From Malacoraja senta (lineage: Eukaryota), in contig CM075987.1 of the NCBI GenBank assembly GCA_038087875.1, positions 27,716,001-27,780,000 on the forward strand: a stretch of DNA of 64,000 bases. The letters are read 5' to 3'. Below are positions 1-64,000 of the stretch, piece by piece (position 1 is the first letter of the stretch; every line of letters begins with the position of its first letter). Under the pieces are notes generated by a model. It made no database searches. It was given only the letters and a program-made list of their open reading frames with translations, and had not been told where the DNA came from. The position numbers and the translations under genes were made by a program.

Positions 1-357
1 ATGACCAAATTATACCCAGTCGATTAGGGATGGAAATATTGATTTTATATAGCAAATGCCATTCTGTACAAACTTTGACAAGTGTAGCTGTGCTATTTCT
101 GCAACAACTTACTGGAGAAATCCATTTGTATTCTATAATTATCCTCTATATCAATTCGCTCGAAGTATTTCCACCTTTATCATGAATGTTTCCTGAATCT
201 GTGTTTTATAAATCTTGACATAAAGTACCTCTGATTGGTCCATAGTGGTGTGAATAGATATAGTGGTTCACATTAGTCTGTACTCTAGATAATTACCAAG
301 ATTTGCAGGCTGCAGCTTTGCATCACTGTTCACTAATGATCTTCTGGCTGGTCCATG

Positions 358-640
358 AAAGGGTCGAGTTGCTGCCTCACAGCGCCAGAGACCCGGGTTC
401 AATCCTGACTGCGGGTGCTGTCTGTACGCAGTTTGTATGTTTTCCCTGTGACCATGTGGGTTTTCTCCGGGTACTCTGGTTTCCTCCCACATCTCAAAGA
501 TGAGCAGGTATGTCAGTGAATTGGCTTCTGTAAATTGCCCCTAGTGTGTAGGGTAGAACTAGTATACGGGTGATCACTGGTCAGCTTGGACTTGGTGGGC
601 CGAAGGGCCAGTTTCCATGCTGCATCTTTGAAACTAAAAG
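358..640 (+). mobile_element. HE1-like SINE
   Basis: Same body as the 49607 copy. Confidence 0.8.
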
Positions 641-3224
641 TAACAGAACAGAGTTCATGTTGATCCAGCATTTTCATAAGCGATTTGAAGTAAGAACCTG
701 CTTTCTTAAAACAATTGTTAAAAATGTAATCATTTCCAAAAGCACAAATGTATGGATCCCGTTGGGAACTTTTGAAATAACTCTGCAAGTTGGTCCTGCT
801 TTTGTGCAACTGTTTACAAAATTAGACATTGATGTACATTATATTGCGGCATCTCACATCTGGGTACTTAAAGAAAACCGACATTGATAGAAACTTGGGC
901 TGTCGAATAGTTGGAAAGTAGCTCCGCGCGACAGGCAGCATTTCTGGAGAGAAGGAATAGCTGATGGGTTCGGGTCGAGACCCTTCTTCAAACCTGACTG
1001 GGTCTCAACCTGAATCGTTGCCTATTCCTTCTCTCCAGAGATGCTGCCTGACCCGCTGAGTTACTCCAGCACTTTGTATCTATCTTTGGTGCAAACCAGC
1101 AGCTGCAGTTCCTTCCTACACATTGATTCCATGTTGGACGGCCAACTGAAAATAAACTGTGAAAGATCTGCCTGAAAAGTACATTTGTTCATAAATGTTT
1201 CACTTTGTCAATCTTCTTCAAGGTGCTGTACCTCGCCTCTTGCCATTTTCCCCTGCAAATATCCCCCCATGTTCATTTGAAGTTGTCCTTTTGGTATCTT
1301 CTCAACTTGTGAGCGATGATCTTCACTGTTTACACCTGCATTGTGTTCCTCTTCTGTCTGTGCTAGTTCTCAAACGTTGATGACTCCCCTTCCATTCCAA
1401 CGTCCTTGTGTTGCAATGTTACCTCGGCACCGATTTGTCGTACAAGTGCTTTTGAGACGATAAATTTTGCTGGAAAAATGTATCATGCTTATTTTCAATA
1501 AATGTTTCCTTTTTTATTATCTTTAACTATATCTTCTGTTTTCTTATTGGCAAAGCATTTTATTCAGTAGTAACTGTGGAACATTCTTCAACATTGACCG
1601 GTGAAACACCTGTGGGAATTGGTGTCCTCATTGCAACTGTATAAAAGTGTGAACCGATACCTAATGTGTAGACTTAGCCTGTCAGGTTAACCTGCATATT
1701 AGATTATAAATGTACAGTGTAAGAAAAAAGTGTTTCTAACTACCATATAAATGAGGCCGACAGTGTGCAGCAGCGTTTGGAACCAAAAAGACCAAAACCC
1801 TCCCATTTCACCCCCCACCGAAACATGTGGTAATTGGAGAGTCAGAGTTCTGGAGTAACTCAGCGAGTCAGGCAGCATCTCTGGAGCAAGGCCAGTAGGA
1901 GAGGAGAGGGAATCGGGGTACCGTGTCTTCAAGGTCAACTGTGGGAGGCGCACCCGGACACAAAAGATGGGCGGGCGGGCGAGCAGAGGGACGTAGGTTC
2001 ACTGGTCGAGCTGCACGTCCAAGAAAACCAAGAAAGTTGGAGGCCCGCAGCAGCCTGGGACTCGCCTGGATCTGGCACCGCTCATAAGAACTAGAGCGCG
2101 GACTGGACTGTGAAATTGGCAGCAAAAACCCGGCGGCTCTTGCATATGGGCTCAGTAGACTATTTGTGTACACTTTGCTAATTGTGGATGTGCTTGGGTA
2201 TGGCAACACTTTACTAGACGGACAGGGAATCAGGCTCTGGGGAAAAACTAGCCCTCCAAGTCATTCATGCAAATAGTAAATAATTGAGGACCAAGAACTG
2301 AACCTTGAGGAACTCCACTAGTTGTGTTTTTACAGCCTGAAAAATAACCATTTGTTCTGACTCTGTGGTCTAGCATCATGAGACCTAGGGCAAATTAAAT
2401 AGCAATTTAAGTAATTAAAAAGGTCTGCCCAGTTTGTGATTTTTAAATACTGTACATCTGGTTTGATATTGTGTACATGCAACTCTTAAACCAACACTCT
2501 ATACCAAATAGGCCTGCAAATGTATTTACACTTTAGAGATACAGCGCGGAAACAGGCCCTTCGGCCCACCAAACCAGCACTGATCAACAATCACCCCGTA
2601 CACTGGGGTCAATTTACAATTTGGTACCCAAGCCGATTACTCTACAAACCTGCATGTCTTTGGAATGTGGGAGGAAACCAGAGCACCAGGAGAAAACCCA
2701 CAGTCACAGGTAGAACATACAAACTCCATACAGACAGCACCTGAAGTCAGGATCAAATCCATGTCTCTGCCACTGGAAGGCGACAACTCTAATGCTGTGC
2801 AATCCCGTTATACTTTATAAATATAAATATTTATATAAATAAATGCATATATAAATATAAAGTATTTATATTTGAGATGAGAGGATTGTTTCCAAAACTC
2901 ATTTATTGGCCATTGCTATTTGCCCTGAGAAGGTGCTTAATGAGCAGATTTCTCAAACTTGTAATACTTCTGAAGGCCTCCCGTGATACTTTTGGGAGAG
3001 TTTAAAGATAAAAACCCTAATGAAGGTCTCAATGCTGTTTCCAAGTCAGGCTGGTATGCAACTTGAAGAGGAACCTGCAGGTGGCGGTGTTGCTGGTTTT
3101 ATATAGCAGGAATGGTTCAGCAGTGACTTGCTAGGCCACTAGAGGGCACTTCTGAGTCAAACGCATGGGGCGCTTAATTACCACTTGACCTCACTGAGGT
3201 TCAGCTGGACTTCTCACCTCTCAC

Positions 3225-3575
3225 CTCTCTCAATCTCTCCATCACAGACAGACTATCAATTTACATCTACAAGAATCCTACACTCATAGTTACCTGGACT
3301 ACACTTCCTCCCTCCCTACCTCTTGCAAAGACACTATTCCCTATTCACAATTGCACCGTCTCTGCTGCATCTGCTTCCAAGATGTGGCTTTCCATTCTCG
3401 GATGTCCGAGAAGTCCTTCGTTCTTTAGTAATTGTGGTTTTCCCCTTGCTGACATAAATGGATCCCTCATCCGCGTCTCTTCTGTGTCCCAGAGCGTAGA
3501 GTTCCCCTGGTCCTCGCCTTTCACACCCCCAGCCTCCGCATCCACCACTTTATCCTCTAACATTTACGTCTGATT
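3225..3575 (+). mobile_element. Degenerate Penelope-like RT/linker fragment
   Basis: Reads HSYLDYTSS..SCKDTIPYSQ..RL..IC with indels, as in the PLE RT thumb region. Confidence 0.65.
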
Positions 3576-3724
3576 AACAAGTATACCAATTTGAATACTG
3601 GGTAGGAAGGAACTGCAGATGCTGGTTTACACCGATGATGGACACGAAATGCAGTATCAATCATTTTAGGCAGTTAAATGAACAATTAACCTTGCCATAT
3701 ACAAACAATGAGGAAAATCCTATC

Positions 3725-4310
3725 ATAGAGTCATACAGTGTTGAAACAGGCCCTTCAGTCCATCTACACTCATTCCACCTGCCTGCATTTGGCCCAGATC
3801 CCTCCACACCTGTCCTATCCATGTACCTGTCTAACTTATTCATAAATGTTGGGATTGTTCCTGCCTCAACTACGTCCTCTGGCAGCTCGTTCCATACACC
3901 CACCACCCTTTGTGTGAAAAAGTTACCCCTCAGATTCCTATTAAATCTTTTCTCCTTCACCTTAAACCTATGTCGAAGGGCCTATCTCCACACTGTTTCA
4001 CTCTATGGCTATACCTGCGACTCCACCTTAAAGAAACCATGCACCTGTACTCCTCGATCCCTCTGCTCTACAACACTCCCCAGAGCCCTACCATTCACGG
4101 TATAGGTCCTGCATGTGTTAGACCTCTCAAAATGCAACACCTCACATTTCTCTGTGTTAAATTCCATCAACCATTCCTCATCCCACCTGGCCAATCGATC
4201 CAGATCCTACTGCAATTTATCACAACCATCTTCACTATCTGCAAAACCACCCACTTTTGTATCAACTGCCAACTTGTTCATCTTGCCATGTATGCTCTTA
4301 TCCACATCAT
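3725..4310 (-). mobile_element. CR1 (HER1-like) 3' fragments
   Basis: WLMEFNTEKCEVLHF and NFFTQRVVGVWNELP RT C-terminal pieces on the minus strand. Confidence 0.8.
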
Positions 4311-4964
4311 TGATTTATTTTTTCAACCATCAATTCCTTAACATCAAACAAATTCACCCAGTGTTTACATATTTGTTAATTTGTGGGGACAAATGTTATC
4401 CTGAAAGTGTCATTGGTATAAAAAGTCCCTTGACCCACTACAATCAGAATTGATAACATGAGCCATTTCTAAACAAATAGCAATTGCTCACATTCAGTGA
4501 AGGGAACAAAACCAACCTCTCAATTTTCGGACTAATTTTAAAATTGGTCGTGCAAGTCTTGAGCCCATTGAAAAATCCGAGCAGTGACCACTCGAGAGCC
4601 TCAAATTCAATCAGTGCATTGACCGGATGTGAAGATCGTGTGCAAAATAATCCTGTTGGTTTGTAAATTCCAATATTGATTAGCAAGCCATTGAAATTCA
4701 AATCAAACTATATTTAGTAAAAATCAATCCAAATCAATGTATTTAACATTTTATAGAAATATTTACAGATCAGTTGCTGACACAATGCCTTTCATTCTGT
4801 TTTAATTGTATACAAGACCACCCTCACTGATAGCCCCAGCAGTGCCTCAAATTTACTCCAACAGCCAGTTGCACATCCTTGAGCTCACAATCCCACACTA
4901 ACTGGGTGCATATCCTGGACCTCTGTCCTTCATGCATGTCTCTGATGATATTGGCTGTCATCTG

Positions 4965-5138
4965 TCAGTGCAGATTGCCAAACAAAGAGAAATGTTTGTT
5001 GATGTGAGAATTTGGCCGGTATCCAATTCGTTCGTTAATCTTCTCTCGCACCTTCGCCTCGTCTCTTGCTCCGTTTGCACTCTCCACGTCACTGGAGCTC
5101 ACCATTTCTCTTTCGTCCTGCTGCTGCTTCTTCTGATT
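4965..5138 (-). CDS. CDC26: CDC26 coding exon 2 (final; protein 84 aa)
   Basis: Acceptor ttttgtctgcAG; translates NQKKQQQDEREMVSSSDVESANGARDEAKVREKINERIGYRPNSHINKHFSLFGNLH*, with an INERIGY motif as in vertebrate CDC26; TGA at 4967-4965. Confidence 0.93.
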   Translation of the reverse strand, partial: NQKKQQQDEREMVSSSDVESANGARDEAKVREKINERIGYRPNSHINKHFSLFGNLH

Positions 5139-5199
5139 CTGCAGACAAAATGAATGAATAAATGAATACGTTTATTGGCCAAGTATTCATACGAGGAAG

Positions 5200-5381
5200 G
5201 TAGACAAAAGTGCTGGAGAAACTCAGCGGGTAAGGCAGCATCTATGGAGCGAAGGAAATAGGCAAGGTTTTAGGCCGAAACCCATCAGTCTGAAGAAGGG
5301 TTTCGGCCCGAAACGTTGCCTATTTCCTTCGCTCCATAGATGCTGCCGCATCCGCTAAGTTTCTCCAGCACTTTTGTCTAC
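5200..5381. repeat. Palindromic pair of Penelope-derived terminal arms with a minimal hammerhead core
   Basis: GTAGACAAAAGTGCTGG...CCAGCACTTTTGTCTAC inverted arms; CTGAAGA-GGGT(TTCG)GCCC-GAAACGTT at 5290-5317. Related single or palindromic copies near 931, 17054, 17352, 19190, 19766, 21040, 27150, 31138, 32175, 36325, 39638, 41078, 42330, 43648, 51167, 53510, 56318, 59665, 60452, 61216 and 61736. Confidence 0.85.
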
Positions 5382-6269
5382 ATTCACATATTATTTCTGC
5401 TTCAAATAACTCATAAACTAAACACATTCACCAATCAAGACATGATATATACCACAATGACATGCAGCAAAATTATAATACAATATCTCAACTCTTTTTA
5501 CACATTGTAATTAATGCAATTTCTATTAGTTCTTTCCACTTCCAAACAAAAATGTGGTTGGATTATTCAACATATGATCAACCTGTGTCAATAAATCCTG
5601 GACCATGGTAACATATATGCTTAACCATGCACACTACAGATTGATGCAAGCATGTTCTCTGTGAAAGACCAAAAATTATCATGACATGGCCTTAGCATGG
5701 GTCGTTATTGCTATTGGTACAGAAACACTCTCGCTTCCCAAATAATTTATCCATAACAAAATATACAGGTTGCAAGGAAATTTCTAAAGGCATTTTATGA
5801 TAATAGCTGTTAAGACCGACTATACCCATCTGACAGGTTAAACATTACACTAATTTTAAAGAGAAGGCCAAAGTACATAACTGCAGCAAATGTTCTTTTG
5901 GTAATATGTTTAAAGGTTTCAAAACAAATAATAACATTGGGAATTAAAACACATTTGATTGCATTCCGTTATCAAACATAGTCAATGTTCGCTCTGAAGA
6001 CCATGAAGCACAATAGGTTCAGGGAGGGGGGGGGTGTGTGTGAATCAATGCGGGATGGATAGATGGCGGTGGGGGAGGGGGTTGAGAAGGCAATCAGTGC
6101 GGAATGGATGGATTGAGGCAGGTGAATTAGTACGTGTTGGTTGGAGTATGTAAAATTGTGAGGGGAGAGCACGGGGCATGTCAGTGGTGTTGAATGGGGG
6201 GTTCAGTACGGGCTGGATGGGGGGGGGCTCAGTACAGGATGAATGGGGGGTCAGTACAGGATGAATGGG

Positions 6270-6707
6270 GGTAGACAAAAATGCTGGAGAAACTCAGCGG
6301 GTGAGGCAGCATCTATGGAGCGAAGGAAATAGGCAACGTTTCGGGTCGAAACCCTTCTTCAGACTGATGTAGGGTGGGGGGGGGTGGGGAGAAGAAAGGA
6401 GAAAGGAAGAGCCAGAGGGCTGAGGGAGAACTGAGAAGGGGAGGAGACAGCAAGGGCTACCGGAAATTGGAGAAGTCAATGTTCATGCCGCTAGGGTGCA
6501 GACTGCCCAAGCAGAATATGAGGAGCTGCTCCTCCAATTTACGGTGGGCCTCACTCTGGCCATGGAGGAGGCCCAGGACAGAAAGGTCGGATTCGGAATG
6601 GGAGGGGGAGTTGAAGTGCTGAGCCACAGGGAGATCAGGTTGGTTAATGCGGACTGAGTGGAGGTGTTTGGCGAAACGATCGCCAAGCCTGCGCTTGGTC
6701 TCACCGA
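6270..6707 (-). mobile_element. Penelope-like element 3' end (GIY-YIG C-terminus + terminal arm)
   Basis: 6705-6457 translates GETKRRLGDRFAKHLHSVRINQPDLPVAQHFNSPSHSESDLSVLGLLHGQSEAHRKLEEQLLIFCLGSLHPSGMNIDFSNFR*, typical of the PLE GIY-YIG endonuclease; runs directly into the ~90-nt arm repeated across the window. Confidence 0.88.
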
Positions 6708-7611
6708 ATCAGGTTGGTTAATGCAGACCGAGTGGAGATCAGGTTGGTTATACGAGGAATTTGCCTTGGTGCTCCGCCCGCAAGTGACAATGACATATAG
6801 TGACAGTTAGGAATGACACATTAAACATTAATAATAAAACATTATTAATTAAACGTAAAATACCAGAGCAAAAGGAGGCTACAGATTTTTGGTTATTGAG
6901 TAGACCTACTACTCGTGGGGAAAAAAGCTGTTTTTATGTCTGGCTGATCACAAAACCAGATCACATTCAGAACTCCAAGAGGCGTATAATGAAAATACAA
7001 GGGAATATACAAATAAGCCTTCTCAATTTCACAGAGGATTTTAAAAAAGGACATGAATTTGAACTAGTACAAACAAAGGACTGCAGATAGACACAAAATG
7101 CTGAATTAACTCAGGCAACATCTCTGGATGGAAGGGATGGGAGACTCTTCGTCAGACAGGGATCTTGGACTGCAGGTGCTGGAATAACTCAGCAAATCAG
7201 GCAGCTTCTCTGCAGGACATGGATAGGTGACATTTCAGGTTGAGAGTTTAGTTTAGAGGTACAGTGTGGAAACAGGCCCTTTAGCCCGCAAACCAGCAAT
7301 CCCTGTACACTAGTTCTATCCTACACACTAAAGACAATTTACAGAAGCCAGTTAACCTACAAACTTGCACATCTTTGGAGTGTGGGAGGAAACCGGAGCA
7401 TCCGGAGAAAACCCACACGGTCACAGGGAGAACGGACAAACTCCATACAGACAGCAGCCGTAGTCAGGGTCTCTGGAGCTGTGAGGCAGCAACTCTGCCG
7501 CGTTCACCAGAGATGCTGCCTGGCCCGCTGAATTACTCCAGCTCTTTGTGTCCTATGGATTTAAAGTAGTCAGGAGGATTGAAGAGGAAGTGGTGAAAAG
7601 ATGTTGGGAGC

Positions 7612-7832
7612 AGAGGGTGGTGAGCTCTGGACCTGAGCACAGTGTGGGTGGGTGGGTGGGTGGGTGGTGAGACCTGGACACAGTGTGGGTGGGTGGGTGG
7701 GTGGGTGGTGAGACCTGGACCTGAGCACAGTGTGGGTGGGTGGGTGGGTGGGTGGTGAGACCTGGACACAGTGTGGGTGGGTGGGTGGGTGGTGAGACCT
7801 GGACCTGAGCACAGTGTGGGTGGGTGGACCTC
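7612..7832. repeat. (GGGT)n-containing minisatellite in CDC26 intron 1
   Basis: Units GAGACCTGGAC(CTGAGC)ACAGTGT(GGGT)n. Confidence 0.9.
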
Positions 7833-8068
7833 AGCAGGGATGTGACCCGAGGCAGAGCTGAGTGTAGTGGACAGAGGCAGAGGGTGGGTGGGGAGACCTG
7901 GACCCCAGCCGGAGCAGAGACCAGGTGGGTCGTGGCCCTGAGCAGAGACAGACAGACCCCTCTCTCCCCGCCCCGCCAGAGCCGGTCCCCGCCCGGGGAG
8001 GTGGCACTGGGCTGCCGGGGCTGGGGCTGGGGTTGCGGGCTTGGGCCGGGTCTCCGAGCTCTTCCCAC

Positions 8069-8149
8069 CTCCAGCTCCTTCTTCATGCTCTCAAACTCCT
8101 CGATGTCATCCAGCTTCAGCTCGAGCCGGGTGGGCTTCCGCCGCAGCAT
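8069..8149 (-). CDS. CDC26: CDC26 (APC/C subunit APC12) coding exon 1
   Basis: ATG at 8149; translates [27 protein letters not shown], the conserved CDC26 N-terminus; GT donor at 8068-8067, phase 0. Confidence 0.96.
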
Positions 8150-8450
8150 CGCGCCGCTAGGCCCGGCCGGTAGTTCTTTGGTGCGCACGCGCCGACGCCG
8201 TGCGCGATGGGATATGTAGTCCCAAAGTGTGAACTCCAACTCCCGGCACCCTGGTCGGCCCAGCTGGGTGGCGCGCGTGCGCTGGCGCCGTGCACGCCGG
8301 GACCTGTAGTCAGATTAAGAACTCCAACCCCACCCCCCGTCAGCCCCCGCGCCATGCGTCACCTCGGGCGGCCACGCGCATGCGTCGGTGCCGTGCACGC
8401 TGGGATATGTAGTCCGCTTGAAACTCCAAGTCCCGGCGGCCCGCGAGGTG
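8150..8450. promoter_or_regulatory. CpG-rich bidirectional promoter of CDC26/PRPF4 with ZNF143(Staf)/THAP11-type ACTACAnnTCCC motifs and an NRF1-like GCGCATGCG
   Basis: CpG-dense stretch (about 7950-8650) between head-to-head genes; GGGA(T/C)(A/C)TGTAGT ends at 8220, 8310 and 8413; GCGCATGCG at 8376-8384. Confidence 0.8.
8400..8447 (+). other. PRPF4: Probable non-coding first exon of PRPF4 (5' boundary uncertain)
   Basis: Donor GAG|GTGAGG at 8447/8448 at the edge of the CpG island; the ATG-bearing exon has its own upstream acceptor at 13627. Confidence 0.55.
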
Positions 8451-9150
8451 AGGGCGATGCGAGCGTGAAGGCCGCAGGCAGGCAGGCAGGCAGGTGGACG
8501 GACGGACGGACCGGCGCCGCTGGTTGTTGTCACCCCGCATGGAGAGCGCAGCTTGTGGGTGAAGGAGCTGCCGAGCCCGGGGCACAGGCTCTACCCCGCA
8601 TCCTCCAGGCCGACACCTCCGGTGGGTAGACACATGGTGCCGCAGTAACAGCGGGGGCAGGCAGCGTCTGTGGAGAGAACGATGGGCCTAGTCTGAAGAC
8701 GTGAGGCTCCAGCGGGTAATGGAGCAAGGCCCCGCTCTCACACCACAAGCCAGAGCAGCAGCATTGGGCCGTTCAGCCCGACACATTAGCCTGGCCACCT
8801 TCCACATACTGACCTGATACAAAGTGCTAGCCCTGCTTCTGAACTGTTCCACAATGATTCCTTGTTAACCACAGCCTCTATATTACATTCTACTTTTCAA
8901 TCCCACCCATGTCCTCTCCCCTCCTTACTCTGGGAATTTCCCCCAGGGCTGGTACGCTCTGAGATCACTTGTACACCTCCAGTTCTGCCTTGTTACCTAA
9001 CTCCGACACTATGTGGAGTACCTTAAGCACTCACCTCTTCCCATTCCTTTGACCTTTGTGGTTCATAAGTCATGGGAACACAATTGGGCCATTCAGCCCA
9101 TCAAGTTCCTCAGTCTGAAGATGGGTCTCTACCCGCAATGCCATCTATTC

Positions 9151-12100
9151 ACTAATAAACAGAGAATAAGAGGTGGTGGGGTTCTTAAATGGGTGAGCAG
9201 AGAAACAGAGGGGTGTAAAATGCGGGCGGAAGCAATAGGTAGCAAGGTGAAAGGTAAAAGTGGCAGGCAGACAAATCCAGGGCAAAAATCAAAAAGAGCC
9301 ACTTTTCAACATAATTGTATAAGGGGTAAGAGCGTTGTAAAAACAAGCCTGAAGGCTTTGTGTCTCAATGCAAGGAGCATTCGTAATAAGGTGGATGAGT
9401 TGAACGTGCAGATAGCAATTAATGATTATGATATAGTTGGGATCACGGAGACATGGCTCCAAGGTGACCAAGGCTGGGAGCTGAACATCCAGGGATATTC
9501 AATATTCAGGAGGGATAGAGAGAAAGGAAAAGGAGGTGGGGTGGCGTTGCTGGTTAGAGAGGAGATTAACGCAGTGGAAAGGAAGGACATTAGCTTGGAG
9601 GATGTGGAATCGGTATGGGTAGAGCTGCGAAACACTAAGGGGCAGAAAACGCTGGTGGGCGTTGTGTACAGGCCACCTAGCAGTAGTAGTGAAGTTGGGG
9701 ATGGCATCAAACAGGAAATTAGAAATGCGTGCAACAAAGGCAAAACAGTTATAATGGGTGACTTCAATCTACATATAGATTGGGTGAATCAAATTGGCAG
9801 GGGTGCTGAGGAAGAGGATTTCTTGGAATGTATGAGGGATAGTTATCTAAACCAACATGTAGAGGAACCAACGAGAGAGCAGGCTATTCTAGACTGGGTA
9901 TTGAGTAATGAGGAAGGGTTAGTTAGCAGACTTGTTGTGCGTGCCCCCTTGGGCAAGAGTGATCATAATATGGTTGAGTTCTTCATTAGGATGGAGAGTG
10001 ACATTGTTAATTCAGAAACAACGGTTCTGAACTTAAAGAAAGGTAACTTTGAGGGTATGAGACGTGAATTGGCCAAGATTGACTGGCAATTAGTTCTAAA
10101 AGGGTTGACGGTGGATATGCAATGGAAGGCATTTAAAGACTGCATGGATGAACTACAAAAATTGTTCATCCCAGTTTGGCAAAAGAATAAATCAAGGAAG
10201 GTAGTGCATCCGTGGATAACAAGGGAAATCAGGGATAGTATCAAAGCAAAAGATGATGCGTACAAATTAGCCAGAAAAAGCAGCATACCAGAGGACTGGG
10301 AGAAATTCAGAGACCAGCAGAGGAGGACAAAGGGCTTAATTAGGAAAGGGAAAATAGATTATGAAAGGAAACTGGCAGGGAACATAAAAACTGACTGCAA
10401 AAGTTTTTATAGATATGTGAAGAGAAAGAGATTAGTTAAATCAAATGTAGGTCCCTTGCAGTCAGAAACAGGTGAATTGATCATGGGGAACAAGGATATG
10501 GCAGACCAATTGAATAACTACTTTGGTTCCGTCTTCACTAAGGAAGACATAAATAATCTGCCGGAAATAGCAGGGGGCCGCGGGTCAAAGGAGATGGAGG
10601 AACTGAGTGAAATCCAGGTTAGTCGGGAAGTGGTGTTGGGTAAATTGAATGGATTAAAGGCCGATAAATCACCAGGGCCAGATAGGCTGCATCCCAGAGT
10701 ACTTAAGGAAGTAGCTCCAGAAATAGTGGATGCATTAGTGATAATTTTTCAAAACTCTTTAGATTCTGGAGTAGTTCCTGAGGATTGGAGGGTAGCAAAC
10801 GTAACCCCACTTTTTAAGAAGGGAGGGAGAGAGAAAACGGGGAATTACAGACCAGTTAGTCTAACATCGGTAGTGGGGAAACTGCTAGAGTCAGTTATTA
10901 AAGATGGGATAGCAGCACATTTGGAAAGTGGTGAAATCATTGGACAAAGTCAGCATGGATTTACGAAAGGTAAATCGTGTCTGACGAATCTTATAGAATT
11001 TTTCGAGGATGTAACTAGTAGAGTGGATAGGGGAGAACCAGTGGATGTGTTGTATCTGGACTTTCAGAAGGCTTTCGACAAGGTACCACATAAGAGATTA
11101 GGATACAAACTTAAATCACACGGTATTGGGGGTTCAGTATTGATGTGGATAGAGAACTGGCTGGCAAACAGGAAGCAAAGAGTAGGAGTAAACGGGTCCT
11201 TTTCACAATGGCAGGCAGTGACTAGTGGGGTACCACAAGGCTCAGTGCTGGGACCCCAGCTATTTACAATTTATATTAATGATCTGGACGAGGGAATTGA
11301 AAGCAACATCTCCAAGTTTGCGGATGACACTAAGCTGGGGGGCAGTGTTAGCTGTGAGGAGGATGCTAGGAGACTGCAAGGTGACTTGGATAGGCTGGGT
11401 GAGTGGGCAAATGTTTGGCAGATGCAGTATAATGTGGATAAATGTGAGGTTATCCACTTTGGTAGCAAAAACGGGAAGGCAGACTATTATCTAAATGGTG
11501 GCCGATTAGGAAATGGGGAGATGCAGCGAGACCTGGGTGTCATGGTACACCAGTCATTGAAAGTAGGCATGCAGGTGCAGCAGGCAGTGAAGAAAGCGAA
11601 TGGTATGTTGGCCTTCATAGCAAGAGGATTTGAGTATAGGAGCAGCGAGGTTCTACTGCAGTTGTACAGGGTCTTGGTGAGACCACACCTGGAGTATTGC
11701 GTACAGTTTTGGTCTCCAAATCTGAGGAAGGACATTATAGCCATAGAGGGAGTGCAGAGAAGGTTCACCAGACTGATTCCTGGGATGTCAGGACTTTCAT
11801 ATGAAGAAAGACTGGATAGACTTGGCTTATACTCGCTAGAATTTAGGAGATTGAGAGGGGATCTTATAGAAACGTACAAGATTCTTATGGGGATGGACAG
11901 GCTAGATGCAGGAAGATTGTTCCCGATGTTGGGGAAGTCCAGGACAAGGGGTCACAGCTTAAGGATAAGGGGGAAATCCTTTAAGACCGAGATGAGGAAA
12001 AACTTTTTCACACAGAGAGTGGTGAATCTCTGGAACTCTCTGCCACAGAGGGTAGTTGAGGCCAGTTCATTGGCTATATTTAAGAGGGAATTAGATGTGG

Positions 12101-12258
12101 CCCTTGTGGCTAAAGGGATCAGGGGGTATGGAGAGAAGGCAGGTACGGGATACTGAGTTGGATGATCAGCCATGATCGTATTGAATGGCGGTGCAGGCTC
12201 GAAGGGCCGAATGGCCTACTCCTGCACCTAATTTCTATGTATCTATGTATGTATGACT
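9151..12258 (+). mobile_element. CR1-clade LINE, 5'-truncated (no ORF1), uninterrupted ORF2, in PRPF4 intron 1
   Basis: Splits a Penelope-derived arm; candidate TSD TATTC at 9146-9150 and 12259-12263; CR1 3' UTR (GGCTCGAAGGGCCGAATGGCCTACTCC) and TCTATGT-like tail. Confidence 0.92.
9220..12156 (+). CDS. CR1 ORF2: APE endonuclease + reverse transcriptase
   Basis: LCLNARS, ITETW, VYRPP, GDFN and SDH (APE); NYRPVSLTS, YLDFQKAFDKV, GVPQGSVLGP and FADD (RT); no stop in the frame from 9013 to 12156; first ATG inside the element at 9220. Confidence 0.93.
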   Translation: MRAEAIGSKVKGKSGRQTNPGQKSKRATFQHNCIRGKSVVKTSLKALCLNARSIRNKVDELNVQIAINDYDIVGITETWLQGDQGWELNIQGYSIFRRDREKGKGGGVALLVREEINAVERKDISLEDVESVWVELRNTKGQKTLVGVVYRPPSSSSEVGDGIKQEIRNACNKGKTVIMGDFNLHIDWVNQIGRGAEEEDFLECMRDSYLNQHVEEPTREQAILDWVLSNEEGLVSRLVVRAPLGKSDHNMVEFFIRMESDIVNSETTVLNLKKGNFEGMRRELAKIDWQLVLKGLTVDMQWKAFKDCMDELQKLFIPVWQKNKSRKVVHPWITREIRDSIKAKDDAYKLARKSSIPEDWEKFRDQQRRTKGLIRKGKIDYERKLAGNIKTDCKSFYRYVKRKRLVKSNVGPLQSETGELIMGNKDMADQLNNYFGSVFTKEDINNLPEIAGGRGSKEMEELSEIQVSREVVLGKLNGLKADKSPGPDRLHPRVLKEVAPEIVDALVIIFQNSLDSGVVPEDWRVANVTPLFKKGGREKTGNYRPVSLTSVVGKLLESVIKDGIAAHLESGEIIGQSQHGFTKGKSCLTNLIEFFEDVTSRVDRGEPVDVLYLDFQKAFDKVPHKRLGYKLKSHGIGGSVLMWIENWLANRKQRVGVNGSFSQWQAVTSGVPQGSVLGPQLFTIYINDLDEGIESNISKFADDTKLGGSVSCEEDARRLQGDLDRLGEWANVWQMQYNVDKCEVIHFGSKNGKADYYLNGGRLGNGEMQRDLGVMVHQSLKVGMQVQQAVKKANGMLAFIARGFEYRSSEVLLQLYRVLVRPHLEYCVQFWSPNLRKDIIAIEGVQRRFTRLIPGMSGLSYEERLDRLGLYSLEFRRLRGDLIETYKILMGMDRLDAGRLFPMLGKSRTRGHSLRIRGKSFKTEMRKNFFTQRVVNLWNSLPQRVVEASSLAIFKRELDVALVAKGIRGYGEKAGTGY

Positions 12259-13698
12259 TATTCCTTTCCCCCGGTGATGCTGTTTGACCCTCTGAGTTAC
12301 TCTAACTTTTTGTGTCCATCTGCAGTTCCTTCCTACACAAATCTACATTCAGTCATGGCTGATCTATCTTTCCCTCTCAACCCCATTCTCCTGCTTTAAG
12401 GTCATAAGGAATAGGAGTAGAATTAGGCCATTTGGCCTATCAAGTCTTCTCTGCCATTCAATCATGGCTGATCTATCTCTCGCTCCTAACCCCATTCTCC
12501 TGCCTTCTCCCCATAACGTCTGACACCTGTACTATATAACCCCTTCTTCCTATATCCCCTGATGTCTCAACTAATCAAAAACCTATCAACCTCGGCTTTG
12601 AAACTACCCAATGACTTGGCCTCCACAATCCAATGGTTTTTTATTATCACGTGTACCAAGATCCAGTGAATTTTTTGTTGTTGCATATAGATCAGTAAGA
12701 TTATTAGATAGACATCAGCAAGATTATTGCCATACATGAGGACATTCCCCAGTCATCTATGGCAATTTCACCACCCTCTGGCAAAAGAAATTCCTCCTCA
12801 TCATCTTTCTAAATGTGCATCCCTTTATTCGGAAGATGTTTCTTTCTGGTTGTAGTCTCTCCCACTACTGGACACAGTTTCTCTACGTCCACTCAATCTA
12901 GACATTTCATTATCGGGTAGGTTTTGATGAGATTCCCCCCTCATCCTTCTAAACGCTTCCCCTTCTGTGACTGGGGTGAAGAGTGAGCTGTACCGGCACG
13001 GGGATAGCCATTTGCTTCTTGTACTTTGTCTTTAATGTTGGTGAGAAGAGCAAAACTGACTGGGAGCCCTACCCTTACTAATTTTGGTCCCTGGAAGACT
13101 TTATTCTGATAATAACATTATATCCCCCTCGTTTTCAATAATGAGCATAGCAGGGCCTTCCTCCCGTATGCCTCAGGTTACGGCACGTTGTGATGTAAGG
13201 AACCAGAGCTTTGCCCTGTTTCTAACCTATGGTTAGACTGAAGTTCTACATTTAAGGCCATTTCAGAAGGAAATTACTTTGTCTTCAACAATTCATTTGT
13301 ATTTTATTGTCATTTGTATCGAGGTACAGTGAAATTCTTTGTTTTTGCAGAGAATATGCAAAGAGTCGCCACGTATCTGGTGCTGACAAAGTTACAAAAG
13401 TATTCATTGGAGTCCTGAGGGTCCCTCAGTGTTCTCGGCCTACCCTACCCCTCCTCTTTGCTGTTGCTGCACCTGAATTACAACTAAGGTTGATTGAAAA
13501 ACAAATTGGTAAAATATATAATTGTTCTCACTGATCATTACATTGAGATTTGCATCTGACACTTGCATCTGAGAATCTATGCAGATGGGATGTGGTACAC
13601 CGAATGTTTATTTTTTCTATTTTTCAGCATTGGATAAAATAGTGGGTTAGATTTGCACATTTTCCTCACTGGCGATCGACCACATTACCGTTTGAAAA

Positions 13699-13861
13699 AT
13701 GTCTGACGACGATGATATCCCGTTGCCTAAGAGGTCTCGGATTTACTATGGGAGCCTGGAAGAGAAGGAGAGAGAGAGGATCTCCAAAGGAGAAGGAGGA
13801 TACCTGGGGAGAGATGCCATGAGATTGGGTGTGGAAGCTGGGCACATCAACATATCCAGTG
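13699..13861 (+). CDS. PRPF4: PRPF4 (U4/U6 snRNP Prp4) coding exon 1 of 13
   Basis: Acceptor ttttcAG at 13627; ATG 13699; MSDDDDIPLPKRSRIYYGSLEEKERER...; donor G|GTAAGT. The 13 exons sum to 1521 nt (506 aa + stop) with consistent phases. Confidence 0.93.
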
Positions 13862-14164
13862 GTAAGTGGCAGTGGTTGAGCATATCGCATCCAATAACAC
13901 CGACAAAATGTGGTTCCTCAAAGATTCGTTGGTTTTAACTGCCTGTGTTCATTTTAGAAAGATTTTGTTCCCTCATGTCAATTTCTGGGCACTATGGGAT
14001 AATGGAAGAGACTTTAGTGCCTCTTAACATCACACAATAATGGTAATAGCTCCTATGAAGTGAATGAAAACATATCGATACCATTCAGTCAAATAATTTA
14101 ATTTTTGCAGGCAGAATTCTCAGGTTTTTGGTGGTGCAGCAAACAGATGCTGGTGCTCTGGTGC

Positions 14165-14458
14165 TGAGGTTGTAGCTGGCAGTAGAGCTACAACCTCAGC
14201 ACCAGAGATCCCGGTTCATCCTGACCTCAAATTATTTGTGTGGAGTTTGCACATTCTCCCTGTGACCGCGTAGGTTTCCTCCCACGTTCCAAAAAGACAA
14301 TTTTGTAGATTAATTGATCTGAAATTAGTGTGAAATTGCCCATAGTGTGTAGGAAGTGGATAATATGGAACTAGTGTGAATGGGTGATCGCTGGTTGGGA
14401 TAGACTCAGTGGGCTGAAAGGCCTGTTTCCATGTTGTGTCTCTAAACTAAACTAAACT
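14165..14458 (+). mobile_element. HE1-like SINE
   Basis: Same body, (AAACT)n tail. Confidence 0.75.
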
Positions 14459-14681
14459 TTGACTATCAAACATCTACTCCCATAAAGAACCATGGGATCC
14501 TTAACTTGAGAAATTGGCTTATTATCAAAAGCCTTCCTTGGACTTGTGCTCCAGGTACTGGATTGAGTCTTTAACCCACAGTCTTGTGGGCTGCCAGTAG
14601 AATGGAGAGAAGCTGGAGTTATGGGGAAAGTGGAGTGCTTGTGTTTCAGTGCCATGTTAAAGTTGTCCATCCCCTGCCAAG

Positions 14682-14868
14682 GTGAATTCTACGATGTTGA
14701 AGATCACATCAGCGAGCGGCAGGCCGAGGTGCTGGCGGAGTTTGAGCGCAGAAAGCGAGCGCGGCAGATTAACGTTTCTACGGACGATGCCGAGGTGAAG
14801 GCATGTCTGCGTGCGCTCGGAGAGCCCATCACGCTATTCGGTGAAGGACCAGCGGAACGGCGAGAAAG
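14682..14868 (+). CDS. PRPF4: PRPF4 coding exon 2 (PRP4/SFM motif)
   Basis: [48 protein letters not shown] boundaries. Confidence 0.95.
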
Positions 14869-14904
14869 GTGAGGTGTAATGTAGCTAGCGATGGAAGGCC
14901 TGGA

Positions 14905-15660
14905 TCAGGCTGCATTTAGAGCACTGTGAGCACATTTGGGCCCCGTATCTGAGGAAGGATATGCTGGCTCTGGAGAGGGTCCAGAGAAGGTTTCCAAGAA
15001 TGATCCCAGGAATTAATGGGTTAGCATATGATGAGCGTTTGACCCCACTGGGCCACTAGTCACTGGGGTTTAGAGGGTTGAGGGGGGATCTCATTGAAAC
15101 TTACAGAATAATGAAAGGCATAGATAGAGTGGATGTGGAAAGGATGTTTCCACTAGAGGGAGAGTCTAGGACCAGAGGACACAGCCTCTGAATTAAAGGA
15201 CATTTCTTTAGAAAGGAGATGAGGAGCATTTTTCTTTAGTCAGAGGGTGGTGAATCTGTGGAATCAATTGCCACAGAAGTCATTGGAGGCCGTCAATGGA
15301 TATGCTTAAGGCAGAGATAGATAGATTCTAGATTAGTGCGGGATATAGTTAGGAGGGAGAGATAGATCAGCCTGATTGAATGGTGGAGTAGACTTGATGG
15401 GCCAAATGGCCTAATTCTGCTCCTATGAACTAATGAGCAATAGGAACCTGAGGGGCAACTTTTTCCACACAAAGGGTGGTGGGTGTATGGAATGAGCTGC
15501 CAGAAGAGGTAGTTGAGGCAGGGACAATCGCAGTATTTAAGAAGCATTTAGACAGGTACATGGATAGGACAGGTTTAGAGGGATATGGGCCAAACGCAGG
15601 CAGGTGGGACTAGTGTAGATGAGACATGTTGGTCGGCGTGGGAAAGATGGGCCTGTTTTC
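14905..15660 (+). mobile_element. CR1 3' fragments
   Basis: Degenerate CR1 ORF2 end plus two 3' UTR types. Confidence 0.75.
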
Positions 15661-16010
15661 GACTGAATGATTGTAGCTGTAGTGGGAGTATAAAAGTTCT
15701 GTTGGTATTTATTTTCAGGATCTGCGCATTATTGGTGCTGTCGGTATTTATTGCCGGTCCTTGGAAAGACGGGGATGAGCCACATTGTTAAAGCGCTGCA
15801 GTGGTGAAGCTCTCCCAGTGTTTTGGGGCAGCAACTTCCAGTTTTCTTCCTGCTTTGTTTAAGCCGAGCTTTACTGGAACAACTGAATGCCATGTGGGGT
15901 GATTTCAGAATTCAGGCGGCACAGCGGTTTGGCTGTTATGGAAAATGTCATCAATGTTCTTTGTTGGAGAAGCTGCTGTCCGCTGGCTGATTGCTGAATT
16001 TGTTCTTCAG

Positions 16011-16095
16011 GTTGCGGAATATCTTGTCTGTGGTGGGTGCTGATGCCTTGAAGAAAACCGAGAAGCTGGAAGATGCAAAGAAAGGCCGACAGGAG
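16011..16095 (+). CDS. PRPF4: PRPF4 coding exon 3
   Basis: LRNILSVVGADALKKTEKLEDAKKGRQE; ttcttcAG acceptor and GTGTGC donor. Confidence 0.92.
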
Positions 16096-17732
16096 GTGTG
16101 CTGTGTATACAAATGTTTCATGTGCATTAGAGTATGGCATTGCTTAGAATAATCATTGTCGAGTAGGTTTGAAATGTATAAATGAGTAAATGCTTGTGGT
16201 TTGAACGGTTCTGGTCTAAAAGCGGAGGTGTCTGGGAATGACTGCAGTGTGGTGCTGACGTTATTTTATCCCCACCACAGATTTTACTCTGATTAGAGAC
16301 ACGTACATACAGGTGAACTTGAGATAAAACCTTACGGCGTGAAGCACAGTGGTTGTTAGAGGTGGACAGGGAGGAAATGTCAGAGTCACACAACGTGGAA
16401 ACAAGCCCCTCGGCCCAACATGCCCACGGCGACCAACATAGAACATAGACAAATAGGTACAGAAGTAGGCCATTCGAGCCGCTGATCATTCAAAATCAGT
16501 ATCATGTTCTTGCTTTTCCCCCATATCCCTTGATATATCCCAGCTACACTAGTCCCACCTGCCCACTTTTGGCCCATATCCCTCTAAACCTGTCCTTTCC
16601 ATGTACCTGTCTAAATGTTTCTTAATCATTGCTGTGGTACCTGGGTCAACTACCTCCTCCGGCAGCTCATTCCCTACACCCACTGTCCTCTGTATGAAAA
16701 AAGTTGCCCCGTAACCGTGTGGCTTCCTAGCTTGGTGGAGTGTAAACGGGTGCCCGCTGAAAAGCAAGTGTACAATGCTAGCTTTTTCGGAGAGAAAAAA
16801 ACACATTGCTTTTATATATTTTTCTGAATGGTCTGGAGAATTGTCCTCAAGGTTTAATGGTCAGATTTCAGGAATAGATAACTGGCAGAGCCAGTACCTT
16901 TTCTTTTTTCTCATTCATTTATTTCATTTAATTTTGGCAACCCTAAAATGAGTGCGTTCACCTATCCACAGGCAAATACTCATGCAAACAGGCTGACACT
17001 GCAGAACATCAGTAAGCATGGATTACATTTTTGATTAGAGAGTGACTCTCAGTTAGACAAAAAGCTGGAGAAATTCAGCGGGTGAGGCAGCATCTATGGA
17101 GGGATTCCTTCGCTCCATAGATGCTGCCTCACCCGCTGAGTTTCTCCAGCTTTTTGTCTACCTTCGATTTTTCCAGCATCTGCAGTTCTTTCTTAAACAG
17201 TGTGAATCTCTCTCGTTTTCGATTATTAAAAACGGGGCATGGGATTTCCAGCTCTTAAGGCTGCATTTTTTTAGCAATTTTGAGAAAATGGTTCTTGCTC
17301 ATTATAGTTGTGATCACTGTATAGATGTAAAAGAACAATTTCAATGTCTTGTGTAGGAAGGAACTGCAGGTGCTGTTTTCAACCGAAGATGAAGTACGGT
17401 AGGGTTAAACCGAAAAAGTGCTGGTTTAAACTGAAGCCATACACCCATCACCCTTTGTGTGAAAAAGACAACATGCTGGAGTAACTCAGCGGGTCAGGCA
17501 GCATCTCTGGAGTAAAGGAATAGGTGACATTTCGTGTCAAGACCCTTCTTAGACTGATGAAGGGTCTCGACATTTAATGTCACCCATTCCTTTTCTCCAG
17601 AGATGTTGCCTGACCCACTGAGTTACTCCAGCACGTTGTGTTATCTTCGATTTCAATGTCTTGCTGAGCGAAAATGTTGTGGTGTGAAACTGGTTGTGAC
17701 CAGCTAACAATGTATCCGTGGCATTGTATCTC

Positions 17733-18150
17733 ATAGAGTGATGCAGTGTGGAAACAGGCACTTCAGCCCAACTTGCCCACACCAGACAACATGTGCCAGC
17801 TACACTAGTCCCACCTGCCTGCGCTTGGTCCATATCCCTCCACACCTGTCCTATCCATGTACTTGTCTAACTGTTTCTTAAACTGTGTTAATCCCAGCCT
17901 CAACTACCTCCTCTGGCAGCTCGTTCCATACACCCACCACCCTCTGTGTGAAAAAGTTACCCCTCAGATTCCTATTCAACCTATGTCCTCTGGTCCTCGA
18001 TCTACCCACTCTGGACAAGAGACTTTGTGCATCTACCCGATCTATTCCCCTCATGATTTTGTACACCTCTATAACATCATCCCTCATCCTCCTGCGCTCC
18101 AAGGAATAGAGTCCCAACCAACTCCACCTCTCCCTCTAGTCCTGGCAATA
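17733..18150 (-). mobile_element. CR1 (HER1-like) 3' fragment
   Basis: LYSLERRRMRDDVIEVYKIMRGIDRV...FFTQRVVGVWNELP. Confidence 0.8.
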
Positions 18151-18385
18151 TCCTCATAAAACACATCTATCACTGAAAGGGTCTGAAGTAGGGTCGTCCA
18201 TTCCACTAACCAGAAATGCTGCCTGTCCCGCTGAGTTACTCCAGCATTTTGTGACTATCTTCGGTGTAAACCAGCACCTGCAGTTCCTTCCTGCACAGAA
18301 AGTTAATGTTGGATTGTGGACCTCCACTGTCCTCCTCACCAGAAGCCACTGGTTTGATTTACCTTTCCCATTTATTTTTCTACAG

Positions 18386-18465
18386 CATCAGCAGACCTGG
18401 TATCATGAGGGTCCCAGCTCCCTGAAGACTGCTCGTCTCTACATTGCAAGGTTTTCTCTGCCAAG
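18386..18465 (+). CDS. PRPF4: PRPF4 coding exon 4
   Basis: [31 protein letters not shown] boundaries. Confidence 0.94.
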
Positions 18466-18605
18466 GTGGGTCCAGTGACACTAATCTGTCTGGTTATGAA
18501 TGCGGAAGTTTCGTAAGTTTTTTCTTTTTGTTTTGAACAGAATGTGGAGATTTAGGCATTCAATCCTTGAACTCCCGTTTAAATTAATTTCACATCACCT
18601 TTCGC

Positions 18606-18957
18606 TTAGTTTAGAGATACAGCAGGGGAAACAGGCCATTCGGCCCACCGAGTCCATGCCAACCAGCGATCCCCGCACACTAACACTATCCTTCACACAC
18701 TAGGGACAATTTAATGTTGTACACCTCTATAATTATAGAATTATAGAATTATAGAAATACAGTTTACAATTATACCAAGCCAATCAGCCTGCAAACCTGT
18801 AAGTCTTTTCGGAGTGAAAACGGGAGCTCCCAGAGAAAACCCATGCAGGTCATGGCAAGTACGTTCAAACTCCGTAATACAGCACCCATAGTCAGGATCA
18901 AAGCCGAGTCTCTGGTGCTGTGAGGCAGTAATTCTATCGCTGCGCCACTGTGCCACC
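18606..18957 (-). mobile_element. HE1-like SINE
   Basis: Reverse-complement copy. Confidence 0.8.
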
Positions 18958-19050
18958 CACATTGAACCTGAATATAAATGGTCCTGTGTAGGTCGTGACA
19001 AATATATATGGGCATTCTTTTTTGAATGCCTGATGTGCTGTGTTTCCTAG

Positions 19051-19144
19051 GGCCTTGAAGCGATTGGAAGAGGCGAGAGCCAATAAAGAGACCCCAGATG
19101 CTTCCCGAACGGCTCGACAGCAAGAACTTCACAAGGGTTTGAGG
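19051..19144 (+). CDS. PRPF4: PRPF4 coding exon 5
   Basis: [31 protein letters not shown]; donor GTGAGT. Confidence 0.94.
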
Positions 19145-19910
19145 GTGAGTATGTGGTCAGATTGGGGATGTGGTGCTTATTATGGACTGAAGATAGACAC
19201 TAAAAGCTGGAGTAACTCAGCGGGACAGGCAGCATCTCTGGAAAGAGGGAATGGGTGACGTTTTAGGTCGAGACCTTTCTTCCAGAAAGGTTGTCTTCTT
19301 GGCACCAGGTTACGAGCTTCTCAGTCTCCTTCTGTTGTCCGTCTCATCTTTATTTGACATGCAGCCCACTGATAAACTACGGACTGTGCAGTCTACATGA
19401 ATCTCTTGTTGCATGGGCGATGCAGCTTTGCTCAAAGCTAATAGATGATACTGGGAATAACATAACTGGATGGCACAGGGGCATCCACTAAGCGCCTCTT
19501 GTATCCAGCTTGGAAATTTCTTATTAGTTTAGAGAGTCATGGAGTGATACAGCCCGGCCCAACTTGCAAACATGCCACATTCACTGGTCCCACCTGCCTG
19601 CGATGGGCCCAATTCCCTTCAAATCCCTCTATCCCTCCAAATGTCTCTCAAACATTATGATAGTACCTGCCTCAACTACCTTCTCCGGCAGCTCGTTCCA
19701 TATGCGTAAACAGCGTTACGTCTCGGGTATATCTATATCTCTCGTTTCCCTTTCCCATCACTTTCAGTCTGAAGAATGGTCTCGACCTGAAATGTCACCC
19801 ATTGCTTCTCTCCAGAGATGCTGCCTGTCCCGCTGAGTTACTCCAGCATTTTGTGTCTTATCTTCGGTTTAAACCAGCATCTGCAGTTCCTTGCTACACA
19901 TTAGCTCTCG

Positions 19911-20245
19911 GGTACCTAATCTGAGGATGTTTCCCAATATCATTTTTAAAGTGGGAATAGCCCCTCCCTCTCTGCCCCCCTCCCTCTCTGCCCCCGCCTC
20001 TGCCCCCCCCCCTCCGTCTCTGCCCCCCCCTCCCTCTCTGCCCCCCCCCCTCCCTCTCAGGTACCTAATCTGAGGATGTTTCCCAATATCATTTTAAAAG
20101 TGGGAATAGCCCCTCCCTCTCTGCCCCCCCTCCCTCTCTGCCCCCCTCTCCCTCTGCCTCTCCCTCTCTGCCCCCCCCCCATTTCCCTCTCTGCCCCCCC
20201 TCTCCCTCTCTGCCCCTCCCCCCCGCTCTGCCCCCCCTCCCTCTT
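19911..20245. repeat. Tandem duplication with C-rich tracts
   Basis: GGTACCTAATCTGAGGATGTTTCCCAATATC...CCCTCCCTCTCTGCCCCCC occurs at 19911 and 20060. Confidence 0.85.
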
Positions 20246-21323
20246 CTTCCTAAACATTCTTCCTTTCCTTCAGCACTGAATTCTCTTTGTTTTTAAATTA
20301 AATCATTTTGAATATCTCAGTGGAAGGCCTGATCGTACCGAATAATCTTTCAATATGTTTTTATTATGTGGGAGATGTCAGATAATGGGCATCCTTATGA
20401 TTTAGGCGATGTTGTGCCAGCAACAACTTCTCCCTGTATGGTGCAAAGTTTTAATAACATTCAGAAGTTTCATTGCAAAATAATGTTATGTTTACTAAAG
20501 GCAGGTTAAATAATGTCCAAGAGAAGGGCCTACATGACTTCCATTTAAAACTCTTCACTTCTCAATTATGTTGCTAATTTTGGAGAAGTTTACGTTGTTG
20601 GTTCTCACCTAAAGCAACGCTGAGTTACATCAGCACTTTGTCTACCTTCGGGGTAAACCTGCATCTGCAGTTCCTTCCTACACATTTGATCTGCTCCACT
20701 ATGAAATCTCCTCAAGGTATGACAATAGCGAGTAGGCCATTCGGCCCTTCGAGCCAGTACCGCCATTCAACGTGATCATGGCTGATCATCCCCAATCAGT
20801 ACCCCGTTCCTGCCTTCTCCCCATATCCCCTGACTGCTATTTTTCAGAGCCCTATCTAGCTCTCTCTTGAAAGCCTACTTTGAAGTTGTTCTCCTCCTCT
20901 CTCTGACGACATCCCCTCTCAGTGCTCCCCCTCTGTGATTCCTCCTGCTCTCCAGCTCTACACCTTGATCACCATCCCCTTAGATCTGTGTTTTCACACC
21001 TTATCCTTCCATATCTCTTGTCTCCATCTCCCCTGATTCTCAGTCTGAAGAAGGGTCTCAACCCAAAATGTCACCTATTCCTTCTCTCCAGAGATGCTGC
21101 CTGTCCCGCTGAGTTTCTCCAGCTTTTTATGTCTACGGTGTAAACCAGCATCTGCAGTTCTTTCCTAAAGTATACTGTGTTGTTACCATCTTGCACTTTT
21201 AAGAAAGTTCTTACAGTAGTCAAGGAGTTATTGATTCCTCCAGCCTTTCTCTGCCTGCCTCTCGCTCCCCCTCTGCCTGCCCACCGTTTGCTCACATCAG
21301 TCTTCACTTTGATTTTGTTGCAG

Positions 21324-21418
21324 GCCCTGAATAACTTCTGCAGCCAGATTGGTGATGACCGTCCCATTTCCTACTGTCAGTTCAGCCCCAACTCCAAGCT
21401 ACTGGCCACGGCTTCCTG
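21324..21418 (+). CDS. PRPF4: PRPF4 coding exon 6 (start of WD40 region)
   Basis: [32 protein letters not shown]; donor GTAAGA. Confidence 0.95.
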
Positions 21419-21439
21419 GTAAGACTTAAAAGCAGTAGT

Positions 21440-22893
21440 ACCTGTGGATTGAAGGGTAGCTAATGTTATCCCACTTTTCAAGAAAGGAGGGAGAGAGAAA
21501 GCAGGGAATTATAGACCAGTTAGCCTGACATCGGTGGTGGGGAAGATGCTGGAGTCAATTATAAAAGATGAAATAGTGGCACATTTGGATAGCAGTAACA
21601 GGATCGGTCCGAGTCAGCATGGATTTATGATGGGGAAATCATGCTTGACAAATCTTCTGGAATTTTTTGAGGCTGTAACTAGGAAAGTGGTCAAGGGAGA
21701 GCCAGTGGATGTAGTATACCTGGACTTTCAGAAAGCATTTGATAAGGTCCTACATAGGAGATTAGTTGGCAAAATTAGAGCACATGGTATTGGGGGTAGG
21801 GTATTGACATGGATAGAAAATTGGTTGGCAGACAGGAAACAAAGAGTAGGGATTAACATGTCACTTTCCGAATGGCAAGCAGTGACTAGTGGGGTACCGC
21901 AAGGCTCGGTGCTGGGACTGCAGCTATTTACAATATACATTAATGATTTAGATGAAGGAATTAAAAATAACATTAGCAAGTTTGCAGATGACACAAAGCT
22001 GGATGGCAGTGTGAACTGTGAGGAGGAAGCTATGAGGATGCAGGGTGACTTGGACAGGTTGGGTGAGTGGGCAGATGCATGGCAGATGAAGTTTAATGTG
22101 GATAAATGTGAGGTTATCCACTTTGGAGGCAATAACAGGAAGGCAGATTATTATCTGAATGGTGTCAGGTTAGGGAAAGGGGAAGTACAACGGGATCTGG
22201 GGGTCCTTGTTCATCATCACTGAAAGTAAGCATGCAGGTACAGCAGGCGGTGAAGAAAGCTAATGGCATGTTGGCCTTCATAACGAGAGGAGTTCAGTAT
22301 AGAAGCAAAGAGGTCATTCTGCAGTTGTACAGGGCCCTGGAGAGAACATACCTAGAATATTGTGTGCAGTTTTGGTCTCCTAATTTGAGGAAGGACCTTC
22401 TTGCTGTTGAGGGAGTGCAGCGTATGTTCACGAGGTTAATTCCCAGGATGGAGGGACTGTCCTATGATGATAGAATGGAGCGACTGGGCTTGTAATCAAT
22501 GGAATTTAGAAGGATGAGAGGGAATCTTATAGAAACATTTAAAATTATTAAGGGGTTGGACACGCTAGATGCAGGAAACATGTTCCCGGTGTTGGGGCAG
22601 TCCAGAACCAGGGACCACGTTTAATGATAAGGGGTAGGATTTTAGAATGAGATGAGGAAAAACTTTTTCACTTGTGCATTTGTGGAATTGTCTGCCACAG
22701 AAGGCAGTGGAGACCGATTCACTGGATGCATTCAAAAGAGAGTTCGATAGAGCTCTTAGGGCTAGCGGAATCAAGGGATATGTGGAGAAGGCAGGAACGG
22801 GGTACTGATTGTGGATCATCTGCCATGATCACATTGAATGGCGGTGCTGGTTCGAAGGGCCGAATGGCCTACTCCTGCACCTATTGTCAATGT
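21440..22893 (+). mobile_element. 5'-truncated CR1 LINE with disrupted RT
   Basis: ORFs 21534-22223 and 22232-22495 carry RT motifs broken by frameshifts/stops; CR1 3' end present. Confidence 0.9.
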
Positions 22894-23694
22894 ATCTCCC
22901 AAGCGTTACACTGAGTCCTGGGCTGCCTGGTGTAGTGTTGAACATTAAGGAGAGAAACTCTGGCTCACAGCCAGCTGTTGTGCTGGTTTAATTGGTTTTA
23001 GTCAGACTGTAGCAGGGAGATGTAACGTCTGGTGATGGTGGGGGTCAGCCACAAGGCAAGTCTCTCACACTTGCTGAATGGTGCACGTAGGTGATGACTT
23101 TTATAAGCTTGTAAAAGGAGAAAGTTGATTTTAAGAGAGAACGTGTGTAATATCAAAATAAGCAGCCAGAGTTTCAATTGATATATAAATAGGGAGAAGG
23201 CAGCTAAGGTCAGTATGGGAACTCTGGGGAACAAAGCTGGTGAATTAATAACAGGAACAAAGAAATAGCAGGTATGTTAGTTGTAGAGATACAGTATGGA
23301 CACAGGCCCATCATCCCTCCAAGTCCACTCCGACTATCGATCACTCCTTCATGGTAGTTCCATGTGATCCCTCGTTCTCATCCACGCTAGGAGCAATTTA
23401 CAGAGGGCCAATTAACCTTCAAACCCGCACATCTTTGGAATGTGGGAGGAAACGGGAGCACCCAGAGGAAATGCATGTGATTCCAGGGAGAAGTGTAAAC
23501 CACACAGACAGCAGCCATGGTCAGGATGGAACCTGGCTCTCTGTTGCCGTGAGGCAGCAGTTTTGCCATTTGCGCCACTGTGCCGTCCAAACTTATTTTT
23601 TTGCATCATTCTTCACCGTGGTGGACACTGCTAATGCCCCCAGGGTAACAGACATGCTCATTTTCTCCAGAGATGCTTTCTGACACGTTGAGTT

Positions 23695-23987
23695 GAGTTT
23701 AGAGATACAGCGCGGAAACAGGCCCTTTCGGCCCACCGGGTCCGCGCCGACTAGCGATCCCTGCACATTAACACTATCCTATACACACTAGGGACCATTT
23801 TTACATTTATCAAGCCAATTTACCTACAAACCTGTACGTCTTTGGAGTGTGGGAGGAAACCGAAGATCTCCGAGAAAACCCACGTAGGTCACAGGGACAA
23901 AGTACTAACTCTGTACAGACAGCACCCGTAGTCGGGATCGAACCCAGGTCTCCGGCGCTGCATTAGCTGTAAGGCAGCAACTCTACC
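23695..23987 (-). mobile_element. HE1-like SINE (another copy at about 23283-23585)
   Basis: Reverse-complement copy. Confidence 0.8.
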
Positions 23988-25700
23988 CCCACTCCAGCTT
24001 TTTGTGTCTATCTTGAGCTAATTTCAAATATCTGCGAGGAACTTGTAATAATCCCAATCACACGGGATAAAGTATTGGAGAACCTTCAATCAATGGGATC
24101 TTTGCAGCCACTTCCTTTAAACCCTTGGTTGTTGGCCATCATGTCCCAGCATCTGACCCCAATGGTTGGCATTTTTTATCACAAAATTCAAGGAAGGTGC
24201 CAGTAGATGTTGGGGGGGAGGGAGGGGAGGGAGATTTAATGGGAACCTGAGGAGTAACTTTTTTTACACAGAGTGGTGGGTGTATGGATTGAGCTGCCAG
24301 AGGGGGTAGTTGAGGCAGGGACTATCGCAATGTTTAAGAAACAGCTAGACAGATACATGGATAGGACAGGTTTGGAGGGATGTGGGCCAAACGTGGGCGG
24401 GTGGGACTAGTGTAGATGGGTCACGTTGTTTGGTGTTGGCAAGTTGGGCCGAAGGGCCTGTTTCTACACTGTATCACTCTATGACTCTCAGATCCACCCC
24501 CTAGTTCCCTGGATGTTCCTCCTTGTGTCTGGCTCAAAATTGACAATTTCTATTCATCTTTTTCCTCCTACAATTCTCTTTGTCCTTGTGAAGTAAGCTG
24601 GTGATTAATTTGTACGTCTGGACTCTATATGTTGAATGTTGAACGTTAAGTTCATGTTGGAATTATATTTTAAAATGAACAACATGACATATCAAATGTG
24701 TTGTTTGCATTACGGTTGGGGTTATCTAGTCATGGAGTGATACGAAGGGCCTGTTTTCACGCTGTATGACTCTATGACTCCAAGATTGGAAAACAGACAG
24801 TGCAACTCTCTTGTTGAGAAAGGGAGAAAGACAAAAGGCAGGAAACTGTGCCAGCTGATGTAACATCTCTAGTTGGCAAGAGTCTATCATTAAAGAGGAA
24901 AAAAACAAAACATTTAGGAAATATAATCAAACCTAGTTACCATACTTTTATGAAAAATAAATCATATTTGACAAATGTATTGAATTATTTGAGGATGTGA
25001 AGGAGTGTTGATCGCGAGGACCCTGTAGAAGTAGTGAACGTAGACTTCCAAAAGGCATTTGGCAAAGTGGCACATGAGAGACTGGTACATAAATTAGGAG
25101 CTCAAGGTATTGGGCAGTTTAGTTAGCGTGAAAGCTCACTGTCACATGGATAACAGAGTTACAATAAATGGGTGGAGGGGTGTAATTAGTGCAATACCCC
25201 CGGGATAGAACATAGAACAGTACACGAACAGGCCCTTCAGCCCACAATGTCTGTGCTGAACATGATACCAAGACCAACTCTTACCTGCCTGCACATGAAA
25301 CGTGTCCCTCCATTCCCTGCATATCCATGTGCCTATCCAAAAGTCTCTTCAGTCCCACTGTCATATCTGCCTCAACCACTACCCCCGGCAGCACGTTCCA
25401 GGCCCTCACTACCCTCTGTGTAAAAAGAATTATCCTGCTCATCTCCTTGACACTTTGTCCCTCCCCCCTGGACACCATGCATTGCCCGCCATTTTTACAC
25501 GAATTCTACACCAACATTTTTTCTCCCCACATTCCTATCAATGCTACGCCAGATTCTACCACTCATCTGATTGTTAGGAGCCCATTTTTTAAGATGTGGA
25601 GGAAGCCCACATGGTCATAGGGTGAAAATGGGTTCATTTTGATTTGTGAATTATTTAATTACATGTCCTGATAACGTTTTTGTTTCTTGCTTGTCTGCAG

Positions 25701-25759
25701 GAGCGGACTATGTAAGCTGTGGGATATTCCTGACTGTCGCCTTGTACGTACTTTGAGAG
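25701..25759 (+). CDS. PRPF4: PRPF4 coding exon 7
   Basis: SGLCKLWDIPDCRLVRTLRG; AG acceptor and GTAAGA donor. Confidence 0.93.
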
Positions 25760-26132
25760 GTAAGACACTCTCAAACCACAACTTGCATTCCACAAACTCT
25801 CCAGATAATTTATAGAGGAGGAAGGTCTTCTGGCACTCGTAGACAGCTCTAGAGGTTTTCTCTTTGTTTCTAGTTGATTGCAAAATGTTTGTGTCCACCA
25901 ATCCTCGCGATGATTACTCTGCATAAAGAAAGGACCATCAGCAATACCAACGTCCAATTGCATGGCTTAAACCAGGGTGGCTCAGAGAGTTGCCAAATAA
26001 AGTTATGTCTGTGCTGGCGACAACTGGATCTGAACTGAGTAGAGCTTGAAATGGTCTAGATACCGTTTAAGAAGCAATTAGACATCGATAGGTCCAACCT
26101 ATCCATAGAGGAATATGGGCCCAACACAGGCA

Positions 26133-26540
26133 GGTGGGACGAGTGTAGATGGGGTATGTTGGTGGGGGTGGGACGAGTGTAGATGGGGGATGTTGGTGGG
26201 GGTAGGACGAGTGTAGATGGGGTATGTTGGTGGGGGTAGGACGAGTGTAGATGGGGTGTGTTGGTGGGGGGTGGGACGAGTGTAGATGGGGTGTGTTGGT
26301 GGGGGTTGGACGAGTGTAGATGGGGTGTGTTGGTGGGGGTGGGACAAGTGTAGATGGGGTGTGTTGGTGGGGGTTGGACGAGTAGATGGGGTATGTTGGT
26401 GGGGGTGGGACAAGTGTAGATGGGGTGTGTTGGTGGGGGTTGGACGAGTGTAGATGGGGTATGTTGGTGGGGGTGGGACAAGTGTAGATGGGGTGTGGGG
26501 GTGGGACGAGTGTAGATGGGGTGTGTTGGTGGGGGTGGGC
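26133..26540. repeat. About 32-34-bp minisatellite expanded from a CR1 3' UTR
   Basis: Unit GTGGGACGAGTGTAGATGGGGT(A/G)TGTTGGTGGGG within a CR1 tail. Confidence 0.9.
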
Positions 26541-26661
26541 ACGTTGGATTGAAGACCATGTTTCTAAACTCTATGACTCTATTCAGCTAGAGTTGGTCGG
26601 CTTAAGATGCTGAAGCTGAGCAGAGTGAAGGTAATGACTGGCTGGATGTTCTGTCTTGCAG

Positions 26662-26785
26662 GTCACAGCACGAATGTGGGCGCCATTGTGTTTCATCCTC
26701 AGGCCACCATCTCACTTAGCGAAAAGGACTGTAATATGGCATCATGTGCAGCTGACGGCTCCGTGAAGCTCTGGAATTTGGAAAG
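26662..26785 (+). CDS. PRPF4: PRPF4 coding exon 8
   Basis: [40 protein letters not shown], a WD40 repeat; AG/GT boundaries. Confidence 0.95.
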
Positions 26786-27749
26786 GTTTGTAATCTTCAC
26801 AAATAAGTTCACCATACATTGAGCTACATCAAGGTGAAAGGGATTCTGATAGATTTGAATGGTGCTATGAATCTGCCATTCGAGGTGCTTTGTTCATTTC
26901 CCACACACAACTTCCTCGTGCTTTGTTATTTGATTCAATATTCTATTTACTGAGCTCACCTGCTGCATTAAAATAATCTTATGGCTATTTAGTTTTTACA
27001 AAACAAAACCTGTAATTAACATAATCCATTGCTGGCTCAGCCCCAGCCAACAATAGACTGTTGTAGCCTCCGCCTTTCCTGAGTCATCAATGCCGGCTCT
27101 GATTTGTTCTGTACCTTCCCACACCCTCTCGTGTCCCCCTCCCTGACTCTCAGTCTGAAGAAGGGTCTCGACCCGAAACGTCACCCATTCCTTCTCGCCA
27201 GAGATACTGCCTGTCCCGCTGAGTTACTCCAGCATTTTGTGTCTGTCTTCGGGTGTAAACCAGCATATGCAGTTCCTTCCACTAGTGGGAGAGACTAGGA
27301 CCAGAGACCATAGCCTCCGAATAAAAGGATGTTCCTTTAGAAAGGAGAAGAGAAGGAATTTCTTTCGACAGAGGGTGGTGAATCTGTGGAATTCATTGCC
27401 ACAGACCTTCTGTGGAGACAAAGTCAACGGATATTTTTAAGGCGGAGATTAACAGATTCTTGATTAATACGGGTGTCAGGGGTTATGGGGAGAAGGCAGG
27501 CGAATGGGGTTAGGAGGGAGAAGTAGATCAGCCATGATTGAATGGCAGAGTAGACTTGATGGGCCGAATGGCCTTATGCTGCTCCTAGAACTTATGAACA
27601 TGAGTTTGACTTTGTGGCCACAGGCATCTTCTGGAGCTGGACATTACTCCAGCATTTTGTGTCTGTCTTCGGTTGGGTGAATGTGTTTGTTGATTGTTTT
27701 TAATCTGCACCGAGTTGATGTGTTTATACAAAACATGTGCTTCCCACCT

Positions 27750-27935
27750 CGGTTGTCAGCCTAAACCTGCTTGTGAATCTAAGGTGAATCTGCAGATTGT
27801 AGCTTCAAGCTGCACTGCAGAGAATTGATCACATAATCCACGGTTGTCAGCCTAAACCTGCTTGTGAATCTAAGGTGAATCTGCAGATTGTAGCTTCAAG
27901 CTGCACTACAGAGAATTGATCACATAATCCACGGT
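27750..27935. repeat. 91-bp tandem duplication
   Basis: CGGTTGTCAGCCTAAACC...CATAATCCA at 27750 and 27841; one mismatch seen. Confidence 0.92.
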
Positions 27936-28589
27936 CACATTCAAGTGTAGCGCTACTTGTCATGCTGCTTGTAGATGAGGCATGAAGGAAGCAGTGATCC
28001 CCATCTCCCCCCAAGGTGGACATGAATGATCCCAGATTACTCCTGTGATAGGGTAAATGTACAGGGTCTTTTTACCCAGAGTACTGGAATCAAGAACCGA
28101 AGGACATGGGTTTAAGGTGAGGGTAGAAAGATGCTGCCGTGACAGGCAACATTTTTACACAGTGGTTGGTAGGAATATGGAACAAGCTGCTGGAGGAGGT
28201 AGTTGAAGTAGGTACAATCACCACGTTTAAAGAAAACATTTAGAAAGGTACATGGATAGGATAGGTTTAGAGGGCTATGGGCCAAACTGGCAGGCACTAG
28301 AGTAAATGGGACATGTTGGTCGGAGTGGGTAAGTTGGGCCGAGGGGCCTGTTTCCACTCTGTATGACTGTTTCAGTTGGAAGTTGCATTCCTGGTGACCT
28401 GACCACTGAATTCGCAACTAAAACAGATCATCTTGTCTCCAATTTCATTGTTTCTGGGAGTATTGTGCGCTCTAACCAGCTACGATATTTCCTACAACAG
28501 AGACTGTGAAGGAACTTTTGTTGGCTGTAAACCATTTTAGGACGTCCAACAATTGGGAAAAACTCTGTAAAAACGCGAGTCTCTGTTGA

Positions 28590-28724
<135 letters not shown>

Positions 28725-29094
28725 TAAGTAACATCTATAATATCTATTACTTACATTAACATGAAATGAAAACCTTGCATCAGAAGTTTAATTTTGTCTG
28801 AGTTCCATTAAGTGCCAAAGTTGCCAGGATTTGCATACATGGGATTTAGTTTTGGCTTTGACTTTGCTTTCCCTTCCACCACCTCATGTTCTGTAAATAT
28901 CAAGCTGTTCCCATCATTTTCATATATTTACTAACAGTGTAAACACTCCGGTGTGTGTCAGGCTGTTGCGCATTGGTGCCACGTACCCAGAGGGTCAGCT
29001 AAATGCCATGTTCTTGTGCTAACATGCTAACATTGTCTCTCACTCAGACACTTATGACAGTGTTTGCACTCTGTCCTAACACACAATGGGCTGC

Positions 29095-29313
29095 AGAGTG
29101 CTGGAGTAACTCAGCGGGTCAGGTAGCATCTCTGGAGAACATGGATAGGTGACGTTTCATAGAGTGCTGGAGTAACTCAGCGGGTCAGGCAGCATCTGTT
29201 GAGAACATGGATAGGTGACGTTTCACAGAGTGCTGGAGTAACTCAGCAGGTCAGGCAGCATCTCTGGGAAACATGGATAGGTGACGTTTCGGGTCAAGTT
29301 CCTTCTTCAGACT
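29095..29313 (-). repeat. 3 x 66-bp tandem of the Penelope-derived arm
   Basis: Units start at 29095, 29161 and 29227. Confidence 0.9.
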
Positions 29314-29489
29314 TTCTTCATTCCCAACCCGAAATGTTCCAACCAACTGCCTATTAAAACCTGTGTCAACCTATTACCTGCCACGCAGATCCTGCCTCTC
29401 CCCTTTCCCGCTTTCTTCTCTATCTCCCCCTCCCACAATCAGTCTGCAGAAGGGTCTCGACCTGAAACATCACCTATCTAGCGATGCTG

Positions 29490-29895
29490 CCTGACTGGGG
29501 TTTATTTCTTGGAGTGCAGGAGGATGAGGGGTGATCTCATAGAGGGGTATAAGATCATGAGAGGAATAGGTCGGGTCGATGCACAGAGACTCTTGCCCAG
29601 AATAGGTGAATCGAGAGGAGAAAGGTTTAAGGTGAAGGGGGAAAGATTTAATAGGAATCTGAGGGGTGACATTTTCACACAAAGGGTGGTGGGTGTATGG
29701 AACGAGCTGCCAGAGGAGGTAGTTGAGGCTGGGAATATCCTAACATTTAAGAAACAGTTAGACAGGTGCATGGATAGGACAGGTTGGAGGGATATAGACC
29801 AAATGATGGCAGGTGGGACTAGTGTAGCTGGGACATGTTGGCCGGTGTGGGCAACTTGGCTGAAGGTCCAGTTTCCATACTGCATCACTTTATGA
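29490..29895 (+). mobile_element. CR1 (HER1-like) 3' fragment
   Basis: RRMRGDLIEGYKIMRGIGRV...FTQRVVGVWNELPEEVV. Confidence 0.8.
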
Positions 29896-30045
29896 GTTAC
29901 TCCAGCAACTTGTGACTTTTTGTGATTTAACCAGCACCTGCAGTTGCTTGTTTCTACTTATCACACAGTTGTTTCCTTAATTTGCCAGTAAGACGTGGTT
30001 ATTCCAGTGGTAAGCAGTGGTTACAGGTAACGCGGTGGTGCCTGA

Positions 30046-30189
<144 letters not shown>

Positions 30190-31828
30190 TGAGTACAGTC
30201 AACCATTAATCCTTCCAATCTTCAGGGACTCAATCCAACCCAGTATCCTGCTACATATGTTAACTGTGAAACCCGGAGCTTTCTTTTTGCGTGCTGTGTT
30301 TGTACTCTGGTGGCACGGTGTGTTAGTCAGACTTATCCCCAGTGTGGGTGGGAGGTTTGTTGTGAACCACACCTTAACACTTTTCCCTACACTTTTGGTT
30401 TCTGCATCTTCAGTCTTGGAATAGTCCATGGAATTGGTTGAAAACTTTCAAATGTTTAAGTTTCCTTATCCTTTTTTACCAATTCAGGGATATAATTGAA
30501 TATCGTCGAGTGCATAGAAAATGAAACAGCATTTTGGAGTTTAGAGAATCTAATCTATACCAAAGACAATTAACCAGCAAACCTGTACTTCTCTTTGGAG
30601 TGTGGGAGGAAACCGGAGCACCCAGAGAAAACCCACGCAGTCACAGGGAGAACGTACAAACTCCGTACAAGCAGCGCACATATTCAGGATCGAACCCGGG
30701 TCTCTGGCGCTGTAAGGCAGCAACACTACCACTGCGCCACTGCCGTCCTATTTGAATTACATTTTATTCGACTGGTTCTTTTCTATTACATATTATTCAA
30801 CTCATCTGCTCATTCAAGTGACTACATCTCCTCCTACTTGGTGTGATGTGCACAACTGAAGGCATTGTATTTTTGTCAAGCATTAATGTTTTCTCAACTG
30901 TTTTTTGTGCTAAGTTGTGACGCTCCATTTGGAAATGGTGGCTGAATGAGGGACAGTGTTGGGAAGTTATCAGTCCATGTGGTTCACCCTGTTCATTGTT
31001 TTTAAAAACTTCCTTTCTGCACTCATTGCTACTGTTTTCACTCTCTTTGTTGTGGGGAATGCTCTTTGTTTACAGAGCATATCTCCATTTCCACATGAAG
31101 GTTAAACCACTCGGAGCAAGGAAGGGTGTGTCTAGGGTGTAGGAAGGAACTGCAGATGCTGGTTTAAACCAAAGATAGACACAAAATGCTGGATTAATTC
31201 AGCGGGACAGGCAGCTTCTCTGGAGAGAAGAAATGGGTAATGTTTCGGGGTCGAGTTCTTCAGACTTCGGAAGAATGGTCTCGCCCCGAAATGTCACCCA
31301 TTCCTTCACTCCAGAGATGCTGCCTGTCCAGCATTGTGAGTCTATCTTCGGCAGGATGACCTAACAAGGAGCGAGTAAGAATGAATAAAGTGTGAGCTGT
31401 AAAGATGCAGTACCGCTGCACTCAGCTACAGAGGAGTGTAGGAGTCCGTCTACACGACCCTGAGGCAGAAGAACATATGGACAGATGTGAAAATCAAAGA
31501 ACTGCAGTTGCTGAAAATCAAAAAAAAATTGAAAATGCTGGAAACGTTTAGTTGGGTAGCACCTGTGGATAGAGAAACGTCGGGTGTTAAAGTGCTGAGA
31601 AGTTGGGGAAATGAATGCAGAGGAAAAAGTAAATATCTGATGAGGTTGACAGTAGGGTTACTGTGGGGACCCATTGGAATCCTTGCTCCAACTCCCTCCC
31701 CTTCTATAAATGCTGTCTGACTTGTGGAATATTTTCAAACCTTTCTGATTTGAGGAGGGGTGGGCATTTTGTTATCATTGGCCCAATTTGGTGCACATGG
31801 GAATATTCCTCATATGGTTAATGCTTGA

Positions 31829-31954
<126 letters not shown>

Positions 31955-32608
31955 TAAGGCAGCCAAACATGGACCTTAGAAAAGTATTGACAAGATATAA
32001 CTTGGAAGAATACAAAAGAGCATTAAAGATTGTAGACTTGAAGGATGGGTAGCACATTGTTTCAAGGAGTGAGTGTAGCATAGTTAAGAGAAGTTTATTC
32101 AGAATTCTTAATGGAGTTCCTCAGGGTTCATTACATAAAGGACTTTTGTTGTCAGAGTACATGAATGATTTTTTAAAGAAGGAACTGCAGATGCTGGAAA
32201 AATCTAAGGTAGACAAAAATGCTGGGGAAACTCAGCGGGTGAGGCAGCATCTATGGAGCAAAGGAATAGGTGACGTTTTGGGTTGAGACCCTTCAGACTG
32301 ATGTGGAGGTGGGGGAAGAAGAAAGGAAGAGGTGGAGACAGTAGGCTGTGGGATATTTTCTAAGCTCTGACCCTTTGATAAACCACCAACTGTTTGTGGT
32401 GCTGCTGTGTATCACACTCCAGTCATAGACCATTGTGTAGACGGGCAAGTAATCGGATGCCCTATCGGTAATGACCTTACAAGAAAAGGGACGCCCGCCC
32501 GTTAATGAGGCTTGAATGGGGATGTGTCACCACAGTTCCAACAGGGAGGTGTTTTGGTTATTTCCTTGCGGTTGGGTCTCATTGTGACCGAGCTGATTTT
32601 GTTTTCAG

Positions 32609-32727
32609 GTATCATGCAGCAACAGGGAGTGGAGACAACAGCTGCAAGGTTTGGGACTTACGACAGCGGAAATGTATCTACACCATCCCAGCACATCACA
32701 ACCTGCTGTCAGCAGTCCGCTTTCAGC
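32609..32727 (+). CDS. PRPF4: PRPF4 coding exon 12
   Basis: [39 protein letters not shown]; donor GTGAGT. Confidence 0.95.
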
Positions 32728-33981
32728 GTGAGTATCAGACGCAGGAGGCCCACGCTAACGCAACTTTACCAGTGACTCAGCATGAAAACAGGCCCTTCAG
32801 CCCATCGAGTCCGCGACCACCATGGATTATCCTATACACTCATTCTATCTTTCAATTTAGCAACAATTAACCTACAAACCTGTACGTCTTTGGAGTGTGG
32901 GAGGAAACGTGGGTCACGGGGAGAGCGTACAAACTCCGTCCAGACAGCACCCGTAGTCAGGATCTAATCTGTGTATCTGGTGCTGTGAGGCAGCAACTCT
33001 ACCGCTGCGCCACTGTGCTGCCCTTCTCAAAGATGAGAAGACTGGTAGATTTTAATAAGCATGTTCAACGTATTTGATGGTGAAAATAAGGAAAGTCTGT
33101 CATAAGAGTTGGTAACGGGAGGACACAACTTTGCGATGTTTTGACTTCTAGGTGAACTAGCAGGACCAGGGTTAATTTTGAGCAAGCTATTGTGATGCGG
33201 AATACACACCTTAGTAGGAGTAGACTCCATTGGAACTTTCGAAACCAAGTTGAGGAAGTGCTGAAATCCCATGGGATGTTGGTAGTGCTGGGCTCTGCGA
33301 TTTTCTGGAATGCTGAATATTACAAATATCTCAACACACCCCAGGCCCTGGGATACAGGGAGAGGTTGAGCCGGCTGGGACGCTACTCCATGGAGAACAG
33401 AAGGATGAGGGGTGATCTTATAGAGATGTATAAAATCATGGGAGGAATAGATTGGCGAGTCTCTAGCCTGAAGTAAGGGAACAGAGAACCAGAGGACATA
33501 GGTTTAAGGTAAAGGGGAAAAGATTTAAGTTTAGTGTATTGTCACGTGTACTGAGGTACAATGAAAAGCTTTTGTTGCGTGCTAACTAGTCAGCGGAGAG
33601 TGAATACATGATTACAATCAAGCCGTCCACTGTGTACAGATAGGGGGAGAGATTTAAAAGAGTGGAGCGATGATAATGAGTGATTGCAGATCCACTTAAG
33701 TTGCCTGCGTTGGGCCCCATCTTGGATCCTGGAGAAAATAGGAACTTCTTATAGGGTAACTTCTTCACACCAAGGGTGGTGGGTTTATGGAACGAGCAAC
33801 TGGAGAAGGTAGTTGAGGCAGGTATTATCGCAACGTTTAAGAAACATTTGGGACGGGTTGGGCCAAAGGGCCTGTTTCTACGCTGTATGACTATGATTTG
33901 TTACACTTTGAAGAGTTTCCTTTCTGCTGCTCATTAGTTGTCCCATCATGCAACTAAATGTTGGTTTGTGTCTCCCTGCAG

Positions 33982-34175
33982 CCACAGATGGGAATTATCT
34001 GCTGACTGGTGCCTATGACAACACAGCAAAGATATGGAGCCACCCTGGCTGGTCACCGCTCAAAACCATGGCCGGCCACGAAGGCAAAGTGATGGGACTG
34101 GACATTTCACCAAACGGCCATCTGATTGCCACGTGTTCTTACGACAGGACCTTCAAGCTCTGGACATCTGAGTAG
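33982..34175 (+). CDS. PRPF4: PRPF4 coding exon 13 (final)
   Basis: [66 protein letters not shown] at 34173-34175. Confidence 0.95.
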
Positions 34176-34371
34176 ACCAAATCGAGCAGAGCACTGACTG
34201 TAAGGCACCCTAGAGAGAGAGGGTCAGATAATCTCTGTCCATCAGATGACCAAACCACTGGACACCAGGTGCCAACTTGTTGATAGGTAGTTGTTGCCTC
34301 GGTCTGCTGGTCATACTTTTTATCACTCATTTTTTTTTTTTGGCTTGTTTTGCTTTTGGACTTTTGCAGTT

Positions 34372-34377
34372 AATAAA
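34372..34377 (+). terminator. Candidate polyadenylation signal of PRPF4
   Basis: AATAAA about 200 nt after the stop, followed by GT-rich sequence; a further AATAAA at 35041. Confidence 0.55.
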
Positions 34378-34439
34378 AAATGTGGTCATTTGTAGTTAAT
34401 GTCAATGAGTGGTCCTCTTCCACAAACCCCTGGAGAACG

Positions 34440-34746
34440 AGGTGGCACAGTGGCGCAGCAGTAGAGCTAATGCCTACACCGGAGACCCGGGTTCCATCCT
34501 GACTACGGGTGCTGCCTGTTCAGAATTTGTACCTTCTCCCCGTGACCACGTAGGTTTTCTCCCAGATTTTTGGTTTCCTCTCACACTCCAAAGACGTACA
34601 GTTTTGTAGGTTAATTTGCCTAGTAAATGTAAATATTGTCCCTAGTGTGTGTGTAGGATAGTGTTAATGTGCGGGGATCGCTGATCGGTGCGGACTCGGT
34701 GGGCCGAAGGGCCTGTTTCCGCACTGTATCTCTAAACTAAACTAAA
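34440..34746 (+). mobile_element. HE1-like SINE
   Basis: tRNA-like head and (AAACT)n tail. Confidence 0.8.
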
Positions 34747-35835
34747 TTAAACAGGAATTCCGTATTAAACGTTGAATGATGTCTCCATTTCCAAAAGTAA
34801 TGTCTGTCTTCTGCTCATTTTCTGCTGAGTGTTTAAAAGTGACCAAGGCTGAACCCCTGGTTGTGAGCTGTTGGTGTCCAAGTTTACCCGACTTTAAAGG
34901 CACCATGGATGAGTGTCGGCCTATTTCTGGAAGTGAAGCAGAACTGCAGTGTCTAGAAATACAGAGTAGTAACTCTGGAATCTTTGAGTAATGTGATAAC
35001 CATATGAGTGACCAGCCTCTCCTTTTGAGCAGTGCTTTATAATAAATATTTTGATAAATAACTCTCTCTGTAACTGTTTCCATGAGATGGTGCATCAGAT
35101 TGAATGATTTCCATCCACTGAACACAACAGACACACTAACTATCCAAACCCTTGGATTAGGTTCTGGAACTGATTTATTATTCTACCCCCCCCAACCCAA
35201 CCTTCGGTTAAGTTTCAGATTGTAACACATTTCTGCATAATGTGTGTGTGTGTATATGTACAGAGAGATCTATATCTGTGTGTACATATGCGTGCACACA
35301 CACAGACAGACAAAAACACACACACATATTATAATCACAGTATCACCTATTCATATATTCCTATCGGAATCTATTGCTAAACATGTTTGTGCTCACCTCT
35401 TGACTTTTTATTCTGTTTTCAATGTCCAAGATTACAAAGGCACTTTTGTTGTCACAGTTACACCCTTCAGAAGAACCCACGGGAGTTTTCTTCCAAAAGG
35501 TAATTAAAGGAATTTATAACCAGAACTTTGCAGAAAAAGTTAATTGACTTTTATACACCATATATATAAAAGTTTTTATAAAAGTTAATACACCAGGGTG
35601 TAATGACATTCCTTGTACACGTGAAGCTCAGATGAAAGAGCAGCAATGCAGTAAATACAACAATAAATAAATATAATGTTGAGGGTAAAGCAGCTGAATG
35701 GTGCAAGATTAAGTAGCAAAAATATGGAAGTACAAGAAGTGAATGAGGGCGAGGTAAGGGTGAGTGTGTGGATGCACCTCTGGGAAGGAGGTGATTACTT
35801 CAGGAGTCTAACAGCAGTGGGGAACACTGTTCTTT

Positions 35836-36061
35836 AAGGGCCAGTCCCACTTGGCGATTTTTTTCGGCGACTGCCGGCGTCATATCAGTGTTGCCAATAG
35901 ATTTTGAACATTTCAAATTCCAGCGGCGACAAAAAAAAAAGTGACACTTGAAAAAACGCCACGCGTCATACGTCATCACACCGCACATTTTTCGGTGACC
36001 TGATACGTCAGTCAGTGATGCCGGCAGTCGCCAAAAAAATCGGCAAGTGGGACAGGCCCTT
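35836..36061. mobile_element. MITE / non-autonomous DNA transposon (Harbinger-like termini)
   Basis: About 45-bp imperfect TIRs AAGGGCCAGTCCCACTTGGCGATTTTTTTCGGCGACTGCCGGC / GCCGGCAGTCGCCAAAAAAATCGGCAAGTGGGACAGGCCCTT; lies within a degraded Rex-like LINE; no clean TSD. Confidence 0.75.
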
Positions 36062-37599
36062 GCGTCTGGATGTCTGAGCTCTCCTGCTGAACGGCCAGAG
36101 TACCTGGCATCCTTGTTGATGCACCCAGCCTTCCTGATGCAACGTACTGTGAAGATGGAGTGGATGGAGGGAAGTGCCGAGCTTTGATGGACTGGGCTGT
36201 GGGGCTGGAGCAGAACAGTAACCACACCAGTCTGAGATGCAATTCGTCACAATATTTTCTGGAGTGCATCTGTCGAGTCTAGTTTAGAGATACAGCACAG
36301 AAGCAGGCCGAAGAAGGGTCTAGAGTCTGAAGAAGGGTCTCGACCTGAAACGTCACGCGTTCCTTCTCTCCAGAGTTGCTGCCTGTCCCGCTGCATTACT
36401 GCAGCTTTTTATTTCTATCTTCGGTTTAAACTAGCATCTGCAGTTGGTGCAGGTTTAACAAAGCTGGTGCAGGTTTAAACCCCGTCAGCAGGTAGAGGAA
36501 GGAAGTGTAAGCTTTCACTCTTCCTGTAATAAGCCTCTGGAGACGCAGTGAGAGGCTCTGATCTCTGCCACACTCACTGATTGATTGGCACTTTATTATC
36601 ACGTGTAACATGTCAAAATCTTTGTTTTGTACACGGAACACAAGGTATGCAAAGAGTCGCCACATAAAGGGCGCAGACAGTTACAAACTTCAGTGTAGTC
36701 CCTGATGGTCTCTCTTTGTACTCAGTGCCCCCCCCCCACAGGTCCCTCTGCATGCACTGTGGCCCCCACACCCCCACACGGGTCCCTCTGCATGCACAGT
36801 GGCCCCACACCCCCACACGGGCCCCTCTTTGTTCTCGATCCCCACCCCCCCAAACTCCCCCCCTTCGAAAATGTAGCATTGAGTACACTACCTGTCCATG
36901 TTGTTTGAGATAAAATGAAATGAAATGCCTTTATTTGTCGTCACGGGGAGAACGTACAAACTCCGTACAGACAGCACCCGTAGTTGGGATGGAACCCGGG
37001 TCTTTGGCGCTGTGAGGCAGCAACTCTACCGCTGCGCCACCGTGCTGCCCAGTTGAGTTCTTCAACTTTTGCTATTAAGAATATTTTCTAATATGTCCCT
37101 CTAACAAAGAAGGTGATTAAATATTTCCCCATATTGAGCCATTGCTGCCACAGAGGGGTGGGAGATTGCAACCTTCACGTGGTCCGCCCTGTTTCGACAA
37201 ATGCAATCAACCTGGCGTGCACAATCAAATAAGATCAAATAGAACAAGTTGTCCTACAACTTTAGGTAGTGCACACCATACGCGAGAAGAAGAAGCTGCC
37301 ACAGTTTTGCTGACTACACTTTTTATTGCTAACTGCATGGTGTTCATGCACGCGTCTCGCTGCATTACATATACAATGAAACATCACTTCCAAAATATTC
37401 TACTTGCGATTTGTTTTACATCTAAACAACATGTCATTGATAAACTCGTCTCCATGCAGCCTCATTCCTGAGAAAGGCTGGAATGTTTTGTTGAATATGA
37501 AGCAAAACTGGTCTATTCTGTATTTGACAGATACAATGAGGCATCAAATACCTCTGGCGTTTATTCCATTTTAGTTGACTTTTGTTTACTTTATTGTTG

Positions 37600-37985
37600 T
37601 CATATGAACCTTGTTACTGTGAGCTTTTGTTCCATGCTATCTAGTCATAAAGAAGAGGCTATAGGCGGTGTTCAGTGTACAGATAAAGGATACATTTAGT
37701 ACAAGATATAGTGCCATTTTTTTAAATTGGAAAGATCCCCAGTGAGGTAGATGGGAAATCAAGACCGCTCTCCAGCTGGTTCAGTTGCCTGATTGCATCT
37801 GGGAAGAAACTGTCCCTGAATCTGGAGGTGTGTGTTTTCACACTTCTGTACCTCTTGCCCGATGGGAGAGGGGAGAAGAGGGAGTGACCGGGGTGAGACT
37901 GGTCCTTGATTATGCTTCTGGCCTTGCCGAGGAAGTGTTGTGTAGATGGAGTCAATGGAAAGGAGGTCGGATTGCGTGATGGTCC
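37600..37985 (-). mobile_element. Rex1/Babar-like LINE 3' fragment
   Basis: SIIKDQSHPGHSLFSPLPSGKRYRSVKTHTSRFRDSFFPDAIRQLN. Confidence 0.75.
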
Positions 37986-40900
37986 CTGAATTTTGTTTCA
38001 TTTACACTGTCTTTATTTAAGACGTCTCACTGCTGTCTAAAACGAAACCTATGAAACTCTCGTAGAAATCTGTAGTGTTTTAACAGAACCCTAGAGAGTC
38101 GATCCATAATCTCTGGTGACTCCAGGACTCGGAGGGTCCATGTAGTGATCAGGAGAAATGTCTTCAACCACATGATGGTTAACCCGTGGAAATTCCTCAA
38201 ATTGGAGGCAGTGGGTTCTTGTCATCTATTCTAGAGGGAATTAGATCCATTCCCCACTGTTAGAGAGATCAGTGATGGTGGAAGAAGCCGTTTCAGGGGA
38301 ACTAATAGATTAGCCACGGGTGCGTGAATTTGCCCGATCCTGTGCCTATTTTCTACATTTGGTTTCTGTCTCATAGAGTCAGTGTCACAGAGCATGGAAA
38401 CAGGCCCTTCAGCCCACACCAGCTACACTAGTCCCACCTGCCTGTGATTGGCCCATATCCCTCCACACCTGTCCTATCCATGTACCTGTCCAAATGTATT
38501 TTAAACGTTGCGATTGTCCGAGCCTCAACTATCTCCTCTGGCAGCTCGTTCCACACACCCACCAGCCTCTGTGTGTAAAGGTTACCCCACAGATTCCTAT
38601 TAAATCTTTTCCCCTTCACCTTCAACCTATGTCCTCTGGTCCTCTATTTCCCTACTCTGGGCAAGAGACTCTGTGCATCTACCCGATCTATTCCTCTCCT
38701 GATTTTATACTCCTCTGTTAGATTTCAATCAAGGAAGCCAATCATTAATTATGATGGTGGGAGTTTCTAATGTAATGTTGCGAGTACTTCAGGGAATGTT
38801 TATACTTCAGTCAGCATTACCAAAGCAGATGATCTCATCGATACCACAGCACTGTTTGAGGAACTTGCTCATGTTTACAGCTCTACTTCTTGAGATTGGA
38901 CAGTGGTGACAGGCCAGTGTTTAAGGCCACTGAAGCCCAACAACAAACACAAATTGTTTCCTATTTTATGGTGATGAATATTAAAGAAATTCTGCATTAC
39001 AATGAAAGAGAAGGAAGTTTAATCCAGTTAATGCTGGTCTTTTCCATTTAGTTTAGTTTAGTGATATAGTGTGGAAACAGGCCCTTCACCCCACTGAGTC
39101 TGATGACCAACAATCACCCGTGCACTTGCACTATCCTACACACTAGGGACTGTTTACAGGAGCCAATTCACCTACAAACCTGTATGTCCTAGGGATGTTG
39201 GAGGAAACCCACACGGTCACAGGGAGAACATGCAAACTCCGTACAGACAGCATCCGTGGTCAGGGTGGAAGCTGGGTCTCTGGCGCTGTGAGACATCAAC
39301 TACTGCTACGGCACCGTGCTGCCTCCAGACAGATCGTGATCGTGTGATAGAGATGAATGAAGGTATTTCCCCTCAAACCCAATAACCATTGACCAATTAC
39401 AACATTGCTATGGCAACCCAAGAGTTGATAAAAATCAGAATATTCCACCAGGGAATGAAAGATTGTTGGCATGATTTTGCCATAGAGCACTGAAACAGGC
39501 CCTTCAGCCCTCCAATTACATGCTGACCATACATTCCTACACTATATGCTTTCAAGAGGGAGGTAGATAGGGCTCTTAAAAATAGTGGAATTAGGGGACA
39601 TGGGGAGAAGGCAGGAACGGGGTACTGATTGGGGATGGTACACAAAAATGCTGGAGAAACTCAGCGGGTGCAGCAGCATCTATGGAGCGAAGGAAATAGG
39701 TAACGTTTCGGGCCGAAACCCTTCTTCAGAATTGGGGATGATCAGCCATGATCATATTGAATGGCGGTGCTGGCTCGAAGGGCCGAATGGCCTGCTCCTG
39801 CACCTATTGTCTATAGTACTTAATTATGACTGTGCCTATGTATAGTGGGATTCTTACTGATCTGAATGGGGAAAATAGGGATTTCACTATATAGGTACAT
39901 GTGACAATGAAGGATCGGTGAAGCATTGTTAATGATCCCATTAAAGATAATCTTGTCTCATCCCCACAATTTCCCATCAATTGCCCTTCAGCTGCCACCA
40001 TTTATTACAGCAGCCAATTGTCCTACCAACTTGCACGTCTTCGGGAGGTGGGGGGGAAGCGGAGCGACAATGGAAAGCTCCCCCCCCCCACCCCCGTCAC
40101 AAGGAAACTATGCAAACTCCACACAGCCAAGGGAAGAACATTCCAACAAAGCAAGGAATGAATGAGGAATTGAGAACCAGTTATTCCACAGCCCACATGC
40201 CCCAGGCTGGAGGCTCAGCTGCTGTTCTCCCATCAAAAATATTTGGCAGCTTTCTTAAACATCACACCGTTCACAAAATGACAAAAGGACAAAGTTATTT
40301 ATCTAAATTCCAAAACTAACCCGTTCACCTGTAACGCCCATGCGGGGTGAGCTCATCTTAAAGCACTAGACTGCTGGAAGAACTCAGGGGGTCTGAGGTT
40401 CTTCCAGCAGTTTGGCTTTAACTTGGGGTTTTGGCATCTGCGGCCTCTTGAGTTTCGAGCTTAATTTAGAAATGTAATCACAGCATTGGCTAAGATTGTG
40501 ACCTCTGTCCCTCTGCAAGGTGTGGTACAGGAGACCCACATGCAGTAGGAGTTGGTGTGCCCAACGCACGGATACTGGGATCCTGACTACGAGTGCTGTC
40601 TTTACGGAGTTTGCACGTTCTCCCTGTGACCCCGTGGGTTTTCTCCGGCTGCTCTGGTTTCCTCCCACACTCCAAAGACGTACAGGCTTGTAGGTTAATT
40701 GGCTGCAGTAAAATTCTAAATTGTCCCTTGTGTGTAGGATGGTGTTAGTGTACAGGGTGATCGCTGGTCGGCACGGACTTGGAGGGCCGAAGGGCCTGTT
40801 TCCACGCTGTATCTCTAAAGTCAAAAGTATAGGACACAGGCAGCATCTCCACCTTATCACAACAAAGAATGGTGTCTCTGGATACTGAGTTAGTGTGTCA

Positions 40901-41852
40901 GACACACAGGTACTGAGTGAAGGTACAGCAGACACAGACTCGACTCACTCCGACCTGAGCGAGATAACCACTGATGAGGTGTTTGCGCAGAAATCAACCA
41001 GAACCAGAACCTTCTGGGAGTCAATACCTCCTGTTCTAGAGTGTACTGATTACACTCTTGTATGGAATGATTAGTTCAGACTGAAGAAGGGTCTCGACCC
41101 GAAACGTCACCCATTCCTTCTCTCCAGAGATGCTGCCTTTCCCACTGAGTTACTCCAGGATGTTGTGTCTAATTATAGACTGGTACAAGAGTCAGGTACA
41201 ATAAAACACCTAAATAACATTGTGGTATTAAATGACACTCAGACAGGCACATGAATAGGAAGAGTTTGGAAGGATATGGACCAAACGTGGGCAAATGGGA
41301 CCAGCGTAGATGAGACATCTTGGTCGGCAGGGACAGGTTGGGCCGAAGGGCCTGTTTCCGTGTGAGTCCATGACTCTAAGACCATTTAGCAGGGCAGATT
41401 TCTCACTGTACCATGGTATACGTGACAATAATGAACCAGGACCAGCGCCTATAGCAAAGCTCTCTGTCGCAGAGTGCCAGAGAGGCAGTCTCTCATCTTG
41501 TATCACACCCGCCTAATCTATCCATCAGGTCCCTGATCCTAACCTGCTGGCAAACCTGTCTTTCAAAACATATACCTGTTTTCAAATGTCTTTTAAATGT
41601 TTTTGTAGTTTCTGCCTCATCCACCTCCTCTGGCAGCTCATTCCATACACCCACCACCCTCTGCGCGGAAAAAACTGCCCCTCAGGTTCCTATTAAATCT
41701 TCCCCCCTCCCCCCTCATCTTAAACCCATGTCCTCTGGTTCTTGATTGCCCTACTATGGGAGAGGGACTGTACATTCACCCGATCTACTACTAAAGTAAC
41801 AGATCACGGACATCTCCAGCCCAGTGACGTTCAGTCTATCAGCAGCCCCTGA

Positions 41853-42161
41853 GTTTAGTTTAGCTTAGAGATACAGAGCGGAAACAGGCCCTTCGGCCCA
41901 ACGGGTCCGCACCAACCGGCGATCCCCGCACACTTACACTATCCTACACACACTAGGAACAATTTACAATTTAACCAAAGCCTATTAACCTACCAATCTG
42001 TCCGTCTTTGGAGTGTGGGAGGAAACCGGAGCACCCGGAGAAAACCCACGCAGGTCACGGGGAGAACGTACAAACTCCGTACAGACAGCACCCGTGGTCA
42101 GGATCGAACCCGGGTCTCTGGTGCTGTGAGGCAGCAACTCTACCGCTGCGTCACCGTGCCC
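41853..42161 (-). mobile_element. HE1-like SINE
   Basis: Reverse-complement full-length copy; further copies near 2530, 7247, 30570, 32780, 36938, 39048, 40578, 50175 and 60313. Confidence 0.8.
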
Positions 42162-42421
42162 TTATGTTGCCCAGGCCAGAACGAATAGCCCTGGGACAAT
42201 CTGGGAGGGGGGGGGAGTTGAGGCCAGCCCCATGTTAAGAGAAGCTGATGATGGGGGAACAGATGTCAGGGTTGTGCACCCCAGAGGAAATGGAGAGTGT
42301 TTCCAAAATAAACTAAACTCAACTTAATTTAGACACAAAATGCTGGAGTAATTCAGCGGGGCAGGCATCATCTCTGGGGAAAAGGAACGGGCAACGTTTC
42401 GCATCGAGACCCTTCTTCAAA

Positions 42422-43045
42422 GTTTAGTCTAGTTTAATTTAGTTGAGTTTATTGTCACGTGTACCGAGGTACAGTGAAAAGCTTTTGTTGCGTGCTAATG
42501 AAAAGACTACGTGATTACCATCAAACCGTCCACAGTGTACAGATAAAGGATAAAGGATATAACGTTCAGTGCAAGATATAACATTGAAGTCCAATAATGT
42601 TCGACTAAAGATAGTCCAAGGGTCTCCAATGAGGTAGATGGGAGGTCAGGACCACTCTCTAGCTGGTGATAGGATGATTCAGTTGCCTGATAACAGCTGG
42701 GAAGAAACTGTCCCTGAATCTGGAGGTGTGCGTCTTCACACTTCTGCACCTCTTGCCTGATGGGGAGACGAGGGAGTGGCCAGGGTGAGACTGGTCCTTG
42801 ATTATGCTGCTGACCTTGCCGAGGCAGCGTGAGGTGTAGATGGAGTCAATGGAAGGGAGGTTGGTTTGCGTGACGGTCTGGGCTGCGTCCACAATTCGCT
42901 GCAATTTCATTGCGGTCTTGGCTGGAGCTGTTCCCAAACCGTGCTGTGATGCATCCTGATAAAATGCTTTCTCCGGCACATCTGTAGAAGTTAGTGAGAT
43001 CTGTTGGGGACATGTCGATCTTCCCAAGTCTTGCCTTCTTAAGCG
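42422..43045 (-). mobile_element. Rex1/Babar-like LINE 3' fragment
   Basis: LTNFYRC.ESILSGCIT / LPSIDSIYTSRCL.K.SSIIKDQSHPGHSL...RFRDSFFPAVIRQLN; (AAACT)n-like tail. Confidence 0.75.
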
Positions 43046-44129
43046 AGTGGGTAAGTTTATAAACCACAAGGCACAATTGAAAGAAGGACAAAAACAAAAT
43101 TGGCTGGAAATCTGAAATAAAAACAGAAAATGCTGGAAGCACTCAACTGGTCAGGCAGTGTCTGTGGAGAGAGAAACGAGGAACTGTCAACATTTCGGGT
43201 TTGAGACCCTGTGGGTTTAAACCTACAGAGATTTTCCAGTAGTTTCTGTTTAATTTACTAAGGCAGGCAAGGTGTCAGAGGCTGGTGAATCTGTGGAATT
43301 CATTGATTGAATGGAGAGTAGACTCGATGGGCCGAATGGCCTAATTCTACTCCTTAAACTCTGGGACTTGTGAGAAGGCTGTGGAGGCCAAGTCAATGGA
43401 TATCTTTAAGGCAGAGATTGACAGATTCTTGATTTGTACGGGTGTGGGGAGAGGGCAGGAGAATGGGGTTGGGAGGGAGAGATAGATCAGCCATGATTGA
43501 ATGGCAGAGTAGACTTGATGGGCCGAATGGCCTCATTCTGCTCCAAGAACCGATCACTTTATCAGGTGCATTTTCTCGCTGTTCCAACTAAAGTGTTTCC
43601 CCAAACACAAATTAAAACCCGATCACCCAGTCATTATTAGATTTGTAGGTAGACAAAAATGCTGGAGAAACTCAGCGGGTGAGGCAGCATCTATGGAGCG
43701 AAGGAATAGGTGACGTTTCAGGTCGAGACCTTTCTTCAGACTGATGTGGGGGAGAGGAAGAAGAAAGGAAGAGGCAGAGACAGTGGGCTGTGGGAGAGCT
43801 GGGAAGGGGAGGGGAAGGAGGGAGAAAGCAAGGAAGATTATTAGATTTGTATTTCTGTGAGGTCTTCAACTGGATCGTCCTATTTGCTACATCACCCAGA
43901 TCAGGTAACACGCAGCTTGGAAACGGGCCCTTCGGCCCATCTTGCCCACCCTGCCCACCCTAGTCAACATGCTGCAACCTTGGCATGGCATGCAAGCAAA
44001 AACATTCACTCTGACTTGTCACATGTGATAAAGTATTCAATTCAAATCAATGCCCCATCTACACTCGTCCCACCTGCCTGCGCTTGGCCCATATCCCTCC
44101 AAACCTGTCCTACCCACGTGCCTGTCTAA

Positions 44130-44831
44130 TTATAAGAGCAGGGAGGTTCTACTGCAGTTGTACAGGGTCTTGGTGAGACCACACCTGGAGTATTGCGTAC
44201 AGTTTTGGTCTCCTAATCTGAGGAAAGACATTCTTGCTGATGTTGGGGAAGTCCAGATGTTGGGGAAGTCCAGAACTAGGGGTCACAGTTTAAGGATAAG
44301 AGGGAAGTCTTTTAGGACCGAGATGGGGAAATCATTTTTTACACAGAGAGTGGTGAATCTGTGGAATTCTCTGCCACAGAAGGTAGTTGAGGCCAGTTCA
44401 TTGGCTATATTTAAGAGGGAGTTAGATGTGGCCCTTGTGGCTAAAGGGATCAGGGGGTATGGAGAGAAGGCAGGGATGGGATACTGAGTTGGATGATCAG
44501 CCATGATCATATCAAATGGCGGTGCAGGCCCGAAGGGCCGAATGGCCTACTCCTGCACCTATTTTCTATGTTTCTATGTTTACGTTGGGATAGTCCCAGC
44601 CTCAACTACCTCCTCTGTGGAATTCTCTGCCTCAGAGGGCGGTGGAGGCAGGTTCTCTGGATGCTTTCAAGAGAGAGCTAGATAGGGCTCTTAAAGATAG
44701 CGGAGTCAGGGGATATGGGGAGAAGGCAGGAATGGGGTACTGATTGGGGATGATCAGCCATGATCACATTGAATGGCGGTGCTGGCTCGAGGGGCCGAAT
44801 GGCCTACTCCTGCACCTATTGTCTATTGTCT
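44130..44831 (+). mobile_element. CR1 3' fragments (two adjacent tails)
   Basis: Matches the end of the 9151-12258 element ([14 protein letters not shown]...GIRGYGEKAG), followed by a second tail. Confidence 0.85.
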
Positions 44832-44921
44832 CTGTCAGCTTGTTCCATACACCCACCACCCCTCATGTTCCCATTACACCTGTCCCCCTTCACCTTGGTC
44901 AGGTAGTCCTCAGGTGTCTCC

Positions 44922-45487
44922 TCAGCCCAGATCCCAGAGTATTTTCTTGGTCCAGAAGAGGGAGATGACGAGGATGATGGTGATGCCGAATATGACGATG
45001 AGGATGTAGGTGACTGTCCGGCACGGTGGGCTCTGGCAACATCTCCACATGGTGTTGTGTGGAAGTCTCTCGTCCATGGCCGGAGCGGCCTGAGTGCGGA
45101 CAGGGAGCCCGTTGTCCCGTTCCACCTCCAGGCTCAGGGTGTAGACGGTGGGTCGGCGCAGCAGGAAGCTGGCCTTGCCCGGCCCCTTGTAGAACAGGCG
45201 GCCGTGATCCAGGTACACGTGGAGTGGCTGCAGCCTCATGCGGGCCAGGATGGCCCCGTTAGTCCGGAGTCCGGTCACCAGTTGCCCGGGGCCGAGCGGG
45301 GTGAGGTGGCGGCACAGAGGGCAGGACATGGCCGGCTCCATGTCCGGGACTGAAGCCAGGCTCATGCGGCCAGACACTCCAGGCAGAAGGTGTGTTTACA
45401 CTCCAGGATCTTCGGTGTCCGGAACGCGTTGTCATAAGGATTCCAGCACACGGCACACTCACACTCTGACCCGTTCACCTCCAGCAT
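44922..45487 (-). CDS. RNF183: RING-HC E3 ligase RNF183 (single coding exon; 1-nt frameshift near 45368 as assembled)
   Basis: [40 protein letters not shown], then in the next frame RMSLAS...CPLCRH...[12 protein letters not shown]...[29 protein letters not shown]. The RING, VYTL motif and C-terminal TM + FWTKxxLWxxG resemble RNF183; position after PRPF4 fits synteny. Alternative ATG at 45547 would add a poly-Gly leader. Confidence 0.85.
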
Positions 45488-45564
45488 GGTCACCCCCCCA
45501 CCCCCACCTCCACCTCCACCACCCTCACCCTCACACACCTCTCGCATACACCCCGACCCCACTC

Positions 45565-46245
45565 ACCCCCTCTCTCTCTCCCCCCCTCTCTCTCTCCCCC
45601 TCTCTCTCTCCCCTCTCTCCCCCTCTGTCTCTCCCCCTCCCTCTCTCTCTCTCTCTCTCTCCCCCTCCCTCTCTCTCTCTCCCCTTCTCTCCCCCTCTCT
45701 CTCTCCCTCTCTCCCCCTCTCTCTCTCCCCCTCTCTCCCCTCTCTCTCCCTCTCCCCCTCTCTCTCTCTCCCCTTCTCTCTCTCCCCTTCACTCTCTCCC
45801 CCTCTGTCTCTCCCCCTCCCTCTCTCCCCTCTCTCCCCCTCTGTCTCTCCCCCTCTCTCTCCCCCTCTCTCTCTCCCTCTCTCCCCCTCTCTCTCTCTCC
45901 CCCTCTCTCTCTCCCCCTCTCTCCCCTCTCTCTCCCTCTCCCCCTCTCTCGCTCTCCCCTTCTCTCTCTCCCCTTCACTCTCTCCCCCTCTGTCTCTCCC
46001 CCTCCCCCTCTCTCTCTCCCCTTCTCTCCCCCTCTCTCTCTCCCTCTCCCCCTTTCTCTCTCTCCCCTTCTCTCTCTCCCCCCCTCCCTATCTCCCCCTC
46101 TCTCTCTCCCCTTCTCTTTCTCCCCCTCTCTCTCTCCCCCCTTCTCTCTCTCTCCCCCTCCCTATCTCCCCCTCCCTCTCTCCCTCTCCCCTTCTCTCTC
46201 TCCCCTTCTCTCTCTCCCCCTCCCCCTCTCTCTCCCCCTCTCTCA
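45565..46245. repeat. About 680-bp polypyrimidine/polypurine (CT-rich) tract
   Basis: Almost exclusively C/T on the plus strand. Confidence 0.95.
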
Positions 46246-46699
46246 CCCACAGTGGGGCTGGGCAGACTTCACACCTGGTCCTGTCTGGGACCCGGGAACC
46301 GCAGTGAGAAGTTCACCAACTTTGCGCCTCGATGCGTCTATCTGTCCCCGGCCTCCAGCGTTCCTCGCCCCGACCCGCAGCCTTGGTGTTGACCTTCACC
46401 AGGACGTCCAGTGTTATTTTGCTCTTGGTCCGTGTGCTGTCCGAGCCGCCCCCCGGCTGTAACGGCAGTGAAGCCCCGACTCCCTGTCGGAAAGTGCCCG
46501 GCGCCTGCCCTCCGTCCTCTCCTGCCAGCGCTGTCTCCCTGTCTCTGGAGCAACAGGTTCTGCGGGTTTGGTGCTGGGCGGCAAGGTTTTCATCACAAGC
46601 TGCCGCCTCCCCTGTGGACAGGTTCATCAGAACAACCACCCCATCAATCACACGCCAGGGACACCCGAGATGGACACAGAAATGCTGGAGTAACTCTGG

Positions 46700-48690
46700 A
46701 GTCACTGCCTGCCATTGTGAAAGGGACCCGTTAATCCCCACTCTTTGTTTCCTGTCTGCCAATCACTTCTCTATCCATGTCAGTACTCTCTTTATGAGAC
46801 AGGTTTAGGTGGGATTACAGATGATGTCTAGTGGGGTACCGCAAGGCTCGGTGCTGGGACCGCAGCTATTTACAATATACATCAATGATTTTAAGAATAA
46901 GGAGTAAGCCATTTAGAACGGAGACGAGGAAACACTTTTTCTCACAGAGAGTGGTGAGCCTGTGGAATTCTCTGCCTCAGAGGGCGGTGGAGGCAGGTTC
47001 TCTGGATGCTTTCAAGAAAGAGAGCTAGATAGGGCTCTTAAAAATAGTGGAGTCAGGGGATATGGAGAGAAGGCAGGATCGGGGTACTGATTGGGGATGA
47101 TCAGCCATGATCACATTGAATGGCGGTGCTGGCTCGAAGGGCCGAATGGCCTACTCCTGCACCTATTGTCTATTGTCTATTGATTTGGATGAAGGGATTC
47201 AAAGTAACATTAGCAAATTTGCAGATGACACAAAGCTGGGTGGCAGTGTGAACTGTGAGGAGGATGCTATGAGAATGCAGGGTGACTTGGACAAGTCGGG
47301 GGAGTGGGCAGATGCATGGCAGATGAAGTTTAATGCGGATAAATGTGAGGTTATCCACTTTGGTATCAAAAACAGGAAGACAGATTACTATCTAAATGGC
47401 GTCAAGTTAGGAAAAGGGGAAGTACAACGGGATCTGGGGGTCCTTGTTCATCAGTCTATGAAAGTAAGCATGCAGGTACAGCAGGCAGTGAAGAAAACGA
47501 ATGGCATGTTGGCCTTTATAACAAGAGGAATCTAATATAGGAGCAAAGAGGTCCTTCTGCAGTTGTACAGGGCCCTAGTGAGACCACACCTGGAGTATTG
47601 TGTGCAGTTTTGGTCCCCTAATTTGAGGAAGGACATTTGAGGGAGTGCAGCGTAGGTTCACAAGGTTAATTCCCGGGATGGCGGGACTGTCATATGCTGA
47701 GAGAATGGAGCAGCTGGGCTTGTACACTCTGGAGTTTAGAAGGATGAGAGGGCATCTCATTGAAACATATAAGATTGTTAAGGGCTTGGACACACTAGAG
47801 GCAGGAAACATGTTCCCGATGTTGGGGGAGTCCAGAACCAGGGGCCACAGTTTAAGAATAAGGAGTAAGGCATTTAGAACAGAGACGAGGAAACACTTTT
47901 CCTCACAGAGAGTTGTGAGTCTGTGGAATTCTCTGCCTCAGAGGACGTTGGAGGCAGGTTCTCTGGATGCTTTCAAGAGAGAGCTAGATAGGGCTCGTAA
48001 AACTAGCGGAGTCAGGGGACACGGACCTGCGGCAGCCTGAAGCCGCGGTCTGTAGAGCTCCAGCTGGTGCAGCGTCCGCAGCCTGGGATCCCTCGTGGGG
48101 GACCCGGGAGAAGAAGAAGCTTCCACCACCGGCCCGCGGCCTACTTCTACCGCGGGCACGGCGGGGACTTACCATCAGGAGTGGGGTCCCTTGCCGGGGA
48201 CCCTTGGAGGGGAGCTTCGACTGCCGGCCCTGCGGTCTGTGGTGCTTCTGGCTGCGGCGCGGCGGGGACTTTAAATCTTCGACCGCCGGCCTGCGGCTTA
48301 CACCAACCTGAACCCACGGTCTCCGGTGGGGAAGAGCCGATTCTGGACTTACCTGGACTTTTACCTGTCTGTACACCTGGACGCCCGCAGCGGCGACGGC
48401 GGAGGGTTGAGGTCCCGACCACGGGGGGAAATGGAGGCGGACTGGACAAACTTTGTGCCTTCCACCACAGTGATGAATGCTGTGGTGGATGTTTGTGTTC
48501 AATTTTTATTGTGTTTTTGTCTGTTCTTTATCATTGTACCGCTGCTGGCAAATTCATTTACCAATGTGACGAATAAAACTGATTGATTGATGGATATGGG
48601 GAGAAGGCAGGAACGGGGTACTGATTGGGGATGATCAGCCATGATAGCCTACTCCTGCACCTATTGTCTATTGTCTATTGTCTGTTGTCT
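46700..48690 (+). mobile_element. Composite CR1: 5' inversion, nested CR1 3' end and a nested GC-rich retroposon
   Basis: RT pieces (GVPQGSVLGP; KFADDTKLGG); (CTATTGT)n tails at about 47163-47180 and 48661-48690. Confidence 0.85.
48020..48591 (+). mobile_element. Unclassified GC-rich retroposon nested in a CR1 tail
   Basis: Interrupts GGAGTCAGGGGA|TATGGGGAGAAGG; ends in AATAAA (48572-48577) and (TGAT)n; candidate TSD GGA. Confidence 0.6.
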
Positions 48691-49606
48691 ATCTGCAGTT
48701 CCTTCCTACCCCTCTCTAGCCCTGAATCATTCCAATAATATCCGGAGAGTTTTTATGCTGCACGCCCTCTATTGTCTTAGATGATCAACATTTACATTGA
48801 ACCACCATGTCAGCCTGACACATAATAGTAACATCAATATGCAAATTAAATCAATTGTTTTCACTAAATTTCCTGAAAGCCTTTGCTGCAGGCCTTGTGA
48901 ATACAGAGAAGATACATGTGGAGTATTGCGTGCAGTCCTGGTCGCCCCACTTCAGGAAGGATGTGGAGGCTTTGGAGATTGTGCAGAGCTGCCTGGGTTA
49001 GAGGGTTCAGCTGCAGGGAGAGGTGGGACAGACTTGGATTGTTTTCTTTGGAACGTCAGAGGTTGAGGGGAGACGATAGAAGTTTATAAAATGACGAGAG
49101 GCGTAGATAGGGTAGATAGTCAGAACCTTTTTCCCTGGGTGGAGATGTCCAACACTAGAGGGCGTAGCTATAAGGTGAGAGGGGCGATGTCGGGGGTGGT
49201 GGTGGAGGCAGATACGATCATGTGTTTAAGAGGATTTTAGACAAGCACATGGAAGTGCGGGGAATAGAGGGAATAGGATCGTGGACAGGCTGATGAGATC
49301 AGTGTGACTTGGCATCATGTTCTCCATAGACATCGTGGGCCGAAGGGCCTGTTCCTGTGCTGTACCCTTCTATGTTCTTTGTCACATAAAACTAGCTCTG
49401 CACAATGCGTTGACATAGACTGAGGGCGAGGACATGGATCTGAACAATCCTGCCCGGGCCGTGAGGGATCAGAGTTCACGTGACAGGGGTAAAATTAGGC
49501 CATTCGGCCCATCGAGTTTACTCCGCCATTCTATCTCTGCCCTAATGAATTCCACAGATTAACGGGTTTAAAGTGAGGGATTCCTGGAGAAACTGCCCGA
49601 TAGAAG

Positions 49607-49921
49607 GGTGGCACGGTGGCGCAGCGGTAGAGTTGCTGCCTCACAGCGCCAGAGACCCGGGTTCGATCCTGACTACGGGTGCTGTCTGTACAGAGTTTGT
49701 ACTGTACGGTCATCCTGTGACCGCGTGGGTTTTCTCCGGGATCTCTGGTTTCCAACCGCACTCCAAAGACGTACACGTTTGGTTTCATTTGGCTTCGGTT
49801 AAAAAAAATTGTAAATTGTCCCTAGTGTGTAGGTTAGAACTAGTGTGTGGGGATCGCTGCTCGGCGAGGACTCGGTGGGCCGAAGGGCCTGTTTCTACGC
49901 TGTATCTCTAAACTAAACTAA
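49607..49921 (+). mobile_element. tRNA-derived SINE (HE1/V-SINE-like), full-length
   Basis: Pol III A box TGGCGCAGCGG (49617-49627), B box GGTTCGATCC (49660-49669), CR1-like 3' end GGGCCGAAGGGCCTGTTTC, (AAACT)n tail. Confidence 0.85.
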
Positions 49922-52900
49922 AAAATGAGGGGTCTATTCATGCCCGAAAGCAGAGATGTGAACAGCAGACAGACACAAAAATGTTGGTGTAATTCAGTGG
50001 GACAGGCAGCATCTCTGGAGAGAAGGAATGGGTGACGTTTCAAGTTGAGAGCAGTTGTTCTGATGTCAATAACGAGTTGACAAGGTTTGTGTTGCATCCT
50101 TTATGTACAGATGTACACATTAGCAGCAGTAGGCCATTCAGCCCATTGAGCCTACCCCATGATCGTCTGTTTGCTGTTTGGAGATACAGCACAGAAACAG
50201 GCCCTTCGACCAACAAAGTTCATACTAAGCATCGATCACCCGTTCACTCGAGTTCTACGTTATCCAACTTTCACATCCACTGCCCTCACACTACGGGGCA
50301 ATTTACAGAAGCCAATCTACCTACAAACCTGCATGACTTTGGGACGTGGGAGGAAACCGGAGCACCTGGAGAAAACCCACGCGGTCACAGGAAAAATGTG
50401 CAAACTCCCCACAGACAGCACCCGAGGTCAGGATAGAACAGGGGTGTCTGGCGCTGTCAGGCAGCGGTTTTATCTGTCCTGAATCTACATTCCATCTAGC
50501 TGTGGTAACCTTTCCCCCCCTCATGTGTAAAGCATGTGCCTTGACATAAGAGACTGCAGATACGGGAACCTTAATCAAAGTGCTGGAGCAACTCCAAGAA
50601 TATGTCCATCTCTGACTCCAAAATATTCAAAGACTCTGCAACCTCCCTTCGAGAGAGAGAGTTCCAAAGCTGACAATCCTCTGAGCATCCATGACCAGTG
50701 GAGGGCGCCAGTGTACACTGGGTGAATGTTGCAGTCATTGCCCAGAGGACAGAGGTTTAGGGTGAGGGTGGGGGGGAAAGATTCAACACGAATCTGAGGG
50801 GCAGCGTCTTCCCACACATGAGGGTGGTGGGTGTATGGAACGAGCTGCCGGAGGAGGTAGTTGAAACATAGAAAATAGATGCAGGAGTAGGCCATTCGGC
50901 CCTTCGAGCCTGCACCGCCATTCAATATGATCATGGCTGATCATCCAACTCAGTATCCCGTACCTGCCTTCTCTCCATACCCCCTGATCCCTTTAGCCAC
51001 ATCTAACTCCCTCTTAAATATAGCCAATGAACTGGCCTCAACTACCTTCTGTGGCCGAGAATTCCAGAGATTCACCACTCTCTGTGAGGCAGGGACTATC
51101 ATCGTGTCAAGTCTTCCTGTCCCGCTGAGTTACTCCAGCAATGTTTAAGAAACATTTAGACAAGTAGTGTGTAGGAAAGAACTGCAGATGCCGGTTTAAA
51201 CCGATGATAGACACAAAATGCTGGAGTAACTCAGCAGGACAGGCAGCATGTCTGAAGGGATGCTGCCTGTCCCAGTGTGTATGACCATCAGACACATGTG
51301 GCATGTAGAGGTCCCTCATTCATTGTGCCCAAGGACCAGTATAGTGTCACACAGCATGGAAACATGGGTGATGTTTTCGGGTCGAGACCCTTCAGACTGG
51401 TTAGGGATAAGGGAAACGAGAGATATACTGTAGACAATGGTGTAGAGAGATAAAGAACAATGAATGAAAGAAAAGCAAAAAAGTAAGGATGATAAAGGAA
51501 ACAGGCCATTGTTAGCTGTTTGTTGGGTGAAAACGCAATGCTGGTGCAACTTGGGTGGGGGAGGGATAGAGAGCGAGGGAATGCCGGGGTTACTTGAAGG
51601 TAGACAGGTACATGGATAGGACTGGTTTAGAGCGATATGGGCCAAACGTAGGCAGGTGGGAGTAGTGTAGGCGGGACATGTTGGTCGGTGTGGGCAAGTT
51701 GGTTGGAAGGGCCTGTTTCCATGCTGTGTGACACTATACTGGTCATTGGGCACAATGAACGAGGGACCTCTACATGCCACATGTGTCTGATGGTCATACA
51801 CACTGGGACAGGATCTATGATCAGCCATGATTGAATGGTGGAGTAGGCTTGATGGGCCAAATGGCCTACTTCTGTTCTTATGAACTTGTCAACATGATAT
51901 CTAGTTAAACTGATCTAATTTGCCAGAACATGACCCATATCCCTGTATTCTCTGCATTTCCATGTGCCTATCTAAAAGCCTCTTAAACACAACTATCATA
52001 TCTGCCTCCACCACCACCACCACCACCCCTGGCAGCGAGTTCCAGGCACCCACCACCCTCTGTGTACAAAAACTTGCCCCTTACGTCTCCGTTAAACTTT
52101 CCCCCTCTCACCTTGTAGCTATACCCTCTAGTGCTGGACATTTTAAGCCTGGGAGAAAGGTTCTGACTACCCTATCTATATCTCTCATCATTTTTTAATG
52201 GGGTCAAGGAAAGAGCGTTCACGTCGCTGCCCTGTTTCCACCAACCTTTCCACCACCACGCACAAGAAGCGACAAGACAGTCACCATTGTGTGCGGATGC
52301 CGAGATGTGTGTCGAGCTCTGGCTGAACAACTTCTAATCTTGTGTGTGGACTCGATAAGAAGAGTTTTTAAAATAAACTTCTATTAAGTCTCCCCTCAAC
52401 CCCTGACGTTCCAGAGAAAACAAACCAAGTCGGGATGTTATAGAGTCATTGGGTGATACGGTGTGGAAACAGGCCCTTCCCTTCAGCCCAACTTGCCCAC
52501 ACGGACCAACATGTCCCAGCTACACTAGTGCGTTTGGTCCATATCCCTCCAAACCTGTCCTATCCATGTACCTGTCTAAATGTTTCTTAAACGTTGGGAT
52601 AGTCCCTGCAACAACTACCTCCTCTGGTCCTCGATTCACCTACTCTGGGCAGGTTTTACTGGGAACTCCTGGCATTCCTCTGAGTCCAACCCAGCAAATG
52701 ACATTGGATACAACACTGTGTTGGTTAAGAACTCAGATCAGACACAACGCCTTAATGGATAATAATTTACTTAGACAATGATTCATGTTGGACAACAATT
52801 CATTCTTAACAATAATTTATGTTCAACAATAATTCATATTGGGTGGTAATTGATGCTGGGCACAATGGCACATGAGAACATGTCGTCAATAATAAACGAT

Positions 52901-53237
52901 GGACAATAACACATTTATTTATGATTGAATTGGATCATAGTCCATTTTAGACTATAGACATACCAGATATTTTAGTATTGGCCAATAATGAATGCATGTA
53001 CAGTCACAAATGCTGGAGTAACTCAGAGGGACAGGCAGCATCTCTGTAGTTTCAGAGTTGAGACCCTTCTTCATACACGCACGCGTGTATTATGCATTAT
53101 CCTTATGATGTGCAAATAGGTGATGGTATCCACTTTGTGCACAAACCAGGGGAGCAAGATGTTGTTAAATGCTGACAGAACGGGCAATGTTAATGTTCAT
53201 TGAGACGTCACTGAAAGGCAACGTACTAAAGCAGAGA

Positions 53238-53428
53238 AGAGACCAGACGGGGAGACCAGACAGGGAGACCAGACGGGGAGACCAGACGGGGAGACCAGAC
53301 GGGGAGACCAGACGGGGAGACCAGACGGGGAGACCAGATGGGGAGACCAGACGGGGAGACCAGACGGGGAGACCAGACGGGGAGACCAGACGGGGAGACC
53401 AGATGGTGAGACCAGATGGAGAGACCAG
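53238..53428. repeat. 13-bp minisatellite GACCAGACGGGGA
   Basis: About 14 head-to-tail units. Confidence 0.92.
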
Positions 53429-54001
53429 GAGGGTCGGAAAGTGCTTGGAACCAGGGCAGGACATTAGTTTGGAAACCACTTCTTGTTGGCGATATTTTGT
53501 ATTATTCAAGGTAGACACAAAATGCTGGAGTAACTCAGGAGACAGGCAGTATCTCTGGAGAGAAGGAATGGGTGACGTTTCGGGTCGAGACCCTTCTTCA
53601 GACTGCATTGTATTATTGGACTCTACTACCTTTTATAAAATTCAATTCTGCGTCGGACTGTGGTTGTGTTGGAAGCTTCTGTACGTTAAACACTAATTTG
53701 TATTGGTGTGAATTGCGTTGAGTGCTAATATATATATATTATTTTTTGCATTCTAGATCGCTACATCGTATTGGACCACATGAGAAGGTATCCCTTTCCA
53801 TAGGCATGTGGAGGCAGAGTTCCCTCACATTGGGAAGAGTCATTGAGATGACCAGATGACCAGGTGTAGAATGGTGGTGACCTGGAGGTCAGTCGCTTCA
53901 ATGTGATCCATGTAATGAGGTTAAAATCAAACAGAGAGTTGATGGAATAAGTACAGGTTAACATTTAAGTTTACAAGAAGAATATCAGTGTATTAATTCC
54001 T

Positions 54002-54616
54002 TCAGCACACGCGTTGCGTTCTTTGAACCATCTGGTTCTGTCCAGGTTGTCCACATTGGTCACTGCTGGTGAAGGTCACTAACGCACCACAAAGACCCAG
54101 ATGGAACTGATGAGGATGGTTAGTGTGACCAGGATGACAATGACGATGGTGACGTAAGACTTGTGGATGCAGCACCACCAACCTCTGCCCCGACTCCTGG
54201 TGATTGTCCATGTCTGATGGGCGGCCCACGTCCAGGCTTTGACTCACCGAGCTGGCAAACATTTTCTTCTTCCCCCTCTTCTTCTGGGACCACTGTCCCT
54301 TCTTCACGAACAGCCGGCCCTTGCCCCGGTTGAAGCGAATGCTCTGGATTCTCTGCATGGCCTCGGGCAGGCAGGACAAGACGCCAGAGTTGTTGCCCAG
54401 CTTGGGCAGGCCATCCTTGGGCACGCGGGTCAGCGAGCGGCATATGGGGCACTGGATGGCTTCTGCCACCTGCGCCTTCATGTTCATACGGGCCAGGCAT
54501 TCCAGGCAGAAGGTGTGGTTGCACGCAAGCTGCTTGGGCGTACGGAATACATTGTTGTAGTTACTGAAGCAGATGGAACACTCCAGGTCGTAGTCCTTCA
54601 CCTCCGACACGCTCAT
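54002..54616 (-). CDS. RNF183-family RING-HC protein, RNF225-like; TM tail lies in the +1 frame (stop 54079-54081) as assembled
   Basis: [33 protein letters not shown]...CPICR RING; GLPKL...SIRFNRGKGRLFV...LDVGRP segments recall RNF225; splice acceptor ctttctttgctcAG at 54633-54632, 15 nt before the ATG. Confidence 0.8.
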   Translation of the reverse strand: MSVSEVKDYDLECSICFSNYNNVFRTPKQLACNHTFCLECLARMNMKAQVAEAIQCPICRSLTRVPKDGLPKLGNNSGVLSCLPEAMQRIQSIRFNRGKGRLFVKKGQWSQKKRGKKKMFASSVSQSLDVGRPSDMDNHQESGQRLVVLHPQVLRHHRHCHPGHTNHPHQFHLGLCGALVTFTSSDQCGQPGQNQMVQRTQRVC

Positions 54617-54977
54617 CCTGCAACCAGCAGCCTGAGCAAAGAAAGGTTCACAATAGAGTCATGGAGTCATTCATAGAATCAATCAGTCGCAGTCATAGAC
54701 TCAGAGGCATCGCCACAGAGTCATTGAGTGAAACAGCATGGAAACAGGCCCTTCAGCCCAACTTGCCCACACTGACCAACATGTCCCAGCTACACTAGTC
54801 CCACCTGCCTGCGTTTGACCCATATCCCTCCAAACCCGTACCTGTCCAAATGTTTCTAAACGTTGCGATAGTCTCAGCCTCAACTACCGCCCCTGCACCT
54901 CAAACTTCACGCTGTTCCCACATTCCATCCCTCCCCTCACCCACCGTCTATGGTTAAAACAGATCCTGTGTCACCTC

Positions 54978-55352
54978 AGCCTGTACTCGCTGGAGTTTAG
55001 AACAATGAGGGGGGACCTCTTTGAAACTTACCGAACATTGAATGGCCTGGATAGAGTGGATAAGGAGAGGATGTTTCCACTAGTGGGAGAGTTTTGGACC
55101 AGAGGGCACAGCCTCAGAATAAAAGAATGTTCCTTTAGGAAAGATATGAGGAGGAATTTCTTTAGTCGGAGGGTGGTGAATCTGTGGAATTCATTGCCAC
55201 AGACGGCTGTGGAGGCCAAGTCCATGGGTATTTTTAAGGCGGAGATTGACAAATTCTTGATTAGTGCGGGTGTCAGGGGTTATGGGGAGAAGGCAGGAGA
55301 ATGGGGTTTGGAGGAGAGATAGATCAGCCATGATTGAATGGCGGAGTGGACT
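54978..55352 (+). mobile_element. CR1 3' fragment
   Basis: MRGDLFETY...RRVVNLWNSLP...GVRGYGEKAG. Confidence 0.8.
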
Positions 55353-55658
55353 TAGTTTAGTTTAGTTTAGAGATTACAGCGCGGAAACAGGCCTCTCGGC
55401 CCACCGAGTCCGTACCAACCAGCGATCCCTGCACACTAACACTATCCTACACACACTAGGGACAATTTACAATTTTACCAAAGCCAATTAACATACAAAC
55501 CTGTACGTCTTTGGAGTGTGGGAGGAAACCAGAGCACCCGGAGAAAACCCACGCGGGTCATGGGGAGACTCCGTACAGACTGCATCTGTAGTCAGGATGG
55601 AACCCGGGTCTCTGGCTCTGTGAGGCAGCAACTCTACCGCTGCGCCACCGTGCCGCCC
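55352..55658 (-). mobile_element. HE1-like SINE
   Basis: Reverse-complement full-length copy. Confidence 0.8.
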
Positions 55659-56499
55659 TTGATAAGCCGAATGGCCTAGTTGTGCTCATGAACCTATGTA
55701 ACCTTGGTGTCATCTGGAGGGCTTCTCCATGCCAGCTCCACAAGATCACCATTTCCCAACCCTGCCCCGACTGCTCTCAGGCGAAACTCTCCATCGTTCA
55801 GCCCGAAACATTAGCCTGGCCACCTTCCACACACAGACCTGATACAAAGTGCTAGCCCTGCTTCTGAACTGTTCCACAATGATTCCTTGTTAACCACAGC
55901 CTCTATATTACATTCTACTTTTCAATTCACCCACGTTCTCTCCCCTCCTTACTCTAGGAATTTCCCCCAGGGCTGGTATGCTCTGAGATCGCTTGTACAC
56001 CTCCAGTTCTGCCTTGTTATCCAACTCCGACACTATGTGGAATACCTTAAGCACTCACCTCTTCCCATTCCTTTAACCTTTGTGGTCCGTAAGTCATAGG
56101 AGCAGAATTAGGCCATTCGGCCCATTAGGTCTACTCTACTTAGGGGCTGAACGGTTTTTCATTGTACCTCGGTACACGTGACAATAAACTAAACTGAACT
56201 AAACTAGACTGCTCTCTAGTTAGAAACATAGAAAAATTGGTGCAGGAGTCGGCCATTCGGCCCTTCGAGCCAGCACCACCATTCAATATGATCATGGCTG
56301 ATCATCCAAAATCAGTAGGTACACAAAAATGCTGGAGAAACTCAGCGGGTGCAGCAGCATCTATGGAGCGAAGGAGATAGGCAACGTTTCGGCCTGAAAC
56401 ATCGCCTATTTCCTTCGCTCCATAGATGCTGCTGCACCCGCTGAGTTTCTCCAGCATTTTTGTGTACCTTCGATTTTCAAGCATCTGAAGTTCCTTCTC

Positions 56500-57417
56500 T
56501 TTTTTTTTAAATTTTATTTATTAGAAGTACATTACATTACAACAAAATACATTAGTACTCATCACGTATATCTTATTAGAATTAATGTACTCCATCATTT
56601 TTAAAAACTAATAAAGAGAGAAGGTTGAAATTAAGAAAGAAGAGAAAGTGAAGGAAAATAGTGAAAGTGTAAAAACGTGACAACAGGAAAGAACAGAGAC
56701 CCTGTAGAAAAGAGATTGGAAAGAAAAGATTAAGAGATAGACCCTAAAGAAGAAAAAAAAGAGAAAGAAGAGAAAAGAGAAGCACAAGTACTTTATTATG
56801 AGCGTCTCACAATGGGATATACCAACTCACCACCTTTCATCCCCCTTTACCGGACATCGGTACTTTTTAAAGTACTTTTGCACCTTATGTTTGTAATAGT
56901 TCTATAAATGAAGACCACGTCAGGTGGAAGTGATCTGGTTTACCTGCCAGGAGGAGTCTTATCTCTTCGAGGTGTAATGTTTCAAACATATTTGAAATCC
57001 ACATGTTTATAGTTGGTATTGGGGCGTTTTTCCAAAATTTTAGGATAAGCTTTTTTCCAGTTATTAACCCGTAATCAACTAATTTCTTTTGAAACATATT
57101 TAGTTCAGGGCTATCTTCCATTGTTCCGAAGATAATCCATTCTGCTTTTGGTGTCAGTTTTATTTTAAATAATATTGTAAAGATTTCAAAATTTCAATCC
57201 AACATTTTTGAATTTTTGTACAAAAAACGAATGAGTGCGCTATAGTAGCTTCTTGAGATTGACATTTATCGCAAATAGGTGATACATTGGGGAAATTTTT
57301 ATTAATTTTAGTTTTTGAATAATATAATCTGTGTAAAATTTTGAATTGTATTAAAGTGTGTCTTACATTAATCGAGCATTTATGCACGTTTAATAAATGT
57401 TCATTCCATCTTAAATA
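56500..57417 (-). mobile_element. L1-clade LINE 3' fragment with poly(A)
   Basis: IQFKILHRLYYSK...CDKCQSQEATIAHSFVFC (C-x2-C-x8-H-x4-C knuckle), frameshifted; AATAAA and an A-run on the minus strand at 56500-56522. Confidence 0.8.
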
Positions 57418-58597
57418 ATCCAAAATCAGTACCCCGTTCCTGCTTTCTCCCCATATTCCTTGATTCCTTTAAGCCTAAGAGCTATATCTAACTCTCTCTT
57501 GAAAACATCCAGTGAATTGGCCTCCACTGCCTTCTGTGGCAGAGAATTCCACAGATTCACAACTCTCTGAGCGAATGTGTCTCTCCAGAGATGCTGCCTG
57601 TCCAGCTGAGTTACTCCAGCTTTTTGTGTTTACTCTCTAGGTGAAAAAGATTTTCCTCATCTCAGTCCTAAATGGCCTACCCCTTATTCTTAAGCTGTGG
57701 CCCCTGGTTCTGGTTGTGGTCGGACGGTTCAGTTGACTGATAAAAGCTGGAAAGAAACTGTCCCTGAATCTGGAGTCCAAGGACTATAATAAAAATGAAT
57801 AAGTTTATTGGCCAAGTATTCACATACAAGGAATTTGCCTTGGTGCTCCGCCCGCAAGTGACAACTTGACATACAGTAACAATTAAGAATGACACATAAA
57901 ACATTAAACATTAATTATTAATTATACTGACCCAGACTCTCCAGCCACTGTTGATCGGACAACCCTGTCACCCAGGAGTGACCCTGGTGGATATGTTGGG
58001 ACCGTCTGTAATGAGCTGTGGCCTGCACTACAGGATCACCACCTCCATGCCCGTAAACTCCAGCCCCCCTTGTAAGGAAAGGCCAACGCGTATCCTCCTA
58101 CATAATCACCTGGTCAGTACAGAATGTACAGGACAGCCCACTTTGGGGCTATTCTACAGTCCCAGCTGCCAGTCCTAAAAGGGATTATACAAATGGGTAC
58201 ATGTCAGTACAGACAGTGTGGGCCGAAGGGCTGTGTGCGTGACTCTGTGACAGTGATGGAAACAGAGAGGGACAGTATGGACAGTGTGGGCCAAAGGGCC
58301 TGTATGCATGACTCTGTGACAGTGATGGAAACAGAGAGGGGTCTGTTATTATTGGTCGGTTGCCAGACCTCATTAACATTCAGATCTCCATGCAAAGGTT
58401 GGGCTGATTTGCCTGCTTCTGCGTAACTTGCCTGACCATAGTTTCCACCTTCATTTGATTATCAAATTCCGCTGCATCACTGTGCCCATTGTGCCAGAGC
58501 CAATCAGGCCCAGCTATCTGCACCATTTGCCTGTGGATGAAGGCATGGTGTGTCCGCGCGCGGCGAATCACTCAGGCCCCAGTCTGGGCCTCTATGT

Positions 58598-58900
58598 AAG
58601 GGTGAAAACACACACCTCCAGGTTCAGGGACAGCGTCATCCCAGCTGTTATTAGGCAACTGAATCATCAACACAACTAGAGAGCAGTACTGAACTACTAT
58701 CTACCTCATTGGTGACCCTCACACTATCTTTGATCAGACTTTACCGCACTTTATCTTGCATTAAACGTCATTCACATTATTTCCTTTATTCTGCATCTGT
58801 ACACTGTGGATGGCTCAATTGTAATCATGTATTGTCTTTCCAATAACTGGTTAGCATGCACGTGACAATAAACAAAACTCAACTGAACAAATTAAACTAA
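58598..58900 (+). mobile_element. Rex1/Babar-like LINE 3' end
   Basis: VKTHTSRFRDSVIPAVIRQLN, then GTGACAATAAA and an (AAACT)n-like tail. Confidence 0.7.
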
Positions 58901-59218
58901 TTTTTTACTTAAACTGATGTTTTCAAGAGAGTTAGATTTAGCTCTTAGGACTAAGGGAATCAAGGGATATGGAGAGAAAGCAGGAACGGGGTACTGATTC
59001 TGGATGATCAGCCATGATCATATTGAATGGCAGTGCTGGCTAGAAGGGCCGAATGGCCTACTCCTGCACCTATATTCTATGTTTCGAAACTTAAACTACA
59101 GAGGAATGAAGGGTGACCTAATTCAAACATTCAAGATCCAAAGGACACAAAGTGCTGGAGTAACTCAGTGGGTCATGCAGCATCTCTGGAGAAAAGATCT
59201 TTCTTCAGACTCCGACCT

Positions 59219-59481
59219 GAAACATCACCTATCCATGTTCTCCACAGATGCTGCCTGACCCGCTGAGTTACTCCAGCACTCTGTGAAACGTCACCTATCC
59301 ATGTTCTCCACAGATGCTGCCTAACCCGCTGAGTTGCTCCAGCACTCTGTGAAACGTCACCTATCCATGTTCTCCACAGATGCTGCCTGACCCGCTGAGT
59401 TACTCCAGCACTCTGTGAAACATCACCTATCCATGTTCTCCACAGATGCTGCCTAACCCGCTGAGTTACTCCAGCACTCTG
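59219..59481 (+). repeat. 4 x 66-bp tandem of the Penelope-derived arm
   Basis: Units start at 59219, 59285, 59351 and 59417. Confidence 0.9.
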
Positions 59482-62400
59482 AGTCCTTTTGTGTATTAAC
59501 CAGTGTATGTGTTGCAGAGGGTGGTGGGTTTATGGAACGAGCTGTCGGAGGTGGTAGTTGAGGCAGGGACTATAACAACAGTTAAAACAGTGAACGTTAC
59601 TAGTCTGTGGAGAGGGAAGCTGAGGTCCTATTTCAGGTTAACACTGCCTCTCTTTCCACAGATGATAGACACAAAATGCTGGAGGCACTCAGCGGGACAG
59701 GCAGCATGATCTGCTGAGTTACTCCAGCATTTTGTGTCTATCTTCAGTGTTATCCAGCATCTGCAGTTCCTTCCTACACATCTCTTTCCACAGATGCCTT
59801 CGGACCTGCTGTGTGGTTCTTGCATTTTTTGCATTGATTTCAGATTTCAGATTTCATAAGGTCATAAGTGATAGAAGCAGAATTGGGCCATTCGGCCCAT
59901 TAAGTCTACTCCACCATTCAATCATGGCGGATCTATCTCTCCCTCCTAACCCCATTCTCCTGCCTTCTCCCCATAACCTCTGACACCCGTACTAATCAAG
60001 AATCTATCTATCTCCGCCTTAAAAATATCCAATGACTTGGCCTCCACAGCCCTCTGTGGCAATAAATTCCACAGATTCACCACCCTCTGATTAAAGAATT
60101 CCATCTATCACCGACAGCCTGTTGTAAGATTATTCCTCTGCCTGACAATTCCTTGAGTGATAGAATCAGAGAGCACGCAAACAGACCGTTCAGCCCACTG
60201 CCTCCGTACTGTCCCACCCTCAATTACACTCGCCTCACACAGTCCCATATTATTCTCACCGTATTCCATCAATCCCCCAAGATTCTACCACTCTACGGGA
60301 AAGTTCATTTTCAGTTTAGTTTAGAGATACGGCGCAGAAACAGGCCCTTCGGCCCACAGGGTCCTAGCGACCAGCGTTCCCCACACATTAATACTATCCT
60401 ACTAAGCGACAATTTAATATTTATACCAAACCAATTAACCTGCAAACCTGTTAAAGAAAGAACTGCAGATGCTGGAAAATCAAAGGTGCACAAAAGTGCT
60501 GGAGAAACTCAGCGGGTGCAGCAGCATCTATGGAGCGAAGGAAATAGGCAACGTTTCAGGCCGAAACCCTTCTTCAGTCTGAAGTCTGAAGCTAAAGCAT
60601 CAGTCTGAAGAAGGGTTTCGGCCCGAAACGTTGCCTGTTTCCTTCGCTCCATAGATGCTGCTGCACCCGCTGAGTTTCTCCAGCATTGTTGTGAACCTGC
60701 AAACCTGTACGTTTTTGGAGTGTGCAAGGAACCGAAGATCTCGGAGAAAACCCACGCAGGTCACGGAGAGAACGTACAAACTCTGTACAGACAAGCATCT
60801 GTAGTCAGGATCGAACCCGGGTCTCTGGCGCTGTGAGGCAGCAATTCTACCGCTGCGGCCAATTTACAGTAGCCAATTAATGTAACAAGCTGCTCCGTCA
60901 CCAATCTGTTACAGCTTTTTTCATCCAGGTGCAGTGAAAAGCTTTAGTTGCATGCTAACCAGTCAGCGGAAAGACAATACATGATTACAATCGAATCGTC
61001 CACAGTGTACAGATACTTGTTAAATGAAATATATAGTCTTTCTGCTGACTGGCTAGCAAACAACAAAAGGTTTTTCACTATACCTTAGTACAGGTGACAA
61101 AAACTAAACTAAACTAATCAATAAAACTGCTTAAAGGAGAATATGTGAAACAATTTTCTACAATGCCTCCATTTAGTTTTGCTCCTGGTATCTGGGAGAT
61201 TATTCATTCCCAGAGTGTAGGAAGGAACTGCAGGTGCCGAAGACAGACACAAAAAGCTGGAGTGACTCAGCGGGACAGGCAGCGTCACAGGAGAGGCTGA
61301 AGAAGGGTCTCGACCTGAAACGTCACCCATTCCTTCTCTCCAGAGATGCTGCCTGTCCCGCTGAGTTACTCCAGCATTTTGTGTCCAATAATTCCCAGAG
61401 GATCCAGGATTAACGTGGAATGTTGTAAACACTCCTTGCTTGAACTGACAATGATAAAGCACTTCGCATTATGGGGTTGTGGAGAGAAGAGGTGAATGGG
61501 GTTGAGAGCGAAAGATAGATTAGCTATGATTTTATATATAAAAGCTATATATGTAATATGTGTATATGTGATTCTGTTCCATTCTGTTTTGTAGTTTGTT
61601 TGAGCATTGCCACTTTTCAATTCACTGCACATCTCGTATGTGTATGTGACGAATAAACTTGACGATTGAATGGTGGAGTGGAGTTGATGGGCCGAATGGC
61701 CTAATTCTGCTCCTACAACTTAAGAACCTATCTGTGATAGACACAAAATGCTGGAGTAACTCAGCGGGACAGGCAGCATCTGTGGAGAGAAAGAATGGGT
61801 GACGTTCCGGGTCGAGACCCTTCTTCAACTTACCTATGAGTTGGGTGGTGAATTCATGTTCATAAGTGATAGGAACAGAATTAGGCCATTCGGCCCTTCA
61901 AGTCTACTCCGCCACTCAACCATGGCTGATCTATCTCTCCCTCCTAGCCCCGTTCTCCTGTCTTCTCCCCATACCTCTGACACCCGTACTGATCAAGAAT
62001 CTATCTATCTCTGCCTTAAAAATATCCGTTGAATCTGCACTGGGTAATTGGTCTAGGGTCCCCTTTGAAGGCAGGTCGCCTGCAAGATGTATCAGACATT
62101 GGCTGGGTAAAATATATATATTTTAAATATTTCAAAATATACTTTATTCGAGAAATAAATATATACAATACATGATCCTTACAAAACTCCATCTGACATT
62201 CTTTGAGGCTATACATACATTCAATACTGGTAAATATTATTGTTCAGAGGGAAGCCTCAGTTTAACGGGATACTCACGTTGTTCGATGAGTGGAGGTCAG
62301 TGACTGTCCTTTATCATCCACTCTGGGCTCCCCCCTCGCCCACAGTTTGGCCCAAGATAGTGGCCAGGATTTGGGAAAGTGGCGCTGGGTTATAGACTGA

Positions 62401-64000: not shown

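What the first reader, a model, noticed from the sequence alone, without database searches (positions are those of the whole stretch)
5290..5317. Abundant Penelope-derived arm carries a minimal hammerhead ribozyme core with variation compatible with the fold
Seen: two subfamilies, CTGAAGA-A-GGGT(CTCG)ACCC-GAAAC-GTC-A (27155, 41081; minus strand near 53575) and CTGAAGA-A-GGGT(TTCG)GCCC-GAAAC-GTT-G (5290, 60605). The differences preserve the fold: stem II closes U-A or U.G, the cleavage triplet is GUC or GUU (both NUH), and the first stem I pair is U-A or U.G. Stem III has no loop but is the self-complementary ACGU. The arm directly follows a GIY-YIG ORF at 6270-6707. Known: Penelope-like elements carry minimal type I hammerheads thought to cleave as dimers. 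Inference: this genome has a high-copy, retrozyme-like self-cleaving element, including copies inside CDC26 and PRPF4 introns.
Basis: partly seen in the sequence, partly recalled or inferred. Interest (0 to 1): 0.7.

Follow-up and report, generated by a model that had tools for sequence, protein, structure and literature searches.

The report
Skate Penelope retrotransposon minimal hammerhead motif
This is a real minimal hammerhead-ribozyme motif at the head of a very abundant short end-piece of a Penelope-like jumping gene in a skate-like fish, a kind described in 2014, and the scattered copies, including those in CDC26 and PRPF4 introns, are likely inert leftovers that decay like the rest of the repeat.

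Summary
The motif is real and matches the published minimal hammerhead (min-HHR) consensus of Penelope-like element (PLE) terminal repeats. Eighteen near-matches lie in 64 kb, none in shuffles; 7 keep core, helix II and a 2-bp helix I. One copy sits 94 nt after a truncated PLE endonuclease. A distant metagenomic PLE shows the same layout.

The 'active, retrozyme-like' reading is not supported. Copies are dispersed or head-to-head pairs (10 pairs among 59 arms), never tandem complete units. The core decays at the same rate as the rest of the arm (5.8% vs 5.9%). There is no two-sided covariation beyond shuffles. The copy at 5290 is locked in a -154 kcal/mol hairpin and is antisense to CDC26. Poly(A) RNA reads of a relative show no end pile-up at the cut site.

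Most likely these are short reverse-transcription products of uncleaved PLE RNA. The ribozyme would act, weakly and with help, only in master elements. The scan noted this kind before in three shark windows. New member of a known kind.

The parts
5290..5317 (+). Antisense to CDC26.
5199..5381 (.). Head-to-head inverted pair of arms. The left arm (minus strand) starts at helix II and has lost G12; the right arm carries the 5290 core. Folds as one -153.9 kcal/mol hairpin that pairs helix II, GAAA and the cut site.
6457..6708 (-). 5'-truncated C-terminal half of a PLE GIY-YIG endonuclease (83 aa, starts at the G of YIG); 79% identical to skate proteins whose upstream part carries a CX4CxxC linker motif (Neptune/Nematis type)
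6270..6367 (-). Terminal-repeat arm after the endonuclease: complete motif (C3 at 6362, H17 at 6335) plus about 65-nt tail; sense to the CDC26 pre-mRNA; preceded by a pyrimidine tract
27155..27182 (+). Complete motif, subfamily B (GUC, A at 1.1), sense in a PRPF4 intron (26786-28633)
36327..36354 (+). Complete motif with G.U at 10.1/11.1
43712..43739 (-). Complete motif with A-U at 10.1/11.1; mosaic of B-type head and A-type tail
53574..53601 (-). Complete motif, subfamily B, about 400 nt downstream of a RING-finger ORF on the same strand
60485..60700 (.). Inverted pair with two near-complete cores (60577 minus, 60605 plus), folding as a -188 kcal/mol hairpin
41081..41108 (+). Intact core and helix II but no helix I (A at 2.1)
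29094..29310 (-). One arm with damaged helix II followed by two 66-nt tandem units that start at GAAA and lack the CUGAnGA box and helix II
59213..59485 (+). Four 66-nt tandem partial arms, none with a complete motif
8069..8149 (-). CDC26 coding exon 1 (host gene)
   Evidence: Pfam ANAPC_CDC26 E=1.7e-9
4965..5138 (-). CDC26 coding exon 2 (host gene; assigned from splice signals and open frame, no Pfam hit of its own)
13699..34172 (+). PRPF4 coding span (host gene)

Best explanation
The 28-nt motif is the minimal type I hammerhead carried in the terminal repeat of a Penelope-like retrotransposon (likely Neptune-type) of a skate-like genome, and the roughly one-per-kilobase arms, including the one at 5290, are likely inert short copies that were probably reverse-transcribed from uncleaved element RNA. 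SHOWN: the motif and its match to the published consensus; its position just after a PLE endonuclease; 39 of 59 arms run unbroken across the cut site; 10 head-to-head pairs; an optional 3' tail extension in 16 of 55; 5' ends just upstream of the core in 20 of 26; decay of the core at the tail's rate. INFERRED from the anole PLE biochemistry: the element's protein nicks target DNA and starts reverse transcription at internal sites about 65 and 100 nt past the cut site. Most cDNAs stop near the head of the motif, giving solo arms; priming on both nicked strands, or fold-back at the 9-nt palindrome overlapping C3, gives the inverted pairs. PREDICTED: the ribozyme cleaves only weakly, as a dimer through the 4-nt palindromic helix III and with protein help, in transcripts of master elements. 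Single genomic copies prefer rival folds by 5-12 kcal/mol and hairpin copies by 34-51 kcal/mol, so host pre-mRNAs would not be cut appreciably.
For: Fits every element of the consensus in PMC4209133 Fig. S3: core boxes, extra nucleotide between 9 and 10.1, G10.1-C11.1, palindromic helix III, NUH; 2-bp helix I has precedent in Drosophila and Oikopleura rows. Core lies 94 nt after the endonuclease stop; an unrelated metagenomic PLE (L001, 50% identity) has the same motif 90 nt after its stop with different helices. Decay rates: core non-CpG 14/240, tail non-CpG 63/1060, p=1.0; G12 (CpG) 4/26 vs other CpG sites 41/194, p=0.61. No depletion of sense copies: PRPF4 region 12 sense/9 antisense, CDC26 intron 4/2. 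Ten head-to-head pairs vs random mean 2.4, 0 of 10,000 trials reaching 10; inverted 5' copies, junction palindromes and a 30-40 bp tail are described PLE traits. Fold penalties 5.4-12.2 kcal/mol for solo copies, 34 and 51 for hairpin copies, vs 0.4-1.5 for L001. In a relative's poly(A) RNA, 11,398 reads gave no place where many molecules begin or end, and the arm is read equally on both strands. The anole PLE ribozyme cuts only with protein, is not needed for insertion, and leaves no RNA-seq ends at the site (PMC11167929).
Against: Activity was not measured. Selection on the core in master elements is only suggestive here: 0 of 11 core vs 12 of 72 other positions differ between subfamily consensuses, p=0.35. 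The three commonest variants shown in the motif (each about 45%) avoid the core, but only 40 of 397 rows were shown. Rfam gives no hammerhead hit for this motif or for L001. No full-length element or RT lies in the window, so the clade rests on homologs. The RNA test used a relative, a fragmented poly(A) library, 6% of the run and a one-fifth-of-depth threshold, so low-level cleavage would be missed. Nearest-neighbour energies ignore Mg2+, tertiary contacts and co-transcriptional folding, and L001 is a single control.
Confidence: 0.8

Rival explanations
1. The arms are an independently amplifying non-autonomous element (retrozyme-like) whose RNA is released and circularised by its own hammerhead.
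For: Arms outnumber endonuclease-bearing copies: 59 tail hits vs 1 endonuclease fragment in the window, and depth is several-fold higher over the arm in DNA contigs and RNA. A 92-nt head-to-tail joint that would contain a whole motif appears in 5, 1 and 1 contigs of three runs. One chondrichthyan has retrozymes in bioRxiv 10.64898/2026.07.22.740005.
Against: No tandem complete units in the window; both tandem arrays are 66-nt units lacking half the motif. The tandem joint has depth about 140 against summed arm depth of about 2-5e7 (a rough measure). Retrozymes are defined by canonical hammerheads in 150-450 bp tandem repeats or at least two consecutive complete units. Copies span the cut site and start upstream of the core rather than at the cut; only 1 of 59 starts within 2 nt of it.
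Confidence: 0.07
2. The motif in this skate family is a degenerate relic that no longer cleaves even in master elements; the core sequence is kept for another reason (promoter/initiator, splice acceptor or protein-binding site) or by recent descent.
For: Helix I is only 2 bp and helix II only 4 bp; the hammerhead fold has about 1% helix II probability or less. In two-copy folding, the helix II + III dimer (about -13 kcal/mol, helix I left out) is 4-18 kcal/mol above the best alternative. No significant master-level constraint. Eight of nine Xenopus dimer elements did not cleave in the 2026 preprint.
Against: All 11 core positions are shared by the two subfamilies and by L001 while the helices differ. 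Published min-HHRs cleave weakly as dimers (review passage), and the anole motif cleaves with protein.
Confidence: 0.25
3. Some solo copies have been co-opted as active intronic or 3'-UTR ribozymes that affect CDC26, PRPF4 or the RING gene RNA.
For: Two complete motifs lie in sense orientation in introns (6362, 27155) and one about 400 nt after a RING ORF (53601). 53601 has the smallest native-context penalty, 6.6 kcal/mol.
Against: These copies are near-consensus members of abundant subfamilies, have no partner within 9 kb, no helix III and only a 2-bp helix I. The core decays at the tail's rate across copies. Orthologous conservation was not testable (no genome held).
Confidence: 0.04

Closest known systems
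Minimal hammerheads (min-HHR) in pLTRs of metazoan Penelope-like elements (Cervera and De la Pena 2014, PMC4209133)
   Same: Core boxes, extra nucleotide after A9, G10.1-C11.1, loopless palindromic helix III, NUH, location after the endonuclease, mass occurrence as dispersed singles and as close opposite-strand pairs.
   Different: Helix I (2 bp) and helix II (4 bp) are at the short end of the published range. No cartilaginous fish is among the Fig. S3 rows seen.
Poseidon element of Anolis carolinensis (Frangieh et al. 2024, PMC11167929)
   Same: Hammerhead in the pLTR, internal reverse-transcription start downstream of it, two 3' ends (optional tail), uncleaved RNA as template, no RNA-seq ends at the cut site.
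   Different: Different clade (homologs here carry the Neptune/Nematis-type cysteine linker). The ORF start and protein dependence are unknown for the skate element.
Metazoan non-LTR retrozymes (Cervera and De la Pena 2020, PMC7229834; Li et al. 2026 preprint)
   Same: Non-coding, high-copy, pLTR-derived sequence with a type I hammerhead motif.
   Different: Retrozymes are tandem 150-450 bp units with complete, mostly canonical hammerheads and circular RNAs. Here the units are about 95-135 nt, dispersed or inverted, with a minimal motif.
Rfam hammerhead families
   Same: Same catalytic boxes by inspection.
   Different: No Rfam hammerhead family matches at E up to 1 (window) or 10 (local), and the control L001 is missed too.

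Membership tests
PLE min-HHR | Catalytic boxes CUGAnGA, GAAA and NUH | tested here: met
   11 copies by descriptor; consensus
PLE min-HHR | Extra nucleotide between 9 and 10.1, and G10.1-C11.1 closing helix II | tested here: met
   Extra A in 11 of 11 descriptor hits; G-C in 7, G.U in 3, A-U in 1
PLE min-HHR | Palindromic 15.2-16.2 (helix III formed only in a dimer) | tested here: met
   C-G in 11 of 11; 4-bp self-duplex -1.7 kcal/mol
PLE min-HHR | Helix I closing the core (2-6 bp in published rows) | tested here: met
   2 bp in 7 of 11, 1 bp in 1, none in 3; at the lower limit
PLE min-HHR | Located in the terminal repeat after a GIY-YIG endonuclease | tested here: met
   6362 copy 94 nt after the stop; L001 90 nt
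PLE min-HHR | Covariation supporting helices I and II within the family | tested here: inconclusive
   87% paired, 1 two-sided change, not above shuffles; helices differ yet pair in L001
PLE min-HHR | Self-cleavage as dimer or with protein | not testable with these tools
   No pile-up of RNA ends in a relative's poly(A) reads, an insensitive proxy
Neptune/Nematis-type EN+ PLE | CX2-5CxxC linker before a C-terminal GIY-YIG endonuclease | tested here: inconclusive
   The window fragment is cut before it; 76-79% identical skate homologs P0001 and P0003 carry cysteine linker motifs; weak Pfam GIY-YIG hit on P0001, E=0.0013, none on the fragment
Neptune/Nematis-type EN+ PLE | Telomerase-like RT in the same ORF | not testable with these tools
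   No full-length copy in the window and no genome held
EN+ PLE insertion structure | 5' truncation, adjacent inverted copy, optional 30-40 bp tail | tested here: met
   20 of 26 truncated at the motif head; 10 inverted pairs; tail in 16 of 55; loose ends at 6270
Non-LTR retrozyme | At least two consecutive tandem units each with a complete hammerhead | tested here: not met
   6 same-strand neighbours, all partial; complete motifs 9-37 kb apart; rare 92-nt tandem joints in relatives' contigs
Non-LTR retrozyme | Canonical type I hammerhead (6-bp helix I, helix III with loop, loop-loop contact) | tested here: not met
Non-LTR retrozyme | Abundant circular RNA | not testable with these tools
   Only a poly(A) library was available as raw reads

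The most novel reading that the evidence does not exclude
The hammerhead forms the very 5' end of the element's transcript. Transcription would start at an initiator-like TCAGT three bases before C3, which would explain the 2-bp helix I and the clustering of 5' ends there. The solo arms would then be a genomic record of run-off cDNAs from uncleaved RNA, and the hairpins of priming on both nicked strands. A rival hairpin between the core and the pyrimidines after the cut site, present in both subfamilies, would keep the ribozyme off until the element's protein binds, when cleavage would remove the capped first 31 nt.
Probability: 0.15. Interest if true: 0.5.

Novelty: new member of a known kind. 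Interest (0 to 1): 0.17.

Why it matters
As it stands it adds skates to the list of animals whose Penelope-like elements carry minimal hammerheads, and it shows that even consensus-perfect copies in introns of essential genes are tolerated and decay like the rest of the repeat. The density (about one arm per kb) makes skate genomes a good data set for mapping where PLE reverse transcription starts and stops, which bears on the open question of what PLE ribozymes do, since the one element studied in vitro does not need its ribozyme for insertion.

Tried and rejected
No whole genome is held, so genome-wide counts and orthology were not possible. Exact-pattern scans of viral and metagenome contigs found nothing. 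The protein scan of metagenomes gave 4 loci; only L001 had the motif. No RNA holder was listed on record for 4900-7000; this is no evidence either way. Rfam miRNA-type hits at 5220-5360, 56335-56451 and 61256-61375 are below gathering scores and reflect the long hairpins. An extended helix I was sought in alignments and constrained folds; none shared by both subfamilies was found. Cleavage-derived 5' ends: only 1 of 59 arms starts within 2 nt of the cut; contig joints at 6328-6332 coincide with a 1-nt subfamily indel and were not counted as evidence. A splice acceptor at the motif head (pyrimidine tract plus CAG, like the D. virilis intron that ends at helix I) was considered; none of the 15 joints shown of 259 had RNA reads, so it stays untested. 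Lunse et al. (dimer cleavage) was not available; it is cited only through a review passage. Six literature searches listed no paper on a skate PLE hammerhead.

Full report
Observation. The motif is at 5290-5317 on the + strand as written, and at the other cited places. A 27-nt pattern gives 18 matches with up to 3 mismatches and none in 100 shuffles. A descriptor of the minimal hammerhead finds 11 copies with intact core and helix II; 7 of the 11 also have a 2-bp helix I (5290, 6362, 27155, 36327, 43739, 53601, 60605). Sixty shuffles of the window gave one hit without the helix I demand and none with it. All 11 belong to one repeat family. A profile built only from the tail, 3' of the cut site, finds 59 hits in 64 kb.

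Host and context. Best homologs of the endonuclease fragment are from skates, and of a PRPF4 exon from a ray and a shark, so the window is from a skate-like cartilaginous fish; the species was not determined. CDC26 is on the minus strand with coding exons 8149-8069 (Pfam hit) and 5138-4965. PRPF4 is on the plus strand, coding 13699-34172. So 5290 is antisense and 6362 sense in the CDC26 intron, and 27155 is sense in a PRPF4 intron.

Link to Penelope-like elements. 6708-6457 (minus) encodes 83 residues that are the C-terminal half of a PLE endonuclease, cut at the G of YIG. It has no Pfam hit itself but is 76-79% identical to skate proteins whose upstream part has a cysteine linker and the full motif (weak GIY-YIG hit on P0001). 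That linker marks the Neptune and Nematis clades (PMC8557442, passages). The core of the 6362 copy begins 94 nt after the stop. One of four metagenomic relatives, L001 (50% identity), has the same core 90 nt after its stop, with different sequences in helix I (6 bp) and helix II (5 bp).

Match to the known kind. Cervera and De la Pena 2014 (PMC4209133; main text parts 1-2 of 4, supplement parts 1-2 of 3) define the min-HHR: core boxes, an extra nucleotide after A9, G10.1-C11.1, palindromic helix III, and a short helix I, down to 2 bp in some rows. They report mass occurrence as single motifs and close opposite-strand pairs, no cleavage of a monomer and low cleavage of dimers. The skate motif meets each sequence feature. 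No cartilaginous fish is among the rows I saw. Rfam has no hammerhead hit here or on L001.

Is the variation evidence of a maintained fold? Weakly. On 18 copies, 87% of cells pair, but only one cell has a two-sided change and 183 of 500 shuffles reach that. In a relative's RNA the three commonest variants shown within the motif (H17, helix II 3' strand, loop II; 44-46% each) are the same ones, but only 40 of 397 rows were displayed.

Is the core conserved more than the arm? Not in inserted copies. Of the 59 tail hits, 29 reach back to helix II; 3 mosaic or third-type copies were dropped and 26 compared with their subfamily consensus, with groups assigned by hand. Non-CpG mismatches were 14 of 240 in the core and 63 of 1060 in the tail (p=1.0). 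G12, which sits in a CpG, was lost in 4 of 26, against 41 of 194 at other CpG sites (p=0.61). Between the two consensuses 0 of 11 core and 12 of 72 other positions differ (p=0.35), which fits selection in masters but does not show it. Local alignment can trim mismatches at the 5' edge, which would only favour the core. Orientation shows no loss of sense copies: 12 sense and 9 antisense from 8450 to 34170 (the PRPF4 5' end is inferred), 4 and 2 in the CDC26 intron.

Can the copies fold? The 5290 copy is the right arm of an inverted pair that folds at -153.9 kcal/mol (z -23), pairing helix II, GAAA and the cut site. Forcing the hammerhead costs 34 kcal/mol there and 51 at 60605. Solo copies cost 5.4-12.2 kcal/mol; L001 costs 0.4-1.5. 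Two rival folds recur: the purine-rich core pairs with the pyrimidines just after the cut site in both subfamilies, and the UUCG variant forms a 6-bp hairpin over GAAA. Complete same-strand motifs are 9-37 kb apart, so a dimer in cis is unlikely. These are nearest-neighbour energies without Mg2+ or tertiary contacts.

Architecture. Among 59 arms there are 10 head-to-head pairs (random mean 2.4; 0 of 10,000 trials reach 10), 1 tail-to-tail pair and 6 same-strand neighbours, all partial. The two 66-nt arrays lack the first box and helix II. Sixteen of 55 arms that reach the tail end carry a further extension. Twenty of 26 arms that include the head of the core lack the upstream pyrimidine tract and start within about 7 nt of C3 (6 low-scoring rows and 1 duplicate left out of 33). 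Thirty-nine of 59 run across the cut site and only one starts within 2 nt of it. A 9-nt palindrome overlaps C3, and several junctions lie in it. Inverted 5' copies, junction palindromes and a 30-40 bp tail are described PLE traits (PMC8557442 and PMC3846280, passages).

Reads from relatives. One raw poly(A) RNA run and three contig sets were laid on 6264-6712 at 80% likeness. In the RNA run (about 6% read, 11,398 reads laid) no place had many molecules beginning or ending. Depth over the arm was about 6,000, equal on both strands, against about 700-1,000 over the endonuclease part, as expected for a repeat carried passively in host RNAs. Depth drops about eight- to ten-fold just upstream of the motif in RNA and DNA, partly because subfamilies differ there. 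Opposite-strand joints at 6364-6367 confirm that hairpin copies are common; a 92-nt head-to-tail joint exists but in only 5, 1 and 1 contigs. The run is from a relative, pools all copies and would miss low-level cleavage.

Mechanism. Frangieh et al. 2024 (PMC11167929, parts 1-2 of 4) show for an anole PLE that the protein nicks and extends both strands, starts reverse transcription at two internal sites downstream of the hammerhead, uses uncleaved RNA, and that the ribozyme cuts only when protein is present. The skate arms fit this: two 3' ends, an unbroken cut site, and inverted pairs. I infer that they are short cDNA insertions from uncleaved RNA and are inert after insertion. Whether the motif still cleaves in master elements is open; I put a dead relic at 0.25. 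These confidences overlap in part: the relic reading shares the origin given in the best explanation.

Retrozyme label. Retrozymes are tandem units with complete hammerheads (PMC7229834, passages; bioRxiv 10.64898/2026.07.22.740005, parts 1 and 3 of 5 plus passages). This test is not met here. The preprint includes one chondrichthyan; its supplements, which I could not see, may already list related families.

Novelty. New member of a known kind. Searches listed no paper on a skate PLE hammerhead. Lunse et al. on dimer cleavage was seen only as cited in a review (PMC6765202, passages). The scan's own notes record the same kind in three shark windows (unchecked AI notes, seen after my reading was formed) and nothing by sequence or place. 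The boldest open reading is that transcription starts three bases before the core. An initiator-like pentamer is reported in an Adineta pLTR, and the five bases before C3 are kept in the 6 intact long copies. But 5' ends spread over several bases, D. virilis starts well upstream of its intron (PMC2377424, passages), and the palindrome or a splice acceptor could explain the same boundary.

Noticed in passing
window 9001-12156 (+): An uninterrupted 1051-codon frame with endonuclease/phosphatase and reverse-transcriptase Pfam hits, a likely young LINE upstream of the first PRPF4 coding exon; decayed relatives near 21450-22500 and 46800-47900.
   Followed up: partly
window 54002-54658 (-): RING-finger ORF. 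By eye its hydrophobic C-terminal segment lies in another frame after about 54190, suggesting a 1-nt indel (assembly error or pseudogene). A complete min-HHR copy (53601) follows about 400 nt later on the same strand.
   Followed up: partly
window 6363-6400 (-), 19735-19768, 21011-21044, 27121-27154: Long copies have a pyrimidine tract (79-94% C/T) ending in CAG one base before the core, resembling a splice acceptor. The D. virilis Penelope intron also ends at helix I.
   Followed up: partly
window 6414-6712: In the relative's RNA run the endonuclease part is read about 1.5-2.5 times more with the first mate on one strand, while the arm is balanced. Library strandedness is not on record, so the direction is unknown.
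   Followed up: no
window 29094-29292 (-) and 59213-59485 (+): Two separate arrays of the same 66-nt partial arm, 92-95% alike, each unit starting at the GAAA box; they may have spread as a unit.
   Followed up: partly
window 8150-8450: CpG island between CDC26 (minus) and the inferred PRPF4 start (plus), a likely shared bidirectional promoter.
   Followed up: no
L001 3519-3548 (+): Well-formed min-HHR (6-bp helix I, 5-bp helix II) 90 nt after a PLE endonuclease in a metagenome contig; its hammerhead fold is at or near the minimum-energy fold, a better in vitro positive control than the skate motif.
   Followed up: yes
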